DNA from: a bacterium
Lineage (GTDB): Bacteria; Patescibacteriota; Minisyncoccia; Phycocordibacterales; UBA5272
Assembly: GCA_043751115.1 (NCBI GenBank)
Contig: JAYVAE010000040.1
Coordinates: 1 to 56,805 of the forward strand
DNA: 56,805 bases
Direction of reading: 5' to 3'
Part shown: positions 1 through 56,805 of the stretch, one piece after another
Numbering within the stretch: the stretch's first letter is position 1
Layout of the letters: each line of letters starts with the position of its first letter
The notes under the pieces: model-generated
Told to the model about the DNA's origin: nothing
Databases searched by the model: none
What the model saw: only the letters and a program-made list of their open reading frames with translations
Position numbers and translations under genes: made by a program

Positions 1-53
1 TCACCAGCAATTCTAGACCCGGTAACGTTTTTGTTTTTGCTTATTATTTGCAT
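1..53 (-). CDS. 5' end of an unidentified gene running off the left edge (partial)
   Basis: ATG (minus strand) at 51-53 opens MQIISKNKNVTGSRIAG... with no stop before the window edge. Only 17 codons are visible, so no family call is possible. Confidence 0.25.
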   Translation of the reverse strand, partial: MQIISKNKNVTGSRIAG

Positions 54-184
54 TTTCTAGGGGAAGAGAGAGTGCAATATGTATGTGAGCTTAGACAGCG
101 TCGATTAACTTATGTTGTGCGACCCAAGTCTAGGCCAAATTGTAAAGCATTTTGCTAAAAATATCATGCTATACTTTTCTCATT

Positions 185-940
185 ATGAAAAAAGTTTTGA
201 TTATCGGTAATTTAAAAGCGACACCGGCGTCCATTAAAACATTAGAAAATTATTTCAGCTTTCTCTCCAAGAAAAAATATCAAGCTCTCCCTCCCTCACA
301 TCTTGCGGTACCCTTTCCTTATATACATGAATGTGCGGCGCTGACGGATAAGAGAATAACTATCGGAGCTCAAAATATAACTGGACTTGAGGAAGGCGCT
401 CACACTGGGGGCGTTACTATTTCGATGATAAAAAGTGTTGGCGCAGAATTTTGCATTATCGGGCATAGTGAAGTACGCCGTAGTGGTGACACAGAAGAAA
501 TGGTGCAGAAAAAAGTAGCGTCCGTCGTCGGTAAAAAAATGATAGCCGTGGTCTGTGTCGGAGAAGAAGAGCGTGATAAAGAGGGGAGATATTTAGAATA
601 TATTGAAAAACAAATAAAAAGTGCTATCACCTTCGTCCATAAAGATGATTTAAAACGCGTTGTTATTGCCTATGAACCGCTCTGGGCTATTGGCGGAGAT
701 AAAAGTGCTACTGAAGAAGAGTGTTTCGAGGTTATTATTTCAATAAGACGCACCCTCACATCACTCGCTGGCATCGATACAGCGAAGAAAGTGCTCGTAC
801 TATACGGCGGTGCCGTGAGCGAAGAGAATGCTTATTCATTTGTCACCATTGGAGGCGCCGATGGACTACTCGTAGGCCGCGCATCGTGGAAGCCAGAAAC
901 TTTTATTTCTTTAATTGAAAAAGCACATGGTTTATCCTGA
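185..940 (+). CDS. tpiA: Triosephosphate isomerase
   Basis: ORF 152..940. TIM signatures IIGHSEVRR and AYEPLWAIGG are present. The ATG at 185 (MKKVLIIGNLK) is preferred over the upstream TTG at 152. Confidence 0.9.
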   Translation: MKKVLIIGNLKATPASIKTLENYFSFLSKKKYQALPPSHLAVPFPYIHECAALTDKRITIGAQNITGLEEGAHTGGVTISMIKSVGAEFCIIGHSEVRRSGDTEEMVQKKVASVVGKKMIAVVCVGEEERDKEGRYLEYIEKQIKSAITFVHKDDLKRVVIAYEPLWAIGGDKSATEEECFEVIISIRRTLTSLAGIDTAKKVLVLYGGAVSEENAYSFVTIGGADGLLVGRASWKPETFISLIEKAHGLS

Positions 941-2075
941 TAATCTTTTTCTTACTATCGACGACACACTTGCCCACAAAAAAATTGTCATAAGAATGGA
1001 CATCAATGCAAGTGTAAGCGATAGCGGCGTACCCACGGACACGGCTCGTATCGATGCGGCACTTTCAGTATTAAACGAGCTCTCAGGAAGACAAGCAAGA
1101 ATAGTTGTGCTTGCCCACTTTGGTGAGAAAGGGGAGAGCCTTCTGCATATAGCAAAGTTTATGGAGCCGAGAATCCCCAACTTTTCTTTTCTACAAAGTA
1201 CTGACAGGGAAGAAATCATGAAGGCAGTAGAGAGTACTCCTGACGGACACATACTTCTTCTTGAAAATGTGAGAAAATTTGACGGCGAGACAGAAAATGA
1301 AGACGGCCTTGCACGCTTTTTTGCATCACTTGGGCACATCTTTGTGAATGATGCCTTCCCCGTATCGCATAGAGAGCATGCCTCCGTATGCGGTATCGCT
1401 AAGCATATTAAGTCATACTTTGGACCTATTATGAAGCGAGAGCTTACAAACTTAAGCAAAGCGCTCGCTCCTGAGTTTCCTTGTCTACTTGTGCTCGGAG
1501 GTGCAAAACTTTCTACTAAACTTCCACTTATAGAAATTTATTTAAAGAAGGGATGTTTTGTCTATGTCGGCGGAGCCATGGTACACAATATTATCAAAGA
1601 AAAAGGATATGAAATCGGCACCTCGCTGTATGACAAAGAGTACAAAGTTTCGGACTATGTACTAACGAGTGACAAATTACTCATCCCGACCGATGTCATT
1701 TTAGATGACCATTCGGTTGTCGGAGTAAAGTCCATTCCAAAAACAAAAAAGATTTACGACTGTGGTCCGAAAACTATTGCCACATTAAAAGAGGTTATTG
1801 CAAAGTGTCACACGGTTATTATGAATGGACCAGTTGGATACTATGAAGGAGGGTTTGACGAAGGTACAAAGTCTCTCCTTTCTCTCATGGAAAAGGGTGT
1901 GTCGCTCACAAGTATTATTGGTGGTGGCGACACTCTTACCGTTTATAACTCTATGAATAAGAAGCCAAGGATCACTTTTGTCTCCCTTGGCGGTGGAGCA
2001 ATGCTCGACTTTTTGAAGGATGGCACACTTCCTGGACTTCAGGCAGTTGTGAAGAATCATAATAGAAAGGCATGA
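915..2075 (+). CDS. pgk: Phosphoglycerate kinase
   Basis: 386-aa ORF with Pgk-like motifs LENVRKF, NGPVGYYE and IGGGDT. It overlaps the tpiA 3' end by 26 nt (TTG at 915; alternative ATG at 927). Confidence 0.9.
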   Translation: MKKHMVYPDNLFLTIDDTLAHKKIVIRMDINASVSDSGVPTDTARIDAALSVLNELSGRQARIVVLAHFGEKGESLLHIAKFMEPRIPNFSFLQSTDREEIMKAVESTPDGHILLLENVRKFDGETENEDGLARFFASLGHIFVNDAFPVSHREHASVCGIAKHIKSYFGPIMKRELTNLSKALAPEFPCLLVLGGAKLSTKLPLIEIYLKKGCFVYVGGAMVHNIIKEKGYEIGTSLYDKEYKVSDYVLTSDKLLIPTDVILDDHSVVGVKSIPKTKKIYDCGPKTIATLKEVIAKCHTVIMNGPVGYYEGGFDEGTKSLLSLMEKGVSLTSIIGGGDTLTVYNSMNKKPRITFVSLGGGAMLDFLKDGTLPGLQAVVKNHNRKA

Positions 2076-2500
2076 AAAAAATAATTTTTACTCTTCTTTT
2101 TTCTCTTCTTGCTTCTGGTCTCATCTCGAGCACCATGCTTTCCGCCTCTGCTTCGACATCTACATCTACTAGCATTAGCCAAGAAAGTTATGTCGATTGT
2201 ATACGCTTTGCAAGCAAGGAGTATGAAGGCAAGGAGTCTACGCTCCTTAATACTCACCGCATCACCATAAAATCATTAGAGCTTGAAAGAAGTGAGCAAA
2301 TAAAATCTCATTTTACATTTTTTGCACTCCGTGCAAGTATCACCAAGATACAAACCATTAGAAATTACTACAGATCAAAAATAGACGTAGCTGACGAGAA
2401 TCTCAAAAATAATCTACTTGATATTAAAAGTGATTACGAGGTAAGGATAGAACTTTGCCAAAACAAGAAGAAAGAAATGGGGGACGCGCACTCTCTATAA
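2072..2500 (+). CDS. Hypothetical small secreted protein
   Basis: ATGA start/stop overlap with pgk. The N-terminus MKKIIFTLLFSLLASGLISS looks like a signal peptide. No recognisable family. Confidence 0.6.
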   Translation: MKKIIFTLLFSLLASGLISSTMLSASASTSTSTSISQESYVDCIRFASKEYEGKESTLLNTHRITIKSLELERSEQIKSHFTFFALRASITKIQTIRNYYRSKIDVADENLKNNLLDIKSDYEVRIELCQNKKKEMGDAHSL

Positions 2501-3259
2501 CTTAAGAGTAAGGGACACGGGGCAATGGTCACTGCCATAAACATCGTCGTGTATAAAGGCTGACGTAATATTTTTTGAAAAATTCTTTGATGTATAAAAA
2601 TAGTCGATCCTCCATCCCACATTTTTTTCTCTACTTCTTGTTTTCATATCCCACCAGGTGTACTGAACTTTATCTCCATTCACAAAGCGATAGGTATCAA
2701 TAAAATTTTCGGTAAAGTTCTTGAGCCTATCTCTTTCTGGCTTCGTGCAGCCAAGTTTATTTTTATTTTCTTTAGGGCGAGCAAGATCAATGTCTTCGTT
2801 GGTTGCATTGATATCTCCGGTAAAAATGACAGGCTTCTTTTTTTCTAACTTCTTTGCAAGCGCGAGGAAGTGATCATAATAGTCGAGTTTATAGAGGTAA
2901 TGCTCGTCACTTTTACCACCATTTGGAAAATAGCAATTGATAAAATAAAATTTTTCAAATTCTAAAACAAGCGTTCGGCCTTCTTCATCGTAAAAGTCCT
3001 TCTTATCAAGTGTTGCGTGAAGGAGAGTAAAGGGGAGTTTGGTATATACCGCAACTCCAGAATATCCTTTTCTATTCCTGGCGCTTTCAAAAATGCTTGT
3101 ATAGCCGTAATAGGCAAGCTCCTCTTTTGTAAGCTGAGAGATTTCGCATTTTGTTTCTTGAAGGGCGATGATATCAGCCTCCATCTCGAATACCTGCTTT
3201 ATAGTATCTTTTCTAAAACCAGCCCTAATGCCGTTCACATTCCAAGAAATAAGTTTCAT
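2495..3259 (-). CDS. xth: Exodeoxyribonuclease III (AP endonuclease)
   Basis: Starts MKLISWNVNGIR, with QETK and SDHCPV motifs typical of ExoIII. The extra 46 N-terminal codons in the ORF track (to 3397) run across a terminator hairpin and are rejected. A TATACT box lies 6 nt upstream of the ATG at 3259. Confidence 0.9.
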   Translation of the reverse strand: MKLISWNVNGIRAGFRKDTIKQVFEMEADIIALQETKCEISQLTKEELAYYGYTSIFESARNRKGYSGVAVYTKLPFTLLHATLDKKDFYDEEGRTLVLEFEKFYFINCYFPNGGKSDEHYLYKLDYYDHFLALAKKLEKKKPVIFTGDINATNEDIDLARPKENKNKLGCTKPERDRLKNFTENFIDTYRFVNGDKVQYTWWDMKTRSREKNVGWRIDYFYTSKNFSKNITSAFIHDDVYGSDHCPVSLTLKL

Positions 3260-3284
3260 TGAAGTAGTATAGCAAATAAGAAAA

Positions 3285-3302
3285 GGCACGCCGTAGCGCG
3301 CC
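3285..3302 (-). terminator. Intrinsic terminator (7-bp GC stem, UACG loop, U-tract on minus strand)
   Basis: The minus strand reads GGCGCGC-UACG-GCGUGCC followed by UUUUCUUAUUU. It closes the GC-elevated block downstream of hfq, just before the xth promoter. Confidence 0.6.
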
Positions 3303-3833
3303 CCTTTTTCACCATCATCACTTGCCCTTGGGGAGGACGAGCAAAGACGATGAGGTATTGCTGTGGGCCTTCCACCCACTTTCCTTTCCGAAACCATGGC
3401 TTCTGCTATGTTTTTTCTCCTTTGAACATCAGTAGCACTACATCGTCTTCTTAATAGTCAACTTCGGCCACTTTGCCCATACCCTTGTATCCGAGGAGAA
3501 TCTCTCCTGGGAAAAGACCCCCATGATCCGATGCTTGTATTTTTCCTCGATTCCGTAGCCCTCTTCTGCTGCTCGTCACAGCAACGAAAAGGTCAAAGCC
3601 TCTGAAATGCTTTGACTTCGGACTTGGCTGGAATTGCTTTGGTGCTGGAATGTTTAGCGGTACATCGATTGCGCTTTGGGCAGCTCAGTCACGTTTTTGA
3701 TGTTCGATGGCTTCTTCACCGCTATCGACATGGCACATTATTTGGGTGTCAAGTGACATAATTTGGGTGGTCTTACCTGATATGTCATCTTCCAAATCCA
3801 AAAATAAAGCACTTGGGGATACATTCCGGTTAC

Positions 3834-4070
3834 TCAGGGGACCTCATCTACTTGGAATTTCACTGCACGGCTCGGCAAGACAGTGGAAATGGCGTGCTTG
3901 TAGACCATCTGGGGGATGTTGTTGTGCGCGAGTATCAGTACGTACTGGTCGAACGACTCGATGTACCCTTGGAGCTTGATGCCGTTCACGAGGTATATCG
4001 ACACCAGCACATGCTCCTTGCAGAGCAGTTTCAGGAACGGGTCCTGGAGGAGGGCAGATTTGTTGCTCAT
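3834..4070 (-). CDS. hfq: RNA chaperone Hfq
   Basis: [41 protein letters not shown]...[11 protein letters not shown] carries Sm1 and the Sm2 YKHAIST motif. The start at the ATG at 4070 is preceded by AAGGAG. The coding region is GC-rich (31/60 on line 3961-4020). Confidence 0.92.
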
Positions 4071-4158
4071 GGATGTTCTCCTTGGTTGAGCGTAAGTTAA
4101 AATTGGTGACATTTTGCTGTGACAATCACAAGAACTTATAAAGAACAGCTTCCCCTTG

Positions 4159-4187
4159 ACACTATATTATTTTATATGTGTTGTCAA
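4159..4187 (-). promoter_or_regulatory. Sigma70-type promoter for hfq (TTGACA-N17-TAGTGT)
   Basis: The minus strand has TTGACA (4187-4182), a 17-nt spacer and TAGTGT (4164-4159). It is followed by a leader of roughly 85 nt containing the TGTGATTGTCACA hairpin and an AAGGAG Shine-Dalgarno sequence. Confidence 0.55.
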
Positions 4188-4295
4188 TGATTTTTCTTAT
4201 TGTAAACCAATATGCGTGCATGATTAACGTTGCGTACTTGATTTTATTTCGTCTTTTCACGACACCTCAACTTTCTTCCTCCTTCCCAAAATTCA

Positions 4296-5282
4296 TTACG
4301 AGTTCGGGCGACCATCCGTCCTAGAGTCTGCAGAGCCTGCGGACGGTTTAGCCCTCTTCCCATGAAACTTTTCATACTGGTCGCGGAGGAATTTGTTGGT
4401 GACATTGGTGTAAATTTGCGTGGTAGCAATGGACGCATGTCCGAGCATCATTTGCACCGTGCGAAGATCTGCGCCGTTATAGAGAAGGTCTGTTGCAAAG
4501 GAATGCCTAAGCACATGCGGAGTGCATTTCTTCGCAATACCAGCTCGCTCAGCGTACTTATTAAGTGTCCTTTCCACACTACGCGGTGTGAGCCTGATAG
4601 ACTCTTCTTTTTTCATGCGTGATAATGCGCGAGGGGAGTGATCGACAAACATCGCTTCGTCGATATCAGTACGCTCTTTCACATAGTTCTTTACCGCATC
4701 TTTCGCATTTTCAGAAATAAAAACAACACGCACTTTACCACCCTTGCCGCGTACTGATATTTCACCAGAAGAAAAGTCAGTATCTCGATCGAGCGAGCAA
4801 AGCTCAGAGACTCGAAGACCTGTAGCAAAAAGCATTTCAAGGAGAGCTCTATCGCGAAGACCAGGAAGGGTTGACGTGTCTGTTGCTTCAAAGAGATTAT
4901 TGAGCTCCTTCTCTGAAATAAGATCGAGCTCGCGCCCTCCTGTCTTTGCAAGCTCTATACGCTCAGGGTCATAACTTTGCACACCCTCTCTTCGCATATA
5001 TTTTAAAAAGGCACGCAGTGCGATGAGATGATAATTCTGAGTACTTTTGCTCAGTGTTTCTACCACCTGCCCCTTTTTTTCTTTTCTGGCAGAGAGACGG
5101 TTCAGGTAAATGCGATAGCTACGAAGCTTTTGCTCAGATAAATCTTTCGGATGCTCAACTTTGACAAAATCTAAAAAGCGAGTGAGATAATGATTGTAAT
5201 TTCTCACCGTAAGGGAGGACCTTCCTTTTTCTATTTCTATATACTGGAGAAAATCATCTTTAAGCTGTGAGAGAGAGTGCAT
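4296..5282 (-). CDS. Tyrosine site-specific recombinase, XerC/XerD family
   Basis: C-terminal catalytic region HVLRHSFATDLLYNGADLRTVQMMLGHASIATTQIYT, with an N-terminal SAM-like core-binding domain. The last ~20 codons (GKRAKPSAGSADSRTDGRPNS) are encoded by GC-rich sequence. Confidence 0.88.
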   Translation of the reverse strand: MHSLSQLKDDFLQYIEIEKGRSSLTVRNYNHYLTRFLDFVKVEHPKDLSEQKLRSYRIYLNRLSARKEKKGQVVETLSKSTQNYHLIALRAFLKYMRREGVQSYDPERIELAKTGGRELDLISEKELNNLFEATDTSTLPGLRDRALLEMLFATGLRVSELCSLDRDTDFSSGEISVRGKGGKVRVVFISENAKDAVKNYVKERTDIDEAMFVDHSPRALSRMKKEESIRLTPRSVERTLNKYAERAGIAKKCTPHVLRHSFATDLLYNGADLRTVQMMLGHASIATTQIYTNVTNKFLRDQYEKFHGKRAKPSAGSADSRTDGRPNS

Positions 5283-5320
5283 ACATTAGAGTATAACGTA
5301 TTGTCGTACAATAAAAACAA

Positions 5321-5345
5321 CCCCTGGCGCTGCGAGGCGCCGGGG
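5321..5345 (-). terminator. Intrinsic terminator on minus strand
   Basis: The minus strand reads CCCCGGCGC-CUCGCA-GCGCCAGGGG (9 bp with one bulged A) followed by UUGUUUUUAUUG. No U-tract follows on the plus strand. Confidence 0.65.
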
Positions 5346-5570
5346 AAGGATAAAGGATGAGGGAGTTTGTCAATCCGAGTACTTGCGTTCTACGCCCTTC
5401 AGCGCCTTTCATAGACAAGAACCACAAATAGTGTCCAAGTGTTAGGCTCCAGCTGGTGAACATAGACGAGATTCTTGCGAGGTTGAACGCTCCTGAAAGA
5501 TAAGGACGCATTTCTAAGACAAGAATGGATGATTTGCCCTACTAAAAGAACTGCGGACTTGCACGACTTT
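5346..5570 (-). ncRNA. Candidate small structured RNA, class unknown
   Basis: About 225 nt upstream of the minus-strand terminator at 5321-5345. GC is elevated relative to the flanks. The only ORF here (5260..5511, 83 aa) has an implausible composition. No match to tmRNA, RNase P or SRP signature motifs that I can recall. Confidence 0.3.
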
Positions 5571-5667
5571 TATTTTTGTATTCTCTGTTTCAGTTTACTG
5601 CTTGCAACTCTCTTGAACCCTTCTTATTATTTTCCCTACAGACTCACTTTCTTGTATACTAATTCCT

Positions 5668-6303
5668 ATGATTATCGGCGTTGATGAAGTGGGGAGGGGT
5701 CCAGGGGCGGGACCAATAGTTTTCTGCGCTTTCGCACTCCTTGATCAAAAAAATGATGAAAAGCTAAGAGCAGAAATACTAAAACATTTCCCCAAAGGAA
5801 AGCTACGTGATTCTAAAAAACTTTCGGAAAAGAAGAGGGAAGAACTTTCAGAATATTTTCATACTTTAAAAGAGAAAGAACTCGTCACGTGGACTCTCGC
5901 TGAAAGAAGTGCAGAGCAAATAGATAAAATGGGGTTATCTCTTTGTATCAAGGAATGTTTAGAAGAGATTATGCTTTCACTTCATAAACTTCTACTTCAA
6001 AATGAAACCAGTATAAAGCATGAAGATATATATCTTAAGCTAGATGGAGGATTAAAGATGGGTAAAGAGTATATACAAGAAACTATTATAAAAGGGGATG
6101 AAAAGATACTAGAAATAGCCTGCGCGTCTATTATTGCAAAAGTTTTCAGGGATACTTTTATGAAAAGTGAAGCCTTACATTTTCCAGAATATCATTTTGA
6201 AAAAAATAAGGGCTATTTAACGAAAGAGCATATTACTCTGATTAAAAAGTGTGGTGTGACAGAGCTTCACCGTACAAGTTTTCTTAAAAATTTTAAAATT
6301 TAA
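5668..6303 (+). CDS. rnhB: Ribonuclease HII
   Basis: Starts MIIGVDEVGRGPGAGPIV (the DEAGRG motif). A TATACT box at 5655-5660 lies 7 nt upstream of the ATG. Confidence 0.9.
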   Translation: MIIGVDEVGRGPGAGPIVFCAFALLDQKNDEKLRAEILKHFPKGKLRDSKKLSEKKREELSEYFHTLKEKELVTWTLAERSAEQIDKMGLSLCIKECLEEIMLSLHKLLLQNETSIKHEDIYLKLDGGLKMGKEYIQETIIKGDEKILEIACASIIAKVFRDTFMKSEALHFPEYHFEKNKGYLTKEHITLIKKCGVTELHRTSFLKNFKI

Positions 6304-6392
6304 ATTTGCCGGAAAAACTTGGTAACGCTTTTACCCACAAGCATGAAAGGCCACAGCAAGCTGCGGCCTTCAGTGTAACGAATTCCCTTCAC

Positions 6393-7100
6393 TTATGCAT
6401 GGATGTCAGCATACCCACGACGCCTGAGGATTACCAGCGCTACAAGTGCGATTGCCGCGAGCGGCAGGCTTCCCGGGAGGGACACTTGACCTCCACCTCC
6501 TGTTGGCGGATCGCCGTTGTTGCCATGCTCCACGGCACTAATGCCGCCGTGGAGGAAAGAGAACTGTGATGGTGTGCCCAAGATGAGTGTCGAGGTGGTG
6601 ACGGTGTTTGCGAGTGCTCCAACGTCTCGCCCATACAGGCTTCCAACTGTCTCTTCCGTTCCTACCGACCCCAAGTTGATGTTGTTGAACCTAACACTGA
6701 AAAGGTCCATCCCTACCCCCTTTTCGATGCCGAAAACGTCCACGAGGGTTCCATCCGTCGTCGAATACATCCTTGTGCCCACGGTGGTGTACGGCAAGAA
6801 ATCGCCCGTCAGTGAGTCAAAGGCGACTCCTATCGTGGCGGTGCCGGTGGGTATGTCGTATGACGACCGAAACGCAACGTTCTGCGTCACCTCGTTCGGG
6901 GCAAATGTGGCGACCAAACTGTTGCCACTTCCAGGCGATCTGATCACCATACCGCCTTCCGCACTGAGAGTCACCCTCCAGGTTTCGACCATCCCGGAGG
7001 ATGGCATAGCGATGGCGATAGGCTCAGCATGCGCTGACCCCAGTCCTCCCAACCCTAGACACATCGCCAGCCAGACAGCCAGCTTTTTGGAAAAGTTCAT
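6393..7100 (-). CDS. GC-rich secreted protein with PEP-CTERM-like C-terminal sorting signal
   Basis: Signal peptide MNFSKKLAVWLAMCLGLGGLGSAHA. The C-terminus is GGGGQVSLPGSLPLAAIALVALVILRRRG: a short motif, a TM helix and an Arg cluster. 33/60 GC on line 6601-6660, against 18/60 on line 6001-6060 in the neighbouring rnhB. Confidence 0.75.
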   Translation of the reverse strand: MNFSKKLAVWLAMCLGLGGLGSAHAEPIAIAMPSSGMVETWRVTLSAEGGMVIRSPGSGNSLVATFAPNEVTQNVAFRSSYDIPTGTATIGVAFDSLTGDFLPYTTVGTRMYSTTDGTLVDVFGIEKGVGMDLFSVRFNNINLGSVGTEETVGSLYGRDVGALANTVTTSTLILGTPSQFSFLHGGISAVEHGNNGDPPTGGGGQVSLPGSLPLAAIALVALVILRRRGYADIHA

Positions 7101-7155
7101 AGAAAACCTCCAATAATTGTTGTGCCTTCTTGAGACCTCAAGAAGTTCAACATAA

Positions 7156-7184
7156 AATTAACACGAAAAGCCTCTTCTTGCAAG
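7156..7184 (-). promoter_or_regulatory. Promoter for the 6393..7100 gene (TTGCAA-N17-TAATTT)
   Basis: Minus-strand hexamers at 7184-7179 and 7161-7156. The leader contains the hairpin TTCTTGAG-gt-CTCAAGAA and a GGAGG Shine-Dalgarno sequence 6 nt before the ATG. Confidence 0.45.
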
Positions 7185-7347
7185 CCTTAGTTTTCCAACA
7201 CTGAGCAAGAAAGCAACCACTTTCTAACATTTTTTCTATCTTTTTCTTGTAGCACGCTTTGCAGAAGACTTCTCAACACTTGCCTTTTACTAGCTCTTTA
7301 CTTGCATTTTCTAATGAGTTGTGCTATAATAATAGGATATATATTTT

Positions 7348-7614
7348 ATGTTAAGCATCAAGAAAAAAGCAAATGCTATAAAAAGCGTTCAAATACACGA
7401 TACAGACACTGGGTCTCCAGAGGCTCAGGTGGCTGTCCTTTCAAGAAGAATTACTGAGCTCACCGGTCATCTTAAAATTCACAAGAAAGACAATCACTCT
7501 CGCCGTGGCCTCATACAAATGGTTGCAGATAGAAGATCACATCTTAAATATTTAGAAAGAAAAGATTCAAAGAGACACAGCTCTCTTCTCAAGAAACTCG
7601 GGCTTGATAAGTAG
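7348..7614 (+). CDS. rpsO: 30S ribosomal protein S15
   Basis: 88 aa, with HLKIHKKDNHSRRGLIQMVADRRSHLKYL typical of S15. Confidence 0.93.
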   Translation: MLSIKKKANAIKSVQIHDTDTGSPEAQVAVLSRRITELTGHLKIHKKDNHSRRGLIQMVADRRSHLKYLERKDSKRHSSLLKKLGLDK

Positions 7615-7857
7615 TATTCTAATACTTCGCCACTCTCTCAATTATAATCCAGACATGGTCATCCTTGGTCAGTCTTGAGTTACTTACTTACATAGAAACT
7701 TAATATAGAGAGCATAAATAGGGGGTGCTTGGTTAAAACTATTTGAGTATACGCATTTTCTAGACTATACTCTATCCATGCGACAGGACGACACCACTAC
7801 AAAGAGTTTACTAAGCTTTTATTTAGTGATTTCATTTTTAATTTAAATTTTTATACT

Positions 7858-8538
7858 ATGGCAGTTATTAAACACAGCGACCAACGCGTCGCAATATTTA
7901 TTGATACACAAAACCTTTATCACAGTGCTAAAAATCTTTACAATTCGAAAGTCAATTTTGGAAAAGTTCTTTCCGAAGCACTTGCCGGTAGAAAGCTTAT
8001 ACGAGCTCTCGCTTACGTTATTACTACAGAGGCAGGGGACGAGACTCAGTTCTTCGAAGCTCTCACAAAAATTGGCATTGAAACAAAGACTAAAGACTTA
8101 CAAATCTTTTTTGGTGGTTCAAAAAAAGCTGACTGGGATGTTGGCATGGCGGTTGACGCTATACGTATAGCGCCAAAGGTGGACACCATCATACTTGCAA
8201 CAGGAGATGGCGATTTTGCGCCACTCGTTGTCTTTCTCAAAGAGCATTTCGGAGTACAGGTAGAAGTTATCTCTTTTGGAAGATCGTCATCGAGCAAGCT
8301 AAAAGAAGTCACTGAAGACTTCATCGATATGTGCGACCATCCCGAAGAATTTCTCATTGGACACGGTAGAAGTACTGGAACGAGAAGACCTGCGCATAAT
8401 ACGCAAAGTAAAAAAAGGACGAAATTAAGTAAAGCTGTGACAGAACAAATCGCAGAGAATGCACATGTAGAAAAACATGTAGAAAGAATAGAAAAAAAGA
8501 CTGAAAGTTCGCCACTACTCGGAGAAGACGTTGTTTAA
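7858..8538 (+). CDS. NYN/LabA-like domain protein (predicted RNase fold)
   Basis: VAIFIDTQNLYHSAKN ... ILATGDGDFAPLV pattern of the NYN/DUF88 family, with a basic low-complexity C-terminal tail. Confidence 0.75.
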   Translation: MAVIKHSDQRVAIFIDTQNLYHSAKNLYNSKVNFGKVLSEALAGRKLIRALAYVITTEAGDETQFFEALTKIGIETKTKDLQIFFGGSKKADWDVGMAVDAIRIAPKVDTIILATGDGDFAPLVVFLKEHFGVQVEVISFGRSSSSKLKEVTEDFIDMCDHPEEFLIGHGRSTGTRRPAHNTQSKKRTKLSKAVTEQIAENAHVEKHVERIEKKTESSPLLGEDVV

Positions 8539-8602
8539 GATAGAGAAGTAGTAAAAAGATTTCTAACATTGAAAAATCATCTGCTATACTGATTTATATA
8601 GT

Positions 8603-9331
8603 ATGGTAAATGATCACATCATGACCTTTGAGAAAGATATTGAAAATGAGATACGCACTAAGTCTGCGTCTCTTTCTGACATTGCGGCTGCTTCTGGTGT
8701 TGTGGATAATAAACCCGAAAAAAGTGCATTTCACTTAGTTATTGTGGTTGTTATTGCCCTTGTTATACTCGTTGTTGGTGTCTTGACCTATCTTTATTAC
8801 AAAAATATAGAGCGAGCAAATACTCCAAAGGATGGTGCAAGTGTAAAAGAAAGAGAAACTGTAGACGTTTTTGAAAGAAAGGATGCGAAAGGTGAAGGAA
8901 AAGAGCAAGGCGAGACAAATACTAGTAACAAAAATCCTAGAAACTGGGCTTCGTCACTTGCGACAAAAAAGCTAGTAACATCCCCTTTGAGTGATTTACT
9001 GCCAACAATATTTCCCTATATACAAAAGAATTTAGTTAAAGCTGAAACATATGAGAGTGCCTATATAATAACCTTCACTGGTTATAATGAGTTTTATAAG
9101 ACACTTCTTGACAATGAAGAGCTTTTTCTAAAAGACGCGCTCGCTCTTTATGGAGAAACTGTGGCAAGTAGCACAATCTTTACCGATAAGCGACTAGGCG
9201 AAATGGATACTCGTTTTGCTAATGGCACTGGAGGAAAGAGCGTTTACTATCTTTTTGTAAGACCATCACTGCTTATCATATCGGACAATGGAGAAACTCT
9301 CGAGAGCATTTCTACTTCAATAACAAAATAA
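8603..9331 (+). CDS. Hypothetical single-pass membrane protein
   Basis: 242-aa ORF with one TM segment (FHLVIVVVIALVILVVGVLTYLYY). A TATACT box lies 12 nt upstream. No family recognised. Confidence 0.6.
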   Translation: MVNDHIMTFEKDIENEIRTKSASLSDIAAASGVVDNKPEKSAFHLVIVVVIALVILVVGVLTYLYYKNIERANTPKDGASVKERETVDVFERKDAKGEGKEQGETNTSNKNPRNWASSLATKKLVTSPLSDLLPTIFPYIQKNLVKAETYESAYIITFTGYNEFYKTLLDNEELFLKDALALYGETVASSTIFTDKRLGEMDTRFANGTGGKSVYYLFVRPSLLIISDNGETLESISTSITK

Positions 9332-9333
9332 CA

Positions 9334-10848
9334 ATGTCTCTTGCAACACTACTCACCGCTCACACAACATCTCTCCTCGCCGATATTGTGACTGTGGAAG
9401 CAGATATCAGCACTTCTATTTACGAAATGCGTATAGTCGGTTTGCCAGATAAGGCCGTTGAGGAGAGCAAAGAAAGAGTTATTTCTGCACTGAAAAACAG
9501 TAATTTACCAAATCCAAAAAAAGAAAATCAAAAAGTGCTGATCTCCCTTTCTCCAGCAGATATAAAAAAAGAGGGCTCGCATTTTGACATACCTATTGCT
9601 CTTGCCTATTTAAAGGCTGGAGGATATGTTGTCTTCGATGGGAGTGACAAGTTGTTTGTCGGGGAGCTATTACTTTCTGGTAAGGTTAACCGCGTCAAGG
9701 GCATTATCGCAATAGCTCAGCTTGCAGTTAAACAAGGGATTAAGGAACTTTATGTTCCAAAAGGTAATGAGGAGGAGGCTACTCTTGTGGTCGGTGTCAC
9801 AGTCTTTTCCTTCTCTCATTTAAAAGAGCTTGTGGAACATTTAAAACAGGATGGTCGTAAAATAGATCCTTCAAAACATGTCGTTCCAGAATACAAAAGA
9901 CCAGACTATTTTGTGGACTTTGAAGACATTATTGGCCAGGACCTAGCGAAAAGGGCGCTACTCATTGCAGCGCACGGTAGCCACAACATTGCCCTCTACG
10001 GCGCGCCAGGCACGGGGAAAACAATGCTGGCGCGAGCGTTTATAAGCCTCCTACCGAAGCTATCCCTTTCTGATATGCTGGAAGTCTCTTCGATACACTC
10101 ACTCTCAGGAAGTTCAAAATCTCTTGTCACGTATCCACCGTTTAGATCTCCTCATCACACATCATCTTTTGTATCGCTTGTTGGAGGCGGAACAAATCCA
10201 AAACCAGGTGAAATAACGCTTGCTCATAAAGGAGTGCTCTTCTTAGACGAATTTCCAGAATTTGACGCAAGAGCTATTGAAGCACTGCGCGAACCCCTTG
10301 AAGAAGGTTTCATCACTGTTTCTCGCGCAAAAGGAACTTCACTTTTCCCCGCATCATGCATTCTTATAGCTGCGATGAACCCTTGTCCTTGCGGATATAT
10401 AACGAGTAAGAATAGGCCGTGCATCTGCTCTCACAGGGATATAGCAAAATATCATAAGAAACTTTCCGGCCCCATAGTGGACCGCATCGACATGTGGATT
10501 CCGGTTGAACTTATTGAACACGAGCTACTGACACATGGGAAGAAAGGACTTTCTACCGAAGACATGGAAAAAAAGAGAAATGTCGCCCACTCTTTCGCAA
10601 AAAAAGAAGGGCGAGAAAATGCAAATAAGAAAATCTCTTTGAGAAATATTGAAACGTCTGTTTTACTTCATAAAGGTGCCGAGGATACGCTACTCACCTT
10701 GGCAAAAAAAAATAATTTGTCTCCACGTGTTTATCATAAAATATTAAGAGTAGCCAGAAGCATCGCAGACCTCGAAGAAAGCAAGGAGGTTACACGTGGA
10801 CACATTTTAGAATCATTTCAATATAGGCAAACGTTTTTTAATAATTAA
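9334..10848 (+). CDS. comM: YifB/ComM family Mg-chelatase-like AAA+ ATPase
   Basis: 504 aa with a Lon-protease-like N-terminal domain, Walker A GAPGTGKTMLA, Walker B LFLDEFPEF and a Cys cluster CPCGY..RPCIC. Confidence 0.88.
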   Translation: MSLATLLTAHTTSLLADIVTVEADISTSIYEMRIVGLPDKAVEESKERVISALKNSNLPNPKKENQKVLISLSPADIKKEGSHFDIPIALAYLKAGGYVVFDGSDKLFVGELLLSGKVNRVKGIIAIAQLAVKQGIKELYVPKGNEEEATLVVGVTVFSFSHLKELVEHLKQDGRKIDPSKHVVPEYKRPDYFVDFEDIIGQDLAKRALLIAAHGSHNIALYGAPGTGKTMLARAFISLLPKLSLSDMLEVSSIHSLSGSSKSLVTYPPFRSPHHTSSFVSLVGGGTNPKPGEITLAHKGVLFLDEFPEFDARAIEALREPLEEGFITVSRAKGTSLFPASCILIAAMNPCPCGYITSKNRPCICSHRDIAKYHKKLSGPIVDRIDMWIPVELIEHELLTHGKKGLSTEDMEKKRNVAHSFAKKEGRENANKKISLRNIETSVLLHKGAEDTLLTLAKKNNLSPRVYHKILRVARSIADLEESKEVTRGHILESFQYRQTFFNN

Positions 10849-10865
10849 AATATATAAAAGTGGAT

Positions 10866-11879
10866 TTAAAAAGGGTTGACGGCACCACGCACTTCAATGT
10901 GGAGATGGGCACCAGTTGAGCGTCCACTATTACCGAGCGCTCCGATGATTTGTCCTTGCTCAACGGTCGCGCCAGCGGAAACAGACACTGACGAGAGATG
11001 AGCATACAGGGTTTGTATATTATTCTTATGGGAAATAACTACCATACTTCCATAGCCTCCATTATAACCACTTGAGCGTGCGATAAGAACTTTTCCGGAA
11101 CCGGTCGCCACTATTGGCGCGCCATAGTTTCCACCAAGGTCAACTGCATTTTTACCATGTATGCCTTGCGTCTTTATAGAGCGCGCGAGAGGTTTCACGA
11201 AGAAACCAAGGGGAGTAGTGAACAATTTTTTAACGGGCTTTTTTATGACACCACTTTCTTTTGGTTTCTCAGACTGAACTTCTCCATTAGGAATAATAAT
11301 TTCTTCGCCAAGAGCAAGTTTCCTACTTTCAGAAATACCGTTAAACTTTGCAATTTCTCCACTATCACCTTTATACTTTTTTGCAATACTGGCAAGAGTC
11401 TCTCCTTCTTTTGCTACATACTTAACGCCTGTTACAGGCAAAATAACAATAACATCTCCTTCTTTTATTTTTTTATTTGGTAAATCATTTGCCCATAAAA
11501 TGGTATTAACGGTGACGCCAAAAAGTTTTGCAACAGATGAAAGTGTGTCTCCAGTTTTTACTTCATACACGGTAATAGTATCTTCGAGGGGGTAATCTAT
11601 TTCTTCAGTAGAAAGTCTCATTGGTCCGCTCTTTACTTCGAGGACTTCTTGATTTTCATTATCATCTGCCAACGAGAGTGTGGTCGGCGTGAGAACGCTT
11701 GCTTTTGACGCGTCACTACTTTCTGCTTGGCTAGCCTTATCTTGCGCAAAAAAAGTGAGCTTAACCCGAGAAACAAAGGTAGAGAAGGTGGTGGCATAGG
11801 CAAGGGAATAGCTACCGCCGTACGCCAGGAGGGCGAGGCAGAGCATAAGAGTGGTATGTAAGATTTTATCTGATTTCAT
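10866..11879 (-). CDS. LysM-domain M23 family metallopeptidase
   Basis: Signal peptide, two LysM-like repeats (YEVKTGDTLSSVAKLFG and YVAKEGETLASIAKKY), and an M23 C-terminus GNSGRSTGAHLHIEVR. Confidence 0.88.
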   Translation of the reverse strand: MKSDKILHTTLMLCLALLAYGGSYSLAYATTFSTFVSRVKLTFFAQDKASQAESSDASKASVLTPTTLSLADDNENQEVLEVKSGPMRLSTEEIDYPLEDTITVYEVKTGDTLSSVAKLFGVTVNTILWANDLPNKKIKEGDVIVILPVTGVKYVAKEGETLASIAKKYKGDSGEIAKFNGISESRKLALGEEIIIPNGEVQSEKPKESGVIKKPVKKLFTTPLGFFVKPLARSIKTQGIHGKNAVDLGGNYGAPIVATGSGKVLIARSSGYNGGYGSMVVISHKNNIQTLYAHLSSVSVSAGATVEQGQIIGALGNSGRSTGAHLHIEVRGAVNPF

Positions 11880-12157
11880 TGAGAATGGTATAGGGGGGAA
11901 AATAAAGTAAGCTTATTCTCTTTGATTTCTCTATAGTTTTCCTTTGTTTTCTCTATAGTTTTCTTTTTTTCTTTGAGTATTCTGTGGGTATGTGGGTAGC
12001 TGGCTGTCTTTTATGCTAATAGGAAAATGACTTTAAGTCAAGGTTATTATTATCAATTTTAGAGAAGAGTAATGCTATTTTTTTAGAAAAGAGAGTTCAA
12101 AATAAAGTGCATAGTCACACGTATTTCTTTAAATATATACTATACTAAAAGGTATCT

Positions 12158-13429
12158 ATGACTGAAACAGAAGCACAAAATACTGGCGGAGCCGTGCCAG
12201 GGGCGATGCCTTCATTTGTCATGCCTAGCGAGAGCACTCTCGCACAAGGAGCGCCGAGAGTACTACCCTCTCAAAATGTTGCTTCAGCGAGTGTTTTAGA
12301 AGTATCACCGCAAGCACAGACTCAGGGAACGTACCCTAAAGCCAATACTCCTGCCATTCCTGCCCAAACAATTCCTTTTAAGGGAGCTGCTGCCTTGGTA
12401 ACTGAGAAGCTTAACACAAATAAAGTAGGGGGTGAGGTAAAAAACCCACAAATAATAGTCATAGCCTCCCTTAAAGATCAACTAGAAAAAAGAGCGGTGG
12501 AGTTAAATGAATTAACGATTAAGCTAACGCAAACTAAAAGTGACGGTGAAAAGGCATTACTCAAAGCGACAGTCGGCATGCAGGGTCAATTAGATGAGCT
12601 ACGCAGTGTTCTAACAACCAAAGTTGCAGAAATACAAAATCATGTGGAGAAGGAGGCAGGTTTAGAGGCGCAGATTACATCTTTGCTAGAACGGGTAAAG
12701 AATCTTGAGGCGGCACTTAAAGCAGCGGATGATCTTATTGGCAGGCAGCCTAATCCATTTATGAAAGATACTACGGCGCCTGAAGAGGAGGGAGAGGAAC
12801 CAAAGCAAGAGTCTATTAACTTTAATGTAAGTGACACCACGCTCATTACCTTAGCAAATAATTTTGAGATCATGACGTCTTACATGAAGTGGGGGGTAGA
12901 GTATCTTAACTCTATGACCGCCTCACATAATGTGACGGACTATTCTGACAGAGAAAGTGGTGAGAATGCTCCGAATGAAAAAATAAACAGTTCTTCACTA
13001 TTTGTGCCAATCACAATAACAACAAGCCATGACAAGTCCGCTACACAGAATGAGAATGCAGGCACTCTTGAGAAGCCGACAACGCAAACTGTCACAGATC
13101 TTTCCGTAGTGAACGCAAGCGAAGCTCCTGTAGACAATGCTTCTTTATCACTGGTAGTTGAAGCTCTCCACGAAGCTGGGTCACATGCTCCTGTTTTGTC
13201 TAATACTCAGGTAGCCGAAATAGTTCTGCCAAATAATACTCCTGAAGCACTTACTATGGATACCATTACTCTAAGAAGGACAGGGGATATTCTTATTGCA
13301 CTGGGACATGGTACAGGCAGAGACTCTCTTATTCAGTCTCTCACTTCGCCAGCACTGATAGGTACCATAGATGTAAGTGGTCTTCCTCCGAAACTTAGAG
13401 CAGACTTAATGGTTGGTACAGTACAATAA
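12158..13429 (+). CDS. Hypothetical protein with central coiled-coil
   Basis: 423-aa ORF with a heptad-like segment KDQLEKRAVELNELTIKL...LERVKNLEAALKAADD. No family recognised. Confidence 0.6.
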   Translation: MTETEAQNTGGAVPGAMPSFVMPSESTLAQGAPRVLPSQNVASASVLEVSPQAQTQGTYPKANTPAIPAQTIPFKGAAALVTEKLNTNKVGGEVKNPQIIVIASLKDQLEKRAVELNELTIKLTQTKSDGEKALLKATVGMQGQLDELRSVLTTKVAEIQNHVEKEAGLEAQITSLLERVKNLEAALKAADDLIGRQPNPFMKDTTAPEEEGEEPKQESINFNVSDTTLITLANNFEIMTSYMKWGVEYLNSMTASHNVTDYSDRESGENAPNEKINSSSLFVPITITTSHDKSATQNENAGTLEKPTTQTVTDLSVVNASEAPVDNASLSLVVEALHEAGSHAPVLSNTQVAEIVLPNNTPEALTMDTITLRRTGDILIALGHGTGRDSLIQSLTSPALIGTIDVSGLPPKLRADLMVGTVQ

Positions 13430-13434
13430 TAACT

Positions 13435-14031
13435 ATGCTCTCTAAAGAAACTTTTGAAAAATATAGAACAATAAAAACTAAAGATATTTATTTGTCAGAT
13501 GGTAATTTTACTGGAACAGTGGAGGTGAGAGGCCAGCTTTCCGCTTTTATTAAAGAGCTACTTACTTTTTTTATTCCCAATCATAATATTTCCATTCCTG
13601 AGAAAGAGCTTAAAATAATACTTGCTGAGTCAACGCTCGAATTACTCTTTACTACATGCTGTAAAATGTATCAAGAAGAATTAGAGCGGGCAAAGGATAC
13701 AACCACAGAGGACATACTCGCAGAGCTTGGTTTACAAAATGCTGGGGAAGAAGAAAAGCTAGCCACGCTCGCTGATGTGAGAGATCTTCTTTATATGAAC
13801 TATTTTAAGAGATTACTTGAAACAGAAGAAGAAACGAAAGTGATAGAAGCGCTTCGAAAGGCTTTTGCCATGGATCAAAAAGAGAGTCTTCTTAACAAAG
13901 ACCACACCTATGACTTTTTTAGCATTGCTTTCAAAAACTTTGTTTTAAATAAAGAGCAAGGAAATCCGCTACTGGCAATTTTTAAAGAAGTGAAGGAAGA
14001 GACCATAACTTCACTTAAGGCTACTCATTAA
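13435..14031 (+). CDS. Hypothetical protein
   Basis: 198-aa ORF starting 5 nt after the previous stop, on the same strand. No family recognised. Confidence 0.55.
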   Translation: MLSKETFEKYRTIKTKDIYLSDGNFTGTVEVRGQLSAFIKELLTFFIPNHNISIPEKELKIILAESTLELLFTTCCKMYQEELERAKDTTTEDILAELGLQNAGEEEKLATLADVRDLLYMNYFKRLLETEEETKVIEALRKAFAMDQKESLLNKDHTYDFFSIAFKNFVLNKEQGNPLLAIFKEVKEETITSLKATH

Positions 14032-14082
14032 GTCATTAAGGGATAGTAAAAGGTACCTGCTCTTAGTGTATACTATAGACCC

Positions 14083-16020
14083 ATGAACAGTAGCGAGTTA
14101 AATGATAAACAAGAAGAAGCAGTGAATTATATAGAAGGACCGCTACTCATTCTCGCAGGTGCTGGTGCTGGCAAAACCAAGACTATCACAGAGCGAGTTG
14201 TCACTATTGTTAAAAAAGGTGTTGATCCGAGAAATATACTTGCCGTTACTTTCACCAACAAGGCTGCAAAAGAGATGCGTGAGCGCATACTTCATCGTCT
14301 CGAAGAAGAAAAACTCATCGAAGCGGAGAATCCTTACAGGCCTCTACCGACGATTAAGACGTTTCACTCTCTTGGTGTGATGATATTAAGAGAGCATGGT
14401 CATCTTATAGGGCTTCCACGTTTTCCAACTATACTTGACCAAAGTGACACGCTATCCCTCATAAAAGAATGTCTCTTCTCACTTAATCTTGATCCAAAAG
14501 TGCATGACCCATCAAAAATCCGTCATGTCATTTCAAAAGAGAAGGGCGACTTCACATCGCTACGCGAGTATGAGACAAAAGTTTCAAATGCGCAAATGGA
14601 AATTATTCTAAGTGTGTGGAGACTTTATGAAGCGAAGCTCAAGGAGCAGAAGGCTGTCGACTTCGACGACCTTCTCGTAAAAACTGTTTACCTTCTTGAC
14701 CATTTTGAAGAGGTGAAGAATTACTATCAAAATCGTTTTCTCTACGTACATATAGATGAGTATCAAGATACTAATGGCGCGCAATATGCCCTGACAAAAT
14801 TACTTGTAGGGAAGTGTCGAAATATTTGTGTCGTAGGTGATACCGATCAAAACATTTACTCATGGCGCGGAGCTAATCTCCGTAATATTCTTAACTTTGA
14901 AAAAGACTTCCCAGGCGCAAAAATAGTTTTTCTGGAAGAGAATTACCGCTCCACAAATATCATACTTTCTCTCGCGAATAGAGCTATACAAAAAAATAAA
15001 GTACGCACCGAAAAAAATTTATATACAAAGAAAGAGGGAGGTGACCTTATCACTATTGTTCCGGCATACGACGAATACAGCGAGGCAGACTATGTAGCAA
15101 AAAAGTCTCTCGAGTTTATAAGGGGGGGCGTACACCCAGAAAATATTGCGATACTTTATAGGGCGAACTTTCAGTCGCGCGTTTTTGAGGAGGCAATGAT
15201 AAGGGAAGGGGTAACATATAATTTGCTCGGTACAAAATTCTTTGAAAGAAAAGAGGTGAAAGATGTAATCTCATACCTCCGGGCAGCTTATAACAGGGAC
15301 TCACAATCCGACTTAAAGAGAGTTTTTGATGTGCCTAAAAAAGGAATAGGAAAAGGCACTGTGCTTAAAGTTTTCACTAAGGAAGTTTTGCCAAAAAGTG
15401 CTGAGCTTCGTATCGCTACCGTCTATCGTTTTTTGGATAACATCCTCGAAAAAGGAAGTGTTATGACTCTGAGCGCACTTCTTGCTTATGTCATCACCGA
15501 GTCTGGTATAGAAAAAGAGCTTTTAGAAGGCGGTAGTGAAGACAAGGAAAGACTGCTTAACATTTACGAACTTATTTCCTTAGCAGAAAAATATGAAGGG
15601 AGGAAAGCAGAAGAAACGCTTCCAGAATTTTTTGAAGAGTCTTCGCTTATGTCGGACCAAGATAATGATACGAAAGAAAAAAAGGGGGTGAGACTAATGA
15701 CCATACATGCTTCAAAAGGGTTAGAGTTTGAAATTGTTTTTATTGTCGGACTTGAGCATGACCTCTTTCCTCATAAAAACTTTGGGGGCAAGAAAAAGAA
15801 TGCGGAAGAAGAGGAAGAAGAGCGAAGACTTTTTTATGTCGCGGTAACAAGAGCAAAGAAGAGGCTCTTTCTCACTCACACAGAGCTTCGTACCATATTT
15901 GGACAAAAGCAAATCAATGTGCCAAGTGTTTTCCTCGAAGATATAGAAGAAACTGAGACTCTTTTTGAGGATCTTTATTACCGCGAGCGAGGTGAAAATA
16001 CTATTCTTTACTTTGATTAA
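14083..16020 (+). CDS. pcrA: UvrD/PcrA family ATP-dependent DNA helicase
   Basis: Walker A AGAGAGKTKTI, DEYQDT, VGDTDQNIYSWRGA, and the late motifs TIHASKGLEF and LFYVAVTRAK. A TATACT box at 14069-14074 lies 8 nt before the ATG. Confidence 0.9.
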   Translation: MNSSELNDKQEEAVNYIEGPLLILAGAGAGKTKTITERVVTIVKKGVDPRNILAVTFTNKAAKEMRERILHRLEEEKLIEAENPYRPLPTIKTFHSLGVMILREHGHLIGLPRFPTILDQSDTLSLIKECLFSLNLDPKVHDPSKIRHVISKEKGDFTSLREYETKVSNAQMEIILSVWRLYEAKLKEQKAVDFDDLLVKTVYLLDHFEEVKNYYQNRFLYVHIDEYQDTNGAQYALTKLLVGKCRNICVVGDTDQNIYSWRGANLRNILNFEKDFPGAKIVFLEENYRSTNIILSLANRAIQKNKVRTEKNLYTKKEGGDLITIVPAYDEYSEADYVAKKSLEFIRGGVHPENIAILYRANFQSRVFEEAMIREGVTYNLLGTKFFERKEVKDVISYLRAAYNRDSQSDLKRVFDVPKKGIGKGTVLKVFTKEVLPKSAELRIATVYRFLDNILEKGSVMTLSALLAYVITESGIEKELLEGGSEDKERLLNIYELISLAEKYEGRKAEETLPEFFEESSLMSDQDNDTKEKKGVRLMTIHASKGLEFEIVFIVGLEHDLFPHKNFGGKKKNAEEEEEERRLFYVAVTRAKKRLFLTHTELRTIFGQKQINVPSVFLEDIEETETLFEDLYYRERGENTILYFD

Positions 16021-16052
16021 AGTAGTTTAACGGGAAAAAGGCATAATAGAAA

Positions 16053-16075
16053 AAGAGTCCCTTGATGGGACTCTT
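16053..16075. terminator. Hairpin terminator between convergent genes
   Basis: AAGAGTCCC-ttgat-GGGACTCTT (9-bp stem). A U-tract follows on the minus strand, which suits the 16096..16524 gene. It may also serve pcrA. Confidence 0.5.
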
Positions 16076-16095
16076 CCTAACAGCGGACTTCATTC

Positions 16096-16524
16096 TCACG
16101 GCCTCGCAGTATGTGCCAAGTAGGCGGCGACTACCGCGAGGGCAATGGCAAATATCTCTTGCTTGTTTGGCATATCCTTGTGCAGGATGAATCCGAACAA
16201 TACGGCAAACACCGGAATACTCCCGATGACTGCGTAGATGAAAAACGGGTTTACCTTGAGTGCGAATCCTCGCGCCCAGAGATAATCCGCCGTGTAGCTC
16301 ATGACCCCAAGCAAGAGGAGTAGTCCCCAACCCTTGGGCGAGAACTTCACGAGCTCCGTGTGCTGTCCGCTGGCGAATACCACAGCCCAGGCGATACTGG
16401 TTGAAACCGTCGTATAAACGGCAACGATCAATGCCACGGATGTAAACGCGGTGACCATGGGGTAGATGGACTGAAAGAGTCCGTACATGACGGCCCCCAA
16501 TATCAGCCCTACGTGTCCGTTCAT
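16096..16524 (-). CDS. GC-rich small polytopic membrane protein, EamA/DMT half-transporter-like
   Basis: 142 aa from MNGHVGLILGAV..., with four hydrophobic segments. AGGAA lies 6 nt before the ATG. GC is clearly higher than the flanks. The upstream 19 codons in the ORF track are rejected. Confidence 0.65.
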   Translation of the reverse strand: MNGHVGLILGAVMYGLFQSIYPMVTAFTSVALIVAVYTTVSTSIAWAVVFASGQHTELVKFSPKGWGLLLLLGVMSYTADYLWARGFALKVNPFFIYAVIGSIPVFAVLFGFILHKDMPNKQEIFAIALAVVAAYLAHTARP

Positions 16525-16571
16525 GGAAATTCCTTTCGAGTGAAAAATAAAGAACGAAAGATCAAAGTTAT

Positions 16572-16599
16572 ATTTTATCATAAATTAGCTTAAAGTCAA
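16572..16599 (-). promoter_or_regulatory. Promoter for the 16096..16524 gene (TTGACT-N16-TAAAAT)
   Basis: Minus-strand hexamers at 16599-16594 and 16577-16572. Confidence 0.4.
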
Positions 16600-16622
16600 T
16601 ATCTGTGCTAAAGTAGGAGCAG

Positions 16623-17411
16623 ATGAATTACAAACCTAAAAAAAGCTTGGGTCAAAATTTCTTAACCTCTCCTCCAGCGCGCGCCGCAATTGTTGAAGCA
16701 GGGCATTTAAGTGACAAAGATATTGTTCTTGAAATAGGGCCTGGAAAAGGATTTCTCACGGAAGGATTGCTCGCGACCGGCGCCACCGTTCAGGCAGTAG
16801 AAAAAGATAGCGAGCTCGTGCCCTTTTTATGCGAAAGATTTGCAAAAGAAATTTCTTCTCAAAAACTTTCTGTCACGGAAGGAGACGTGCTAACCTTAGA
16901 GCCACCTTACACTTCGTATAAACTTATTGCCAATATTCCGTACTATATTACCGGAGCAATACTCTCTCGCTTTCTCTCTCACGAGAGGAAGCCGACACTT
17001 ATGGTTGTGCTCGTTCAAAAAGAGCTTGCCGAAAGAGTGACGACAAGAGACGGCAAAGAGTCTATTTTATCTCTCGCGGTGAAAGTGTATGGTACCCCTC
17101 GTATCGCACACCGTGTCTTAGCAGGGAGCTTTTTCCCGAAACCAAAAGTGGATAGCGCCGTGCTCGCCATAGACAATGTCAGTGGTTCAAATTTCCTGGA
17201 CGAGAGTCATGAGCTCGCTTTTTTTACACTCATAAAGCTTGGCTTTTCTCACAAGAGAAAGATACTTATTTCAAATCTTAAAGAGTTATATGATGAGGAT
17301 GCACTTCGAGTACTCTTTAAAGAACTCTCACTCTCCGAAAAAGAAAGGGCTGAGAATGTTACACTAGATAAATGGTTATATATCTCCTCGGCGCTTTCAC
17401 GCTCATCGTAA
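16623..17411 (+). CDS. rsmA: 16S rRNA (adenine1518/1519-N6)-dimethyltransferase
   Basis: KKSLGQNFL N-terminus, SAM motif LEIGPGKGFLT, and NIPYYIT. Confidence 0.9.
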   Translation: MNYKPKKSLGQNFLTSPPARAAIVEAGHLSDKDIVLEIGPGKGFLTEGLLATGATVQAVEKDSELVPFLCERFAKEISSQKLSVTEGDVLTLEPPYTSYKLIANIPYYITGAILSRFLSHERKPTLMVVLVQKELAERVTTRDGKESILSLAVKVYGTPRIAHRVLAGSFFPKPKVDSAVLAIDNVSGSNFLDESHELAFFTLIKLGFSHKRKILISNLKELYDEDALRVLFKELSLSEKERAENVTLDKWLYISSALSRSS

Positions 17412-18748
17412 CAACTCTCACTCTAGCTTCTCTCTTTCACTTTTCTTATAAAAAGAAACATCCGTACGCCTTGTGGTTTCTTGGTGGATTTCTCTATAAC
17501 TGTTTCACCGTATCTTTCTTTTATGTTTTCCTACCTGTGCCCTGGATAGAAAATATTACGCTTCAGTACGCAGGCATAACCCTGTTTATACTGCTCGGTG
17601 CCATTCTCGCGGGTGCTTCTTTTCTTATTATCCCTCTTCTTTTGCGGAAGACTTATCTTATACCTCTTGCTCTTGTTCCACTTTCTATTTCTTTTGCCTT
17701 TTTATTACAAGATATAGTACGCTCGACTTTTATATCACTACTTCTATATGGTAAGGGCGCCCCATCCGGTATACATTTTATCTTGGGGTCTATCGGCGAA
17801 TCACTCGCATTTACACCACTCGTCATTTTTTCGTATTGGGGTAGTGTTTACTTTTTAACAGCCCTTCTTTCGCTCCTCATTTTCCTTGGCTTTACTTTGA
17901 TCAAAAAAATCTTACCTCTTAGAGTCATCGCCGTGTACTTAGTCTTACTTGTTATTATTTTTTTCTCACTTCTTGTGAGAAGAGAGTCTACCCTTGCTTC
18001 CCTTACTCCCCATGATCCTCTTAAAATAGGGATAGTTACTACCGACTCGCCGAATCCAACTATAGAAAATCCTTTACCTGAATATAAAGCTCGCACCGAA
18101 AAAATAAACACTCTCCTTAGGGAAAAAATAACCTCACCGTTTGATATAGTAATACTGCCTGAGTCTACATCCTACCTTGATACTCGTGATGTTTTAAATA
18201 TGGATGAACGCTTCCCGATAAAGAGCTTTCTCGACAGTACTACTATTCCCAAAAAAGAAGACTATCATGTAAGTACCATCTTTCGTGATGAAGAGGTCAA
18301 TGTGACCGAAACGCGCAGAAAGGATGGTCTCATGGTCTTTAGCGAGTACAATCCCTATCTCTATGATTTACTATTATATTTTTTCAAGGACGGTACAGAG
18401 AGAACAAGAACTCTTACTCGTTCTACTTCTGACTATCACACCTTTACGGCAGGAGATCTCCGCTTTGGCGTCCTCATCTGTTCTGAGGGCACATCACTTA
18501 TGCCACTGCATAACTTCGAAAAGAAAAACCCTGATTTTTATGTTTTACAGTCAAATCTCGCTATTATGCAGGGAAGATCATTTGGTTTCATGCATCTCTA
18601 TGCTTATACTAGACTCCTAGCAACAACCTCAGGTAAGCCTGTTCTTGGTGTGAGCAACTCTGCTCCCAGTTATGGCTTCGACGGCAAGGGGCGTCCACTC
18701 TACAGCATAAATAAATCTTATTCTTTTTATGAAATAATACTGCCTTAG
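17372..18748 (+). CDS. lnt: Apolipoprotein N-acyltransferase-like protein (polytopic N-terminus + CN-hydrolase domain)
   Basis: About 6 TM segments followed by a nitrilase-type triad context: IVILPES, RKDGLMVFSEYNPY, FGVLICSEG. Overlaps the rsmA 3' end by 40 nt. Confidence 0.7.
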   Translation: MVIYLLGAFTLIVTTLTLASLFHFSYKKKHPYALWFLGGFLYNCFTVSFFYVFLPVPWIENITLQYAGITLFILLGAILAGASFLIIPLLLRKTYLIPLALVPLSISFAFLLQDIVRSTFISLLLYGKGAPSGIHFILGSIGESLAFTPLVIFSYWGSVYFLTALLSLLIFLGFTLIKKILPLRVIAVYLVLLVIIFFSLLVRRESTLASLTPHDPLKIGIVTTDSPNPTIENPLPEYKARTEKINTLLREKITSPFDIVILPESTSYLDTRDVLNMDERFPIKSFLDSTTIPKKEDYHVSTIFRDEEVNVTETRRKDGLMVFSEYNPYLYDLLLYFFKDGTERTRTLTRSTSDYHTFTAGDLRFGVLICSEGTSLMPLHNFEKKNPDFYVLQSNLAIMQGRSFGFMHLYAYTRLLATTSGKPVLGVSNSAPSYGFDGKGRPLYSINKSYSFYEIILP

Positions 18749-18816
18749 GTAACACTTCTCTCTGCGTGCCCCATCTGTGCACTTGTTCTCCTTGTAGAGT
18801 AAGGTAAACTACATAA

Positions 18817-19749
18817 ATGAATCAGTCTCTCCAGAAAAGAATCGGCGTGTCACTTCTTATTCTTGCGTCCATCGCTGTACTTAGCATCGCCTCATTTGGG
18901 ACAAAAAAAGAAAAAACAAATACACAGGGAGTACGAGGTGATGTCGCAGCACAAATACTTTCCCTAGAAAAAGACCTTCCGCCACGAGAAGACACTGACG
19001 GTGACGGAACACTCAATTGGCAGGAAATTATACGAGGAACAGACCCAAACAAAAAGGATGACAAACTTGTAGCAGGGGAAGTAAGCAGTAATGACCTTAA
19101 ACGATTAAGTGATGAAAACAATATGACCGTAGCGCTCGCTAAGAATAATGCCACTCTTTCCGCTTATCTCAACACCTTAGAAAACAAGGGAGATGTTGAC
19201 CAAAAAGGACTCGCAGAAGACAGTCTCATAGCAACAGCTGCCACCTTCTCTTTTAAAAGATATGAGGAGAAAGATCTTAATAATAAAATTGATGCAACAC
19301 AAATAAAGAGAAAAGACTACGGGAATACTCTTGCAAAAATGACAGCTGAAAAAGTCGCTGTCTACTCTCAAATAAATGATCTTCTTGCTCTTAAGGATAT
19401 TGTCAACGAAATTTCTAACCCACCATCTGTCTTCTTGCTCAAAGAAAAAGTAAAGACTCTTACTCTCTTTAGGGCTGAGCTACTCTCAATGCCAGTACCA
19501 AAAGATGCTGTTACCTATCATCTTACTTATGTCAACGCTCTTAGCACTTATGTAGAAGTACTTGAGGGTTTTTTAAATCAAAAAGGGGACCCGCTCAAGG
19601 CTGGTCTTTTCCTCAGGGGGTACAAAACTATACTTGAAAATCTTTTTATAACCTTCGACGACATTAAACTTTATTTCTCTCAAAACAATCTTACTTTCGG
19701 AGCGAAAGAGCCTGGCTATGTCTTTACTGTAGGACTCTTTAAAAAATAA
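18817..19749 (+). CDS. Membrane-anchored protein with DxDxDG Ca-binding-like motif; first gene of the T4SS-like module
   Basis: N-terminal TM segment (IGVSLLILASIAVLSIASF) followed by EDTDGDGTLNWQEIIRGTDPNKKDD. No family assignable. Confidence 0.6.
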   Translation: MNQSLQKRIGVSLLILASIAVLSIASFGTKKEKTNTQGVRGDVAAQILSLEKDLPPREDTDGDGTLNWQEIIRGTDPNKKDDKLVAGEVSSNDLKRLSDENNMTVALAKNNATLSAYLNTLENKGDVDQKGLAEDSLIATAATFSFKRYEEKDLNNKIDATQIKRKDYGNTLAKMTAEKVAVYSQINDLLALKDIVNEISNPPSVFLLKEKVKTLTLFRAELLSMPVPKDAVTYHLTYVNALSTYVEVLEGFLNQKGDPLKAGLFLRGYKTILENLFITFDDIKLYFSQNNLTFGAKEPGYVFTVGLFKK

Positions 19750-19753
19750 CGCT

Positions 19754-21616
19754 ATGAAAAAACTTTCGACTTGCTTCGCCATACTCACTCTCTCACTACA
19801 CCCATTTTCTCTTTTTGCTGCTGCAAGTGGCTCTGTTGTTCTCGACCCATCAAACCTTGCCCAAAATATTACTCAGGTAGCCAAGTCTGCCGCAAGCAAT
19901 GCCTATCAAGCCATTAGCTCTGGCGCAGAATTAGCGATAAAAACAAAAGAGTTCAGCCTCGACATTGTTGCAACAAAAATTGCTCAAGACATGATAAATA
20001 GAGCAGCTGGCGATACAGTGAATTGGATAAACTCCGGCTTTCAGGGCGGGGGGCCAGGCTTTATTGTGAATCCTGAGGCTTATTTTAAAAATGTTGCCAA
20101 TCAAGAGATACGTATACAGCTCGACTCTATCAATAAATCGACGATTGATCCTTTTAAAAATGCAGTGAGTGTCGCAATAGTAAAAAATGTAAGAGATGGC
20201 AGGTCATCCATTGCCGCACAAATGCAATACACTCTCACCGACACCATCAGGCAAGAAACCTGTTCGACAGCTAATCTTCAAAGCATTGCTGAGAGTCAGG
20301 TAAGCCAAGGATTGAGTGCGGGCACCTCAAATACAAATCTAAGTCAAAGCGAACAAATAGAAAAGAGAAAGGGCGAGCTCTATCAAGAGTTCTGTACTCC
20401 CGGATCAAAAACAAATGTCCAGTCTCAGCTTAAATTACAAACTTGTTACAAGTCCGGTGCTTGTGGTAGCTGGGGCTCACTCGCCTCTTCATTTAACCCA
20501 GTAAATACAGAATACGGCAGAATCGCTATGGCAAAAAGTAATCTTGCCATAAAGACAACAAAACAGGCAGAAACAGCAAAGGCTGAGGTAGGGGACGGCA
20601 TTATTCCAGAAAAGGTTTGCCAAGTCAGACTACAAGTAGATGATAACGATAATCCTTATCCACCAGGAGAAGGGCCGTGCGTCGAATGGAATACAAAGAC
20701 ACCGGTGTCCTCTATAAAAAATGAGCTCTATAAGTCGCAAACGGGGGAATACTCTAAACTTAAAAATGCGGACGAACTCGGAGAGATTATTGGTAACGCC
20801 CTCCTCAATCAAGCAACTAAATCTCTCTATGGCGGACTCAATACTGCAATACAGAAAGCTGGTGTAGGATTACTTAATGTCACTTTTGACAATCTTCTAG
20901 CAAATAAATCAAAGAGTTTACCGAGCGACATCATAAAGAAAGATAACTCAGATGACACTTCGCTTCCACCCTTAGAGCAAGTAAACTTGGCGCGCGCAAC
21001 GACCATCTGTACAAATATGCCGCCCTCAAAAAAAGACTCCCTAATAAGTCTCTGCGATCATCTTTCTTCTAACAGGGCGTCCCAAATAATAGACACTGAA
21101 TTTAGAACAGCAATATTAAACTTTAGCTCTTCTGTTGCTAGACTAGATTCTTGCGCACGGGACGCAAAGGAGGTGAATCCTCCTTCTAGCAATATTTCTA
21201 CTTGGGAGGACAATAATAACACGAGAAAAGACTCTCTTGCTGGATTTGATGTTGGAGGACTCAACAAGCGAACTTCAGTTTATCCTTCCTCACTGCTGAC
21301 ACTTTCAACGTACATCGTAAACATAGCAAGTAGTACTGATGATGGTAAGTTGAGTATTATTCTAAACAATTACGGTCAAAATATTGAGAATGAGGATAAG
21401 TTTATACGCTTCTCCCAAGAAAAAATATCAGGTGTTGATTTCTTTAGTTTCAAAAGTCAGGTAGGGAATGATCAAAACAGACTGACTGGTCAAGTAAATA
21501 GCTGTACATCTTATGTCAATCAATGTCGCACCTACGCCAGTGAGGACAAGGACTGCAATGGCAGACCAAATCGCGGTGGTGATGGGAATGAGGGTAACCA
21601 TGGTGGAGGGGCTTAG
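19754..21616 (+). CDS. Secreted Cys-containing protein, N-terminus TrbJ/VirB5-like
   Basis: Signal peptide ending FAAAS, then SVVLDPSNLAQNITQVAKSA, which resembles the V-x-D-x-x-N-L-x-Q-N motif at the mature N-terminus of TrbJ/VirB5 proteins. It sits immediately upstream of the TrbL/VirB6-like gene, as in Trb operons. Gly-rich C-terminus. Confidence 0.45.
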   Translation: MKKLSTCFAILTLSLHPFSLFAAASGSVVLDPSNLAQNITQVAKSAASNAYQAISSGAELAIKTKEFSLDIVATKIAQDMINRAAGDTVNWINSGFQGGGPGFIVNPEAYFKNVANQEIRIQLDSINKSTIDPFKNAVSVAIVKNVRDGRSSIAAQMQYTLTDTIRQETCSTANLQSIAESQVSQGLSAGTSNTNLSQSEQIEKRKGELYQEFCTPGSKTNVQSQLKLQTCYKSGACGSWGSLASSFNPVNTEYGRIAMAKSNLAIKTTKQAETAKAEVGDGIIPEKVCQVRLQVDDNDNPYPPGEGPCVEWNTKTPVSSIKNELYKSQTGEYSKLKNADELGEIIGNALLNQATKSLYGGLNTAIQKAGVGLLNVTFDNLLANKSKSLPSDIIKKDNSDDTSLPPLEQVNLARATTICTNMPPSKKDSLISLCDHLSSNRASQIIDTEFRTAILNFSSSVARLDSCARDAKEVNPPSSNISTWEDNNNTRKDSLAGFDVGGLNKRTSVYPSSLLTLSTYIVNIASSTDDGKLSIILNNYGQNIENEDKFIRFSQEKISGVDFFSFKSQVGNDQNRLTGQVNSCTSYVNQCRTYASEDKDCNGRPNRGGDGNEGNHGGGA

Positions 21617-21793
21617 AAAATTTCTACTCATTTCTTTTTCTCGTTATATACTGACTCCAAGTAGTCTTTTCTCATTTGAATTCTGCCACTATGATAAGTA
21701 GCGTAAGGCAACTCTATTTTGAGCAGTAATAGTGCATTAACTCTATGCACTCTTACACAAGAGAGGGCTTACTCCTTGTGTTATCATACTACT

Positions 21794-24748
21794 ATGACTT
21801 CTTTCGTGAAAAAAGGACTATTTCTTTCATCTGTTTTTCTCCTTTCTTTTGGTAGCTTCTCTCTTTTTGCTCAAAGTGACCCGGAGAACATACCTTGTAA
21901 ACAAGAAAATAGTGGATTCTGCGTCGTTGCTGGGAAAAAAGGAATATGCTCGAATTCTGTGTGTAAGTTATCCTCTGAATCTCAGACTACATCAGGCGCA
22001 ACGTATCCCGCAGTAGGGGCACTCGCCTCAACTGTTTTTAATGGCTTCAAAAATACTTTAAATGGCTTTAAAGGTCCTTTAGAGGTGGCTGCCGCAACTA
22101 CTACAAATCCAGATGCGGCAAAAGCAAATCAAAAGGCTCTCGAAGCTTTTAATACTAACTACGATAAACTCTCTGGTATTTTCACGCAAATGGAGTATGC
22201 CTACTCGAGTGAGATTTCTATGCAAGAGGCAAAGGGTGCTGAAGCAAAGGACGCGCACTTTCTGGCAGCAACCAAGGCTAATCAAAAATGGGCAGAATTA
22301 TATAATAGAGACATAACTCCCATTCTTTCTTCCTCCATGTTCCCTCCCCAGACAAGGGACTCTTTGCGAAGTTTTTATTTAGTTATTCCTGGAAGAATGA
22401 ACGAGTTTGTTAGGTCGGCAAAGGATATACAGAATGGAACGCCTATTAATGATGCAAGTGTGCAGCCGACGGACAATACGGCAGGCGACGCAGCAAGGAA
22501 TCAAGTTGCGGCTGGAAATAAGACGCTTGATGAGGATGGTGCGGGGTGTAGTCCTTTTAGTTTTAATTTAGGTAAGTGCATGAACGCTATCTTTAGCTGG
22601 ATAGCGAGAGTGGTATTCGTCAACATTGCTTTCTTTGTTTTTTATTTAAGTGGTGTCTTTCTTCACTTCTCTATACATTTCGGACTTGTTTCTATGAAGA
22701 GTCTCATCACCGAGGACGTTTACACATTATGGCTCTTTACAAGGAATCTTGCTCTCGCTGGATGTCTTTTTGCTACGCTGTACTTTGTTGGCATGTATTT
22801 GGTGGGACTTGGTCAAAAAATAGAGCGTCAGGCCGTCGCCGTGATACTGTTTGCTATCTTTTCTGGATTCTCTTTTACTTTATCCACGTATTTAATAGAC
22901 GGATCAAACCTCATTACCACGTCGCTTTACAGTAGCATCGACCAAAAATGGGCTGAGCCCTCGCGTTTTGCTTTACCGGTGATTTCTGGAAAATTTAGCG
23001 AGCAATTAGGTTGGCAAGGATTTTCTTCTGCTATTGGCGCTGTTAACCCCGATAGTATTTTAGGGAAAATCTCTCAAGGAGGGAATCCTTTCTCTGGTGT
23101 AGCGCTCAACTTACTCGTTGCGGCCACACTACTCTATGACGCTTATGTGCTTTTTATGATGGGAATACTTTTTCTCATCAGAAATATTGGTCTTTTTGCT
23201 GCAGTTATATTTTCTCCACTTCTTCTCATTGATAAGACTATACCTAAACTTTCAGAGTGGGCGGACAAGTATAGAAGATTTTTCTTTGGACTACTCGCAC
23301 TTGGTCCTGTTTTTATGTTTCTCATGTATATAGCTCTTAAGGTGACTGAGGTAATACTCACCGGTACGCGGAAACTCAGTGGACAAATATCCGGAGCTAA
23401 TGAAGGTTTAATCCTTTTCCAAGTTTTTACAGTAACAGCTATTTTCTATTTTACCTATAAAACGTGTAAAACGTTGAGCGGAGCGCTCGGAGATGCGGCG
23501 CTCGGAGCAGTTTCAGGTCTCGCCAGTAAAGCAATGATAGCAACGCCGCTCGGTGCTGCAGGACGCGTCGCTGCCTTTGCTGGTCAAAATACAATTGGGA
23601 GGCTTGCAAGGCGCTCAGTGAGAGAAGGAGGCACCTTGTCAAATATGAAAGAAAAAGGAGGTTTTTTTGGAAGGACAGCATTTAGCGCTGCGAATTATGC
23701 GGGAAATACTGCCACCTATGACTTCAATAATACGAAAGCATTTGCGGGAGCAAAAGCAAACTTAGAAAAAAGGGCTGGCGTGAGTATCGCTGTGAGCAAA
23801 GGGTTAGGTTATGTGGATACCAGAGAAAAAATTAGAAAAGAAACAGTAGAGAAGCTGGGCGAAATGAGGACAGAAGAGGGTCGGCAAATAGTACTTGATA
23901 AAGGTGCTCGAAGATTTGATCGTGCTACATCGCTACTTCCTAGCACAAACCCCAACTCAGAAAGAGGGGGAAGATTGAACGACTTTAAAGCAGATCTTTC
24001 TCAAGGTACTACCAAAAAAGCAAAATCAACTATAAAAGACGAAGTTGGGGCAGTCAATTTAGATGATTTTACGAATAAAAGCGATGACTCACAGAAATCT
24101 CTCATAAAAAAACTTGGTGATATATACAAAAAATCTGAAGGTAGTAACGACGAGATCAAAAAGTATGCAAAAGAAACTTTTGAAAATAAGGTGCTTGTCA
24201 TGCTTTCCGATGCGGTCAAATCGAGTAAGGATTCCACGCTCGATCCGCTTTCTCCTAATTTTGAAATTAACGCGAAGGCAGAATTTACAAAAATTGCAAG
24301 GTTATTTGATGATTCAGGCAAACTTCCAGCGGGTGTAACTGTTGCAAGTAATACTGAATTGCTTGAAAAATTCAAACTACAAATGGGAATGTACGCGACA
24401 CAAAGGAAGAAAGAGCTTGGAAGATCTACTGAACAAAATGCTCCAGCAAACACAGCTCCAAGAAGTGTGGCAGTACCAACCAGTTCCGTCTTTCCTCAAA
24501 CTGTTGGATCTATTCCAAACTGGGAGTCTTTATTAGGTGCAAGTGATTTATCGGGCGGACTTGGAGGGACAGCAATCCCTGCCACTACATCCGCAACTAA
24601 CTCCCCCACAAAACCGTCCGGTGGTAGTGGACAAGCAGCAAGTAATACACAATCTGCTACGCAACCAGTAAGTACTGCAAACAGCACCCCATCGCCGAAA
24701 CAACCAGAGCCCAATAAAGAGTCTGAAAAGGAGGAACAAACGGCATAA
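21794..24748 (+). CDS. Giant TrbL/VirB6-like polytopic membrane protein
   Basis: ATG at 21794 (MTSFVKKGLFLSS..., signal-like). A secreted N-terminal domain of about 260 aa is followed by at least 6 hydrophobic segments and then a hydrophilic tail of about 400 aa ending in S/T/P/Q-rich low complexity. The TTG at 21719 in the ORF track is rejected. Confidence 0.55.
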   Translation: MTSFVKKGLFLSSVFLLSFGSFSLFAQSDPENIPCKQENSGFCVVAGKKGICSNSVCKLSSESQTTSGATYPAVGALASTVFNGFKNTLNGFKGPLEVAAATTTNPDAAKANQKALEAFNTNYDKLSGIFTQMEYAYSSEISMQEAKGAEAKDAHFLAATKANQKWAELYNRDITPILSSSMFPPQTRDSLRSFYLVIPGRMNEFVRSAKDIQNGTPINDASVQPTDNTAGDAARNQVAAGNKTLDEDGAGCSPFSFNLGKCMNAIFSWIARVVFVNIAFFVFYLSGVFLHFSIHFGLVSMKSLITEDVYTLWLFTRNLALAGCLFATLYFVGMYLVGLGQKIERQAVAVILFAIFSGFSFTLSTYLIDGSNLITTSLYSSIDQKWAEPSRFALPVISGKFSEQLGWQGFSSAIGAVNPDSILGKISQGGNPFSGVALNLLVAATLLYDAYVLFMMGILFLIRNIGLFAAVIFSPLLLIDKTIPKLSEWADKYRRFFFGLLALGPVFMFLMYIALKVTEVILTGTRKLSGQISGANEGLILFQVFTVTAIFYFTYKTCKTLSGALGDAALGAVSGLASKAMIATPLGAAGRVAAFAGQNTIGRLARRSVREGGTLSNMKEKGGFFGRTAFSAANYAGNTATYDFNNTKAFAGAKANLEKRAGVSIAVSKGLGYVDTREKIRKETVEKLGEMRTEEGRQIVLDKGARRFDRATSLLPSTNPNSERGGRLNDFKADLSQGTTKKAKSTIKDEVGAVNLDDFTNKSDDSQKSLIKKLGDIYKKSEGSNDEIKKYAKETFENKVLVMLSDAVKSSKDSTLDPLSPNFEINAKAEFTKIARLFDDSGKLPAGVTVASNTELLEKFKLQMGMYATQRKKELGRSTEQNAPANTAPRSVAVPTSSVFPQTVGSIPNWESLLGASDLSGGLGGTAIPATTSATNSPTKPSGGSGQAASNTQSATQPVSTANSTPSPKQPEPNKESEKEEQTA

Positions 24749-24756
24749 TATTCACT

Positions 24757-25446
24757 ATGGACAAAACTCTTATCTCTGAAGCCTTTGCAAAAGTTCCCCA
24801 CTCTTTACAAACATACATAAAAAGTAAGGATTTTGAAAGAGACATATTACAACTCATAAATGACGCAGACATTCCGGTCACGGCATTCTTGCCACTTAAA
24901 AATTATACTCTTCTAGTGCTTCTTAATCTCTCTGGCGACGACTCTTTGAAGCACAGCCTTGAATTGTCGCTACAGCTTGACGCTTCAAAAATGTCTGCTA
25001 TCTTAGATCACATTGACGAACTGACCTTACATGTACTCAGCCAATTAGTAGAGGCCTCTGTCCCCGAAACAATAAAAAATATAAAACTTCCGGCAGATGC
25101 TGCAAGCGGAGGAGACCTTCGCGTGAGTATGCTTAAGACGAAAGATACTGGGGCGAGCGTAGCACCAGCCAAGATAATTAATACTTCAAGAAATATTCTG
25201 ATGGATCAATTGTCTCTCATCGGACAAATACCGAAAGATGAAGATGTACTCCTTCGTCTTTCTAAAATTAAGGATCAGTTAAGGCGCGGGCAAGATGCAA
25301 GAGAAAAGCTTGATAAAGAAATAAAAGAAAGAGTGCTAACGGAGAAGATAAAGAGTGCTGAACAAAGTAAAGCTCATGTCACTAGGAAAGTCTATGACGT
25401 AGACCCATATAGAGAACATGCAGGCGCAGGGGACAATGAACTATGA
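24757..25446 (+). CDS. Hypothetical soluble protein of the T4SS-like module
   Basis: 229-aa ORF starting 8 nt after the previous stop. No TM segment and no family recognised. Confidence 0.6.
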   Translation: MDKTLISEAFAKVPHSLQTYIKSKDFERDILQLINDADIPVTAFLPLKNYTLLVLLNLSGDDSLKHSLELSLQLDASKMSAILDHIDELTLHVLSQLVEASVPETIKNIKLPADAASGGDLRVSMLKTKDTGASVAPAKIINTSRNILMDQLSLIGQIPKDEDVLLRLSKIKDQLRRGQDAREKLDKEIKERVLTEKIKSAEQSKAHVTRKVYDVDPYREHAGAGDNEL

Positions 25447-25468
25447 TATAGTTATCTGTAATAACACC

Positions 25469-25900
25469 ATGCAATTTAGAGTACCTCAATTCATTGACGT
25501 AGAAGATAAAATAATAGGATCGCTGACGCTGAAGCAATTTTTCTATATTCTTGGAGCTGCTGGAACCGCATTTCTTTTCTTCAAATTCATTCCAATAAAA
25601 ATTGTTGCATTCCTCTTAGCGGCACCAGTGTCAGGATTTTTCCTCGCTCTTGCTTTTGTAAAAATTAATGAAAGACCTTTCATGGATTTTGCTGAGAGTT
25701 TCTTTTCCTACCTTTTAAGGGGTAAAGTTTATGTGTGGCAGCAACCGAAACAGAATATGGCAGATGAAGACTTGGCACCGCTCATACTTGAGACAACAAA
25801 AGACAGTGTCGTTGAAAAAGCAAACAGAAATAAGCTCCATGAAATAGCGTTCGGCCTTGATGTACAAAAAGATAACTCACAGGAAGAGTCGTCGAAATAG
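25469..25900 (+). CDS. PrgI family / VirB3-like small membrane protein
   Basis: MQFRVPQFIDVEDKIIGSLTLKQFFYILGAAG followed by two TM segments matches the PrgI-family pattern. It is positioned directly upstream of VirB4. Confidence 0.6.
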   Translation: MQFRVPQFIDVEDKIIGSLTLKQFFYILGAAGTAFLFFKFIPIKIVAFLLAAPVSGFFLALAFVKINERPFMDFAESFFSYLLRGKVYVWQQPKQNMADEDLAPLILETTKDSVVEKANRNKLHEIAFGLDVQKDNSQEESSK

Positions 25901-25915
25901 GGTATACTCCTTACT

Positions 25916-26536
25916 ATGGCCATAGGAACACCTACTCAAGACTTCATACCTATAGAAAGTATTAGGGACGGTGTTATCGTCCTTAAAAATGGAGAGTACC
26001 GCAGTATTATCATGACAAGCTCGGTTAATCTCTCTCTTAAAAGTAGTGACGAGCAAACTGCTATTTACTTACAATTTCAAAATCTCTTAAATACTCTTGA
26101 TTTTCAAATACAAATCTTCATTCAATCGCGGCGTCTTGATATTCGGCCATATCTTTCTATTTTGGAAAAAAGACAGGGTGAAGTAAAGGAAGATCTCCTT
26201 AAGGTACAAATTTCTGAATATATAGAATTTATAAAAAACTTTACTGACGAATCAAATATTATGACAAAACATTTCTTTGTGGTCGTCCCGTATCTTCCAC
26301 TCGGTGGTGCCTCTTCTCCAAAAAATGCTCTCTTTGGTAGTAAAGGAGCAGGAGACATCACTGATTTTGAGAGATCAAGAACGCAATTAAGGGAGAGGGT
26401 CTCTGTTGTTGTCTCTGGACTTTCACGTTTTGGTATAAGGTCGACACTCCTTAACACGGAAGAAACGGTAGAACTTTTTTACAAAGAGTTCAATCCCGGG
26501 GAAAGTGACCACACTAATCTTTCCGCAATTAAATAA
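25916..26536 (+). CDS. VirB4 N-terminal-domain-like protein (separate ORF)
   Basis: TQDFIPIESIRDGVIVLKNGEYRSIIMTSSVNLSLKSSDEQTAIYLQFQNLLNTLDFQIQIFIQSRR resembles the N-terminal domain of Gram-positive VirB4/TraE-type ATPases. A TATACT box lies 7 nt before the ATG. Confidence 0.45.
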   Translation: MAIGTPTQDFIPIESIRDGVIVLKNGEYRSIIMTSSVNLSLKSSDEQTAIYLQFQNLLNTLDFQIQIFIQSRRLDIRPYLSILEKRQGEVKEDLLKVQISEYIEFIKNFTDESNIMTKHFFVVVPYLPLGGASSPKNALFGSKGAGDITDFERSRTQLRERVSVVVSGLSRFGIRSTLLNTEETVELFYKEFNPGESDHTNLSAIK

Positions 26537-26549
26537 TAAAGTAAAAAAT

Positions 26550-28361
26550 ATGGGACTATTTGATTTTTTAGGAGGTAAGAAAGAAGGGGAGGATAAGGGT
26601 GTGCCCCTTCTTCCTGATCAAATATATAAAGCGGCAGAGTTAAAGCTCAAAGATCTCCTTGCGCCATCAGCGCTTGGAGTACAGTCAAAGCTTTTAAATT
26701 TAGGCGATGTGGTTGTTCGATCTTATTTTATAGTTTCATACCCGGCCTACCTTTCTGATAGCTGGCTCAGCCCCATCATCAACCTCGATAAAGTTTTTGA
26801 CGTGTCCATACACATAACTCCCCTTGAAACAGGCAAGATAATGAAAGATTTTCAAAGAAAGGTAGCTGAGGTGGAGAGTCAAATAATACAAAGAGAGCAG
26901 GAGGGTATGGTGCGTGATCCAAGTCTTGATGTTGCGTATGAGGATTTGGAAGGGCTACGTGACGAACTGATACAAGCTCAAGAAAAAATGTTTGATGTTG
27001 GACTTTATCTTAGCCTTTATGGCAAAGACGAAGAAGAGGTGAGAAAAGCTGAAAGTGAAGTGAAATCAATACTCGACAGTAAGCTTATTTATATGAAGCC
27101 AGCACTTTTCCAGCAAGAAGAAGGATTTAAGACTGTCATACCAACGCTAACTGATGAAATTAAAATTGTTCATAAGTTTAATACTTCTCCACTCTCTTCT
27201 TTCTTTCCCTTTGTTTCCTCAGACCTTTCTTCCAATAGTGGCATACTTTACGGCTTAAATAGACACAATGGAAGTCTGGTGCTTTTTGATCGATTTTCAC
27301 TTGAAAATTATAATTCTATCATCTTTGCAAAGTCTGGTTCTGGCAAAAGTTATACCACCAAACTCGAAATACTCCGCTCGCTGATGTTTGATACAGAAGT
27401 TATTATTATTGATCCAGAAAGAGAGTATGAATATCTGGCTGAGTCAGTAGGGGGGAGATACTTTAATATAAGTTTGGTGAGTGAACATCATATAAACCCT
27501 TTTGAATTACCAAATCCGACAGAAGATGAATCTCCATCTGAAGTGCTACGCGCCAATATCGTCAACCTCGTGGGACTATTCCGCGTGATGCTTGGCGGGC
27601 TTACTCCTGAAGAAGACGCCCTCGTTGATAGGGCTATTGCTGAGACCTACGCCCTTAAAGATATTAACGGTGACACTGACTTTACTAATCTCGAACCACC
27701 TCTTTTGTCTGATTTCGAGACCGTACTCGCTGGTATGGAGGGGACAGAAAAGGTTTTAGCAAAGCTCTCAAAATATACCAAAGGCTCTTGGTCTGGATTT
27801 CTCAATCAAGCGTCCAATGTCGATATTGAAAAGAAGCTTGTCTGCTTTTCAATACGAGACATGGAAGACGAGCTCAAGCCGGTTGCCATGTACATGATAA
27901 CTCACTATATTTGGAATGCTATTAGAAAAAATATTAGAAAAAGAATACTCGTTGTCGACGAAGCGTGGATCATGATGAAAAATGATGATACAGCCTCTTT
28001 CCTCTTTGGACTGGCAAAACGCGGAAGAAAATACTATCTTGGGCTTACGACAATAACGCAAGACGTGGGAGATTTTCTCCGCTCTCCTTATGGCCTTCCT
28101 ATTATTACCAACTCTTCTATACAACTATTACTCAAGCAGTCGCCTTCTTCCATAGACCAAGTACAAAAAACTTTCAATTTAACTGATGAAGAAAAATTCA
28201 TGTTACTTGAGTCAGGAGTGGGGGAGGGAATATTCTTTGCTGGACTCAAACACGTCGCAATAAAGGTTGTCGCGTCCTATACAGAAGACCAGATAATCAC
28301 CAGCGACCCTTCACAAATACTAGCGATTAAGAAAATGAAAAAAGAAAATGCAAGCGCTTAA
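26550..28361 (+). CDS. VirB4/TrbE/PrgJ-type T4SS ATPase (C-terminal motor part)
   Basis: Walker A FAKSGSGKSYTTK, Walker B RILVVDEAWIMM, GLTTITQD, and a KQS motif near the C-terminus. The ATG at 26550 (MGLFDFLGG) is preferred over the alternative (non-ATG) start at 26505 used by the ORF track. Confidence 0.8.
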   Translation: MGLFDFLGGKKEGEDKGVPLLPDQIYKAAELKLKDLLAPSALGVQSKLLNLGDVVVRSYFIVSYPAYLSDSWLSPIINLDKVFDVSIHITPLETGKIMKDFQRKVAEVESQIIQREQEGMVRDPSLDVAYEDLEGLRDELIQAQEKMFDVGLYLSLYGKDEEEVRKAESEVKSILDSKLIYMKPALFQQEEGFKTVIPTLTDEIKIVHKFNTSPLSSFFPFVSSDLSSNSGILYGLNRHNGSLVLFDRFSLENYNSIIFAKSGSGKSYTTKLEILRSLMFDTEVIIIDPEREYEYLAESVGGRYFNISLVSEHHINPFELPNPTEDESPSEVLRANIVNLVGLFRVMLGGLTPEEDALVDRAIAETYALKDINGDTDFTNLEPPLLSDFETVLAGMEGTEKVLAKLSKYTKGSWSGFLNQASNVDIEKKLVCFSIRDMEDELKPVAMYMITHYIWNAIRKNIRKRILVVDEAWIMMKNDDTASFLFGLAKRGRKYYLGLTTITQDVGDFLRSPYGLPIITNSSIQLLLKQSPSSIDQVQKTFNLTDEEKFMLLESGVGEGIFFAGLKHVAIKVVASYTEDQIITSDPSQILAIKKMKKENASA

Positions 28362-29346
28362 TCAACAAAAACTCTTTATAAAAAAAATTTTTTTCTTTTC
28401 ATTATTTTTAATTACTTTTCCTTATGCTTCAGCGCAAGTACGGCTCGATGGGCAAATTGATTTCACCCCAGCAAATCCGAAACCATACGAAACTATTAAG
28501 GTTACTCTAAAAAGTTATTCTTTTGATGTGAACTCTGCAAGTATTTCATGGTATGTTAACAAAGTCCTTGTAGAGAAGGGTGTGGGGGCAAAAAGCTTTT
28601 CTATTGATCTTGGGCCTGCAAATAAAACCTATTTTATTGGCGTAGATGTGGTGAGCGCGGAGGGTCAGTCCTTCCAGGACTCAATTGATATTACACCGCA
28701 CTTTACACCATTACTCACAGAAGGTGCTGAGGGGTATGTTCCGCCGTTTTACGAAGGGCGCGCGCTGTATGGTGAAAGCGCAAAGGTGCGCGTGGTTGCT
28801 TTTCCTATACTTACCGAAGGAGGGGTGTCAATAGGAAAGAAAAAACTCGTTTATCGCTGGTCAGTCAATACTATTCCCTTTCCTGATGCTGGTGGATATG
28901 GAAAAAACGTTTTTATTGTTCGCCAAGATGAGCTCGAGGAGCAAAACAATGTTGATGTGACAGTAACTTCACTTTCAAAAAATAGCTCTCTTGTGGAGAG
29001 GGTATCACTTCGCCCCTATGATATTGAGCCGCTCTTTTACGAATACGATTCCCTTTACGGTGTTAACTTACATAAAGCACATGAAGGTATTCTTTCCATT
29101 TCGAGGCCAACAAAAATTTATTATGCCCCCTACAACTTTGCTTACAGTAAAAGCACCAGCTTTTTTAATTGGTCTTTAAATGGATTACCTATTACCGCGG
29201 ATACAGATTTTTTAGTTAATCTCATTCCTAAAGAAAATAGTATAGGAGTAAGCACGCTTGGTATAACAGCACAGCATACGACAAAGTTGCTTCAGGCGCT
29301 TGATTCTAAGCTCAGTATCAGTTTTGATACAACAAAAAATGAATAA
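28348..29346 (+). CDS. Hypothetical secreted beta-rich protein of the T4SS-like module
   Basis: Signal peptide ...FPYASAQV. Overlaps the VirB4 stop by 14 nt. No family recognised. Confidence 0.6.
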   Translation: MQALNQQKLFIKKIFFFSLFLITFPYASAQVRLDGQIDFTPANPKPYETIKVTLKSYSFDVNSASISWYVNKVLVEKGVGAKSFSIDLGPANKTYFIGVDVVSAEGQSFQDSIDITPHFTPLLTEGAEGYVPPFYEGRALYGESAKVRVVAFPILTEGGVSIGKKKLVYRWSVNTIPFPDAGGYGKNVFIVRQDELEEQNNVDVTVTSLSKNSSLVERVSLRPYDIEPLFYEYDSLYGVNLHKAHEGILSISRPTKIYYAPYNFAYSKSTSFFNWSLNGLPITADTDFLVNLIPKENSIGVSTLGITAQHTTKLLQALDSKLSISFDTTKNE

Positions 29347-30169
29347 ACCTACAGACATTTACTTAACAGAAGAGGTTGGGCAATTTGCTAAAAAGAATCC
29401 AAATTTTAACATAACAGATTTGCAAAATGAGGCTGTCTTTTTTATCATTGGCGTGCTTTTTGTTTTTGCGGCTTACACACTTGCTAAGGCAGGGCTCACC
29501 AAAATGTGGTCAGCAAGTATCGGCTCTCACGCAGAAAGTAATGAAAAAATTAAAGCTTTTGGAGTGTCACTCGTTGTTATAGTAGTAACAATGAGTTTAC
29601 TTTCTTATCTTGGAGTTTTTTCTTCTGACTATTCTTTAAAGCCACTTTCATCGTCTCCCTCATCGCAACCGTCTCTCGGAACGGTTCCAACGCCGGCCCA
29701 CGCTCCCACTGGTTTCAGTGATCAAAATCTCGTAGCCATGCTTGAAACGGAGGCAAAAAATAGAGAGTTTTTAGAAAGTTTTCAAGGTATACAAATAAAC
29801 AAAAAGGCTTGTACTGCTATTGGTCAGACTAATTGTACCTCCGTCGGAGGTATGGGTGCAGGCACACTCGCCATGCTTGAGTCCTTAAAAAGAGTGTGTA
29901 CTTGTAACTTTGTTATAACTGGCGGCACGGAGTGGTGGACACATTCCATAGCGACTCGTCACCGCCCGGGTCAATCAACAGCGGTTGATCTTTCATTTGG
30001 AAATAAAAACTCTGGCGTGAGTAAATTTATTTACGAGTCACCTCTCTTTAAAGGGTCTGATAAGGTGTGGCCCAGATGTTATACCGCTTTTATCTGGTCA
30101 GGATTTTACTTTTGTGATGAAAAAGATAACGGCTCTCAGCCGAGACATTGGCATATACAGCCACTCTAG
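29339..30169 (+). CDS. Two-TM hairpin + S/P linker + putative LAS/M15-like Zn peptidase domain
   Basis: ATG at 29339. Two TM segments (AVFFIIGVLFVFAAYTLA and FGVSLVVIVVTMSLLSYLGVF), a linker SSSPSSQPSLGTVPTPAHAPT, and C-terminal motifs H-x8-D (HRPGQSTAVD) and HWH. Confidence 0.4.
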   Translation: MNKPTDIYLTEEVGQFAKKNPNFNITDLQNEAVFFIIGVLFVFAAYTLAKAGLTKMWSASIGSHAESNEKIKAFGVSLVVIVVTMSLLSYLGVFSSDYSLKPLSSSPSSQPSLGTVPTPAHAPTGFSDQNLVAMLETEAKNREFLESFQGIQINKKACTAIGQTNCTSVGGMGAGTLAMLESLKRVCTCNFVITGGTEWWTHSIATRHRPGQSTAVDLSFGNKNSGVSKFIYESPLFKGSDKVWPRCYTAFIWSGFYFCDEKDNGSQPRHWHIQPL

Positions 30170-30196
30170 TTTTTCTTTTGCTATACTCATAGTTAT

Positions 30197-31489
30197 ATGA
30201 AGAAATTCTTTTATTTCCTTGTTATTCTTCTCGTACTCTCACTTCTCTTTTTTCTCTACTGGTATTTCTCATTTCGAGGTGTTGTGCCAAAAATTCCGTT
30301 TCTTCCGGATAACCCTTTTGGGCTTTTCACAAATGACGTGCAGGGTGGTGGAGGTAATAATGTTAAGGGTGGTAGTGGTGGTAGAAATGATGATGGAGAC
30401 AACAACGGAACAAGCACTATCTCCTACAATGATGAAAAGCTTTTTGAGCTTGTTTCAAAAGAACCAACCGCTGGTTACTCTTTTTCAGACTTCGTAACCG
30501 TTACGTATGGATCCTCTACCGAATCAGGTAAAAAAACTTTTGCTACAACTACTGCCATTTTATATGTCGACAGAGGAACTGGTCACATTTATAAAAAGTT
30601 TATTTTTAGGGGAGGGAAGCCTCAAAAGCTTACCAATACAACTGTTCCTGGAGTATACGACGCTTACTTCTTTGCAAATAATACAAAAGTTCTTATGCGT
30701 TATCTCCGTGAATCCGACAACACAGTTATTTCTTTATACGCTACGCTTCCACCGCTCTCAAGCTCGCTCACACTACCATTACGAGAAACAGTACGTCTTC
30801 CAGAAAATATGGTGAGTGTTGCTGTCTCTCCGAGAACAAGTGATATATATTATCTCGTCAAAACGTCTTCTGGTAGTACCCTTTACCGTATTGGGCCAAA
30901 AGGGGATGAGAAGGTTCGCGATTATGATCTCTCTGAACTATTTCTCACTTTTAACAAAGACGAGCTCATCATTTCGCAAAAGCCTTCCGCTTTTGAAAAA
31001 ACATATTTCTTTAGCGAAAATGAGCTCAGTCTTTATGGGGGAAGAACGGGTCAAAGGGCACTCTTCTCTCAGGTAAATAAAGGTGTTTTCCTTTATTCAG
31101 TGTGGACTGAGTCTGGACTTCAACTTCTCTCGAGTAATCTTTCAGGTCAAAAACCTCATGCTTATGATACTCAAACACTGTCCGATAAATGTGTTTCTTC
31201 TCTTGTCGGTAGTTATTTCTTTTGTTTTGTTCCTAATATTTTACCACTCATTCCTTTTGGGCTTCCTGACGATTGGTATAAGGGGAGAGTCTCTTTCAAT
31301 GACTCTCTCATTGTTCTGGACACCGTAAAGTATGAGGAAGGGGTGCTCTCAAGACTAGAAACTGACATTGGTAGTGAATTCGATACCTTTAAACCACTCA
31401 TGAGTAGTCGTGACACTTATCTCGCTTTTTCAAATAAAATAAATAATGAGCTTTGGGTTGCCCAGCTACAAAAAATAATAGCAAGATAA
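30197..31489 (+). CDS. Hypothetical membrane-anchored protein with Gly-rich spacer
   Basis: N-terminal TM segment FFYFLVILLVLSLLFFLYWYF, then GGGGNNVKGGSGGRNDDGDNNG, then a beta-rich domain of about 340 aa. No family recognised. Confidence 0.6.
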   Translation: MKKFFYFLVILLVLSLLFFLYWYFSFRGVVPKIPFLPDNPFGLFTNDVQGGGGNNVKGGSGGRNDDGDNNGTSTISYNDEKLFELVSKEPTAGYSFSDFVTVTYGSSTESGKKTFATTTAILYVDRGTGHIYKKFIFRGGKPQKLTNTTVPGVYDAYFFANNTKVLMRYLRESDNTVISLYATLPPLSSSLTLPLRETVRLPENMVSVAVSPRTSDIYYLVKTSSGSTLYRIGPKGDEKVRDYDLSELFLTFNKDELIISQKPSAFEKTYFFSENELSLYGGRTGQRALFSQVNKGVFLYSVWTESGLQLLSSNLSGQKPHAYDTQTLSDKCVSSLVGSYFFCFVPNILPLIPFGLPDDWYKGRVSFNDSLIVLDTVKYEEGVLSRLETDIGSEFDTFKPLMSSRDTYLAFSNKINNELWVAQLQKIIAR

Positions 31490-31492
31490 TAT

Positions 31493-32482
31493 ATGGACCC
31501 AACATATTTAATAAATCAAGACAGTCCTCAAGTTTTCGGTATTAGTGGTACAGCAAAATTATCAGAGCTGGCGAACACTGGTTGGACATTTGGTGTTTCT
31601 CTTCTTTTCTTAGCTCTTTTTGTTGCTCTCGTGTGGTCATCTATAGGCATGATACACGCCTCATCAACGGGAAACTTTCATAGTCATTCAAATTATAAGG
31701 AGCTTCTCAGAAAAGTTGTTTACTCAATAATTGCAGTTCTCTTTGTTTCAGTTTTCATATTTTTTGTCATGAAGGGGTTTGAATTTCTTGATTTCGATAA
31801 TAAATCAACTCAAAATACTGGTGCAACGGTCTTAACTCCATCAACTACACCAAACCCAAGTGTGGGGAAAGGAAGACATGGAACAGCAACTCCTACCTGC
31901 ATCCATCCACAGCTGTATAAAGATACTCTTAGAGAAATGGGTGACGGCTTATGTGGTGGAACATTTTGTAAAGGTTTGTGTAATTTTAAGGCTGATATAA
32001 AACAAATCGCAGTAAGTGAAGCGCGCTCCGCTGGTGTTGATCCAAGCATTATCTTAGCTCTCATTTGCCGTGAGTCATCTGGCAATCCTGAGGCAAAAGG
32101 AGTTCACGCTAACAATGGTAATCCTGACTGCGGATTAATGCAAATAAATAGTCAAAGCTGTACAGCAGATATAATGGACCCGACAAACAACGTTCGGGCT
32201 GGTATACAGCTTTATAAGGCAAAACTTGCATCGGTATCTTCATACTCCTATGCAGGGACTAATAAGCCAACACTCGCATTCGCAGCATACAATTGTTGCG
32301 CAAATGGTGATAATCCTAACAGTAAGAGTGCGGATTGTAATCTTGGTACTGGATGGTCTATGGACTTACCTAAATGGGCTTGCCCAATAAACCCTGGAAC
32401 AGGATCCTTTAATATGTGTGCGGTTAAAAACTATACCTGTGACGTGACTGCCTGTGCCAGAGAATATGCCAAAGGTCTATAG
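31493..32482 (+). CDS. Two-TM hairpin + soluble lytic transglycosylase (SLT, VirB1-like) domain
   Basis: Two TM segments (FGVSLLFLALFVALVWSSIGMI and VVYSIIAVLFVSVFIFFVM). SLT motifs ICRESSGNP (catalytic E-S), GLMQIN and AAYNCCANG. Many Cys in the C-terminal half. Confidence 0.75.
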   Translation: MDPTYLINQDSPQVFGISGTAKLSELANTGWTFGVSLLFLALFVALVWSSIGMIHASSTGNFHSHSNYKELLRKVVYSIIAVLFVSVFIFFVMKGFEFLDFDNKSTQNTGATVLTPSTTPNPSVGKGRHGTATPTCIHPQLYKDTLREMGDGLCGGTFCKGLCNFKADIKQIAVSEARSAGVDPSIILALICRESSGNPEAKGVHANNGNPDCGLMQINSQSCTADIMDPTNNVRAGIQLYKAKLASVSSYSYAGTNKPTLAFAAYNCCANGDNPNSKSADCNLGTGWSMDLPKWACPINPGTGSFNMCAVKNYTCDVTACAREYAKGL

Positions 32483-32528
32483 ATTTATAAACTGGAGTTA
32501 AAAAGTCTTACTTGGTGACTCTACAAAA

Positions 32529-33236
32529 CTATTTCAATTTTATAATGTGCTTACTCACAAGCACCGCCTGAAACGCGCCGAGTAAATTACTGGTTATCCA
32601 GTAAACACCGATTGCCGCAGGGAAAAATGCTGCCGTTGCCCCAGTAATGACCGGAAAAACATAGAGCATTTGCTTTTTGAGCATGTCATTAAACTGTCCC
32701 GAAAACGACCCTAAATCTTCTTTAGCAACAATCATTTTTGCCGTCTGTATTTTAGCGAGTAAGAAATAACTAAGCCCCGTAAGAATACCAATGGTTATAT
32801 ATTTTTTACTGACATCAAAAAACCCGAGTGCTAAATTGCTAACTCTTTCTGGATAAACAATAAAGGAGTAGAGATGTTCTGGGTTATTGTTAATTCCTTT
32901 TGAGAAGATGAGATAGAGTGCAATGAAAATAGGGATTTGAAGTATGATACCAAATATACTAGAGAAGGGTTTGATGTTTTCTCTTTTATATACTTCCATC
33001 GTTTTTAGAGCAAGCTCCTTCTGATCCTTGTGCTTCTCCTTAAGTCCCTTAACTTCTTTCTCAACCTTCTTCATTTTATGCTGCGTCACCATTGATGATT
33101 TATAGAGTGGATACAGTAAAATTTTAACAAGTACAGTGAGGAGCATAATAGAAACCCCAATATCACCATGAGGGGTGACGTGTAAAAATAACACGAGTAT
33201 GTTGTAAAGTGGCTCGTAGAAAAAAGTATCAAACAT
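32529..33236 (-). CDS. yidC: Membrane protein insertase YidC (short form)
   Basis: 235 aa and polytopic, with a lysine-rich cytoplasmic loop. Conserved position downstream of rnpA. Confidence 0.85.
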   Translation of the reverse strand: MFDTFFYEPLYNILVLFLHVTPHGDIGVSIMLLTVLVKILLYPLYKSSMVTQHKMKKVEKEVKGLKEKHKDQKELALKTMEVYKRENIKPFSSIFGIILQIPIFIALYLIFSKGINNNPEHLYSFIVYPERVSNLALGFFDVSKKYITIGILTGLSYFLLAKIQTAKMIVAKEDLGSFSGQFNDMLKKQMLYVFPVITGATAAFFPAAIGVYWITSNLLGAFQAVLVSKHIIKLK

Positions 33237-33245
33237 ATTTTTGTT

Positions 33246-33596
33246 TTATAAATTACTAAGTATTTCTTTTCTAATTTCTTCTAGCTTTCCCACTAAGATA
33301 TTTTTTTTAGGATAAATAAGCGCTCCATGCAGTTTTTTGTCGCTTTTAGTATCACTATTTTTACTACTTTTATCATTTTTCCGTTCTAAAATCTCATCTT
33401 GTAGTATACCGTATACTAACCTCTTTACTTTACTCCGATCCACCGCTCTTTTAAAGGTTTTAGCACTGATTATGCAAGAAAACTTTTCTTTATAATTTTC
33501 TAACCTTTTAATATCAAGGTATACGCCCCTTACTAAAGAAAAATGCCTCACATCTTTGAACTCTTTTGAAGTGAAGCGATTTTCTTTTGCGAGCAT
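33246..33596 (-). CDS. rnpA: Ribonuclease P protein component
   Basis: 116-aa basic protein starting 5 nt after the rpmH stop, within the conserved rpmH-rnpA-yidC order. Confidence 0.8.
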   Translation of the reverse strand: MLAKENRFTSKEFKDVRHFSLVRGVYLDIKRLENYKEKFSCIISAKTFKRAVDRSKVKRLVYGILQDEILERKNDKSSKNSDTKSDKKLHGALIYPKKNILVGKLEEIRKEILSNL

Positions 33597-33601
33597 GTTA
33601 T

Positions 33602-33736
33602 TTAAACTGATAATTTCTTTCTTCCGGAAGACCTTCTTCTTTGTATAATGTTTCTTCCAGACTTTGTCGCCATTCTCACAAGGAAACCGTGAGTTGTACC
33701 TCTCTTTTTTCTTTTTGGTTTATATGTTACGGACAT
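33602..33736 (-). CDS. rpmH: 50S ribosomal protein L34
   Basis: Not in the ORF track (44 aa). The minus strand translates to MSVTYKPKRKKRGTTHGFLVRMATKSGRNIIQRRRSSGRKKLSV, a clear L34 signature. Confidence 0.92.
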   Translation of the reverse strand: MSVTYKPKRKKRGTTHGFLVRMATKSGRNIIQRRRSSGRKKLSV

Positions 33737-33806
33737 GACACAATTCTACATATTTTTGAAGAAAAAGCAACTTTACTCTCTACCTTCTTCTCTATATACT
33801 AGCGCT

Positions 33807-35141
33807 ATGGATTATCAACAGCTATGGAATAGTGTTTTGTCTCAAATAGAGATTGAGTTGTCACGAGTTAACTATAATACCTGGTTCAAGAACACTCGCA
33901 TCGTCGACTACAAGGATGGGGAACTTTACATAGGTGTGCCGAATGAATTTGTTAAAGATTGGCTCTTTCAAAAATATCATAAATTCATTTTACGTATTTT
34001 AAGGACTGTACATGAAGGTGTTCGCTCTGTTTCCTTTGTTGTTGTGAAGCATGATCAGGTAAAAAAGAATGGTGTTGTGAGTACTCCGCATCAAACATTA
34101 CCACTTTCAGATCTTTATATCAATAAAGATGATGGACTTAATCCGAGATATACCTTTGAGAGTTTCATTATTGGACCATTTAATGATGTTGCTTTTGCAA
34201 CCAGCCAGGCTGTTATAAATAATCTGGGAGTACTTTACAATCCCTTTTTCATACATGGAAACACTGGTCTAGGAAAAACACATCTTATGCAGTCTATTGG
34301 TAATGCTGTTAAAAAGAAATATCCGGATAGAAAAGTTTTTTATACATCTCTTGAAAGATTCTATATGGAGATGGTAAACGCTATTAGTTTAAATAAAATA
34401 AATGCTTTTAAAGAAAAGTATAGAAAATACGACGTTTTTATTATGGATGATATACAGTTTATTAATGGTAAAGAAAAAACTCAAGATGAACTTTTCCATC
34501 TTTTTAACGCTCTCTATGAAAATAACAAGCAAATTGTTTTCTCTTCCGACAAGCATCCAAACTTTATTGTTGGACTCGAAGACAGACTACGTTCACGTTT
34601 TAATCATGGAATGATAGTAGACGTCACTGTTCCTAGTCTGGAGTCAAGGCTCGCAATTATTAAAGTAAAGGCGAGGGGTTATGAAGATAAAATAGGAGGG
34701 GATGTTCTTCAATATATAGCAGAGACAATACAAGGAAATATCAGAGAACTCGAAGGTATTGTTATCAGCCTTGTAGGGCAAGTGAGTGCTCGCCAAACTG
34801 TCATCACAATAAATGATGTAAAACTTTTGTTAAAAAATAATGTTAGGACTAAAAAATCTATTTCTATACCGGATGTAGTCAAACTGGTTGCTGACTATTA
34901 TCAAATTGCTGATTCTTTTATTTATAAAAAAACAAGAAGAAAAGATATAGTAAAGCCCAGGCAAATTATTATGTATATCCTTAGAGAGGATTTTGACATT
35001 TCTTATCCAATGATAGGGGATAAATTAGGGGGTAGGGATCACACGACAGTTATTCATTCCTATGAAAAAATAAAGAGGGAATTAAAAGAGGATCCACACC
35101 TTTCCAAGGAGATAGATGATGTTAGAGCTCTTCTTCTTTAG
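33807..35141 (+). CDS. dnaA: Chromosomal replication initiator DnaA
   Basis: Walker A GNTGLGKTHLMQ, Walker B VFIMDDIQF, and a C-terminal DNA-binding domain with GGRDHTTVIHSYEKI. The ATG at 33807 (MDYQQLWNSV) has a TATACT box at 33795-33800. The upstream ATG at 33735 overlaps the rpmH start and is rejected. Confidence 0.93.
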   Translation: MDYQQLWNSVLSQIEIELSRVNYNTWFKNTRIVDYKDGELYIGVPNEFVKDWLFQKYHKFILRILRTVHEGVRSVSFVVVKHDQVKKNGVVSTPHQTLPLSDLYINKDDGLNPRYTFESFIIGPFNDVAFATSQAVINNLGVLYNPFFIHGNTGLGKTHLMQSIGNAVKKKYPDRKVFYTSLERFYMEMVNAISLNKINAFKEKYRKYDVFIMDDIQFINGKEKTQDELFHLFNALYENNKQIVFSSDKHPNFIVGLEDRLRSRFNHGMIVDVTVPSLESRLAIIKVKARGYEDKIGGDVLQYIAETIQGNIRELEGIVISLVGQVSARQTVITINDVKLLLKNNVRTKKSISIPDVVKLVADYYQIADSFIYKKTRRKDIVKPRQIIMYILREDFDISYPMIGDKLGGRDHTTVIHSYEKIKRELKEDPHLSKEIDDVRALLL

Positions 35142-35223
35142 GGAGAAGTTTTTCTTAAAATAAACATTTCTTTGTAACCTCTAATTCTCTTCTGTCTTCT
35201 TCTCTTTCTATCCCATTTAGGGC

Positions 35224-35244
35224 TAAAGGCAATTCCTAGGTGCT
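35224..35244 (+). repeat. IS left terminal inverted repeat
   Basis: TAAAGGCAATTCCTAGGTGCT, the exact reverse complement of 36238-36258. Confidence 0.9.
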
Positions 35245-35295
35245 GAAAGTGCTAACATACATATATAGTACAAGCTGAATTAGCATATTTTTCAT

Positions 35296-36232
35296 ATGAA
35301 TTTAAAAAAACAGCCGAAAGTGTATTAAGTGCAATGCTCGTGGAGTTAAAAAGGATGGCAAGCAGAGTGGTAGACAAAGATATGAATGTCCACATTGTGG
35401 GCATAGTTTTCAATATAAAAAGAGGGAAACCATTTTAAAAAAAGAACTGTGGAATGAATATACTCACGGCAAACAGACTTTGCCTGAGCTGGGAGAAAAA
35501 TATGGGCACACTTCTTGGTGGGTACGGAACAAATTAGATGAACAAGAAGTGTCTATGCCAAAAGACCTCATTCCACAAGCTACTGTGATTGTGCCAGATA
35601 CAACCTTTTGGGGTTGTTCGTACGGTGTATGTGTCTTTCGATCCTGGAATCTCAAGAGAAATATCTGGTGGAATGAAGTACCTGGCGAGAAAGTCGCTCA
35701 CTACTACTATGGACGCAAGATACTGGAAGAACGAGGCTGGGTCTTCCTGGCAGCTGTAGTGGACGGAAGAAGAGGTCTGACAACAGTTTTTAAAGACATA
35801 CCAGTACAAATATGTCACTTCCACCAGATGAAAAATGTCACCAAGTATTTGACCAGAAGACCAGAGACTGAAGCAGGGAAAGAATTACGAGCAATCATGC
35901 TTTCGCTTACTCGGAGCAACGAAAAAGAATTCACAAAACTTTTAAACGATTGGCACAGACAGTGGGAAGATTTCATTAATGAAAAAACAAGGGTTTTGGG
36001 TACAAAACACTGGTACTACACCCACAAGAAAGTTCGTAGTGCTTACAAAAGCTTAGAGACCAACTTACCCTTTCTGTTCACCTATCAAAAGTATCCGAAG
36101 CTGAATATTCCCAACACCACCAATACCATTGATGGATACTTTGCTTCGGTCAAAAAGAAAGTGGCCGCTCACCACGGATTGCGCAGAGACCGAAGATACA
36201 AAGTGATTTCAGAATTACTTAACAAGAGTTAA
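35296..36232 (+). CDS. IS transposase, reading frame interrupted at an A7 run (35304-35310)
   Basis: The ATG at 35296 gives MNLKK.. and stops after 10 codons. In the +1 frame from 35321 the sequence reads CIKCNARGVKKDGKQSGRQRYECPHCGHSF (a C-x2-C...C-x2-C Zn ribbon like IS1 InsA) and continues without a stop into ORF 35480..36232. One fewer A would fuse the ATG to this frame. Family is provisional. Confidence 0.7.
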
Positions 36233-36237
36233 ATTCT

Positions 36238-36258
36238 AGCACCTAGGAATTGCCTTTA
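36238..36258 (-). repeat. IS right terminal inverted repeat
   Basis: AGCACCTAGGAATTGCCTTTA on the plus strand, starting 6 nt after the transposase stop. Confidence 0.9.
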
Positions 36259-36559
36259 CTCCCCCATCCATTTACAATTTTGCTTATCACTCTACTTATA
36301 ATCTATTTACTATTCTGTGTATTAACCTGTGTATAGCTTACTCATAACTAAGGAGTAAACCCCTCCTTATTTGTGGAGAAGTCAAGTTATTTTATTGCTT
36401 ATTGTTTTTTATTTTTTATTGTTCACTACCTCACTGTATTAATTATTCACTTAAGAAATATATCTTTACTTAGAAAGTTATATGGGACATGATTTTTCTA
36501 GCTTTTCCCCCTAATCAACAGACCTATACTTATTATCATTGTATCTATATACTATAACT

Positions 36560-37651
36560 ATGAAATTCGAATGCTTTGTAACAACACTACATGCAGCACT
36601 AACACAAGTAAGTAGAGCGCGATCAAAAAGCTCACTTAATCCACTCCTTCAATGTATCTATTTAGAAATTGATGAGTTTCACCTCATTGTACGTGCCACA
36701 AATTTAGAGATAGTTTGTGAAAAAACTATTTCAGTTAAGGGTAAGAAGAATGGATCATGTCTCATAAGTGCAGAAACATTAATGAAAGTTATTTCTTTGC
36801 TTAATAATAAAGTAAACTCACTACTTTCATTTGAAATAATTGAAAACATTCTCATTATTACTAATGATAAAGATGTATTAAAAATAAATCTTTTCAATGA
36901 AAATGATTTTCCAAAGTTACCCCCAAGAGGGGGACTTATTAGTACTATAGAGAGAAATAAAATAACATCACTTATAAGAGATGTCTCATTCAGTGCGGCG
37001 ACCACCGATATTAAGCCAGATATTGCCTCTGTATTCATTTATCTTAAAGAAGAGATACTTTATGCCGTAGCGACAGATTCCTATAGACTAGCGGAGTCTA
37101 AAATTGCTTTTGAAGGAGATGATTTTTCTTTTCTACTTCCACAAAAATATGTAAATGATATAGTGTCTATTCTTGATCAAGAAAACGATTTTATTGAAAT
37201 ATATGTAACAGAAAATTTACTAACCTTTTCAACAGAAACTCTCACACTCTCTATTACCCCTATACTTGGGCAATTTCCAGACTACAAACAACTTTTTCCA
37301 AAAGAATTTACCACCAAAGTTACTTTAAACAAAGATGAGTTACAAAAAACACTCACCCTTAGTTCATTTTTTACTGAAACCTATAATACTACAAATATAG
37401 CTATTGTAGAAGAAATTCTTGTTGTAAGTAGTAAAAACGATCATATAGGCTCTATGAGTAAAACACTCACAATAAAAAAAGAAGGAGATGATATGGAGGC
37501 TTCTTATAATAACAAATACTTTTTAGAGGCATTCTCTCATCTTGAGGGTGATGAAATATCTCTATCTTTTACAACAAAAAATAGACCACTTTTTATAACA
37601 ACCAACAGAAGTAATTCATATACCTATTTATTGATGCCTGTTAATAAATAA
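36560..37651 (+). CDS. dnaN: DNA polymerase III beta sliding clamp
   Basis: 363 aa from MKFECFVTTL, in the position after dnaA, with a three-domain length and YLLMPV near the C-terminus. A TATACT box at 36548-36553 lies 6 nt before the ATG. Confidence 0.85.
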   Translation: MKFECFVTTLHAALTQVSRARSKSSLNPLLQCIYLEIDEFHLIVRATNLEIVCEKTISVKGKKNGSCLISAETLMKVISLLNNKVNSLLSFEIIENILIITNDKDVLKINLFNENDFPKLPPRGGLISTIERNKITSLIRDVSFSAATTDIKPDIASVFIYLKEEILYAVATDSYRLAESKIAFEGDDFSFLLPQKYVNDIVSILDQENDFIEIYVTENLLTFSTETLTLSITPILGQFPDYKQLFPKEFTTKVTLNKDELQKTLTLSSFFTETYNTTNIAIVEEILVVSSKNDHIGSMSKTLTIKKEGDDMEASYNNKYFLEAFSHLEGDEISLSFTTKNRPLFITTNRSNSYTYLLMPVNK

Positions 37652-37655
37652 TGAT

Positions 37656-37898
37656 ATGGATAGTACTATATTTGGGAAATATAAAAGTCTCATAGAAGAA
37701 AGAGTAAAAGAAAAAAAAGAAATCATTACTTTTATTTACGAGAAAACGAACATCCTTTTCAAGGAGCAAGAAATAGCAGTAAATAAAAAAACAAGAATTA
37801 TTAACATTAATACCTCATCAAATAAAAGAATGTTATTTGTTTTAAAAAAAGGGGAAGAGTCTCTCAAAGAGAAACTGTATAAAACCGTCTTTGGTTAA
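37656..37898 (+). CDS. Hypothetical small basic protein downstream of dnaN
   Basis: 80-aa ORF starting 4 nt after the dnaN stop. No family recognised. Confidence 0.5.
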   Translation: MDSTIFGKYKSLIEERVKEKKEIITFIYEKTNILFKEQEIAVNKKTRIININTSSNKRMLFVLKKGEESLKEKLYKTVFG

Positions 37899-37943
37899 AG
37901 AAAAGTAAATCAGGTAAGAGAAAGTAAAAGGAAAATAATATTA

Positions 37944-40166
37944 TTACGGAACAATTGTTGTAGGTATTTCTACGCTAGTAGTAGAAGCTTGGTCTAAAGG
38001 AAGAGGTGGTGTGGTACTACTGACACCACAGAGACTTTTTTCTAGAACATAAGAGCGAATTGGGGTACTCCAAAGCGTATATTGAGATTCATTTTCCTTT
38101 ATGACTGGTGGCTCGCCATTTTCAGGGTCATCTTTATTAATGAAAGCTAAAATAGTATCAGGGTCTCCATTATTACAGTAATCTCCCCGTAGTATTGCGA
38201 GCTTGCTATTGTTTGGTATAGGTTCTTTAAAGTAAGAGCTTTCCCTACCGGAAAGAGCTGTTTCAATAGCTTTTCTCCATATAGGAGCAAGGAGTGCTCC
38301 CGAGACCTTCTTCTCTACCGGAGTATTATCATTGTTTCCCGCCCACATACCGAGAACAAGGTTAGGGGTATAACCCATAACCCATAAGTCTTTGAAATCA
38401 TTCGTTGTTCCTGTTTTCACAGCCACAGAACGATCTTTAAAATAAAGTGTAGAAACTGGTCCATAAGCAGGAGTCCTGGCTATATTGTCGGACAAAATAC
38501 TCGAAATAAGAGACGCGGTGTTTTCAGAAAGAACTGTTTCTTGATAAAGAGCATCTTTATCATTAATATCACCATATAAACTTTTAACAGACAAAATAGA
38601 TCTAGGTTTCGTATAAATACCTTCATTAGCAAAAACACCATAAGCAGAAGCAAGTTCAAGTAAGGATACTTCTCCACCACCGAGTACAAGTGACAGCCCG
38701 TACCTAGAAGGGTCATTTATTGTTGAAAGACCCATTTTATTTGCAAGCGTAATTACTGTCTTCATACCAGTTAAATACATAAGTTTAACAGACGGTACGT
38801 TAAGAGACTGTGCGAGAGAGCTTCTAATACTAATAGGTCCTCGAAAAGCGTTGTCATAATTATCTGGATGATAACAAACTTTACTTGCCTTTTTATTTGG
38901 ATTAAGTGGTGTGCCTAAAGGATCACATAAAGTACTAAATTCAGTCTTTACATCAAAGAGTACCATTTCTGGTGTGTATCCTTTTTCAAATGCCGCCGCG
39001 TAAACTATTGGCTTAAAAGAAGACCCCGGCTGCCTATTTGCAAGAGTTATATTGAATTGACCATCGATAGTTTCATCAAAAAAATCTCGAGATCCAATCA
39101 TAGCAAGTATTTCGCCTGACTGAGGGTCAAGGGCAATGAGCCCAGCATTTGTCGCTCCATTTTTAAGAAGACTATTAAAAGCCTCCTCCTTAACAAGCGT
39201 TTCTAATTTCTTTTGTAGATCGTAATCGAGTGTTGTAACCACCCTTAGTCCATCATTTAAAACAACATCTTTGCCATATTTTTGTTCTAAATATTCTCTC
39301 ACATAAAATACAAAGTGAAGCCCCACCATATCATTACCACGAAGTGGCTTAAAAGTAACATTCTCAGTAATAGAAGAATCTCTTTCAATTTTTGAAATAA
39401 GACCATTTATGTACATTCGTTCTAGAACTAAATTTTTTCTTTTTTCAAGCTCCGCCCGGCGCAGTCCATAAGGGGAATAGTAGGTAGGAGACTGCGGGAG
39501 TGCAGCTAAGTATGCTGCCTCCGTTAAAGTAACATCAAGCGCACTTTTTCCAAAATAGGCTTCAGACGCCTCCTGAACCCCATAAATAGTTCCACCATAA
39601 GGATTTTCATTAAGATATATTTCTAAAATACCATCTTTTGAAATAGTTTTATCGAGCTTAATAGCAAGCACTATTTCTTTGAGTTTTCTTGAGATACTTT
39701 TTTCTCTCGTGAGCACGGCGTTCTTCACCACCTGTTGAGTTATAGTCGAACCTCCTTGTTTGTAAGAACCAGTGCTTGCATTAATGTAAACAGCGCGGAG
39801 GAAAGAAAGTGGACGAAACCCATTATGAGAATAAAATTCAGCGTCTTCAATTGCTACGGTTGCATTTTTTATATAAGGGCTTATTTTATCAAAATCAACA
39901 TGAGACCTCCTGACATTTTGATACAGATCATAAAGAACTATTTTACCAGTTCTATCATATATTTTTGTGGAGTTGGAAATTTCTCTATTTTCAAAAGATG
40001 AAAAATCCGGCATATCGAGCGTTGAAATCCAAATAAAAAACGAGGCAATAAGCAGTAGTCCCAGAGAAAAACCAATAAGAAAAAGATGTTTGAAAATAGT
40101 GAAAAGGAAACCCCTTCTTTTTTTATGTTTTCTTTCGTGTGTATTTGGTAAAGTATGCTCACTCAT
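37944..40166 (-). CDS. Class A penicillin-binding protein (glycosyltransferase + transpeptidase)
   Basis: N-terminal TM segment. GT51 motifs AIEDAEFYSHNGF and GGSTITQQ. Transpeptidase motifs SSFKP, SLN and KTGTT. Confidence 0.92.
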   Translation of the reverse strand: MSEHTLPNTHERKHKKRRGFLFTIFKHLFLIGFSLGLLLIASFFIWISTLDMPDFSSFENREISNSTKIYDRTGKIVLYDLYQNVRRSHVDFDKISPYIKNATVAIEDAEFYSHNGFRPLSFLRAVYINASTGSYKQGGSTITQQVVKNAVLTREKSISRKLKEIVLAIKLDKTISKDGILEIYLNENPYGGTIYGVQEASEAYFGKSALDVTLTEAAYLAALPQSPTYYSPYGLRRAELEKRKNLVLERMYINGLISKIERDSSITENVTFKPLRGNDMVGLHFVFYVREYLEQKYGKDVVLNDGLRVVTTLDYDLQKKLETLVKEEAFNSLLKNGATNAGLIALDPQSGEILAMIGSRDFFDETIDGQFNITLANRQPGSSFKPIVYAAAFEKGYTPEMVLFDVKTEFSTLCDPLGTPLNPNKKASKVCYHPDNYDNAFRGPISIRSSLAQSLNVPSVKLMYLTGMKTVITLANKMGLSTINDPSRYGLSLVLGGGEVSLLELASAYGVFANEGIYTKPRSILSVKSLYGDINDKDALYQETVLSENTASLISSILSDNIARTPAYGPVSTLYFKDRSVAVKTGTTNDFKDLWVMGYTPNLVLGMWAGNNDNTPVEKKVSGALLAPIWRKAIETALSGRESSYFKEPIPNNSKLAILRGDYCNNGDPDTILAFINKDDPENGEPPVIKENESQYTLWSTPIRSYVLEKSLCGVSSTTPPLPLDQASTTSVEIPTTIVP

Positions 40167-40220
40167 TACTACATACTATCATAATGGTAACTAAAAATAA
40201 GACATGGTAGTATTAAATAT

Positions 40221-41417
40221 ATGGACAAGATAATAATAGACGAAGAAAAAATCGACGAACTTTTAAAGAGGGCCGTCGAAGACACTATAGTAAAAGAGGA
40301 CTTAAAGGCAGCACTTATGTCAGGAAAGCAACTTCGTATCAAGTTTGGTATTGACCCAACCGGACCTAAAATCCATTTAGGAAGAGCTATACCACTTCGA
40401 AAATTAAGGGAGTTTCAAAAGCTCGGACATCAGGCGGTACTTATTGTCGGAAATTTTACCGCTCAAATTGGAGATGCATCGGACAAAGAAGAAAAAAGAC
40501 CAATGCTGACAAGGGCGGAAATAGATGATAATTTAAGCGACTACAAAAGCCAAATAGCAAAAATCCTTGATATTTCAAAAACAGAATTCGTTTACAATAA
40601 TGATTGGCTTTCAAAACTTACTTTAACTGACATTATTAATCTCTCAGAATGTTTCACCGTTCAACAAATGCTCGCCAGAAGAAATTTTAAAGATAGATAT
40701 GAGGCTGGCAAAGAAATATCTCTTCGAGAATTCCTTTACCCTATTATGCAAGGATATGATTCTGTTGCAATTAAAGCTGATGTTGAAATCGGAGGCTTCG
40801 ATCAACTTTTTAATGTTAAGGCGGGCAGAGAGATCCAAGCGCACTATGATATGGCAAAGCAAAATATACTTACCATGACCATGCTTGAAGGAACCGACGG
40901 TAGAAAAATGTCAACGTCATGGGGTAATTGTATTACTATTGTAGATGATGCAAAAACTATGTTTGGAAAAGTGATGTCACTTCGTGACGATCTTATTATA
41001 AAGTACTTTACCCTTTGTACTGATCTTACTGATGAAGAGATTAAGGAAAAAGAAAAAAGAATGATGGACGGAGAAAATCCGAGAGATATAAAGATGGAGC
41101 TCGGTGTAGCTCTTGTCACTCTCTATCATAATGATAAAGAGGCCACCCTTGCTAGACAATCATTTATTGATACATTTCAAAATGGTGAAATACCAGAAGA
41201 CATTATAGTACTCGAAGCAGAAAAAGGGGAAGAGCTCGGCAGTGTTCTCGTTCATGCAAAACTAGTAGAGTCAAAAGCAGAATTTAAACGCCTCATAGAG
41301 CAGGGCGCGGTGAGTAAGGAAGATGGTACAAAAATAGAAGACTACAAAACAGAAGCCCTACCTGATATATATAGAATCGGTAAAAAACGATTTGCAAAGA
41401 TTATCAATAAAGAGTAG
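40221..41417 (+). CDS. tyrS: Tyrosine--tRNA ligase
   Basis: GIDPTGPKIHLGR (HIGH region), IGDASDK, KMSTS, and a C-terminal S4-like domain KAEFKRLIEQGAV. Confidence 0.88.
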   Translation: MDKIIIDEEKIDELLKRAVEDTIVKEDLKAALMSGKQLRIKFGIDPTGPKIHLGRAIPLRKLREFQKLGHQAVLIVGNFTAQIGDASDKEEKRPMLTRAEIDDNLSDYKSQIAKILDISKTEFVYNNDWLSKLTLTDIINLSECFTVQQMLARRNFKDRYEAGKEISLREFLYPIMQGYDSVAIKADVEIGGFDQLFNVKAGREIQAHYDMAKQNILTMTMLEGTDGRKMSTSWGNCITIVDDAKTMFGKVMSLRDDLIIKYFTLCTDLTDEEIKEKEKRMMDGENPRDIKMELGVALVTLYHNDKEATLARQSFIDTFQNGEIPEDIIVLEAEKGEELGSVLVHAKLVESKAEFKRLIEQGAVSKEDGTKIEDYKTEALPDIYRIGKKRFAKIINKE

Positions 41418-41573
41418 TTATTGTTTTCATATATGTAACCCCAATAGAATTTTACAAACTCTCTTGAGAACACTTGAAGTAACTTGCTCAAGTTTCTAGC
41501 TAATAGTTTATGGTAAATAACTAATAGCTATACCTATAAAAATATAATACGGACCCAGTATGTATAAACTCAT

Positions 41574-41748
41574 AAACTTTCTCTTTGACTGACTCACGGA
41601 CCGTGGCAAGCTGGGGCAGATACATACTCCCTCTATTTGTTGTTTTGCACCCTTGAGAATATAGTAGTGAATACACTCCTTATTCTTGTGGGAAGTGTGA
41701 GGCAATTTTATAACAAGAAAATATACTGGTCAATCAAGGAGAAAGTTT
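41574..41748. repeat. Copy 1 of a 175/216-nt element with 19-bp terminal inverted repeats
   Basis: Ends AAACTTTCTCTTTGACTGA (41574-41592) and TCAATCAAGGAGAAAGTTT (41730-41748). The core is the reverse complement of the core of 46279-46494, with high identity over about 130 nt. Confidence 0.8.
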
Positions 41749-41819
41749 GAAAAAGAAAACACTTTTGGAATTATTAATATGGTAGATAACCCCCTAGGCA
41801 CAACTTACTTGTAAAAATC

Positions 41820-41993
41820 TTACCAATACCCTTCATCTTCCTGAAAAGCAAGATCAACAGCATTTTCTTCCTCACCAACCTCTTCAAGTATAAATAATTC
41901 CTCCTCAATAAGTGGCTCTTCCGTGATAAATACCGCCTCAAGGACGTCTACATTTATTTCCCCAATGATAATTTTTTCTATTTTTTCTGACAT
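41820..41993 (-). CDS. Hypothetical small acidic protein (57 aa)
   Basis: Not in the ORF track. The minus strand translates to MSEKIEKIIIGEINVDVLEAVFITEEPLIEEELFILEEVGEEENAVDLAFQEDEGYW, starting 36 nt downstream of the ruvC stop. No homology recognised. Confidence 0.4.
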   Translation of the reverse strand: MSEKIEKIIIGEINVDVLEAVFITEEPLIEEELFILEEVGEEENAVDLAFQEDEGYW

Positions 41994-42029
41994 GCTTATG
42001 ATATCGGCAAAGATATCAAAATTTAAAAC

Positions 42030-42521
42030 TTATTGCAAGTTTTTTATATCACTGGTAAAGGCATGAGTAATACCAACAGCAATAGCATCTAATTCATCAT
42101 CAAGCTTTTTGTCAGTTGGAACAACAATAAGTCTCCTCACCATGAAAGAAATCGATGCTTTATCGGCATTTCCATAGCCGGTAACGGCGATCTTTATTTG
42201 TGATGGAGTGTATTCCTTTGGTTTTAAAGCAAGTTCTTCTAAGGTTACCCTTATGACGCCACAGCTTTCAGCAACAAGGAGTGCGGTCTTGGTATTTTTT
42301 GTAAAAAAAAGCTTTTCAAGGGCACTTTCATTTGGCTTGTACTCTTGGATAAGAAGTGTGAGCTCTTTTTTTAAAGAAAGGAGACGTTCAGCAAAGGGTA
42401 AAGTTTTTGCTGTTGTTAAGCAGGTAGAGTGAAGGAGAGAAAGTGATCCATCATTTTCCTTTTCTATAAAAGCAATACCACAGCGGTCATAACCAGGATC
42501 AATAGAAAGTATTCTACGCAT
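42030..42521 (-). CDS. ruvC: Crossover junction endodeoxyribonuclease RuvC
   Basis: MRRILSIDPGYDRCGIAFIE N-terminus, with DELDAIAVGITHA near the C-terminus. Confidence 0.88.
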   Translation of the reverse strand: MRRILSIDPGYDRCGIAFIEKENDGSLSLLHSTCLTTAKTLPFAERLLSLKKELTLLIQEYKPNESALEKLFFTKNTKTALLVAESCGVIRVTLEELALKPKEYTPSQIKIAVTGYGNADKASISFMVRRLIVVPTDKKLDDELDAIAVGITHAFTSDIKNLQ

Positions 42522-42524
42522 TAT

Positions 42525-43526
42525 TTATGCTTTAGCATCATCCTTAAAAAGAAGTAGTCCTTTTTCTGTCGCTTTTCTACCACGAGGAGTTCTTTCTATT
42601 AAACCTATTTGCATGAGGTATGGCTCAATAACATCTTCGACCGTTGCCTCCTCTTCACCTATTGCGGCTGCGATGGTGGAGAGCCCTACGGGGCCACCAC
42701 CGAACGTTTTAACAAGCGAGTCCATAACCATTTTTTCTGGTATTCCGAGACCAAGATCGTCAATTTCAAGAAGGGAGAGAGCCCTCCCCACAACATCTTT
42801 ATCGATAATTGCCTTATGAACTTGTGCGAAGTCTCGCGCACGCTTTAAATAATAATTAGCAATACGCGGTGTAAATCTTGCTCGCTTAGCGATTTCAAAA
42901 GATGCTTCAGCGGTTATTTCAGCTTTTAAAAGAAGTGAGCTTCGCATTACAATTTCAGAAATTTCACTTTCTGAATAATATTGTAGTCTATAAACTCCGC
43001 CGGAAAACCTGGAGCGAAGGGGGGAAGAGAGAAGGGAGATGCGAGTGGTTGCACCAATTAAAGTAAAAGGAGGGAGGTCGAGCTGTATAGTTCTTGCAGA
43101 AGGGCCTTTACCAATAACAATATCGAGTTTACCTGACTCCATGGCAGGATAAAGCACTTCTTCTATCATTTTGTTCAGTCTATGTATTTCGTCGATAAAG
43201 AGCACGTCTCCAGGAGTGAGATTAGTTAATATTCCCGCGAGATCTCCAACTTTCATTATGGTTGGACCAGAAGATATGCGAAGGTTCGCGCCAAGCTCCT
43301 TTGAGACGAGATGAGCAAGAGTTGTCTTACCAAGCCCTGGCGGGCCATAGAAAAGTACATGTTCAGGAGAAGTTCCGCGCTCTTTAGCGGCGCGGAGTAG
43401 TATATGCAAATTGTTTTTGATCATTTCTTGACCAACATACTCATCAAAAGAAAGAGGTCGTAGTGCTTGGTCTAGTCTGCGAGCATCTTCTTCTGTTTTA
43501 TTTTCGTTATCATTTTTTATAGCCAT
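42525..43526 (-). CDS. ruvB: Holliday junction branch migration ATPase RuvB
   Basis: LFYGPPGLGKTTLA, VLFIDEIHRL, and the sensor region GATTR. The ATG at 43526 is preferred over the TTG at 43565. Confidence 0.92.
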   Translation of the reverse strand: MAIKNDNENKTEEDARRLDQALRPLSFDEYVGQEMIKNNLHILLRAAKERGTSPEHVLFYGPPGLGKTTLAHLVSKELGANLRISSGPTIMKVGDLAGILTNLTPGDVLFIDEIHRLNKMIEEVLYPAMESGKLDIVIGKGPSARTIQLDLPPFTLIGATTRISLLSSPLRSRFSGGVYRLQYYSESEISEIVMRSSLLLKAEITAEASFEIAKRARFTPRIANYYLKRARDFAQVHKAIIDKDVVGRALSLLEIDDLGLGIPEKMVMDSLVKTFGGGPVGLSTIAAAIGEEEATVEDVIEPYLMQIGLIERTPRGRKATEKGLLLFKDDAKA

Positions 43527-43558
43527 ATAGTAAGGTGTAGGAGAAAATAAGAGGGTGG

Positions 43559-43587
43559 TTGACAAAAGTTTTTGTATATGCTATAAT
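43559..43587 (+). promoter_or_regulatory. Consensus sigma70 promoter (TTGACA-N17-TATAAT) with no obvious gene
   Basis: TTGACA at 43559-43564 and TATAAT at 43582-43587. It points into an ~780-nt ORF-poor region (43588-44366). Confidence 0.5.
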
Positions 43588-44366
43588 GTTTATCTAGGTT
43601 TACTCGTTCGTTTTAACTATAGTTTTAAAAACTAAGAGAAAAAATCTAGAGAAAATTCAGAAAAATTGTTTCTTTGTAAAATCTATACGTCTCTAAGCAA
43701 TCAGGAGCTCGTCTCCCATCTTCTATTTGAAAGGACGGTCTGGTAGCCTTTGCTTGCAAAGGAACTCTGTACCCATCCTTATTAAGGAAGTTTCTTCACC
43801 AAGGGGTTGTTTAGAGGCGCATACATTTTACTCTTTTTGGGCCATAAAAAGAGCAATCTTTTTCGTTAAGTATTCCCATTTTTTGTCATCGTACTTCTGT
43901 GTACGTTTCCTCAAAATGAAATGCCTTGCCTCAAATCTCATCTTATATCCCTCAGGCACATGAGTCACCCCTCCAAAACACCGCTCTTAAATCAAAAGTG
44001 TTTGATTTAAGAAATTTACCACCATTTGCATTTTTAGTATTCATATACTTGGATGAGATTCGAGGACGAGACACCATTCGAGCGTCTTGGACGTAGACTC
44101 TCCTTTTTAAGGAGGTGAGCTTACTAGCACAGTGACAAAAAATAAATAATTCTTGAATCACCAGACGATGAATGAGTACATGAATGTCTTGGACGCTGTC
44201 TTGGACAAAAACAATATCGCTAAATCTCCTCGAATGCAATCAAAATTTATTAAATCTGAATGAGATTTGAGAAAAAATTCCTCTTTATGAAGAGATGTAC
44301 TTAGTTGTACATTGATAAAGAAATGAGAGAGTTTTACAAAAAAGCTCGTCAGATTTAAGAACTCTT

Positions 44367-46067
44367 CTATTCGTCGCCGTAAACGTCGACAGACCGAGTT
44401 AACTCCTCAAGAGATGTAATCCCTTGAAGCACTTTCAGTATACCATCTTCTTTAAGTGTGGGTATTCCTTGTTTATCAGCCTCTTTTCGTATTTCTCTCT
44501 CGCTGGGATTACTCGCAATGAGCTTTTCTATGTCGGCACTCATAGAAATTGCTTCATAAATACCGGTGCGTCCTTTATACCCATGTGTGCAAAATTCACA
44601 ACCAACAGGTCTCCATAATGTATAGCGGAGTGCCGGTTTGAAGCCAAGCATTCCCTCATCTTTTTTATTGGTGAGCATAATGCCGAGTATAGTTGTGATA
44701 ATGCGAGACTCTTTTTCTGTCGAAGTATTACCTTCCTTACAATGCGGGCAAAGTTTTCGTACCAGTCTTTGAGCGAGCGCAAGCGTGAGTGCAGACCCTA
44801 TAACTTTAGGATTAACCTTAAGATCAAGAAGTCTGGGGATGGTGCCAGCCGCGGTATTGGTGTGTAGTGTCGAGAAGACAAGGTGACCGGTGAGAGCAGC
44901 GTTAATGGCAACTCCCGCCGTTTCTTCATCGCGGATTTCTCCCACCATGATTACATCAGGGTCCTGGCGAAGTGCGGCGCGAAGTCCAGAAAGGAAAGTA
45001 TAATTCTTTGCTTGATCTACTTGCGTCTGACTAATGCCCGATATGTGATACTCAATAGGGTCTTCAATGGTGATGACTTTGTTTTCGCTCGTGTGTACTG
45101 ACTGAACGAAAGCGTATAATGTCGTTGATTTTCCAGAGCCGGTCGGGCCGGTAGTGAGTATAATGCCATGAGGCTTAGCGAGCGCGCGCTCTATATGCTG
45201 AAAGAGCACCTCACTCATACCCATTTCTTCAAGATGAGCTATAACATTTCTCGGATCGAGTAATCTCATGACAAATCCATCGCCGTAATTCGAAGGAATC
45301 ACCGACACACGTATTTCTAAAGAAACATCTTTAAAATCAAGGGAAAATCTACCGTCCTGCGCCTCATGACTTTGTGATATTTTAAGTCCAGCAAGGAGCT
45401 TCAGCCTACTGGCTATTTGTTTACCTACTTTATCCGTGAGTACAGTGATGTCATGGAGCACGCCATCTACTCGATAACGAATTTTTGTTTGAGACTCTTC
45501 AGATTCAATATGTATATCAGACGCTCGTAGAGCAACTGCCCCGCTAAACATAGTCTCAATAAGTTTTGTCGTTCTATGTGCGGTGTCCGCAGACCTCACA
45601 ATGGCAAAAGCTTTCGCCACATCGTCGAGCGTCTTGATACTATTTGCAAGTTCTACCGTTTCTATTTTTGAAAGAGATATTTCACCAGAAGAAACTTGAT
45701 TGATCATTTTTGCTTCATCGTAGCGAGCGTACACATGCTCAAGGGATGCGTGTGATATGAGGTAAAGAACAACATTAATGCCGCGTGTCTCTAAATTTTT
45801 TAGCAGTATCTTTGTCATGTCTCCTTCGGGGGAGAGGACACCCACGTGGAGATTTTGTCCAATAATTTTAAAGGGAGCAAATGACGCTTTCCTGGCATCT
45901 TCTTTTGTCACAAAGCGCATCGCGTCTCCCTCCGGAGCGACAGAGGTTAGGTCAATGTACGGGAGTCCATGCTGGTCTGAGAGAGTTTGCATTAAGCGTT
46001 CCTCCTCTTTTTTGTGAAGGTCACCGAGTCGCTTCAGGGCATTTGTTTCTTGATCCGTTACTAACAT
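44367..46067 (-). CDS. pilB: GspE/PilB family type IV pilus / type II secretion ATPase
   Basis: Walker A TGPTGSGKSTTLYA, Asp box, Walker B DPDVIMVGEIRD, His box FSTLHTN, and a tetra-Cys motif CPHC...CEFC. Confidence 0.9.
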   Translation of the reverse strand: MLVTDQETNALKRLGDLHKKEEERLMQTLSDQHGLPYIDLTSVAPEGDAMRFVTKEDARKASFAPFKIIGQNLHVGVLSPEGDMTKILLKNLETRGINVVLYLISHASLEHVYARYDEAKMINQVSSGEISLSKIETVELANSIKTLDDVAKAFAIVRSADTAHRTTKLIETMFSGAVALRASDIHIESEESQTKIRYRVDGVLHDITVLTDKVGKQIASRLKLLAGLKISQSHEAQDGRFSLDFKDVSLEIRVSVIPSNYGDGFVMRLLDPRNVIAHLEEMGMSEVLFQHIERALAKPHGIILTTGPTGSGKSTTLYAFVQSVHTSENKVITIEDPIEYHISGISQTQVDQAKNYTFLSGLRAALRQDPDVIMVGEIRDEETAGVAINAALTGHLVFSTLHTNTAAGTIPRLLDLKVNPKVIGSALTLALAQRLVRKLCPHCKEGNTSTEKESRIITTILGIMLTNKKDEGMLGFKPALRYTLWRPVGCEFCTHGYKGRTGIYEAISMSADIEKLIASNPSEREIRKEADKQGIPTLKEDGILKVLQGITSLEELTRSVDVYGDE

Positions 46068-46278
46068 GAAGGAAGTATAACAGATAGAGGCGGGCGTTAA
46101 TGGTAATTAGTAATTTGTTAACAGTAAATAGTTCTAGTTTAGTTATAAGTTATACGTACTAAGTTCTAAGTTAGGGTTTCGTGTCCGTATTGTCATCCCT
46201 GAGCTAGCAAGCGAACGTCTTGGACGCGAATTGATCTGGGATCCAGTATTTATTTGCATTTGAAGTATTTTTCTTTTC

Positions 46279-46494
46279 AAACTTTCTCCTTGACTGAGCG
46301 TCGAGAAGCTCTGCTTCGAAGAGTTAGAAATTGACCACAATTTCTAACAAGACTAATAAGAAAACGCACCTTACTTCCCAAAAGAATAAGGAGTGTACTC
46401 ACGACTATATTCTCAAGGGTGCAGAACAACTACCAAAGGGAGTATGTGTCTGCCCCAGCTACCCGCTTCCGAGAGTCAGTCAAAGAGAAAGTTT
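46279..46494. repeat. Copy 2 (inverted orientation) of the 175/216-nt element
   Basis: Ends AAACTTTCTCCTTGACTGA (46279-46297) and TCAGTCAAAGAGAAAGTTT (46476-46494). Relative to copy 1 it carries an extra segment of about 40 nt (around 46298-46335). Confidence 0.8.
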
Positions 46495-46591
46495 CTAAGG
46501 TGGACACAGTATTCAAACAAATACCATCTTTTTTTCGAAAATAGTCCCCATTCTTGTGACTTGTGGCTTAAGTCTTTCTTCTTGTAAACCC

Positions 46592-46619
46592 TTGACAAAA
46601 TGCCACTTTCGTGTATACT
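46592..46619 (+). promoter_or_regulatory. Promoter TTGACA-N16-TATACT for the 46728 gene
   Basis: Hexamers at 46592-46597 and 46614-46619. The leader contains an 11-bp hairpin GTTTTAGATGC/GCATCTAAAAC, and an AGGAG Shine-Dalgarno sequence lies 6 nt before the ATG. Confidence 0.55.
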
Positions 46620-46727
46620 ATAAGGTAGCGTTTTAGATGCCCAAAAAGCATCTAAAACACAAAAAGTACCTTGTTTTACAAACCTACCGCGAAATCTGAC
46701 GATTTTGCTCAACCCCAGGAGATTTCC

Positions 46728-47306
46728 ATGATCGCACGTTTTACCGCTCTTTTTATTGTCGCTCTGCTGTTGTTCACGTCACCAGCCTCCGCCCAAACCT
46801 GTAACCGCATCATCGATCAGCGTACTGGTCAGGTGATCAAGGTTGAATGCTTTGACTCACACGGTCGAATCATCAACAACGGGCAAGTATTTGTCGGCGG
46901 ACAACAGTTTGCCATCAACAACGGCCAGTTTACTGGTTGTGCTTCACGCTTCTCAATCAGTATTGGAGGTCGGGATGGCCGGGTTGATTTTGGCACCTGC
47001 CTTGCAGAGATGCAGAACAATGTGTCGGTTCGTACTGTGTATACACAGCCCAACCAATCTGTGCGACAGCAAAGTCAGGCCGGCGGCGATAACTTGACGT
47101 GCAATAACTGCACGGTCAATGTCGGTACCGGCAGTAATGCTGGCGGAGCTGGTAACAGCCCTGGATCGTTTACCGTTAAGGGAGACAACTGCCCTTCCGA
47201 GATGAAGGCATACAATCGCACCCAAGACGGGCTCACTCGGCGTGTGTGCATCCGCTTCGTTCCTGGCAGCAACGCCGTCGCACAGGAGTTCGACGAGCCA
47301 AAATGA
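46728..47306 (+). CDS. GC-rich secreted Cys-containing protein, unknown family
   Basis: MIARFTALFIVALLLFTSPASA signal peptide; 192 aa; Gly/Asn/Gln-rich with 8 Cys. The upstream 19 codons in the ORF track are rejected in favour of the start backed by a Shine-Dalgarno sequence. Confidence 0.7.
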   Translation: MIARFTALFIVALLLFTSPASAQTCNRIIDQRTGQVIKVECFDSHGRIINNGQVFVGGQQFAINNGQFTGCASRFSISIGGRDGRVDFGTCLAEMQNNVSVRTVYTQPNQSVRQQSQAGGDNLTCNNCTVNVGTGSNAGGAGNSPGSFTVKGDNCPSEMKAYNRTQDGLTRRVCIRFVPGSNAVAQEFDEPK

Positions 47307-47387
47307 GGGGCTCATCCCCCTCAACAACCCCGCGCTAATACCGTGGGGCTTGTCATTTTTTATAGTAGAAATGCGGTTTGTATAGTC

Positions 47388-47416
47388 TTGACATTTTTAA
47401 TGCCATGTCTTAGTGT
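47388..47416 (+). promoter_or_regulatory. Promoter TTGACA-N17-TAGTGT for the 47530 gene
   Basis: Hexamers at 47388-47393 and 47411-47416, with the same -10 hexamer as the hfq promoter. The leader is about 110 nt. Confidence 0.5.
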
Positions 47417-47529
47417 AAGAGTGTGGCGAGCTTTGTTAACACACCGTAAAGAAAAAGCTCGTATTTGTATGAGGCTGGTTATCCCGCCACTTCTTGATTT
47501 TCAACCCCCATTTTTCAGCGGAGAGATTT

Positions 47530-47949
47530 ATGAAACTCAATGAATTCCCGAGGCCAGAAGAGCTGCGCGAAAGGTCGCACCTTGCGACCCTGGCTGCCAA
47601 GGCTGTGCAGATTTGGCACAACGCCGAAGCCGATGCTACCGAGGCCAAAAGGGTTGCTGACGTGGCAGCCGAAGCCGCGGCAACAGCGCTTGAAGAGGCT
47701 CGCGAAGCCTTTGCTCTCGTTGTCGCTCCTTTTCGGTGCGATGTTCCGCAGTCGATCTCGGCAACACCTACTGGCCAGGCAATCACCACGGTCGGAGGAG
47801 CGCCGCTGGACACCGGAACGGGGGTGCCGGAGGCGGCTACCGCCACTCCAGGGTCGCACACTTTCCACGTCCCTCCACCTGGCCCACCAGCGAACCTTCT
47901 GAAGCAGGCTCCGCTGGGGACACCGGCCAGGAACGGTGCTGGGAGGTAG
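47530..47949 (+). CDS. GC-rich Ala/Pro-rich protein, paralogous N-terminus to the 48182 gene
   Basis: MKLNEFPRPEELRERSHLATLAAKAV...; GGAGAG lies 4 nt before the ATG; 139 aa; no signal peptide or TM segment. Confidence 0.6.
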   Translation: MKLNEFPRPEELRERSHLATLAAKAVQIWHNAEADATEAKRVADVAAEAAATALEEAREAFALVVAPFRCDVPQSISATPTGQAITTVGGAPLDTGTGVPEAATATPGSHTFHVPPPGPPANLLKQAPLGTPARNGAGR

Positions 47950-47993
47950 TCCACAAGAAGGACTCCTTTGAACCTCGAAGGAGCCCTCGAAAC

Positions 47994-48027
47994 CCTCGCC
48001 AAGCGCGAGGTTTTCTTATTATTTTTT
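47994..48027 (+). terminator. Intrinsic terminator after the 47530 gene
   Basis: CCTCGC-caagc-GCGAGG followed by TTTTCTTATTATTTTTT. Confidence 0.55.
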
Positions 48028-48053
48028 ATATTAAGTCAAGACTTTGTAAAGTA

Positions 48054-48081
48054 TTGACAAAAGTATATTTTCGTGTATAAT
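48054..48081 (+). promoter_or_regulatory. Promoter TTGACA-N16-TATAAT for the 48182 gene
   Basis: Hexamers at 48054-48059 and 48076-48081. Confidence 0.55.
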
Positions 48082-48181
48082 GTTAGACATAGCGAGCTTT
48101 GTAAGTAAAAAAGCCCGTATCTGTTCGGGGTTTGGCGATTCTGCCAGCCCCATTGAGTCCCAATTTACCAAGGAGATTTTC

Positions 48182-49261
48182 ATGGACAAAGCATTTCCTT
48201 CCTCTGACGAACTCCGTCAGCGTGCGAAAGATGCTGAAGCGGCGGCGAAAGCCGTCGAAGAAGCCAACGCCGCTGATGCTCGTAGCAATACAGCATCTCA
48301 GGTAGCAGCAAATGCAGCTGCGGAGGCGGAAGCAGCAAAAGCCGCAGCACGAGCTGCCGTCGGCGTTGCTTCCCCAGCTCCACCCCCACCTCTTGCGCCT
48401 GTCCTTCCGACACTGCCTCCAGGGCAACCGCCCAACCCTCCCGTCCCTCCGTCTGCACCAGCTCTGCCTCCGAATCCTTCGGGTGGCGGTGCTCACGCAA
48501 GCGGCTGGGTGGGCTTTGCCGTAGGGGTAGCCGCCTTCCTGGTGGCACTCGTTCTCGGCGTTACCGCCATTGTCTTGCAGAACGGTAAGGCGAGTGAGGG
48601 ATTTGTTCAGGCGCTTCATGCGTCTGCGCAATCGGCAATCGCTAGCCTGCGCGGTACGGTAGACAAGGCAGTCGCTGACACGGCGACCAACACCGCAGCA
48701 ATTACTGCGGTCAAGGACGACGTCGCCAACAACGTCAAGCCCGCTGTGAAGCGCGCCCAAGACACCGCGGACACAGCCCTGTCCGCATCGGCGAGCTGTA
48801 CCACTTGCCCGAGCAATGGTTCGGCAAGCGGAACCAGTGGTGGTAGGTCTGGTGGCAACACTGGAACTCCACCGCGAAAGACCGCTGATGCAGGTCAGGT
48901 GCGTGCACCGAGTCGGCAGACCAGCACGCCCGTGGTCACAATGAACCAGGCCAAGCGAGAAATTCGCACAGACGGCAGGTGCGTCCTCGAGCTCATCGAG
49001 CCGAACGGTGCAAAGGCTTATGTCCGCTTGGACACAGCCAAGGCGAACGGCAACCTCACCGCAGCCAAGGTCGACAACAAGATAGGGGAGTGGAATCGGT
49101 CCAACTTCTTGTCTTACGTCGGCGACGGCCGTCAGACTGTCCGTCTTGATGGCAACTCAAGCTGTCAAGCCGCGATTGCGGCGCTGACCTCGTCTCGGGC
49201 ATTCCCGTGGACGAGCACCCGAATCGGTGTAAACGGTTGCACCCCCAACGGGCAAGTCTGA
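48182..49261 (+). CDS. GC-rich single-pass membrane protein: Ala-rich helix, Pro-rich spacer, TM, extracytoplasmic domain
   Basis: MDKAFPSSDELRQRAKDAEAAAKAV..., PAPPPPLAPVLPTLPPGQPPNPPVPPSAPALPPNPSGG, and a TM segment WVGFAVGVAAFLVALVLGVTAIVL. AAGGAG lies 6 nt before the ATG. 38/60 GC on line 48301-48360. Confidence 0.7.
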   Translation: MDKAFPSSDELRQRAKDAEAAAKAVEEANAADARSNTASQVAANAAAEAEAAKAAARAAVGVASPAPPPPLAPVLPTLPPGQPPNPPVPPSAPALPPNPSGGGAHASGWVGFAVGVAAFLVALVLGVTAIVLQNGKASEGFVQALHASAQSAIASLRGTVDKAVADTATNTAAITAVKDDVANNVKPAVKRAQDTADTALSASASCTTCPSNGSASGTSGGRSGGNTGTPPRKTADAGQVRAPSRQTSTPVVTMNQAKREIRTDGRCVLELIEPNGAKAYVRLDTAKANGNLTAAKVDNKIGEWNRSNFLSYVGDGRQTVRLDGNSSCQAAIAALTSSRAFPWTSTRIGVNGCTPNGQV

Positions 49262-49282
49262 ATCTCAGGCGACCCCTCTGCA

Positions 49283-49311
49283 AGAGCCCCCTCAAAAGGG
49301 CTCTTTGTTTT
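49283..49311 (+). terminator. Intrinsic terminator after the 48182 gene
   Basis: AGAGCCC-cctcaaaa-GGGCTCT followed by TTGTTTTG. Confidence 0.5.
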
Positions 49312-49313
49312 GA

Positions 49314-49342
49314 TTGACAAATGTATTATATTGTGATATAAT
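49314..49342 (+). promoter_or_regulatory. Promoter TTGACA-N17-TATAAT for the 49382 gene
   Basis: Hexamers at 49314-49319 and 49337-49342. Confidence 0.55.
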
Positions 49343-49381
49343 AGTAAAACATCACCCTATTAGTAGGTAAGTAGAAACTTT

Positions 49382-52087
49382 ATGAAAAATATTAAAAAAA
49401 TCTTCGCAATTCTTGCAATGGTTACCATTGCTTCATCTCCTGCGCTTTCTTTTGCGCAAAGTTATGATGACCTTTCTGGTACCTCATTCGGAAGCACAGG
49501 ATCAGGATATTCTTGGTCTGATTTCAATCCGAGCACGCCAGTCAATTATAATGACTATAGTGATAATAATTTTGACTCAAACACAAACAACTCTGGTTAC
49601 TCATGGACCGACTTCAATCCGTACACTCCAGTAAGCTATAGCGATCTAAATAACACTAACTTCTACGACTCCTCAACTAATTATGGAAACGTCTCTTGTG
49701 TTGGGTGTGATACAACTTCTTGGCAAAATCAGAATCCTGTATATACACCAATCACCACCTCTCCAGTTACATACACACCGATTTCAACTTCACCAATCAC
49801 CTACACTCCAATAACTACAACCCCTTGGTACACTCCTTCACCTACATATGCTCCGGTAACAACAGTTATTGACTATTACACTACTCCGAGCACCAATTGG
49901 TATACACAACCGACATGGACTGCACCGGTTTACCAGACCATTACTTGTAACAACTCTGCCGGATACTACCTTTCTGGAAATACTTGCATCAAACAATGTA
50001 CAAATGGTCAGACTGTTGTGTTTCCAAATAATTGTCCTACTCCTGGTCCAGTGGGTCCACCAACTCCCGTTCCCACCTGTAATACCGCAAATGGCTACTA
50101 TTTCTCAAACGGTCAATGTGTTAAAAATTGTCCAAACAATGTCATCGTGACTCAGCCGAATCAGTGTCCAATAGTTACTCCGCCAGTTATTTGTGACAAT
50201 GCAAATGGATACTATCTCTCAGGAAATACTTGTATCAAACAATGTACCGATGGGCAAACTGTTGTGTTCCCAAATAATTGTCCTGCACCAGCTCCAGTCT
50301 GTGATATGGTAAATGGTTATTATTATAACGGGTCAGTATGCATAAAGCAGTGCCCAAACAGAACAAGTGTTATGTACCCAAGTCAGTGTCCAGCACAACC
50401 TCCGATATCCTGTGATACTGCAAATGGTTTTTATCTACAAAATGGCTCTTGTATCAAGAGCTGTCCAAACAATGTCATCGTGACTCAACCAAACGCTTGT
50501 CCATTCATACCTCCAGTAGTTACTTGTGATAACAATAATGGTTACTATTACAATGGTTCAGTCTGTATCAAATTCTGCCAGTCTATTAACGGTTACGTTA
50601 CCTTCCCAAATAACTGCCCGAATCCAACACCCACACCGCCACCAGTACCAACTTGTGACACAATGAACGGTTTCTATTTCTCAAACGGTCAATGTGTTAA
50701 AAATTGTCCAAACAATGTCGTCGTGACTCAGCCGAATCAGTGTCCATTCATACCACCAGTAGTTACTTGTGACAATGCAAATGGCTATTACTACAACCTC
50801 ACTACTTGTGTGAAGTTCTGCCAGTCTATTAACGGTTACGTTACCTTCCCAAATAACTGCCCAACACCTCAGCCAATTCCTTATCCAGTACCGGTGCCAG
50901 TTCCAACACAGACGCAAGTTTGTTTTGATGGATCTGTTATCTCTGCGTACGCTGTATGTCCCAGCCCGTACAAAGTCTGTCCTGATGGAAACCTCGTCAG
51001 TAGAAATGGTTATTGTCCAGTTATTCAAGCACCAATAGTAATACCTCCTCCAGCTATCAACAGTGTGATCACAAGTATTCCTACACAAATAGCAAATACA
51101 AGTGCGCGCTGTAACGGTATTGGTCTCATTCCAAATAATACGCCAAGTGTCGCATGGTTTGAGTATGGAACCAATCCTACGCTCGGACTTAAAACCGCAA
51201 TCGCCAATATCGGATCAGCGAACATAAGTCCGTTTACTAACCTCCTCACCAACCTAAAGCCAAGCACAGAATATTTTTGTAGGGCGGTTATGGCTAATGA
51301 GAGGGGAACAGTAAGAGGAGAGGTTGTCAGTTTCACCACCAAGAAAACCGCTGTTTACTACCCAGTAGCTACGAAGACCGTGGTGACAAAAAAGACAAAA
51401 GCGGTGAAAGTGGTAATTCCTGTCAAGAAAGAAATCATCTGTTCTGATGGAAGTATTATCGAGGGAGCCGGTGAAGCAAATGGAAAGGATGGCATCTCTA
51501 TGCTTGAAATGGGACAAAAAGCATTATCACTTAGTTTTGTTAAAACAAAGGGAGATGTTTCTCCAAACTCACTTGTTTCATACTTCGTAACATTTAAAAA
51601 TGACAGTATCTCAAATCTCGTGAACACGAAACTCACCGTTCTTCTTCCAGAAGAAATGACACTCCTTAAAGCAAGTCTTGGTTCTTATGATCCAAGAACT
51701 CGCGAGCTAACTCTGGCATATCCAGTCATGACTCCTGGCCAAAGTGGTTCACTTGAGCTTGAAATTGGTGTTGCAAAGGATGCTCTTATCGGTAAATCTG
51801 TTGCGGTGCAAGCAATCGTCTCCTATACGCTCCCTCCAAAGACAGCAAGTGGAAAAGCTCTCACTGATGAAGTGATAGCGTACGCAGTCTCAACCATCGT
51901 CTCCACACCACTTTCTGCTGTGCCAGCTCCCGTTAAAGAAGAGATTAAGAAAAGTGAAAGTAGTAAGAATTCTTTCCTTCCGAATACTGTTGTAGAATGG
52001 GTTGTACTCTTTGCAATATTACTCATTATCATCGTGCTCGTTCGAAGTATTAGAGAGTCCTACAAAGGAAAAGAAACGCATCACTAA
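49382..52087 (+). CDS. Large repetitive surface protein (4-Cys modules, Fn3-like and DUF11-like domains, C-terminal LPxT-like anchor)
   Basis: Signal peptide ...SFAQS. Eight modules of the form C-x4-G-[YF]-Y-x4/5-C-x3-C-x10-12-C-P. An AWFEYGTNP...STEYFCRAV Fn3-like domain. The DUF11-like motif VSYFVTFKNDSISNLVNTKLTVLLPEEMTLLKAS. The C-terminus has LPNTV, a TM segment and a basic tail. Confidence 0.8.
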   Translation: MKNIKKIFAILAMVTIASSPALSFAQSYDDLSGTSFGSTGSGYSWSDFNPSTPVNYNDYSDNNFDSNTNNSGYSWTDFNPYTPVSYSDLNNTNFYDSSTNYGNVSCVGCDTTSWQNQNPVYTPITTSPVTYTPISTSPITYTPITTTPWYTPSPTYAPVTTVIDYYTTPSTNWYTQPTWTAPVYQTITCNNSAGYYLSGNTCIKQCTNGQTVVFPNNCPTPGPVGPPTPVPTCNTANGYYFSNGQCVKNCPNNVIVTQPNQCPIVTPPVICDNANGYYLSGNTCIKQCTDGQTVVFPNNCPAPAPVCDMVNGYYYNGSVCIKQCPNRTSVMYPSQCPAQPPISCDTANGFYLQNGSCIKSCPNNVIVTQPNACPFIPPVVTCDNNNGYYYNGSVCIKFCQSINGYVTFPNNCPNPTPTPPPVPTCDTMNGFYFSNGQCVKNCPNNVVVTQPNQCPFIPPVVTCDNANGYYYNLTTCVKFCQSINGYVTFPNNCPTPQPIPYPVPVPVPTQTQVCFDGSVISAYAVCPSPYKVCPDGNLVSRNGYCPVIQAPIVIPPPAINSVITSIPTQIANTSARCNGIGLIPNNTPSVAWFEYGTNPTLGLKTAIANIGSANISPFTNLLTNLKPSTEYFCRAVMANERGTVRGEVVSFTTKKTAVYYPVATKTVVTKKTKAVKVVIPVKKEIICSDGSIIEGAGEANGKDGISMLEMGQKALSLSFVKTKGDVSPNSLVSYFVTFKNDSISNLVNTKLTVLLPEEMTLLKASLGSYDPRTRELTLAYPVMTPGQSGSLELEIGVAKDALIGKSVAVQAIVSYTLPPKTASGKALTDEVIAYAVSTIVSTPLSAVPAPVKEEIKKSESSKNSFLPNTVVEWVVLFAILLIIIVLVRSIRESYKGKETHH
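49946..50863 (+). repeat. Intragenic tandem array encoding eight ~37-45-aa cysteine modules
   Basis: DNA-level near-identity between modules. For example, 50098-50170 vs 50674-50746 (73 nt, 1 mismatch), and the stretch TTCTGCCAGTCTATTAACGGTTACGTTACCTTCCCAAATAACTGCCC occurs twice (around 50575 and around 50816). Confidence 0.85.
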
Positions 52088-52130
52088 TTGCCTTATGTGA
52101 TCGGTCGCCAAGGATATCCTTGATGAATAC

Positions 52131-52156
52131 AAAAACCCGCCGTGAGGCGGGTTTTT
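52131..52156 (+). terminator. Intrinsic terminator after the surface protein gene
   Basis: AAAAACCCGCC-gtga-GGCGGGTTTTT. Confidence 0.75.
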
Positions 52157-52186
52157 GCTTGCTTCATCTATGTTAGAATAGAAGTC

Positions 52187-52633
52187 ATGGAAAAGACTGT
52201 AGAGGTAACAAGGGGAAGGCTAGAGAAGCTCGCAGAGATGGTGCTCAAAAGTTTGGTGCCTCTCTCAGAAAAGAAAGCTGTGTTTATCGCACTGCACGGA
52301 GATCTCGGCTCAGGGAAAACTTCTTTTGTGAAAGAGGTGGCAAAGATATTAGAGATAAAAGAAGATGTGATTAGCCCAACATTCATACTCAAAAAAGAAT
52401 ATGAGGTGAAGCTTCTTGAGGTGGAAAAACTTATTCATGTTGATGCCTATCGGCTTATGTCTCCGAAAGAGGGGAGAGTATTACTCCTTGATGAAGATGA
52501 CAAACCCAAGAGAATTATTTTTATTGAGTGGCCAGAACATATTGAAAAAAGGAAGTGGGATGCGGAATTACATTTTACCTATGTAAGCGAAGAAATAAGG
52601 AGAGTAAGCGTTAAGGTTAGGCAAAATTCATGA
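52187..52633 (+). CDS. tsaE: tRNA t6A37 biosynthesis ATPase TsaE
   Basis: LHGDLGSGKTSFVKEVAK P-loop, SPTF, and HVDAYRL. The ATG at 52187 is preferred, because the GTG at 52142 lies inside the terminator hairpin. Confidence 0.82.
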   Translation: MEKTVEVTRGRLEKLAEMVLKSLVPLSEKKAVFIALHGDLGSGKTSFVKEVAKILEIKEDVISPTFILKKEYEVKLLEVEKLIHVDAYRLMSPKEGRVLLLDEDDKPKRIIFIEWPEHIEKRKWDAELHFTYVSEEIRRVSVKVRQNS

Positions 52634-52649
52634 CAATTCATGAAAATGT

Positions 52650-55025
52650 ATGAAAAGTAAAAAGAAAAAAATTATTGTTCTTCTTGACTCACATGCCATA
52701 CTACACCGCGCTTATCATGCGATGAGTAACTTTAGCACGAAGGACGGAAGACCAACGGGGGCGCTTTACGGATTTGTGTCCATGGTCATAAGGATGAATG
52801 AAATGTTTAGACCAGAGCATATTGTCGCTTGTTTTGACCTCGCAAAGCCGACTTTCCGACATATTGCTTATGTTGGATATAAGGGGACGCGCTCAAAGAC
52901 CGAAGACGCGCTTATCATTCAAATAAAAGAAGCAGAGAGAGTGGCTCGCGAGCTCTCTTTACCTGTGTACTGTCATGAAGGGTATGAGGCAGATGATATG
53001 CTCGGAACTATTTGTGAGCAAATGAAGGATAATAAAGAGTATGAAATCATTATTGCAAGCGGTGATATGGATACGTTACAACTGGTGAGTGATGGAAAGG
53101 TGTCAGTATACACACTAAGAAAAGCAAATGAAGGGAAGGTATTCCATGAGGCAGATGTTTTTGAAAAGTATGCACTCACACCAGAGCAAATCAAAGACTA
53201 TAAAGGTCTAGCAGGGGATCCGTCAGACAATATTATTGGCGTACCTGGCATTGGCGAGAAGACGGCGACAGCTCTTCTCAAAGAATACGTTTCTCTTGAA
53301 AATCTTTACAAAGTTCTTAAAAAAGATGCAAATGATTTGCAGGAAAAAGGATTCAAAGAAAGAGTGGTGAGTCTCCTCAAAGAGTATGAAGAAGAGGCAC
53401 TCTTTTCTAAGACACTCGCAACCATACATAGAACTGCCCCTATAATTTTTACTCTACCTGAAAAGAAGTGGGAAGAGTCTCTCGTGAAAGATAAATTTGA
53501 CGCACTCTGTGATGAGTTTGAGTTTAAACAATTGAAAGGGAAGCTTCGCATCATACATGAAAGTAATGGTGGAGTGCCCTGTTCGCAGGATGAGGAAGTA
53601 GAAGAAGTACCGGCCCAAACTTTGCCGCCGGAAGAGTTTGAGGAGCTGAAAGTCATGGCGCATCTTCTTTCAAGTGAAGACACCAATCCAAGCGAAGAAA
53701 AGATACGGACAATATCTGGAAAGAGTGAGTATGAGGAAATGAAGGATGCACTTCTCAATAAGTTAGGAGAAGAAAATCTTTTGTCACTCTATGAAGAAGT
53801 AGAAAGACCCATTTCAAAAATTGTTATCGTTATGGAAGAGAAGGGCATTAAGCTCGATACTGATTTTCTTAAAAAATTAAGCGTGGAACTTCACAAAGAG
53901 CTTACCTCTCTTGAGAAAGATATACATCAAGAGGCAGGCGAAAAATTCACCATTAACTCACCAAAACAGCTTGGGAAAATTCTCTATGAAAAGTTAGGTC
54001 TTGGAATAAAGATCAAGAAAACGAAGACAGGTAATCTTTCTACTAATGCAGAACAGCTCGAATCGATGGTAGAGGAGCACTCAATCATACCTCACATACT
54101 GAGGTATAGAGAGCTTTCAAAACTTCTATCGACATACATAGACTCGCTCCCGACCTATGTGAAAGAAGACGGGAGAATACATGCACACTTTGTGCAGACT
54201 GGTGCAGGCACAGGGAGATTTTCCTGCGAGGATCCGAATCTACAAAACTTGCCGGTAAAGACAGAGCTTGGTAAAAAAGTGAGAGAAGCGTTTATTGCCG
54301 AGAAAGGTAAATTACTTATCTCTTGTGACTACGCTCAAATAGATCTTCGTAGTGCAGCGATACTTTCTGGCGATAAAGAGCTGATACACATATTTCAGGA
54401 AGGAATAGATGTGCATACCGGCACTGCCATGAAAATGTTTCACGTAGAAAAAGAAGGTGTGACAGATTTGATGAGAAGAAGAGCCAAGGCAATTAACTTC
54501 GGCATACTTTATGGCATGGGAGTGACCGCGCTCAAAGAAGGGTTAAAAGTAGAAAGGAAAGAAGCGCAAGAGTATTTCGATAGTTATAAGAAAACCTTTG
54601 CTCGCCTCACCGAATACCTTGAAGAGATAAAGGCATTCGCCTTTTCAAAAGGTTACACGGAGACACTTCTTAAAAGAAGAAGGCAGATATCACTTCTTAA
54701 GAGCCCGCTTTCATTCCTGCGCGCGCAGGGGGAGCGTATTGCTATTAATGCTCCGATACAAGGAACGAGCGCGGATATACTAAAGCTTGCGATGATAGAT
54801 GCGTATGAATATGTGAAGGAAATAAATAAAGAAAAGGGTGAGGGGACGCTTGAGCTTCTTCTTCAAATACATGATGAGCTTGTTTTTGAAGTAAAAGAAG
54901 AATACGCAAATGAGTGTAGCGAAAACATAGCAAAGATACTTGAGAAAGTTTTGGAAAAGAGGAGGCTTTCTGACCTTCCGCTTGTTGTCAGTAAAACTAC
55001 CGGCCCTAATTTGAAAAGTCTATAA
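52650..55025 (+). CDS. polA: DNA polymerase I
   Basis: 5' nuclease N-terminus (LLDSHAILHRAYHA, GDPSDNIIGVPGIGEKTA). Polymerase motifs CDYAQIDLR, RRRAKAINFGILYG and QIHDELVFE. 791 aa with a short central region. Confidence 0.92.
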   Translation: MKSKKKKIIVLLDSHAILHRAYHAMSNFSTKDGRPTGALYGFVSMVIRMNEMFRPEHIVACFDLAKPTFRHIAYVGYKGTRSKTEDALIIQIKEAERVARELSLPVYCHEGYEADDMLGTICEQMKDNKEYEIIIASGDMDTLQLVSDGKVSVYTLRKANEGKVFHEADVFEKYALTPEQIKDYKGLAGDPSDNIIGVPGIGEKTATALLKEYVSLENLYKVLKKDANDLQEKGFKERVVSLLKEYEEEALFSKTLATIHRTAPIIFTLPEKKWEESLVKDKFDALCDEFEFKQLKGKLRIIHESNGGVPCSQDEEVEEVPAQTLPPEEFEELKVMAHLLSSEDTNPSEEKIRTISGKSEYEEMKDALLNKLGEENLLSLYEEVERPISKIVIVMEEKGIKLDTDFLKKLSVELHKELTSLEKDIHQEAGEKFTINSPKQLGKILYEKLGLGIKIKKTKTGNLSTNAEQLESMVEEHSIIPHILRYRELSKLLSTYIDSLPTYVKEDGRIHAHFVQTGAGTGRFSCEDPNLQNLPVKTELGKKVREAFIAEKGKLLISCDYAQIDLRSAAILSGDKELIHIFQEGIDVHTGTAMKMFHVEKEGVTDLMRRRAKAINFGILYGMGVTALKEGLKVERKEAQEYFDSYKKTFARLTEYLEEIKAFAFSKGYTETLLKRRRQISLLKSPLSFLRAQGERIAINAPIQGTSADILKLAMIDAYEYVKEINKEKGEGTLELLLQIHDELVFEVKEEYANECSENIAKILEKVLEKRRLSDLPLVVSKTTGPNLKSL

Positions 55026-55036
55026 CGTATGAATAT

Positions 55037-55672
55037 ATGATAGTTGGAATATATGGAAAAGATGTGAGTATTCGAATGAATGCATTAACCTATATAAAAA
55101 GTTTGGGCGAAGTAAGCGCTTATATTTATGGAGGGAGGGATGGCAAAGAAGAGCTCAAAAAGTATGCCGGTAGCACTTCACTTTTTAGCGAGGTGCTCGT
55201 TTTTAGATCTGAAAATATAGTAAGTGAGATGGAGGATGAAGAAGAAAAAGAGGCGCTCCTTACTTTGTGTGCTGCGTCCGCACATTACATTATTTTTGAT
55301 GAAATGGAAGAAGACAAAGACATCAAAAAACTCCTCGAAAAACATAGTGATCACTTTTTTGATGGAACGAGTGAGAAGAAGCAGAGAGAGTTTCCAAGCG
55401 CGCTTTGTAACGCATTAAAGAGAAGAGACAAGAAGAGTGCGTGGGTAGAGTATTTGAAAGTAAAAGATGATGGCGAGGCAGAGCTACTTCATGGTGCTTT
55501 GCTGTGGCAGATGAGGAAACTTTGGGAAGAGATCTTATCTGGGAAGACTCTACCGTACAGATGCGAAGAACTTGCAGAAAAAAATAGAGAGCTTGTGGTG
55601 ATGGTGCACGAGGCACATAGAGGGAAAGGAGAGCTGAGGGAGGAGATGGAGAGGTGGGTGCTATCGCTTTGA
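55037..55672 (+). CDS. Hypothetical protein
   Basis: 211-aa ORF starting 11 nt after polA. No motif recognised. Confidence 0.55.
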   Translation: MIVGIYGKDVSIRMNALTYIKSLGEVSAYIYGGRDGKEELKKYAGSTSLFSEVLVFRSENIVSEMEDEEEKEALLTLCAASAHYIIFDEMEEDKDIKKLLEKHSDHFFDGTSEKKQREFPSALCNALKRRDKKSAWVEYLKVKDDGEAELLHGALLWQMRKLWEEILSGKTLPYRCEELAEKNRELVVMVHEAHRGKGELREEMERWVLSL

Positions 55673-56116
55673 GATTTTCTTCGATTTTATTTTAAGGAAA
55701 ATACTTATAATTAAAGACTCGAGCACGAGAGCGGTTAAAGTTCCTAGTAGCAACATAAAGGCAATAACATCTGACCATTCCATATCACCAAACCACAGAG
55801 CTGAGATAGATATAATTGTTAACATCACGAGCCCTGCAGTTATAAAAATAACAAAACTAAAAAATTCTCTCTGTTTCCAAAAAAGCAAAGCCCAGACCAT
55901 CGGCAATGTCAGGATAAAGATAAGTAAGGCTATTGATAATTGCCACAAGTGAATTTGGGGTTCTATTGCAATGTATTTAACTATTGATCCGAATAATCCC
56001 TCGGGATCAGCTCCTCTGTTCAAACGGGATCCAGAAAAGATTTGAAGTAACAAAGATCCGAAGATGGTAGAAAGAACGATAGAAATATAATAAGTTAAAA
56101 AAGTTTTTATTTTCAT
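55661..56116 (-). CDS. Hypothetical polytopic membrane protein
   Basis: 151 aa from MKIKTFLTYYISIVLSTIF, with 4-5 hydrophobic segments. The upstream 19 codons in the ORF track lie inside repeat copy A and are rejected. Confidence 0.6.
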   Translation of the reverse strand: MKIKTFLTYYISIVLSTIFGSLLLQIFSGSRLNRGADPEGLFGSIVKYIAIEPQIHLWQLSIALLIFILTLPMVWALLFWKQREFFSFVIFITAGLVMLTIISISALWFGDMEWSDVIAFMLLLGTLTALVLESLIISIFLKIKSKKISKR

Positions 56117-56154
56117 AAGTATTGAGTTATGAAATTTAGTATAGCAAGTGGACA

Positions 56155-56253
56155 GGGATCGGTCACCAAACATATCTTTTTATTTTCGTCTAACGACTCA
56201 ATAAAAAGATTGTTTTGCGAAGTCACGTATGACACTCGCTTGCTAGCTCGCCC
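56155..56253 (+). repeat. 99-nt direct repeat, copy A
   Basis: GGGATCGGTCACCAAACATATC...CGCTTGCTAGCTCGCCC. About 6 mismatches against copy B. Confidence 0.9.
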
Positions 56254-56318
56254 ACTCGTGGTTTTGTAAAAGCGTTGAACCCAGCTTTTCCAAAACATCA
56301 CTGCGGCCGACACAAACG

Positions 56319-56344
56319 GAAAATCTCCCGCAGGGGAGATTTTC
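56319..56344 (+). terminator. 11-bp hairpin with T-rich tail between the two repeat copies
   Basis: GAAAATCTCCC-gcag-GGGAGATTTTC followed by TTTCACGTTTT. Confidence 0.5.
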
Positions 56345-56359
56345 TTTCACGTTTTGGGT

Positions 56360-56458
56360 GGGATCGGTCACCAAACATATCTTTTTTCTTTCGTCTCACG
56401 ACTCAGTAAAAAGACTGTTTCGCGAAGTCACGTATGACACTCGCTTGCTAGCTCGCCC
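56360..56458 (+). repeat. 99-nt direct repeat, copy B
   Basis: Same unit as 56155-56253. Its 3' part forms the left arm of a long imperfect palindrome whose right arm lies at about 56488-56548. Confidence 0.9.
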
Positions 56459-56741
56459 GTGATTGCCGACAACTTCTCATGGTGTTCGAAGTTGTAAACC
56501 GGCAATTCTTTCGATCCTGAGCTAGCAACGATGAGTGCCCACACGAACATCTTGGATGCTGTCTTGGACCTGACGCATGTGAAGCGGTTCACGTGCTCTG
56601 GGGATACAGCAGGGATCTTCGATAAGTAAATTTTTGTCGTCACAAAAATTTCTCGCCGACCGCTCCTCGTAGTTTTGTTTGCTAACAAAACTATACTCCG
56701 GACATTCGATCCCTGACGAAAGCCAAGCAGTTGGCTTTCTC

Positions 56742-56805
56742 TGGGGACACAGAAATACAGAAAGCCACATCTCACGATGTGGCTTTCTGTATTTCTGTGT
56801 CCCCA
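56742..56805. repeat. Perfect 30-bp-stem hairpin (4-nt loop) ending exactly at the window edge
   Basis: 56742-56771 (TGGGGACACAGAAATACAGAAAGCCACATC) is the exact reverse complement of 56776-56805. The loop is TCAC. Confidence 0.9.

Follow-up and report, generated by a model that had tools for sequence, protein, structure and literature searches.

Locus and gene order

The window, i.e., the whole stretch of DNA analysed (56,805 nt), is the entire contig C40 of a genome of 811 kb (66 contigs, 40.2% GC, 93.6% complete). Going by named homologues of its Pgk, the genome belongs to Patescibacteria of the Paceibacteria type. On its minus strand an xerC-like recombinase, hfq, an ORF-free stretch of 570 bp (3263–3833) and xth follow one another; the position of hfq between xth (2495–3262, minus strand) and a Xer-type recombinase (4296–5282, minus strand), given earlier from the letters of the window (hereafter the sequence-only reading), was confirmed. 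The following features were assigned:

2495–3262, minus strand: xth (exodeoxyribonuclease III family), conserved downstream flank; Pfam Exo_endo_phos, E 1.7e-28; synteny in 50 genus loci
3281..3306, minus strand: strong intrinsic terminator; 11-bp stem with 6 GC pairs, T-tract; terminator scan
3307..3833, minus strand: ORF-free stretch 3' of hfq, ~47% GC; no similarity to related loci; RNA fold z-score −3.07
3834–4070, minus strand: hfq coding sequence, 78 aa; Pfam PF17209, E 2.8e-26; PDB 3sb2, E 8e-30; GC3 0.785
4083..4078, minus strand: Shine–Dalgarno sequence AAGGAG, 7 nt upstream of the hfq ATG; direct reading
4071..4152, minus strand: 5' leader of hfq, ~80 nt; read directly from the sequence; homologous to the leaders of L157, L159 and L161
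4159..4187, minus strand: hfq promoter TTGACA-N17-TAGTGT; exact match; same architecture 5' of hfq in nearly all genus loci
4296–5282, minus strand: Xer-type tyrosine recombinase (xerC), conserved upstream flank; PF00589 Phage_integrase, E 6e-41; PF02899 SAM-like N-terminal domain, E 1.8e-13

Expression signals: The promoter (4187..4159, minus strand), the leader of ~80 nt and AAGGAG 7 nt before the ATG were all found, in agreement with the sequence-only reading (leader there ~85 nt). Two exact matches to TTGACA-N17-TAGTGT are present in the window vs 0.32 expected by chance; the second is located at 47388–47416, within a cluster of GC-rich genes. The hfq promoter was not reported by a generic sigma-70 scan because TAGTGT matches TATAAT at only 3/6 positions.

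Region 3' of hfq: A TATACT box is found 7 nt ahead of the xth ATG, and the terminator 3306..3281 probably ends the hfq transcript just ahead of this xth promoter. The stretch 3307..3833, which the sequence-only reading does not mention, is a long 3' UTR or else what remains of a lost gene. Comparison of 3263–3833 by blastn, tblastx and tblastn with all related loci, donor flanks and downstream ORFs of relatives gave nothing significant. Relatives carry unrelated ORFs (129–150 aa) or uppS in the position 3' of hfq, and their downstream ORFs display no homology to one another. Rfam gave zero matches (2400–7400 at E ≤ 1; full window at gathering thresholds); no Pfam family was found for two of the relatives' downstream ORFs, the GC-rich ORF 6393–7100, the ORF 2072–2500 and the Cys-rich protein described below.

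Hfq protein

The product of 3834–4070 scored 91.4 bits against a PF17209 cut-off of 27 (profile positions 1–64 of 64, E 2.8e-26). In a PDB search the top 35 matches were all Hfq; the best was chain 3sb2_A (E 8e-30), which we take to be Hfq of Herbaspirillum seropedicae. In the alignment to 3sb2 the proximal-face uridine pocket and Sm2 are present: Q9, F40, Y43, Y57, K58 and H59 (E. coli equivalents in the proximal pocket: Q8, F39, F42/Y, Y55, K56 and H57; Sm2 motif Y-K-H-A-I), and these residues are invariant in the genus alignment; the distal-face A-R-N residues Y26 and I31 (E. coli Y25, I30) are present as well. The earlier statement that a genuine Hfq with a complete Sm core is encoded here was borne out by the full-length PF17209 profile match and by the proximal-face and Sm2 residues.

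The basic rim patch (E. coli R16, R17, R19, K47), on which fast annealing of RNA depends, is missing: the window has C17-K18-E19-H20 and A48 vs RKEH or RREH plus R48 in the donors. As far as its sequence can tell, the predicted protein agrees with the Hfq family in every criterion tested, the rim patch excepted; this patch defines chaperone strength and not Hfq membership (PMC9037510). The arginine content of the rim reportedly sets the rate of RNA annealing (PMC9037510); RNA binding would be kept in the window's Hfq and annealing activity reduced, probably to a weak level, since the rim arginine patch is gone. The product is predicted to form an Sm-fold hexamer that may bind U-rich RNA through its proximal and A-rich RNA through its distal face, both of which have kept their binding residues; it would then serve as an RNA-binding or stabilising factor, with RNA annealing probably weak.

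Integrity of the assembly

Two further assemblies were compared with the window: the ungapped match of L169 covers 6237 bp at 99.97%, that of L170 800 bp at 99.75%; between them they run colinear with the window through both junctions, and both carry the exact Hfq protein. The sequence-only reading had named a chimeric assembly as the alternative to a real cassette, and this is excluded by the two colinear assemblies. The composition jump at hfq is what an assembly or binning artefact, i.e., a Burkholderiales hfq fragment mis-joined into a Patescibacteria contig, would produce; the colinearity over 6237 and 800 bp and both junctions, the same arrangement in 18 other genomes of the genus, and a promoter and leader of genus type, not donor type, make its probability practically negligible.

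Origin of hfq

Distribution: None of 400 other sampled Patescibacteria genomes, from 318 other genera, had a Pfam Hfq match. In a sample of the order (401 genomes, 223 genera) the Hfq matches were genome G000, one congener and one unrelated genome, the Hfq of the latter being distant (40% identical to the window's). A full-text literature search found no report of Hfq in Patescibacteria/CPR. Hfq is the hub of sRNA regulation in Proteobacteria, and about half of bacteria possess it (PMC9037510); here a known family is found in an unexpected lineage.

Nearest homologues: Thousands of matches came from a search of 5.8 billion proteins; apart from the window's own record, the best were 72–78% identical; the named best protein matches were Burkholderiales or Polynucleobacter. 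Among the best 80 named genome matches (loci drawn from 185,579 species genomes), 78 were labelled Burkholderiales or unresolved beta-/Proteobacteria and the remaining two, both MAGs, carried the labels Gammaproteobacteria and Enterobacteriaceae. Pelomonas, Piscinibacter, Rubrivivax, Leptothrix, Variovorax, Massilia and Paraburkholderia are among the genera named. Within its phylum hfq is a foreign gene, of betaproteobacterial (Burkholderiales) origin. All sampled Burkholderiales genomes among the matches possess Hfq, which is essentially absent in the recipient phylum, and the transfer therefore ran from Burkholderiales to Patescibacteria. The suggestion of a proteobacterial-type, acquired Hfq alien to the lineage agrees with the 0/400 Patescibacteria genomes and with nearest named homologues that are almost all Burkholderiales or unresolved beta-/Proteobacteria.

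Comparison with Burkholderiales Hfq (e.g., 3sb2): common to both are the Sm1/Sm2 core, a similar length (78–80 aa), a short C-terminal tail, 72–78% protein identity and all proximal- and distal-face RNA-binding residues. In contrast to the Burkholderiales gene, that of the window is encoded in a Patescibacteria genome of ~0.8 Mb, has a promoter and leader of recipient type, lacks hflX-hflK-hflC downstream and is followed by a stretch without similarity to donor flanks; the protein has a CKEH rim (not RKEH/RREH), L for P22 and one additional residue in the beta3-beta4 loop.

The slot between xerC and xth

Synteny: xerC neighbourhoods were taken from 50 genomes of the genus. All 50 loci have the backbone tpi-pgk-...-xth-[slot]-xerC-rpsO-NYN, and hfq, where present, is always in the slot; it is found in 19 of 53 species genomes of the genus. 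Nearly all hfq loci of the genus show TTGACA-N17-(TG)TAGTGT, then a small hairpin, then a Shine–Dalgarno sequence; the stems of the 5' hairpin vary by species (GGCA/UGCC, GACAG/CUGUC, UGACC/GGUCA and others), and the hfq leaders of Burkholderiales are unlike those of the genus. The shared slot and the shared promoter and leader indicate that the locus, its expression signals included, is homologous within the genus. A recent or strain-specific acquisition, as first proposed, is at variance with hfq at the same slot and with homologous promoter and leader in 19/53 species. Synteny across the lineage had been named as evidence for vertical inheritance; the same xth/xerC slot was indeed found in these 19 species, but the synteny is limited to one genus.

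Recombinase: The motifs GLRVSEL, HVLRHSFAT, LGHASI and QIYT are visible in the xerC translation. In each of the 50 genus loci, with or without hfq, xerC is found at this place; it is a core housekeeping Xer gene and marks no mobile element. The view of the neighbouring recombinase as a sign of mobility was abandoned on this ground. Its tail (last ~20 codons, 4296–4355) is without counterpart in most congeners, and DNA homology stops at ~4347–4363; a similar tail (…HGKRAKSSAGPKADNRPNS) is found in xerC of L159, the closest other species available (Pgk 86% identical), and the tail is thus a trait of the subclade and not an insertion scar.

A mobile-integrase or integron-like platform was judged by the following criteria: a recombinase only where cargo is present, attachment or attC repeats flanking the cargo, and divergent transcription of the recombinase. 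It was rejected: xerC is present in 50/50 loci with or without hfq and is co-directional with hfq. No flanking repeats were found: the stretches on either side have no match elsewhere in the genome.

The explanation put forward in the sequence-only reading, a recent strain-level hfq cassette delivered by the adjacent tyrosine recombinase, would account for the extreme GC3 of hfq and for a neighbouring Xer-type gene that lacks homology to most congeners over its last ~20 codons. It is very improbable: 18 further species of the genus and several metagenome relatives have the same slot, promoter and leader, xerC is at the same position in hfq-less genomes, the recombinase tail is common to L159, and Hfq is diverged from all database sequences: setting aside the window's own record, its closest match is 78% identical and itself sits in an hfq-xth arrangement like that of the genus loci.

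Alternative occupant of the slot: In seven hfq-less species the slot is filled by a Cys-rich gene (62–72 aa, ending in ...C..RCG.PG.GE) that has the same kind of promoter, is GC-rich and shows no recognisable connection with Burkholderiales. Genome-wide, it is never found together with hfq (naive probability of zero overlap ~0.035, the species being non-independent). With either hfq or the Cys-rich gene as occupant, the slot is a variable site between two core genes.

Loss and exchange within the genus

The distribution of hfq needs 7–12 changes (tree of six flanking proteins; Pgk+Tpi tree). Thirteen of 18 carriers fall into one well-supported clade; the G000/G002 clade and G059 stand apart. 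Loss is evident from two findings: some hfq-less genomes have an xerC-xth gap of only 33–111 bp, and L166, a metagenomic relative, has an in-frame stop within hfq. The xth tree pairs G022 with G000 (SH-aLRT 99) and the Pgk/Tpi tree puts G022 deep in another clade; from this conflict it follows that the locus recombines between species of the genus.

In a free ML tree (80 columns) the Hfqs of the genus are scattered among Comamonadaceae-like and Sphaerotilaceae-like sequences, which hints, as far as so short an alignment can, at more than one import. A single clade of all genus Hfqs was not rejected by the AU test (p 0.41; the 80-column alignment has little power), and polyphyly of the genus Hfqs, although suggested by the ML tree, was not adopted.

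Derived state of the window's copy

Protein: The core of the window's Hfq differs from the Burkholderiales consensus at 15/66 positions; 80 Burkholderiales Hfqs differ from their own consensus at 3.2 core positions on average (max 8), and several congeners are merely 2–6/66 core positions off the Burkholderiales consensus. The changes include R17C, P22L, H36Y, R48A and one extra beta3-beta4 loop residue; R17C converts the rim RKEH into CKEH via a single CGC-to-TGC change. The longer loop is common to the window, G002 and L157, the last an unbinned contig in which hfq, an ORF and xth follow in the same order; L159, L161 and L163 are near-canonical. This pattern would fit either convergent relaxation or exchange of alleles.

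Low-arginine rims are described for Hfqs of Gram-positive bacteria (B. subtilis, RKEN; S. aureus, KANQ), which anneal RNA weakly (PMC9037510). These proteins, like that of the window, have a reduced rim arginine patch or none; unlike them, the window's Hfq is in the rest of its sequence of proteobacterial, not Firmicutes, type, and its loss of rim arginine is a single lineage-specific change.

Relic or functional gene: The dN/dS of hfq vs L159 is ~0.22, above the 0.03–0.06 of xerC and rnhB. This value, the 15/66 core differences (vs ≤8 among the 80 Burkholderiales), a rim left without arginine by RKEH → CKEH, the replacement of P22 by L, the altered loop, the nonsense allele in one relative, the frequent losses and the lack of an ORF downstream of hfq where relatives have genes would all fit a decaying or functionally reduced relic that is transcribed but has ceased to work as an annealing chaperone and is heading to loss. 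Yet the frame is intact, the promoter and the Shine–Dalgarno sequence are perfect, every proximal- and distal-face residue is conserved, the identical protein is found in three assemblies, and a dN/dS of 0.22 still corresponds to purifying selection; decay is thus quite unlikely to be the state of this gene.

Base composition and age

Composition: hfq has a GC content of 0.53 and a GC3 of 0.785; the mean GC3 of 817 crude ORF-genes is 0.368 (sd 0.079) and none reaches hfq. That the gene is clearly more GC-rich than the backbone was therefore substantiated (highest GC3 of 817 ORFs); of the description as a GC-rich hfq in an AT-rich genome, the extreme outlier stands, whereas AT-rich is only moderately true of a genome with 40.2% GC. 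Within the genus the GC3 of hfq ranges from 0.38 to 0.81 on genome backgrounds of 0.38–0.45 GC; in the subclade G010, G006, G009 and G003 it is 0.38–0.52.

Dating: Between the window and L159 the pS values for xth, xerC, pgk and rnhB are 0.71–0.76, i.e., synonymous saturation, yet the window's hfq has a GC3 of 0.78 and that of L159 one of 0.81; GC3 consequently does not date the transfer, and GC-richness had to be given up as evidence of recency. Two clocks were tried and rejected: dS, as backbone genes are saturated in nearly all pairs, and DNA identity to the donors, as third-position identity equals a composition-driven plateau (genus GC-rich copies vs GC-rich donors, 0.45–0.59; donor vs donor, 0.55).

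Cause of the high GC3: In low-GC Burkholderiales the GC3 of hfq is low (0.30–0.40), so the gene has no intrinsic GC need. The NNC preference of EF-Tu is 0.73 vs 0.34 genome-wide, and its overall GC3 is just 0.41; translational selection as the full cause of the GC3 was rejected (EF-Tu 0.41 vs hfq 0.78) and explains part at most.

Recurrent re-import: Resident hfq copies might have been overwritten repeatedly, through homology-facilitated recombination or gene conversion, with hfq DNA of GC-rich Burkholderiales neighbours or hosts; hfq would stay GC-rich and donor-like, and promoter, leader and flanks would stay native. Signatures of Comamonadaceae type (RREH, GQIES, STIVPGRAVNF) in some genus Hfqs and of Sphaerotilaceae type (LLRKEH, GHIES, STVVPGRAVNFH) in others point in this direction, as do the near-canonical Hfq of L159, the window's closest relative though it is, a second, GC-rich canonical partial hfq next to an AT-richer copy in G018, and the high GC3 of hfq despite saturated backbone divergence. 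Nevertheless, re-import is considered unlikely: a single clade was not rejected by the AU test (p 0.41), no genus copy is >89% DNA-identical to any of 80 sampled donors, and the third-position identity of 0.45–0.59 only equals the level of GC-rich Burkholderiales among themselves (0.55). Moreover, the strongly derived copy of the window (15/66) keeps a GC3 of 0.78, so a long-unrefreshed copy held its composition, and the Cys-rich slot gene, with no recognisable Burkholderiales link, is likewise GC-rich.

Discussion

The explanation that we favour, and regard as probable, is an old Burkholderiales-derived hfq that was fixed in the xerC-xth slot and has been inherited, exchanged and lost within the genus. 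An ancestor within this Patescibacteria (Paceibacteria-type) genus would have taken hfq from a Burkholderiales donor, and the gene would have become established in the variable slot flanked by the core genes xerC and xth, where the genus-typical strong promoter TTGACA-N17-TAGTGT would drive it and the leader would supply a 5' hairpin and a Shine–Dalgarno sequence. Vertical inheritance, exchange between congeners by recombination of the locus and many losses would have followed. The hfq of the window would accordingly be an old resident that its housekeeping Xer neighbour did not deliver, and its GC-rich codon usage would be maintained by some process and no remnant of a recent transfer.

Several observations count against this explanation: a single gain (7–12 changes) implies many losses; the scatter of the genus Hfqs in the free ML tree hints at more than one import; GC3 of 0.6–0.8 through saturated divergence is unexpected under neutral amelioration; against simple vertical descent, L159 is near-canonical while the more distant L157 and G002 share the extra loop residue; and no sRNA partner was found for the sRNA-based regulation that the sequence-only reading had suggested looking for. 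The lasting GC-rich composition, the conserved promoter and leader and the alternative Cys-rich occupant are new beyond the sequence-only reading.

More tentatively, the xerC-xth slot may be a dedicated high-expression 'guest gene' site whose alternative small-gene occupants, hfq or an undescribed Cys-rich protein, are swapped between species by recombination, the genes with TTGACA-N17-TAGTGT being kept GC-rich actively in an AT-leaning genome. GC could then be upheld through selection at the codon-usage or mRNA level, or else through recurrent conversion with DNA of Burkholderiales hosts. If the guest-gene reading is true, hfq would mark a long-standing association of these ultra-small bacteria with Burkholderiales and an RNA-chaperone layer that a minimal genome has imported.

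In this lineage, composition-based calls of 'recent islands' are unsafe, as extreme GC3 outlasts saturating divergence. If the favoured reading of an old, resident hfq holds, a genus with genomes of ~0.7–0.9 Mb has retained, in many of its species, a Burkholderiales Hfq behind a strong and conserved promoter; Burkholderiales would be a plausible long-term partner or DNA source, and RNA-chaperone-based regulation would be directly testable in a minimal, probably host-dependent cell.

Alternative contents of the xerC–xth slot

Small Cys-rich gene: The slot, a variable site between the core genes xerC and xth, is occupied in seven genomes of the genus (G063, G051, G044, G053, G001, G007 and G017) by a gene for a small Cys-rich protein where others have hfq; an example is the following.

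L108 (locus of one of these relatives), 6945–7172: Cys-rich slot gene

The product (62–72 aa) has four invariant Cys and the C-terminus ...RCG.PG.GE; the Pfam search gave no family match, and the protein is undescribed. The gene is preceded by a promoter of the same type as that of hfq. A genome-wide search of the 53 genus genomes found it in 7 and, together with hfq, in none.

Tandem and broken hfq: The following hfq genes lie in relatives.

L018 (genome G067), 1480–1911: fused two-domain Hfq, 143 aa
L004 (genome G018), about 1705–1850: second hfq copy, partial, beside an AT-richer full copy
L166 (metagenomic relative), 8052–8279: hfq with in-frame stop

The second copy of G018 is GC-rich and canonical and abuts a scaffold gap. 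G314 (L022/L023), the sole Hfq-positive genome from another family, carries two adjacent Hfq-like domains; Hfq in G067, G018 and G314 is in tandem arrangements. In L166 a stop stands in place of the E19 codon (…LLRK*HVPV…); since the remaining gene is still recognisable, it looks like a pseudogene caught mid-decay.

ORFs between hfq and xth: This interval is without an ORF in the window and holds one ORF of 129–143 aa, different in each case, in five relatives.

L159, 8390–8821: ORF 3' of hfq
L163, 4781–5209: ORF 3' of hfq
L157, 410–799: ORF 3' of hfq
L166, 7561–7965: ORF 3' of hfq
L003, 1730–2119: ORF 3' of hfq

The five are mutually non-homologous, several are GC-rich, and Pfam assigned a family to none.

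GC-rich genes and codon usage

Window, 6393–7100, minus strand: GC-rich ORF, 235 aa, between rnhB and rpsO
Window, 47388–47416, plus strand: second exact TTGACA-N17-TAGTGT promoter

The protein encoded by the ORF (GC 0.57, GC3 0.64) begins with a signal-like segment, and its C-terminal tail is hydrophobic with the last residues RRRG; Pfam gave no family, and L159 has an ORF, 35% identical, at the equivalent position. The promoter falls within a GC-rich gene cluster (46.6–49.3 kb). Genome-wide, one-mismatch versions are often followed by ORFs of 0.48–0.62 GC, which suggests a promoter class linked to GC-rich genes.

Contig C48 of the same genome (G000), 277–1473: EF-Tu gene

In its two-fold NNY codons C is used over T in 73%, against 34% genome-wide; overall GC3 is only 0.41. 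The NNY bias indicates that translational selection acts in this small genome.

Contig end: Window bases 1–99 are identical to contig ends C3 (1–99) and C38 (2791–2888) of the same assembly; the sequence shared by C40 (the window), C3 and C38 could be a repeat at which the contigs break, or else an overlap left by the assembly graph.

Allele exchange at xth

Window, 2495–3262: xth of G000
L131, 8720–9505: xth of G022

The xth gene tree places G022 and G000 together (SH-aLRT 99), in conflict with the Pgk/Tpi tree; between L166 and the window xth is 83% and Pgk 72% identical. Alleles of the locus are exchanged among species of the genus.

Follow-up and report, generated by a model that had tools for sequence, protein, structure and literature searches.

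An eleven-gene T4SS block beside the replication origin: probably a vertically inherited system of Paceibacteria-class Patescibacteria

Introduction

Which machine is encoded by the eleven tightly spaced open reading frames (ORFs) found on the + strand at 18817-32482 of the window, the whole stretch of 56,805 nucleotides analysed here, and what would it do for the cell? The first-pass annotation regarded the block as unexplained; such systems of Patescibacteria are already published (PMC12102498, PMC10633639). The block is in all likelihood a vertically inherited chromosomal T4SS of a Paceibacteria-class member of the Patescibacteria (CPR), descended from monoderm (MPF-FATA) conjugation machinery. 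The eleven genes are given below, and where two starts are listed the second is the likeliest.

18817-19749, +, 310-aa protein with a single N-terminal membrane anchor and an extracytoplasmic domain (hydropathy, family HMM)
19754-21616, +, 620-aa secreted Cys-rich protein with 13 Cys (sequence, alignment)
21719/21794-24748, +, 984-aa polytopic protein resembling an 'extended VirB6' (hydropathy, AF2, Foldseek)
24757-25446, +, 229-aa protein without hydrophobic segments (hydropathy, alignment)
25418/25469-25900, +, 143-aa PrgI/VirB3-like two-helix membrane protein (Pfam PrgI, hydropathy)
25916-26536, +, 206-aa TrsD-like protein (NCBIfam matches to VirB4-related models)
26505/26550-28361, +, 603-aa VirB4 ATPase of monoderm (MPF-FATA) type (NCBIfam, Pfam, motifs)
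28348-29346, +, 332-aa protein with an N-terminal signal/anchor and three repeats of ~100 aa (hydropathy, alignment)
29300/29339-30169, +, 276-aa protein with pilin hairpin, Pro/Ser/Thr linker and Cys-rich LAS/M15-like domain (alignment, PF18895 in family)
30197-31489, +, 430-aa protein with N-terminal membrane anchor, Gly-rich linker and large extracytoplasmic domain (hydropathy, alignment)
31493-32482, +, 329-aa protein with pilin hairpin and C-terminal VirB1-like SLT lytic transglycosylase (Pfam SLT)

Gene block, synteny and chromosomal position

The intergenic spacings with the likeliest starts were, in order, 4, 177, 8, 22, 15, 13, -14, -8, 27 and 3 nt. On three public contigs with a 100%-identical VirB4, gene calls made independently gave the same eleven products, reproducing the block as first delimited, and agreed with the starts at 21794, 25469 and 26550.

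The same-strand run was seen to begin earlier, with ksgA (16623) followed by one more ORF:

17372-18748, +, 458-aa polytopic membrane protein with ~6-7 hydrophobic segments (hydropathy scan)

This ORF shares 40 nt with ksgA, is followed by the next gene after 68 nt and matched no Pfam family. A homologue was present in only 14/50 eligible related loci (tblastn), at a constant position; it is a possible, uncertain upstream member of the block.

The VirB4 is 69-87% identical to that of 80 genome loci (Nomurabacteria, Paceibacterota, Yonathbacteria), and all eleven families hold the same order in Paceibacteria-type relatives. Relatives were eligible for the tblastn counts if their contig extends as far as the gene should lie. 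On this basis 79/79 loci have TrsD, 75/75 PrgI, 73/73 a member of the 28348 family, 59/61 the VirB6-like protein and 58/59 a member of the 30197 family, in every case on the predicted side of virB4. The fast-evolving families were recovered in 46-78 loci by profile HMMs. This conservation is far beyond chance. The orphan families are thus syntenic with virB4, and the loss of synteny in related genomes that the first-pass annotation had considered therefore does not apply.

The block sits between ksgA and yidC-rnpA-rpmH/dnaA, beside the replication origin. The order ksgA...virB4...yidC(-)-rnpA(-)-dnaA is kept across related genomes, and among relatives with a long enough contig the flanks were ksgA in 40/50, yidC in 53/55 and dnaA in 48/50. 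As the same housekeeping flanks occur at VirB4 identities down to 69%, the pattern is that of vertical inheritance. It argues against a transfer module of an ICE or decayed plasmid near the origin, one that moves or once moved DNA by conjugation, to which the homology of VirB4, TrsD-like protein, PrgI and SLT hydrolase to Gram-positive conjugation proteins and a tyrosine recombinase at 4296-5282 might otherwise point. The recombinase, however, lies 13 kb from the block with housekeeping genes in between, no integrase was found adjoining the block in the window, and the GC content of the block (0.39-0.43) resembles that of the upstream flank (0.40-0.44). A Pfam scan of ORFs of at least 100 aa in the 57-kb window detected no VirD4, relaxase or VirB7/9/10 domain, in agreement with the absences first reported. 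Relaxases are also rare in Patescibacteria (103 of ~3,000 genomes; PMC12102498), and a conjugation module is considered very improbable.

Translocation engine

The 25469 product has two hydrophobic segments and exceeded the Pfam PrgI cut-off (3.7e-8; 34.2 bits against 27), which bears out its reading as a PrgI/VirB3-like two-TM protein. The VirB4 matched NCBIfam conju_CD1110 over profile positions 182-733 (5.5e-111; 372 bits, cut-off 325) and Pfam P-loop_TraG (3.6e-26), and by inspection of the sequence both its Walker A motif (GSGKS) and its Walker B motif (VVDEAW) are intact. Its identity to Paceibacteria proteins and its best NCBIfam model would place it in the Patescibacteria clade.

The 25916 product matched the NCBIfam models VirB4_plasma (positions 104-233; 2.9e-11), CD1110 family (positions 1-118; 1.9e-8) and TrsD/TraD (6.5e-8), and its precomputed Pfam assignment is PF26593 TraC-like. 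It is a homologue of the N-terminal domain that full-length VirB4 contains; together the two proteins cover complementary stretches of full-length VirB4 profiles, 1-118 and 182-733 of 752. The earlier description was of a VirB4 encoded as two ORFs; they are not a split gene. The relatives carry the TrsD-like protein as its own ~212-aa ORF, apart from a ~605-aa VirB4, in 79/79 loci. The arrangement is an ancestral TrsD plus VirB4 pair and not a frameshift.

Pilin-hydrolase fusions

The SLT domain of the 329-aa protein scored well above the Pfam cut-off (3.1e-11; 43.3 bits against 21.3), confirming a VirB1-like SLT transglycosylase. The domain contains 14 Cys and the catalytic E-S motif, and SLT matched 19/21 members of the family. 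A match to T4SS_pilin was obtained at residues 35-89 (0.0032).

The 276-aa protein likewise begins with a VirB2-like T4SS-pilin two-helix hairpin and ends in a Cys-rich domain. PF18895 matched 8/30 members of its family (best 1.7e-8), and the hairpins of the two families are alike (hhalign E 7.3e-39 over the N-terminal 165 alignment columns). The C-domain invariants in the family alignment, H202, H208, D217, H270 and H272, form the pattern H...H...D...HxH, which suggests a LAS/M15-like zinc peptidase motif. The earlier proposal of a second Zn peptidase gains from this motif and from Peptidase_M15_4 on the positional counterpart L078 (2.8e-18), while the C-domain of the window's own protein gave no HMM or PDB match.

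A free pilin was found neither in the window nor in the 67 related loci. The first-pass statement that a stand-alone VirB2 pilin is missing was literally correct; it overlooked two VirB2-like pilin domains fused to both hydrolases. In the related loci the pilin-like domain was seen only on larger proteins, of 235-614 aa except for three truncated where the contig stops. Models of the LAS-like or SLT C-domain matched 54/88 pilin-domain proteins, and M15_4, SLT_2, NlpC/P60 or YkuD was carried by 4/10 of the others scanned. A hairpin preceded 21/21 SLT and 33/34 LAS-like domains.

This association raises the reading that the pilin-domain hydrolases are the business end of the machine, the hairpins polymerising or being exported so that the wall enzymes breach the host envelope. 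The two-helix hairpin may, however, be a mere membrane anchor, and Gram-positive VirB1-like hydrolases are likewise anchored in the membrane, their target being the wall of the donor itself. The window's two proteins also score individually under the PF18895 cut-off. In cultivated Paceibacteria, proteins with T4SS pilin domains belong to the unknowns with the highest expression (PMC10936435), which would favour such a role, but on balance it appears quite unlikely.

Channel and envelope proteins

The 984-aa protein starts with a signal/anchor. This is followed by an N-terminal helical domain modelled with confidence (~70-215), a membrane core (~255-575; pLDDT ~90 in the AF2 model) and a long low-complexity C-terminal tail. 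The family has 2086 representative relatives at E<=0.001. By probability, Foldseek ranked stalk chains of R388 highest: 7o3v_G, at prob 0.89 with E 0.43 and a TM by target of 0.40, and 8rtd_L/I. Pfam TrbL gave no match on the window's own protein and matched just 2/35 and 2/50 members of the family (best 6.3e-5). The earlier TrbL/VirB6 assignment is weakly supported; the protein may be a VirB6-like channel subunit.

The 620-aa protein, encoded directly upstream, had been compared with TrbJ/VirB5 for the VVLDPSNLAQN that follows its signal peptide. The motif is present, but the sole HMM match of the family was DUF4141 in 1/24 members (18.6 bits, cut-off 30), and the AF2 model (mean pLDDT 61; confident helices only at residues ~410-600) gave no VirB5 match and nothing with E <0.5 in Foldseek against the PDB. 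The VirB5 link is thus confined to the N-terminal motif. The family, matched by HMM in 48 related loci, conserves NWxNxGFxGxP, GGWDxW and C...TPG.

The 310-aa protein has a hydrophobic segment at residues 9-27 and a DxDxDG (TSP3-like) motif, with a weak TSP3_bac score (17.6 bits), no PDB sequence match and family HMM matches in 46 related loci; it is probably a lineage-specific envelope component. The 229-aa protein, presumably cytoplasmic, had no PDB match; its family (68 related loci by HMM) shows an invariant C-terminal Y-x-x-D-P-Y-x-E and a mean column identity of 51%. The 332-aa protein, whose gene shares its first 14 nt with the end of virB4, belongs to the best-conserved orphan family and matched nothing in Pfam, NCBIfam or, by sequence, the PDB. 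Each of its repeats carries a W-x-x-N-G-like motif, and they may be beta-sandwich modules. The 430-aa family has a conserved Cys pair in the extracytoplasmic domain; its sole PDB match, TolB at E 0.84, was not counted. The products at 18817, 24757, 28348 and 30197 therefore match nothing recognised, as first reported, and with 19754 these make five proteins that have no recognisable fold or family.

Comparison with known systems

The Patescibacteria T4SS was described in 2025 (Quinonero-Coronel et al., Microb Genom, PMC12102498). That paper lists TrsD as most abundant, PrgI, VirB6, a VirB2-like component and no relaxase, with VirB1-like hydrolases associated with virB4 in Paceibacteria and a dnaA/dnaN/rnpA/ksgA/rpmH neighbourhood. 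It also found that many Patescibacteria have VirD4-like genes a long way from virB4. The window shares this position and the hallmarks: PrgI/VirB3, a separate TrsD-like gene adjoining a monoderm-type VirB4, a VirB6-like protein, PF18895 domains, cell-wall hydrolases and no relaxase or coupling protein nearby. No essential difference was seen, the locus being one instance of the clade. The paper leaves neighbouring families without homology uncoloured; these are conserved according to the present analysis.

In Southlakia epibionticum ML1 the T4SS cluster is essential for epibiotic growth by Tn-seq (Wang et al. 2023, Cell, PMC10633639), a result for that organism only. Consecutive locus tags there read VirB6, NTF2-like protein, T4SS-like protein, PrgI, SEML1_0009, VirB4, DD-peptidase and lysozyme (PMC10633639 supplement), and a TrsD homologue adjoins VirB4 (PMC12102498). 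The cluster (SEML1_0006-0019) thus resembles the window in the order VirB6-like ... PrgI, TrsD-like, VirB4, DD-peptidase (Hedgehog/LAS fold) and lysozyme-like, in position (low locus-tag numbers there, at the origin here), and in lacking a recognisable coupling protein or relaxase (PMC10633639). It differs in six free PF18895 pilins in array (none in the window), an NTF2-like (VirB8-fold) protein (none detected in the window), hydrolases of 643 and 1113 aa against two small pilin-fused ones, and different accessory families (18817, 19754, 28348, 30197).

The MPF-FATA T4SSs (pGO1/pSK41 trs, pCF10 prg, Clostridioides CTn CD1110) share a VirB3-like protein, VirB4, a membrane-anchored VirB1-like hydrolase, a polytopic VirB6-like protein and the lack of VirB7/9/10; the window's best VirB4 model, CD1110, is of this family (NCBIfam). 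They reside on plasmids or ICEs that also carry a relaxase, oriT and a coupling protein, and they use surface adhesins and have no pilin, whereas the window system is chromosomal, syntenic across species, without those parts in the window and with VirB2-like domains. Among MPF-FATA operon orders, that of pGO1 is TrsC-TrsD-TrsE. The window order PrgI-TrsD-VirB4 matches it, consistent with PMC12102498.

The Helicobacter pylori ComB system is also a chromosomal T4SS without relaxase, and it imports rather than exports. By analogy, the window block could be a nucleic-acid uptake machine feeding a cell unable to make nucleotides. ComB has been cited as a precedent should Patescibacteria use their T4SS for uptake, and the T4SS was named as candidate route for nucleotide acquisition because in S. 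epibionticum comEC is dispensable while the T4SS is essential (PMC11665869). A 2026 preprint, on an organism that obtains RNA from its host, describes tubular structures where the CPR cell and the host meet; the authors put these forward as possible T4SS pili. ComB, however, is a diderm VirB2-4 plus VirB6-10 system with an outer-membrane core, and its sequence kinship is limited to VirB4-family membership. No ComEC or ComEA partner adjoins the block, and the window content gives no pointer to transport direction or substrate. Uptake is held to be unlikely; it is a functional sub-hypothesis compatible with the anatomy of the vertically inherited Patescibacteria T4SS, not a different structure.

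Proposed mechanism

In the Patescibacteria T4SS proposed here, PrgI/VirB3, the separate TrsD-like VirB4 N-domain protein and the VirB4 ATPase with intact catalytic motifs form the inner-membrane engine; VirB4 would power assembly and transport, with the 984-aa protein as putative VirB6-like channel subunit. The two membrane-anchored peptidoglycan hydrolases (LAS/M15-like motif; SLT), each on a VirB2-like pilin hairpin and flexible linker, may open the cell wall, own or host's. The lineage-specific secreted or anchored products of 18817, 19754, 24757, 28348 and 30197 would build the wall-spanning and surface part, and the oriC-adjacent position may favour high, constitutive dosage.

With core parts above cut-offs and no relaxase or coupling protein in the window, the first view of a minimal T4SS-like module without outer-membrane core, in a reduced epibiont and probably not for classical conjugation, is upheld. 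The block represents the 'Patescibacteria clade' T4SS in the form specific to its class; it is real, conserved and not new. Its one possibly new detail is the pilin-hydrolase fusion, of which no mention was found for this Paceibacteria group in the sections of PMC12102498 that were searched. For the organism, the machine would serve epibiotic host interaction, by protein export, contact or host-material uptake, rather than conjugation.

Gene organization and genomic setting of the block

The eleven consecutive plus-strand ORFs at 18817-32482 in the ORF list of the window form a real block, which was correctly read as a T4SS in the first-pass annotation and which represents an already known system. 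The T4SS reading was borne out by PrgI, VirB4 and SLT matches above their cut-offs and by the synteny of the unannotated (orphan) families. The block had also been described as unexplained, a description which does not stand, the same system being already published (PMC12102498, PMC10633639).

Genes of the block in order (plus strand) and its neighbours
Upstream: uvrD; EamA-type transporter (minus strand); ksgA
18817: orphan family, 310 aa
19754: orphan family, 620 aa
21794: putative VirB6-like polytopic protein, 984 aa
24757-25446: orphan family, 229 aa
25469: PrgI/VirB3, 143 aa
25916-26536: TrsD-like protein, 206 aa
26550: VirB4, 603 aa
28348: orphan family, 332 aa
29339-30169: peptidase-like hydrolase, 276 aa
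30197: orphan family, 430 aa
31493-32482: SLT protein, 329 aa
Downstream: yidC (minus strand); rnpA (minus strand); rpmH (minus strand, 33602-33736); dnaA; dnaN

With the most plausible starts, the spacings along the block were 4, 177, 8, 22, 15, 13, -14, -8, 27 and 3 nt. The identical eleven products were found in independent gene calls on three public contigs with 100%-identical VirB4, one of which matches 21.8 kb of the window at 100% identity; therefore the coordinates of the block and the starts 21794, 25469 and 26550 from the first-pass annotation are right. The plus-strand run opens slightly upstream with ksgA (16623-17411), followed by a polytopic membrane ORF (17372-18748), and stops 46 nt short of the convergent yidC. 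The latter ORF encodes a family-less protein of 458 aa, overlaps ksgA by 40 nt, lies directly before the module and could be found in no more than 14 of 50 relatives, so that either a twelfth module member or an unrelated membrane protein is conceivable.

The dnaA/dnaN/rnpA/rpmH/yidC flank is a classical origin neighbourhood. The remaining window carries housekeeping genes (tpiA, pgk, RNase HII, ruvB/C, PBP1, TyrRS, PolA and TsaE) plus a PilB-type ATPase and some surface proteins. A mobile island was ruled out because of the GC content (0.39-0.43 in the block, like the upstream flank) and the conserved housekeeping flanks. Pfam scans of the examined window ORFs of at least 100 aa gave no relaxase, VirD4 coupling protein or VirB7/9/10 domain, in accordance with what had been noticed from the sequence. 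A conjugative T4SS needs a cognate relaxase, oriT and coupling protein, whereas no relaxase, oriT or VirD4/TcpA-type coupling protein was found for this block within the 56.8-kb window. No tRNA or Rfam family was detected in the window, and the numbers of promoter-like sites (45 vs 34.8 +/- 5.7 in shuffles) and terminator-like sites (14 vs 14.2) were near shuffle expectation.

Several other features of the window were recorded.
33602-33736, minus strand: rpmH (44 aa) overlaps the longest dnaA ORF (start 33735); public gene calls put the dnaA start at 33807, giving 444 aa
35220-36267: insertion of 1,048 bp between dnaA and dnaN
44367-46067, minus strand: PilB/GspE-type ATPase (T2SSE, 1.9e-121) with MshEN domain
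46600-49300: region with GC 0.49-0.51 vs about 0.40 elsewhere
49382-52087: secreted protein of 901 aa
4296-5282, minus strand: tyrosine recombinase (Phage_integrase plus SAM-like N-domain) amid housekeeping genes, 13 kb from the T4SS

The dnaA-dnaN insertion is bounded by perfect inverted repeats of 21 bp (35224-35244 and 36238-36258) and encodes a 250-aa protein (ORF 35480-36232) with no Pfam match. It is missing in two strains of 99.6-99.9% identity, with a junction overlap of 7 bp that may be a target duplication, and resembles a small IS element placed within the origin region. The two products of the high-GC region (211 and 393 aa) are secreted or membrane proteins, rich in Ala/Pro/Gly and with no Pfam family, and the region shows many spurious overlapping ORFs on both strands; rRNA was ruled out because no Rfam match was found, and the region may be foreign DNA. 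The 901-aa protein contains some eight Cys-rich repeats in tandem (C..NG.Y....C.K.C......FPN.CP) together with a DUF11 domain, is anchored in the membrane at its C-terminus, and is plausibly a surface adhesin. The PilB/GspE-type ATPase points to a locus for a type IV pilus or a T2SS at a distance of 12 kb from the T4SS, and the recombinase may be XerC/D-like and not an element integrase.

Conservation in related genomes

The relative set consisted of 80 Paceibacteria-type loci from species-representative genomes found with VirB4, to which VirB4 identity was 69-87%; the informative titles were Nomurabacteria, Paceibacterota and Yonathbacteria, and many further records carry "uncultured Candidatus Saccharibacteria", probably a generic label. 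The source organism is probably a member of class Paceibacteria. Every window protein was searched against these loci by tblastn, and the gene order was uniform.

Matches among eligible loci, counting only loci whose contig extends to the expected position
TrsD-like protein: 79 of 79
PrgI: 75 of 75
28348 family: 73 of 73
VirB6-like family: 59 of 61
30197 family: 58 of 59
yidC: 53 of 55
dnaA: 48 of 50

The PrgI-TrsD-VirB4 order was thus kept throughout (75/75 for PrgI and 79/79 for TrsD-like). The faster-evolving families were followed by profile HMMs, which placed 18817 in 46 loci, 19754 in 48 and 24757 in 68, so that all eleven families, five of them unannotated, accompany virB4 across the sampled genomes. 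The identity of the orphans was 22-38% where that of VirB4 was 70-80%; they are conserved yet fast-diverging, as expected for envelope-exposed parts. The orphans keep their position with VirB4 across the relatives, and therefore the objection foreseen in the first-pass annotation, a loss of synteny between them and VirB4, does not apply. The block has been inherited vertically at the origin.

The PrgI, TrsD-like and VirB4 proteins

The PrgI/VirB3-like protein had been recognised as a two-TM protein, which was confirmed by two hydrophobic segments and a PF12666 match of 34.2 bits (cut-off 27). VirB4 scored 372 bits on the NCBIfam CD1110-family model (Gram-positive; cut-off 325), covers positions 182-733 of the 752-position profile, and its Walker A (GSGKS) and Walker B (VVDEAW) motifs were read from the sequence. 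The TrsD-like ORF matched full-length VirB4 models over their N-terminal 118-130 positions, as well as the TrsD/TraD model (E 2.9e-11 to 6.5e-8), and together with the VirB4 ORF it equals one full-length VirB4. On the TrsD/TraD family NF041427 it reached 32.6 bits (E 6.5e-8), below the curated cut-off of 200 bits, so it is homologous to this family and not a member at the NCBI threshold; its precomputed Pfam family is PF26593 TraC-like, and a PDB phmmer search gave chance-level matches only.

A frameshifted VirB4 was ruled out because the two ORFs lie in different frames with a 13-nt gap and a separate TrsD-like ORF of about 212 aa precedes a VirB4 of about 605 aa in all 79 relatives. The earlier description of VirB4 as two ORFs holds in that these are complementary parts of a full-length VirB4, but the first of the two is a conserved separate TrsD-like gene.

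The putative VirB6-like protein and the VirB5 question

The 21794 protein had been called TrbL/VirB6. It gave no Pfam match itself, and TrbL was the only recurring family among its relatives (4/85, best 6.3e-5); it belongs to a large family, of which 2086 representatives were found at E<=0.001. In the AF2 model, confidence was high for the membrane core and for the helical domain at the N-terminus. The highest Foldseek probabilities were obtained for the R388 VirB5-VirB6 stalk chains 7o3v_G (prob 0.89, TM by target 0.40) and 8rtd_L/I; these stalk-chain matches were not significant (E 0.43-1.7, TM by target 0.38-0.44), and the chains were taken as VirB6 by chain length alone. A PDB profile search with the family alignment gave chance-level matches only. 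The polytopic topology and the position next to VirB3/VirB4 fit VirB6, and along with the TrbL and Foldseek signals they make a VirB6-like protein the best reading, although the protein lacks a Pfam match of its own and the Foldseek E values fall short of significance.

The TrbJ/VirB5 assignment proposed for the 19754 protein is unsupported. The only HMM signal was a DUF4141 match of 18.6 bits (cut-off 30) over a 19-residue N-terminal motif, and it occurred in one of the 24 family members. The family alignment showed the conserved motifs NWxNxGFxGxP, GGWDxW and C..TPG, and its profile gave chance-level matches to PDB sequences. The AF2 model (21 sequences) had a mean pLDDT of 61 and was confident only in the long helices at about 410-600; Foldseek against PDB with this model returned no T4SS protein (best E 0.57), and the poor N-terminal half leaves some doubt. 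Neither a VirB5/TrbJ HMM nor a PDB sequence or Foldseek match was obtained, and VirB5 is favoured by nothing more than the location of the gene immediately ahead of the VirB6-like one and the motif at the mature N-terminus.

Wall hydrolases and the pilin-like hairpin

The last gene carries an SLT domain (PF01464, 43.3 bits vs cut-off 21.3), and its catalytic Glu-Ser pair (E194, S195) is invariant or nearly so in 21 sequences, which upholds the VirB1-like transglycosylase suggested earlier. The peptidase-like protein was searched for the LAS/peptidase M15 zinc-ligand pattern, H-x(n)-D ... H-x-H; H202, H208, D217, H270 and H272 were invariant in 30 sequences, along with conserved cysteines. The gene at the same position in the distant relative L078 carries Peptidase_M15_4 (66.7 bits), and the S. 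epibionticum counterpart has a Hedgehog/DD-peptidase fold (PMC10633639 supplement). The peptidase-like protein may be the second Zn peptidase proposed earlier; searches of Pfam, NCBIfam and PDB sequences with its C-domain returned nothing.

The N-terminal ~100 residues of the two hydrolases are homologous (hhalign E 7.3e-39), and each forms a hairpin of two hydrophobic helices. Against T4SS_pilin (PF18895, gathering cut-off 26.6 bits) the SLT protein scored 17.9 bits and the peptidase-like protein gave no match; the model matched 8 of 30 members of the peptidase-like family (best 1.7e-8) and, of ten positional counterparts in more distant relatives, five scored above the gathering cut-off (27.5-34.8 bits). 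The hairpin-domain HMM picked exactly these two ORFs in the window, in accordance with the earlier observation that a stand-alone VirB2 pilin is missing there. In 67 related loci it picked 88 ORFs, all of 235-614 aa except three cut by the contig end, and so a free ~100-aa pilin was never seen among them. The C-terminal partner was LAS-like in 33, SLT in 21 and other in 34. Pfam on ten of these others gave Peptidase_M15_4, SLT_2, NlpC/P60 and YkuD in four, and in the remaining six the pilin domain alone, one by a weak sub-threshold match. Conversely, 21/21 SLT and 33/34 LAS-like domains in these loci stand behind a hairpin.

Soberly read, the hairpin is a membrane anchor docking wall hydrolases at the translocon. 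A bolder and rather improbable reading starts from the sampled loci, where the VirB2-like domain occurred only at the N-terminus of larger proteins and the partners that could be recognised were wall enzymes (LAS/M15-like, SLT, NlpC/P60, YkuD). On this reading the Paceibacteria lineage may lack a free VirB2-like pilin, and if the hairpins assemble as VirB2 does, its T4SS would build or export a structure lined with peptidoglycan-cutting enzymes, by which the wall of the host is breached; if true, this would be an epibiotic attack mechanism undescribed for any T4SS. The pilin-hydrolase fusion is the one detail which we did not find in the published accounts consulted, and the searched text of PMC12102498 does not mention such fusions.

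Orphan families

NCBIfam, scanned with the ten module proteins that precede the SLT protein, gave nothing for eight of them, and PDB profile searches with the 28348, 30197, 18817 and 24757 family alignments gave chance-level matches only. The 28348 and 30197 families, being near-universal (73/73 and 58/59), are candidates for a wall-spanning part replacing VirB8. The small 24757-25446 product, encoded between the VirB6-like and PrgI genes, is presumably cytoplasmic, with 51% mean column identity among closer relatives, an invariant Y-x-x-D-P-Y-x-E at its C-terminal end and no known family.

Comparison with the known system and proposed mechanism

According to Quinonero-Coronel et al. 2025 (PMC12102498), VirB4 occurs in 2,417 of 3,035 Patescibacteria genomes, mostly as one clade nested in MPF-FATA; TrsD is the most abundant associated component, accompanied by PrgI/VirB3, VirB6, PF18895/VirB2-like pilins and VirB1-like hydrolases (the latter tied to virB4 in Paceibacteria); relaxases are almost absent; and the virB4 neighbourhood in Paceibacteria and Microgenomatia is rich in dnaA, dnaN, rnpA, ksgA and rpmH. 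The window likewise has TrsD-like and PrgI/VirB3 genes adjoining virB4, no relaxase or coupling protein near it, and a chromosomal location near dnaA/rnpA/ksgA. The clade VirB4 belongs to the monoderm MPF-FATA lineage, and that of the window had the Gram-positive CD1110 as best model together with its 69-87% identity to Paceibacteria-type loci.

In S. epibionticum the cluster SEML1_0006-0019 was essential in co-culture by Tn-seq (Wang et al. 2023, PMC10633639). Its consecutive tags are VirB6 (0013), NTF2-like (0012), T4SS-like (0011), PrgI (0010), SEML1_0009, VirB4 (0008), DD-peptidase-fold (0007) and lysozyme-like (0006) (PMC10633639 supplement), and a TrsD homologue adjoins VirB4 (PMC12102498). 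The core order is the same as in the window.

The anatomy read from sequence comprises a VirB3/TrsD/VirB4 engine with intact ATPase motifs, a large polytopic membrane protein and two putative extracytoplasmic wall hydrolases on pilin-like anchors. These are always accompanied by one cytoplasmic protein and by four that are secreted or anchored, and DNA-processing parts are absent nearby. VirB4 hexamers, docked by PrgI onto the VirB6-like channel, may power assembly and transport, while the hydrolases would open the wall. For the wall-spanning and surface part, which would stand instead of VirB8 and adhesins, the candidates are the 28348 protein with its three repeats and the 30197, 18817 and 19754 proteins. 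Such a machine would serve host interaction and not conjugation.

The importance of the Patescibacteria T4SS lies in its being the first one reported as essential to the growth of its carrier bacterium, and in a substrate and transport direction that are unknown in the literature (PMC12857230, PMC11665869); in reviews its function is called completely unknown, with effector delivery or uptake of nucleic acids under discussion. The window adds no new kind of system; it is a clean, complete Paceibacteria example with exact gene boundaries, and it contributes pilin domains tethered to wall hydrolases, not free. The value of the locus lies in its conserved unannotated families and its pilin-hydrolase architecture, which could steer gene choice in the few cultivated Paceibacteria.

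Follow-up and report, generated by a model that had tools for sequence, protein, structure and literature searches.

A GC-rich three-gene locus upstream of a giant surface-protein gene in an uncultivated Patescibacteria clade

Three consecutive genes, A, B and C, form a GC-rich block in the window, i.e., the whole 56,805-nt stretch of DNA analysed here. With modest confidence, we explain the trio as an ancient cell-envelope module that a single uncultivated clade of Patescibacteria (CPR) has passed on vertically, with a GC excess for which GC-biased gene conversion (gBGC) is the favoured cause. The conserved unit would consist of a small secreted protein or lipoprotein, a C-family protein and a giant anchored surface protein, and in the subclade of the window the C gene would have been duplicated in tandem with its promoter and leader, so that the upstream copy became B. 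In this uncultivated Patescibacteria lineage, the trio includes a new protein domain and a strain-variable recombination segment, and its function probably lies at the cell surface and is tied to the surface protein encoded next door.

Composition and anatomy of the three units

The GC content is 0.564 across positions 46728-49261, compared with 0.400 upstream and 0.413 downstream. Other ORFs (n=41; background GC 41%) have a mean GC3 of 0.344 (sd 0.052, maximum 0.446), and relative to them the GC3 of genes A, B and C gives z values of 4.4-5.2. The first-pass annotation had described the three genes as markedly GC-rich, and this was borne out (GC 53-63%, GC3 0.57-0.61), its count of 38/60 at 48301-48360 being exact. 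The trio strongly prefers C-ending codons in two-fold families (Asn, Asp, His and Cys): AAC makes up 71-76% of the Asn codons, against 27% in the background. In gene C, GTC accounts for 53% of the Val codons (background 16%). G-ending codons, i.e., Lys AAG (73% in gene C, background 33%), Gln CAG and Leu CTG, are likewise raised. Since the same amino acids are encoded by other codons, the bias does not merely follow from the Ala/Pro/Gly content. GC1 and GC2 are also elevated, so that the excess is present at all three codon positions. Only the + frame stays open across all orthologues.

A, B and C are real units, and none of them shares its promoter or terminator with another (Table 1). Eight promoter-like sites were observed across the trio region, against 2.3 ± 1.4 in shuffled sequences, and the transcription starts were placed by promoter position alone. 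Each gene had been credited with a near-consensus promoter, a leader of about 100 nt with a stable hairpin, a strong Shine-Dalgarno (SD) sequence 4-6 nt before the ATG and its own terminator. The SD sequences (AGGAG-6-ATG in A, GGAGAG-4-ATG in B and AAGGAG-6-ATG in C) and the terminators were confirmed; the promoters and leaders of A and C also agreed with the description, but the -10 box of B is weaker, and the B leader, taken in full, does not exceed its shuffles in stability (z = -0.5). Its 5′ hairpin is nevertheless conserved, with compensatory change at 4 pairs and 91% of cells paired, compared with 43-51% with slid partners. In the A leader, 5 pairs are retained through changes on both sides relative to L002. 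The A promoter is homologous to the C promoter (a 43-nt repeat, 74% identical), and in L002, L016 and L019 its motif 'CTTGACAAAA...TTTCGTGTATACT' likewise precedes the first gene of the locus. The B promoter is also homologous to that of C, and it is conserved in L004 and L021.

Table 1. Positions of the features of the locus and of the adjacent surface-protein gene in the window.
Feature	Position	Strand	Details
Promoter of A, TTGACA-16-TATACT	46592..46619	+	11/12
Leader of A, ~100 nt	46626..46727	+	-23.6 kcal/mol, z = -4.6; two hairpins
5′ hairpin in A leader	46630-46640/46648-46658	+	
Second hairpin in A leader	46689-46696/46701-46708	+	
SD of A, AGGAG	46717-46721	+	
Gene A	46728..47306	+	GC 0.530, GC3 0.570
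A terminator region	47304..47361	+	two GC-rich hairpins then T-run; z -4.1; site 47328-47348
Allelic/recombination tract	47310..48850		~20% diverged from strains L004 and L023; flanks 100% identical
Promoter of B, TTGACA (47388-47393)-17-TAGTGT	47388..47416	+	-10 = 3/6; read from sequence
Leader of B (P1, P2, SD GGAGAG)	47424..47529	+	homologous to C leader
P1 hairpin of B leader	47426-47434/47454-47462	+	
Gene B	47530..47949	+	GC 0.633, GC3 0.614
B terminator region	47957..48030	+	hairpin 47994-48010 and T-run, second hairpin ahead; z -5.1
Promoter of C, TTGACA-16-TATAAT	48054..48081	+	12/12
Leader of C (P1 at 5′ end, P2, SD AAGGAG)	48090..48181	+	-26.8 kcal/mol, z = -2.4
Gene C	48182..49261	+	GC 0.614, GC3 0.589
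C-terminal domain of C, ~110 aa, Cys-containing	48929..49258	+	RTDGRCV...YVRLDT...YVG...TV.L...C..A..A...R.F.WT..R.G...C
C terminator	49282..49311	+	8-bp stem and T-run; z = -1.0; site 49282-49305
Surface-protein promoter	49314-49342	+	12/12, TG-extended
Surface-protein gene, 901 aa	49382-52087	+	promoter and gene 49314..52087

Each gene would be transcribed alone from a sigma-70-type promoter up to its own terminator, and each mRNA would carry a hairpin a few nt from its 5′ end and a strong SD sequence, a design that may favour a long-lived, well-translated mRNA. In the E. coli ompA 5′ UTR and the B. subtilis aprE leader, a 5′-terminal stem-loop stabilises the mRNA. The trio leaders (~95-110 nt) resemble these in the hairpin near the predicted 5′ end, the strong SD sequence, the envelope or secreted products and the compensatory changes. 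Unlike them, the trio leaders have no sequence or Rfam relationship to such elements (no Rfam match was obtained at the gathering threshold, nor at E <= 1 across 43400-49450), and the overall fold of the B leader is not exceptional.

Products of the trio and the C-terminal domain family

As previously described, A is a secreted protein with 8 Cys, B is Ala/Pro-rich and C has one TM segment; in addition, B has no hydrophobic segment and C has 5 Cys. That they belong to no recognised family was also upheld by searches of Pfam (no match of A, B or C at E <= 0.01), NCBIfam and PHROGs (only sub-threshold noise) and the PDB. Gly, Asn, Gln and Val abound in the A protein (192 aa), which carries a Sec-type signal peptide ending ...SPASA/QT and would be a secreted, disulfide-rich companion. 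Its relatives form two clusters in 5.8e9 proteins, its own and P0005 (65% identical by BLASTP), and orthologues are present in L002 (48% identical in alignment) and L021; its AF2 model was unusable (pLDDT 44, shallow alignment). As pilB adjoins the trio, type IV pilins and minor pilins, defined by an N-terminal class III signal (G/[FM]xxxE) and a hydrophobic N-terminal helix, were considered and rejected: A has the Sec signal ASA/QT, B has none, the hydrophobic segment of C lies at residues 106-134, and there was no pilin match in Pfam.

The B protein (139 aa, 21% Ala, 11% Pro) has neither a signal peptide nor a TM segment. When it was compared with the cytoplasmic N-terminus of C, hhalign gave a probability of 93% (E 3.7e-7, 36 columns); judged by this homology, B is a tandem paralogue of that part of C, promoter and leader included. 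B would then be soluble and cytoplasmic, and might pair with the N-terminal helix of C. Its dN/dS is 0.61 against L004 and 0.33 against L002.

The C protein (359 aa) is a bitopic membrane protein with an Ala-rich helix (residues 8-60), a Pro-rich spacer (61-105), a TM helix (106-134 in AF2, with a hydrophobic core at 114-132), two outer helices (139-204), a CxxC motif (206-209), a Gly/Ser/Thr/Pro linker and the C-terminal domain; the AF2 model (pLDDT 39, shallow alignment) was used for secondary structure only. Going by relatives with signal peptides, C would be anchored by its single TM helix with the Ala-rich helix and the Pro-rich spacer in the cytoplasm, and would expose a helical stalk, the CxxC motif, a flexible linker and the conserved Cys-containing domain. 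TonB and anti-sigma factors of the RskA/RsdA type are bitopic proteins, signal-transducing or spanning, in which Pro-rich spacers also occur. Like these, C has a single TM helix, a spacer rich in proline and a globular C-terminal domain on the outside. However, its spacer is predicted to be cytoplasmic, there is no TonB_C, zf-HC2 or RskA match and no adjacent ECF sigma gene, and most C-family members are simply secreted with a signal peptide.

The C-terminal domain was found in 33 clusters at E <= 1e-3 among 1.84e9 (1.84 billion) representatives, with invariant R, C, V, G, C and C, and lies at or near the C-terminus in all listed members. It has no match in Pfam, and the best hit of the family profile in the PDB has an E of 0.35. 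Most members have a hydrophobic, signal-peptide-like N-terminus and others an N-terminal anchor, so that the domain is predicted to be extracytoplasmic wherever a signal peptide or anchor is readable. On sequence grounds, the domain founds a new, undescribed family, for which we propose the name RTDGRCV: a domain of ~110 aa near the C-terminus with the invariant residues above, extracytoplasmic by prediction, and encoded directly upstream of a giant surface-protein gene. Each locus has a single copy, the pilB loci of more distant CPR have none, and the dN/dS of the domain is 0.07 against L002.

The module is conserved beside a giant surface-protein gene

The gene downstream of C encodes a 901-aa surface protein that combines a signal peptide with Cys repeats and a DUF11 domain; towards its C-terminus, an FLPNT motif precedes a TM segment and a basic tail. 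In all seven other contexts read, a C-family gene is directly upstream of a giant surface-protein gene. Counting the window and these seven contexts, 8 lineages of a single Patescibacteria clade encode a small secreted protein, a C-family protein and a giant surface protein in this order, the sampled lineages being few and several contigs short. The order is pilB, A′, B′, C′, surface protein, tsaE and polA in L002, and ruvB, pilB, lipoprotein, C-family, surface protein, tsaE and polA in L016, which L019 and L020 share; in L017 and L015 the C-family gene is followed by the surface-protein gene. In L012 the triad adjoins rplE instead of pilB, which indicates that the link of the module is to the surface protein and not to pilB. 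PilB identity across lineages goes from 83% down to 54%, and the identities of the C-terminal domain group the lineages in much the same way. In distant relatives, the proteins that take the place of A have no detectable homology to it; what is conserved in this first slot is thus the kind of protein rather than its sequence.

A role at the cell surface, earlier put forward as plausible, is now better grounded, by the Sec signal or anchor that precedes the C-terminal domain in readable relatives as well as by the surface-protein linkage. The domain most likely binds a conserved partner, and given the invariant gene linkage, the surface protein encoded alongside or the cell wall would be our first candidates. 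The suggestion of a distinct expression class held in part: the design of promoter, 5′-hairpin leader, SD sequence and own terminator is conserved at the locus in all relatives, but a promoter of this kind is also present at the surface-protein gene, whose GC is ordinary, so that the design does not go with GC-richness.

A strain-variable segment within the locus

The tract that differs between strains (Table 1) contains the A terminator and all of the B unit, and extends over two thirds of C from its 5′ end. Its identical flanks and diverged interior identify it as a recombination or allelic-replacement tract; in the same sample, the pilB region is 100% identical (L025). Part of the B promoter-leader segment of the other allele is closer to L021, a different species-level lineage. 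The dN/dS inside the tract is 0.2-0.6, which gives no sign of positive selection. Strains would swap alleles from B to the N-terminal part of C, with the A gene and the C-terminal domain serving as conserved recombination arms.

The pneumococcal pspA, neisserial opa and pil, and streptococcal emm loci are mosaic or allelic surface-protein loci kept by homologous recombination. The trio is like them in having a sharply bounded diverged segment between identical flanks, in encoding envelope proteins, and in the partial affinity of one allele to another species-level lineage. Unlike in these loci, the variable part comprises cytoplasmic B and the cytoplasmic, TM and stalk parts of C, while the exposed domain is invariant; there are neither signs of positive selection nor silent donor copies, and the host is an uncultivated CPR bacterium.

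Persistence and cause of the GC excess

The GC3 of the C-family gene exceeds that of the adjacent surface-protein gene by 0.13-0.32 in every lineage (0.59/0.35, 0.69/0.41, 0.60/0.37, 0.63/0.33, 0.51/0.19, 0.52/0.33, 0.40/0.27 and 0.41/0.23 in the eight). An offset present in every lineage indicates that a continuing force keeps the bias, which is not that of unameliorated foreign DNA. Recombining bacterial genes have a higher GC3 (PMC4450053), and we favour recombination-associated gBGC, acting at a recombination hotspot, as the force that would maintain the excess. Like the genes of Lassalle et al. 2015 (PMC4450053), the trio has a locally raised GC3 with direct evidence of recombination, and the rise is independent of ribosomal-protein codon usage. 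That study deals with genome-wide correlations; the trio excess (+0.13 to +0.32), in contrast, persists at one small locus over lineages whose dS is saturated. Measured against the effects with which gBGC has been credited in bacteria, an excess of this size is large. Nor are the AT-rich promoters within the tract enriched, which also counts against gBGC.

The module could also be as proposed with its GC excess held by selection, be it for stable or less RNase-sensitive mRNA, for the codons of abundant envelope proteins, or for an Ala/Pro/Gly composition with linked codon effects. We regard this as the less probable cause, though one to be taken seriously. The strong promoters and hairpin-first leaders suggest high expression, the preference for C-ending two-fold codons is expected for translational optimisation with GNN anticodons, the raised GC1 and GC2 are in line with Ala/Pro/Gly-rich products, and the offset is stable across lineages. 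However, the ribosomal protein genes rpsO (GC3 0.36) and rplE (0.28) lack such a bias, the equally well-promoted surface-protein gene has an ordinary GC3 (0.35), and G-ending codons are raised too, which is unusual for translational selection in AT-rich genomes.

Origin of the locus

A transfer of DNA from a GC-rich donor, e.g., a host bacterium, into the space between pilB and the surface-protein gene, with donor composition kept, appears improbable, and for a recent event it is largely refuted. HGT has been reported as frequent in Patescibacteria (PMC12455944), the codon usage of the trio is atypical at all three positions, and the genome has other GC-rich single genes, among them hfq, which really does look foreign from its best matches (74-78% identical, proteobacterial-type). 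Like the islands and single-gene transfers of Gios et al. 2025 (PMC12455944), which hfq fits, the trio has an atypical composition; unlike them, it is fixed in place across the clade, with no patchy presence among the seven other contexts. No homologues of A or C were found outside the clade in 5.8e9 proteins or 1.84e9 representatives, nor any relatives in phages or viral contigs. PilB identity falls to 54% among the lineages that have the locus, and dS has already reached saturation in pilB, polA and the trio for the closest pair of species (window and L002), so that a single old transfer should have ameliorated; instead, the GC3 offset tracks the background of each genome. Furthermore, the window has no tRNA, the nearest integrase-family gene (4296-5282) is ~41 kb away, no att-like or bounding repeats surround the units, and the promoters are of native type, with homologues in relatives. 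The specific acquisition route suggested by the first-pass annotation was thus not supported, given the synteny across a deep clade, the missing outside homologues and the B/C tandem duplication, and the donor lineage that it proposed to look for did not emerge, matches being clade-internal only. With hfq foreign-looking and the trio not, the GC-rich genes of the genome are not one class.

Independent insertion of each promoter-gene-terminator unit as a mobile cassette, by an integron-like or other site-specific system that also placed hfq, 6393 and 16096, is very improbable. In its favour are the modular arrangement, the likeness of the terminator-promoter junctions (repeats D1 and D2) and the several GC-rich single-gene units dispersed through the window. 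Nevertheless, the junction likeness is explained by the B/C tandem duplication and the A/C promoter homology, both conserved in relatives, the position is fixed across the clade, and there is no adjacent integrase. For the cassette design said to be common to hfq, 6393 and 16096, no shared upstream sequence emerged: within 192 kb, a covariance model of the B/C leader matched nothing but the six sequences on which it was trained, with no match upstream of these three genes or elsewhere, and their upstream sequences are unrelated; there is also no shared motif resembling a recombination site. Integron cassettes as such were rejected. They are usually promoterless and read from Pc, whereas each trio unit has its own promoter; there are no attC-type repeats and no adjacent intI, and the hairpins after the genes are GC-rich stems with T-runs, i.e., terminators.

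Finally, the joining of GC-rich reads of another organism into a CPR contig, for which the composition jump alone speaks, can be practically dismissed: AT-rich promoters driving GC-rich ORFs are conserved with relatives, and the same junctions occur in L001, L004, L023, L025, L026 and the NCBI MAG contig L002, from several samples. Verification of the junctions, which had been called for, came from their exact reproduction in independent assemblies, which excludes a misassembly, with 100% identity across 46467-49607 in L001, across 43668-46342 in L025 and across 43668-46227 in L026.

Composition and expression signals of the trio

The three GC-rich genes A, B and C lie between pilB and the gene for a large surface protein, on a contig with an overall GC content of 40.9% and a gene content typical of Patescibacteria/CPR: dnaA, dnaN (assigned by eye), a class A penicillin-binding protein gene, tyrS, ruvC, ruvB, pilB, tsaE and polA, together with a type IV secretion gene set of the Gram-positive type. 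The GC content over 46728-49261 was 56.4%, against 40.0% before and 41.3% after this segment. The third-position GC (GC3) of A, B and C was 0.57, 0.61 and 0.59 (z = 4.4-5.2), the 41 other ORFs of the window having a mean of 0.344 (sd 0.052, maximum 0.446). Codon choice was shifted for the same amino acids, AAC accounting for 71-76% of Asn codons in the trio versus 27%, and GTC for 53% of Val codons in C versus a background of 16%. An assembly artefact was ruled out, since the junctions were base-for-base identical in independent assemblies: L001 was 100% identical to the window over 46467-49607, and L025 and L026 over 43668-46342 and 43668-46227, respectively.

Coordinates of the features discussed
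Feature	Position	Strand	Remarks
hfq	3834-4070	-	GC3 0.71; standard Hfq (Pfam 4.5e-26)
hfq unit	3834-4112	-	own TTGACA...TATAGT promoter
XerC/D-type recombinase gene	4296-5282		adjoins hfq
Secreted-protein gene (6393)	6393-7100	-	GC3 0.64
EamA gene (16096)	16096-16524	-	GC3 0.65; 142-aa membrane protein, single EamA domain (half-transporter); own TTGACT-16-TAAAAT promoter and terminator
Secretion or conjugation gene run	18817-32482	+	Gram-positive-type type IV apparatus
PrgI-like	25418-25900	+	in secretion gene run
VirB4/TraG P-loop ATPase	26505-28361	+	in secretion gene run
SLT transglycosylase	31493-32482	+	in secretion gene run
Copy of inverted-repeat element piece	41574-41696		about 87% identical to 46373-46496
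Promoter TTGACA-17-TATAAT	43559-43587		perfect; directed into ruvB-pilB spacer
ruvB-pilB spacer	43566-44366		800 nt
pilB	44367-46067	-	upstream bound of trio
Motif GCGAACGTCTTGGACGC	44078-44094, 44180-44196, 46211-46227, 56543-56559		dispersed copies
Inverted-repeat element	46279-46494		19-nt repeats at 46279-46297 and 46476-46494
Gene A	46728-47306		192 aa
Diverged tract	47310-48850		allelic between strains
Gene B	47530-47949		139 aa
Gene C	48182-49261		359 aa
Surface-protein gene	49382-52087	+	901 aa; downstream bound of trio

Every gene of the trio is preceded by a sigma-70-type promoter and a leader of some 95-110 nt, in which a Shine-Dalgarno sequence stands 4-6 nt from the ATG, and is followed by a terminator made of a hairpin and a T-run. 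The first-pass annotation had described the composition, leaders, Shine-Dalgarno sequences and individual terminators accurately; the near-consensus promoters it reported stood for A (11/12 consensus positions) and C (12/12), but were overstated for B, where the -35 hexamer is perfect and the -10 hexamer matches at only 3/6. The leader of A contains a perfect 11-bp hairpin, starting four nt into the predicted transcript, and a second hairpin that precedes the Shine-Dalgarno sequence (fold z = -4.6), and both are retained in the related contig L002 despite changes on both strands of the stems. The leader common to B and C comprises two hairpins, P1 (9 bp, at the 5′ end) and P2; in its alignment 91% of cells were paired versus 43-51% when the partners were slid, compensatory change was observed at four pairs, and the lineage of contig L021 carried a further compensatory variant. 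A covariance model built on this leader and run over 192 kb hit nothing but the six copies used to train it; the leader is therefore a lineage-specific element, common neither to the other GC-rich genes hfq, 6393 and 16096 nor to the distant relatives. In distant relatives the genes of the locus show, by eye, an apparent hairpin of unrelated sequence right after the -10 hexamer. The 5′ hairpins of the ompA and aprE leaders shield their mRNAs from 5′-end-dependent decay, and by analogy those of the trio may protect their transcripts likewise. No Rfam family matched the trio region, either at the gathering threshold or at E <= 1.

Promoter and leader sequences of B can be aligned with those of C, with TTGTAAAG..TTGAC, GCGAGCTTT...AAAAAGC.CGTAT.TG and GGC.ATCCTGCCA in common, and the terminator-promoter junctions are likewise repeated. 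The first 36 residues of both proteins matched in a profile-profile comparison (probability 93%, E 3.7e-7), and B is therefore a duplicate of the front part of C. The duplication is older than the split between the window and L002, because leaders resemble their orthologues more than their paralogues. B is under purifying selection (dN/dS = 0.61 and 0.33), and the + frame is the sole frame open across all of its orthologues.

C belongs to a family of its own

No match was obtained for A, B or C, or for the 10 family members likewise tested, in Pfam, NCBIfam or PHROGs. A word-indexed search of 5.8 billion proteins returned, besides the query itself, two relatives of C (87% and 48% identical) and one of A (65% identical by BLASTP). 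A profile of the last 133 residues of C, compared with 1.84 billion cluster representatives, matched 33 proteins, and in all listed cases the matched domain of about 110 residues was at or near the C-terminus. Six residues are invariant in it (Arg, Cys, Val, Gly, Cys and Cys), and it is preceded by a CxxC motif. Judged from these searches, C founds a protein family absent from those described, and A and B are orphans. The family profile gave only noise against the PDB (E 0.35), and no phage relatives of C were found by tblastn, nor any in viral contigs by a domain-pattern scan. The AlphaFold2 models of A (2-sequence alignment, pLDDT 43.6) and C (3-sequence alignment, pLDDT 39.0) were unusable, and only a secondary-structure outline was taken from that of C.

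Most family members begin with a hydrophobic, signal-peptide-like N-terminus and some with an N-terminal anchor. The complete plan of C (N-terminal Ala-rich helix, low-complexity spacer, single TM helix, outer helices, CxxC motif, linker and domain) was found in a few members (P0023, P0024). Because the relatives carry such N-termini or anchors, the C-terminal domain is predicted to be extracellular, with the Ala helix and Pro spacer of C in the cytoplasm.

The locus is conserved around the surface-protein gene

Seven further genomic contexts of family members were read besides the window. The invariant partner of the C-family gene was the surface-protein gene, not pilB. PilB identity among these genomes ranged from 83% down to 54%, and the C-domain identities grouped roughly alike. 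The nearest PilB proteins in a species-level genome collection were 45-48% identical (Saccharibacteria, Nomurabacteria, Taylorbacteria and unclassified Patescibacteria), and in those distant CPR the C-domain was absent from the vicinity of pilB.

Gene order and GC3 at loci carrying a C-family gene
Locus	Gene order	GC3, C-family gene	GC3, surface-protein gene
Window		0.59	0.35
L002 (NCBI MAG contig; order same as in window)	pilB / A' / B' / C' / surface protein / tsaE / polA	0.69	0.41
L016	ruvB / pilB / lipoprotein / C-family / surface protein / tsaE / polA	0.60	0.37
L019	as L016	0.63	0.33
L020 (single locus returned by metagenome scan)	as L016	0.51	0.19
L017	C-family / surface protein	0.52	0.33
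L012	rplE / glycine-zipper lipoprotein / C-family / surface protein	0.40	0.27
L015	C-family / surface protein	0.41	0.23

What all first-slot proteins share is small size, secretion or lipidation, and a high content of Gly, Gln and Cys; no homology to A was detectable in those beyond the closest lineages (L016 and L012 were compared), so that the slot is conserved and the protein filling it is not. In distant relatives this first gene encodes a glycine-zipper lipoprotein (Rick_17kDa_Anti / Gly-zipper_YMGG; 381-935 in L012 and 1944-2366 in L019). The surface proteins have in common a signal peptide, an N-terminal ...SAQSYDD... sequence and, at the C-terminus, a [FM][LM]PN[ST] motif, a TM helix and a basic tail in succession. 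This C-terminus (FLPNT, TM helix and basic tail) looks like a sorting signal at the level of the motif, and a sortase-type signal was set aside after NCBIfam returned no match of any kind at E <= 0.1. The surface protein of the window and its counterparts in L002, L016, L017 and L020 also contain a Ser/Thr/Asn/Tyr-rich region and a DUF11 domain, and repeated Cys modules (CDNANGYYLSGNTCIKQC..., weakly DUF5874-like) were seen in the surface proteins.

The GC hump is a standing property of the locus

GC3 of the first-slot gene is usually high too (0.70 in L019, 0.70 in L021 and 0.46 in L020, where pilB has 0.23). Synonymous sites between the window and L002 are saturated (dS > 2 for the trio, pilB and the surface-protein gene) and the other lineages are far more distant, so that a relic of a single ancient transfer would have ameliorated, and this origin is not supported. 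Moreover, the GC3 offset is superimposed on the background of each genome, which points to a continuing force. The hump predates the species and is being actively maintained. Ordinary translational selection is unlikely because the ribosomal protein genes rpsO (0.36) and rplE (0.28) are not GC3-enriched, the surface-protein gene is strongly promoted yet ordinary in GC3, and G-ending codons are elevated along with C-ending ones in the trio. In many bacteria recombining genes tend to higher GC3, an effect ascribed to GC-biased gene conversion (PMC4450053). Recombination-linked conversion of this kind is the explanation that we favour for the hump, although the GC3 excess observed here is large compared with that literature.

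The strain contig L004 differed from the window at one position over 46326-47300 and was identical to it over 48851-50127, whereas in the tract between these flanks 2 to 42% of positions differed per 50-nt bin, about 17% overall. The pilB region recovered from the sample that yielded L004 was 100% identical to the window. The same diverged block was present in L023, a 57-kb ENA contig whose background over 41.3-47.3 kb was 0-3% diverged in most 100-nt bins. The tract takes in the A terminator, B in its entirety, and C as far as the linker that precedes the C-terminal domain. The sharp limits of this allelic tract, with identical sequence on either side, are direct evidence that homologous recombination takes place in natural populations of the lineage. 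The lineage is present in metagenome runs SRR23617151, SRR23617303, SRR23617304 and SRR14689445 and assemblies ERZ27314288, ERZ28573521 and ERZ28573531. Within it dS was 0.23-0.92 and dN/dS 0.2-0.6; the alleles are old, and positive selection is not evident. The promoter-leader segment of B in the other allele is in part nearer to the L021 lineage, whose pilB has 82% DNA identity to that of the window, which suggests import across species-level lineages.

The other GC-rich genes of the window

The first-pass annotation had grouped the trio with hfq, 6393 and 16096 under one cassette design and proposed either a special acquisition route or a distinct expression class. The upstream regions of these three genes had nothing specific in common with those of the trio, and the leader model found no match there; the special route was not supported. 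The GC-rich cassettes of this genome are of more than one class. The best non-self relatives of hfq are 74-78% identical, the named ones being from Pseudomonadota, Burkholderiales and Polynucleobacter, and hfq is probably a true horizontal import. Hfq is uncommon among CPR. The C-terminal LPGSLPLAAIALVALVILRRRG tail of the 6393 protein bears a weak, below-threshold likeness to exosortase/PEP-CTERM-type signals (NCBIfam E 0.012-0.07), and no exosortase was found among the subset of window ORFs scanned.

A candidate envelope module

The trio first noticed by its composition is real and has somewhat more to offer than a simple genomic island would. It forms a clade-specific module, putatively of the cell envelope, in which a C-domain family undescribed so far and conserved monocistronic signals go together with a compositional anomaly that persists and a recombination block that varies between strains. 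Even a strongly atypical composition does not have to imply horizontal transfer in a CPR genome, and composition-based detectors of such transfer would misclassify this locus. Should the tract and the GC hump prove to be linked, the locus would rank among the clearest cases that a single locus offers for biased gene conversion in bacteria.

Most CPR/Patescibacteria have no cultured representative, and they presumably live attached to other cells; to our knowledge, few of the proteins mediating this attachment have been identified. The conserved three-part module (small secreted protein, C-domain family protein and giant anchored surface protein) is a concrete target for localisation and binding studies. 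A speculative reading, which we consider rather improbable as a whole, is that the locus is a long-lived recombination hotspot in which the B-to-C segment is repeatedly exchanged between related species, the A gene and the invariant C-terminal domain serving as arms; GC-biased gene conversion would then leave a permanent GC3 hump of +0.13 to +0.32, and the C-terminal (RTDGRCV) domain would dock or assemble the giant surface protein by which the epibionts hold their hosts. If this were true, GC humps could be a sequence-only marker of host-interaction loci in CPR genomes.

Minor observations

Several large secreted proteins of unrecognised family sit among the genes of the secretion run. The ruvB-pilB spacer contains no credible gene, with only broken ORFs on the minus strand, and had no Rfam match; it is shorter in L016 and L020 (about 260-425 nt), and could be an RNA gene of unrecognised type or a decayed insertion. 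The motif GCGAACGTCTTGGACGC occurs in the window at 4 sites with <= 3 mismatches versus 0.08 expected, its copy in the pilB-A spacer is kept in L002 and L021, and it may serve as a protein-binding site or represent a small repeat. The inverted repeats upstream of A flank a block of 66 nt in which identity to the L021 lineage reaches 95%, in a spacer otherwise poorly conserved. The recurrence of part of this element elsewhere in the window was deduced from cross-matches of the near-identical strain contigs L023 and L024. The element may be MITE-like or a small RNA, and the L004 and L025 contigs end at it.
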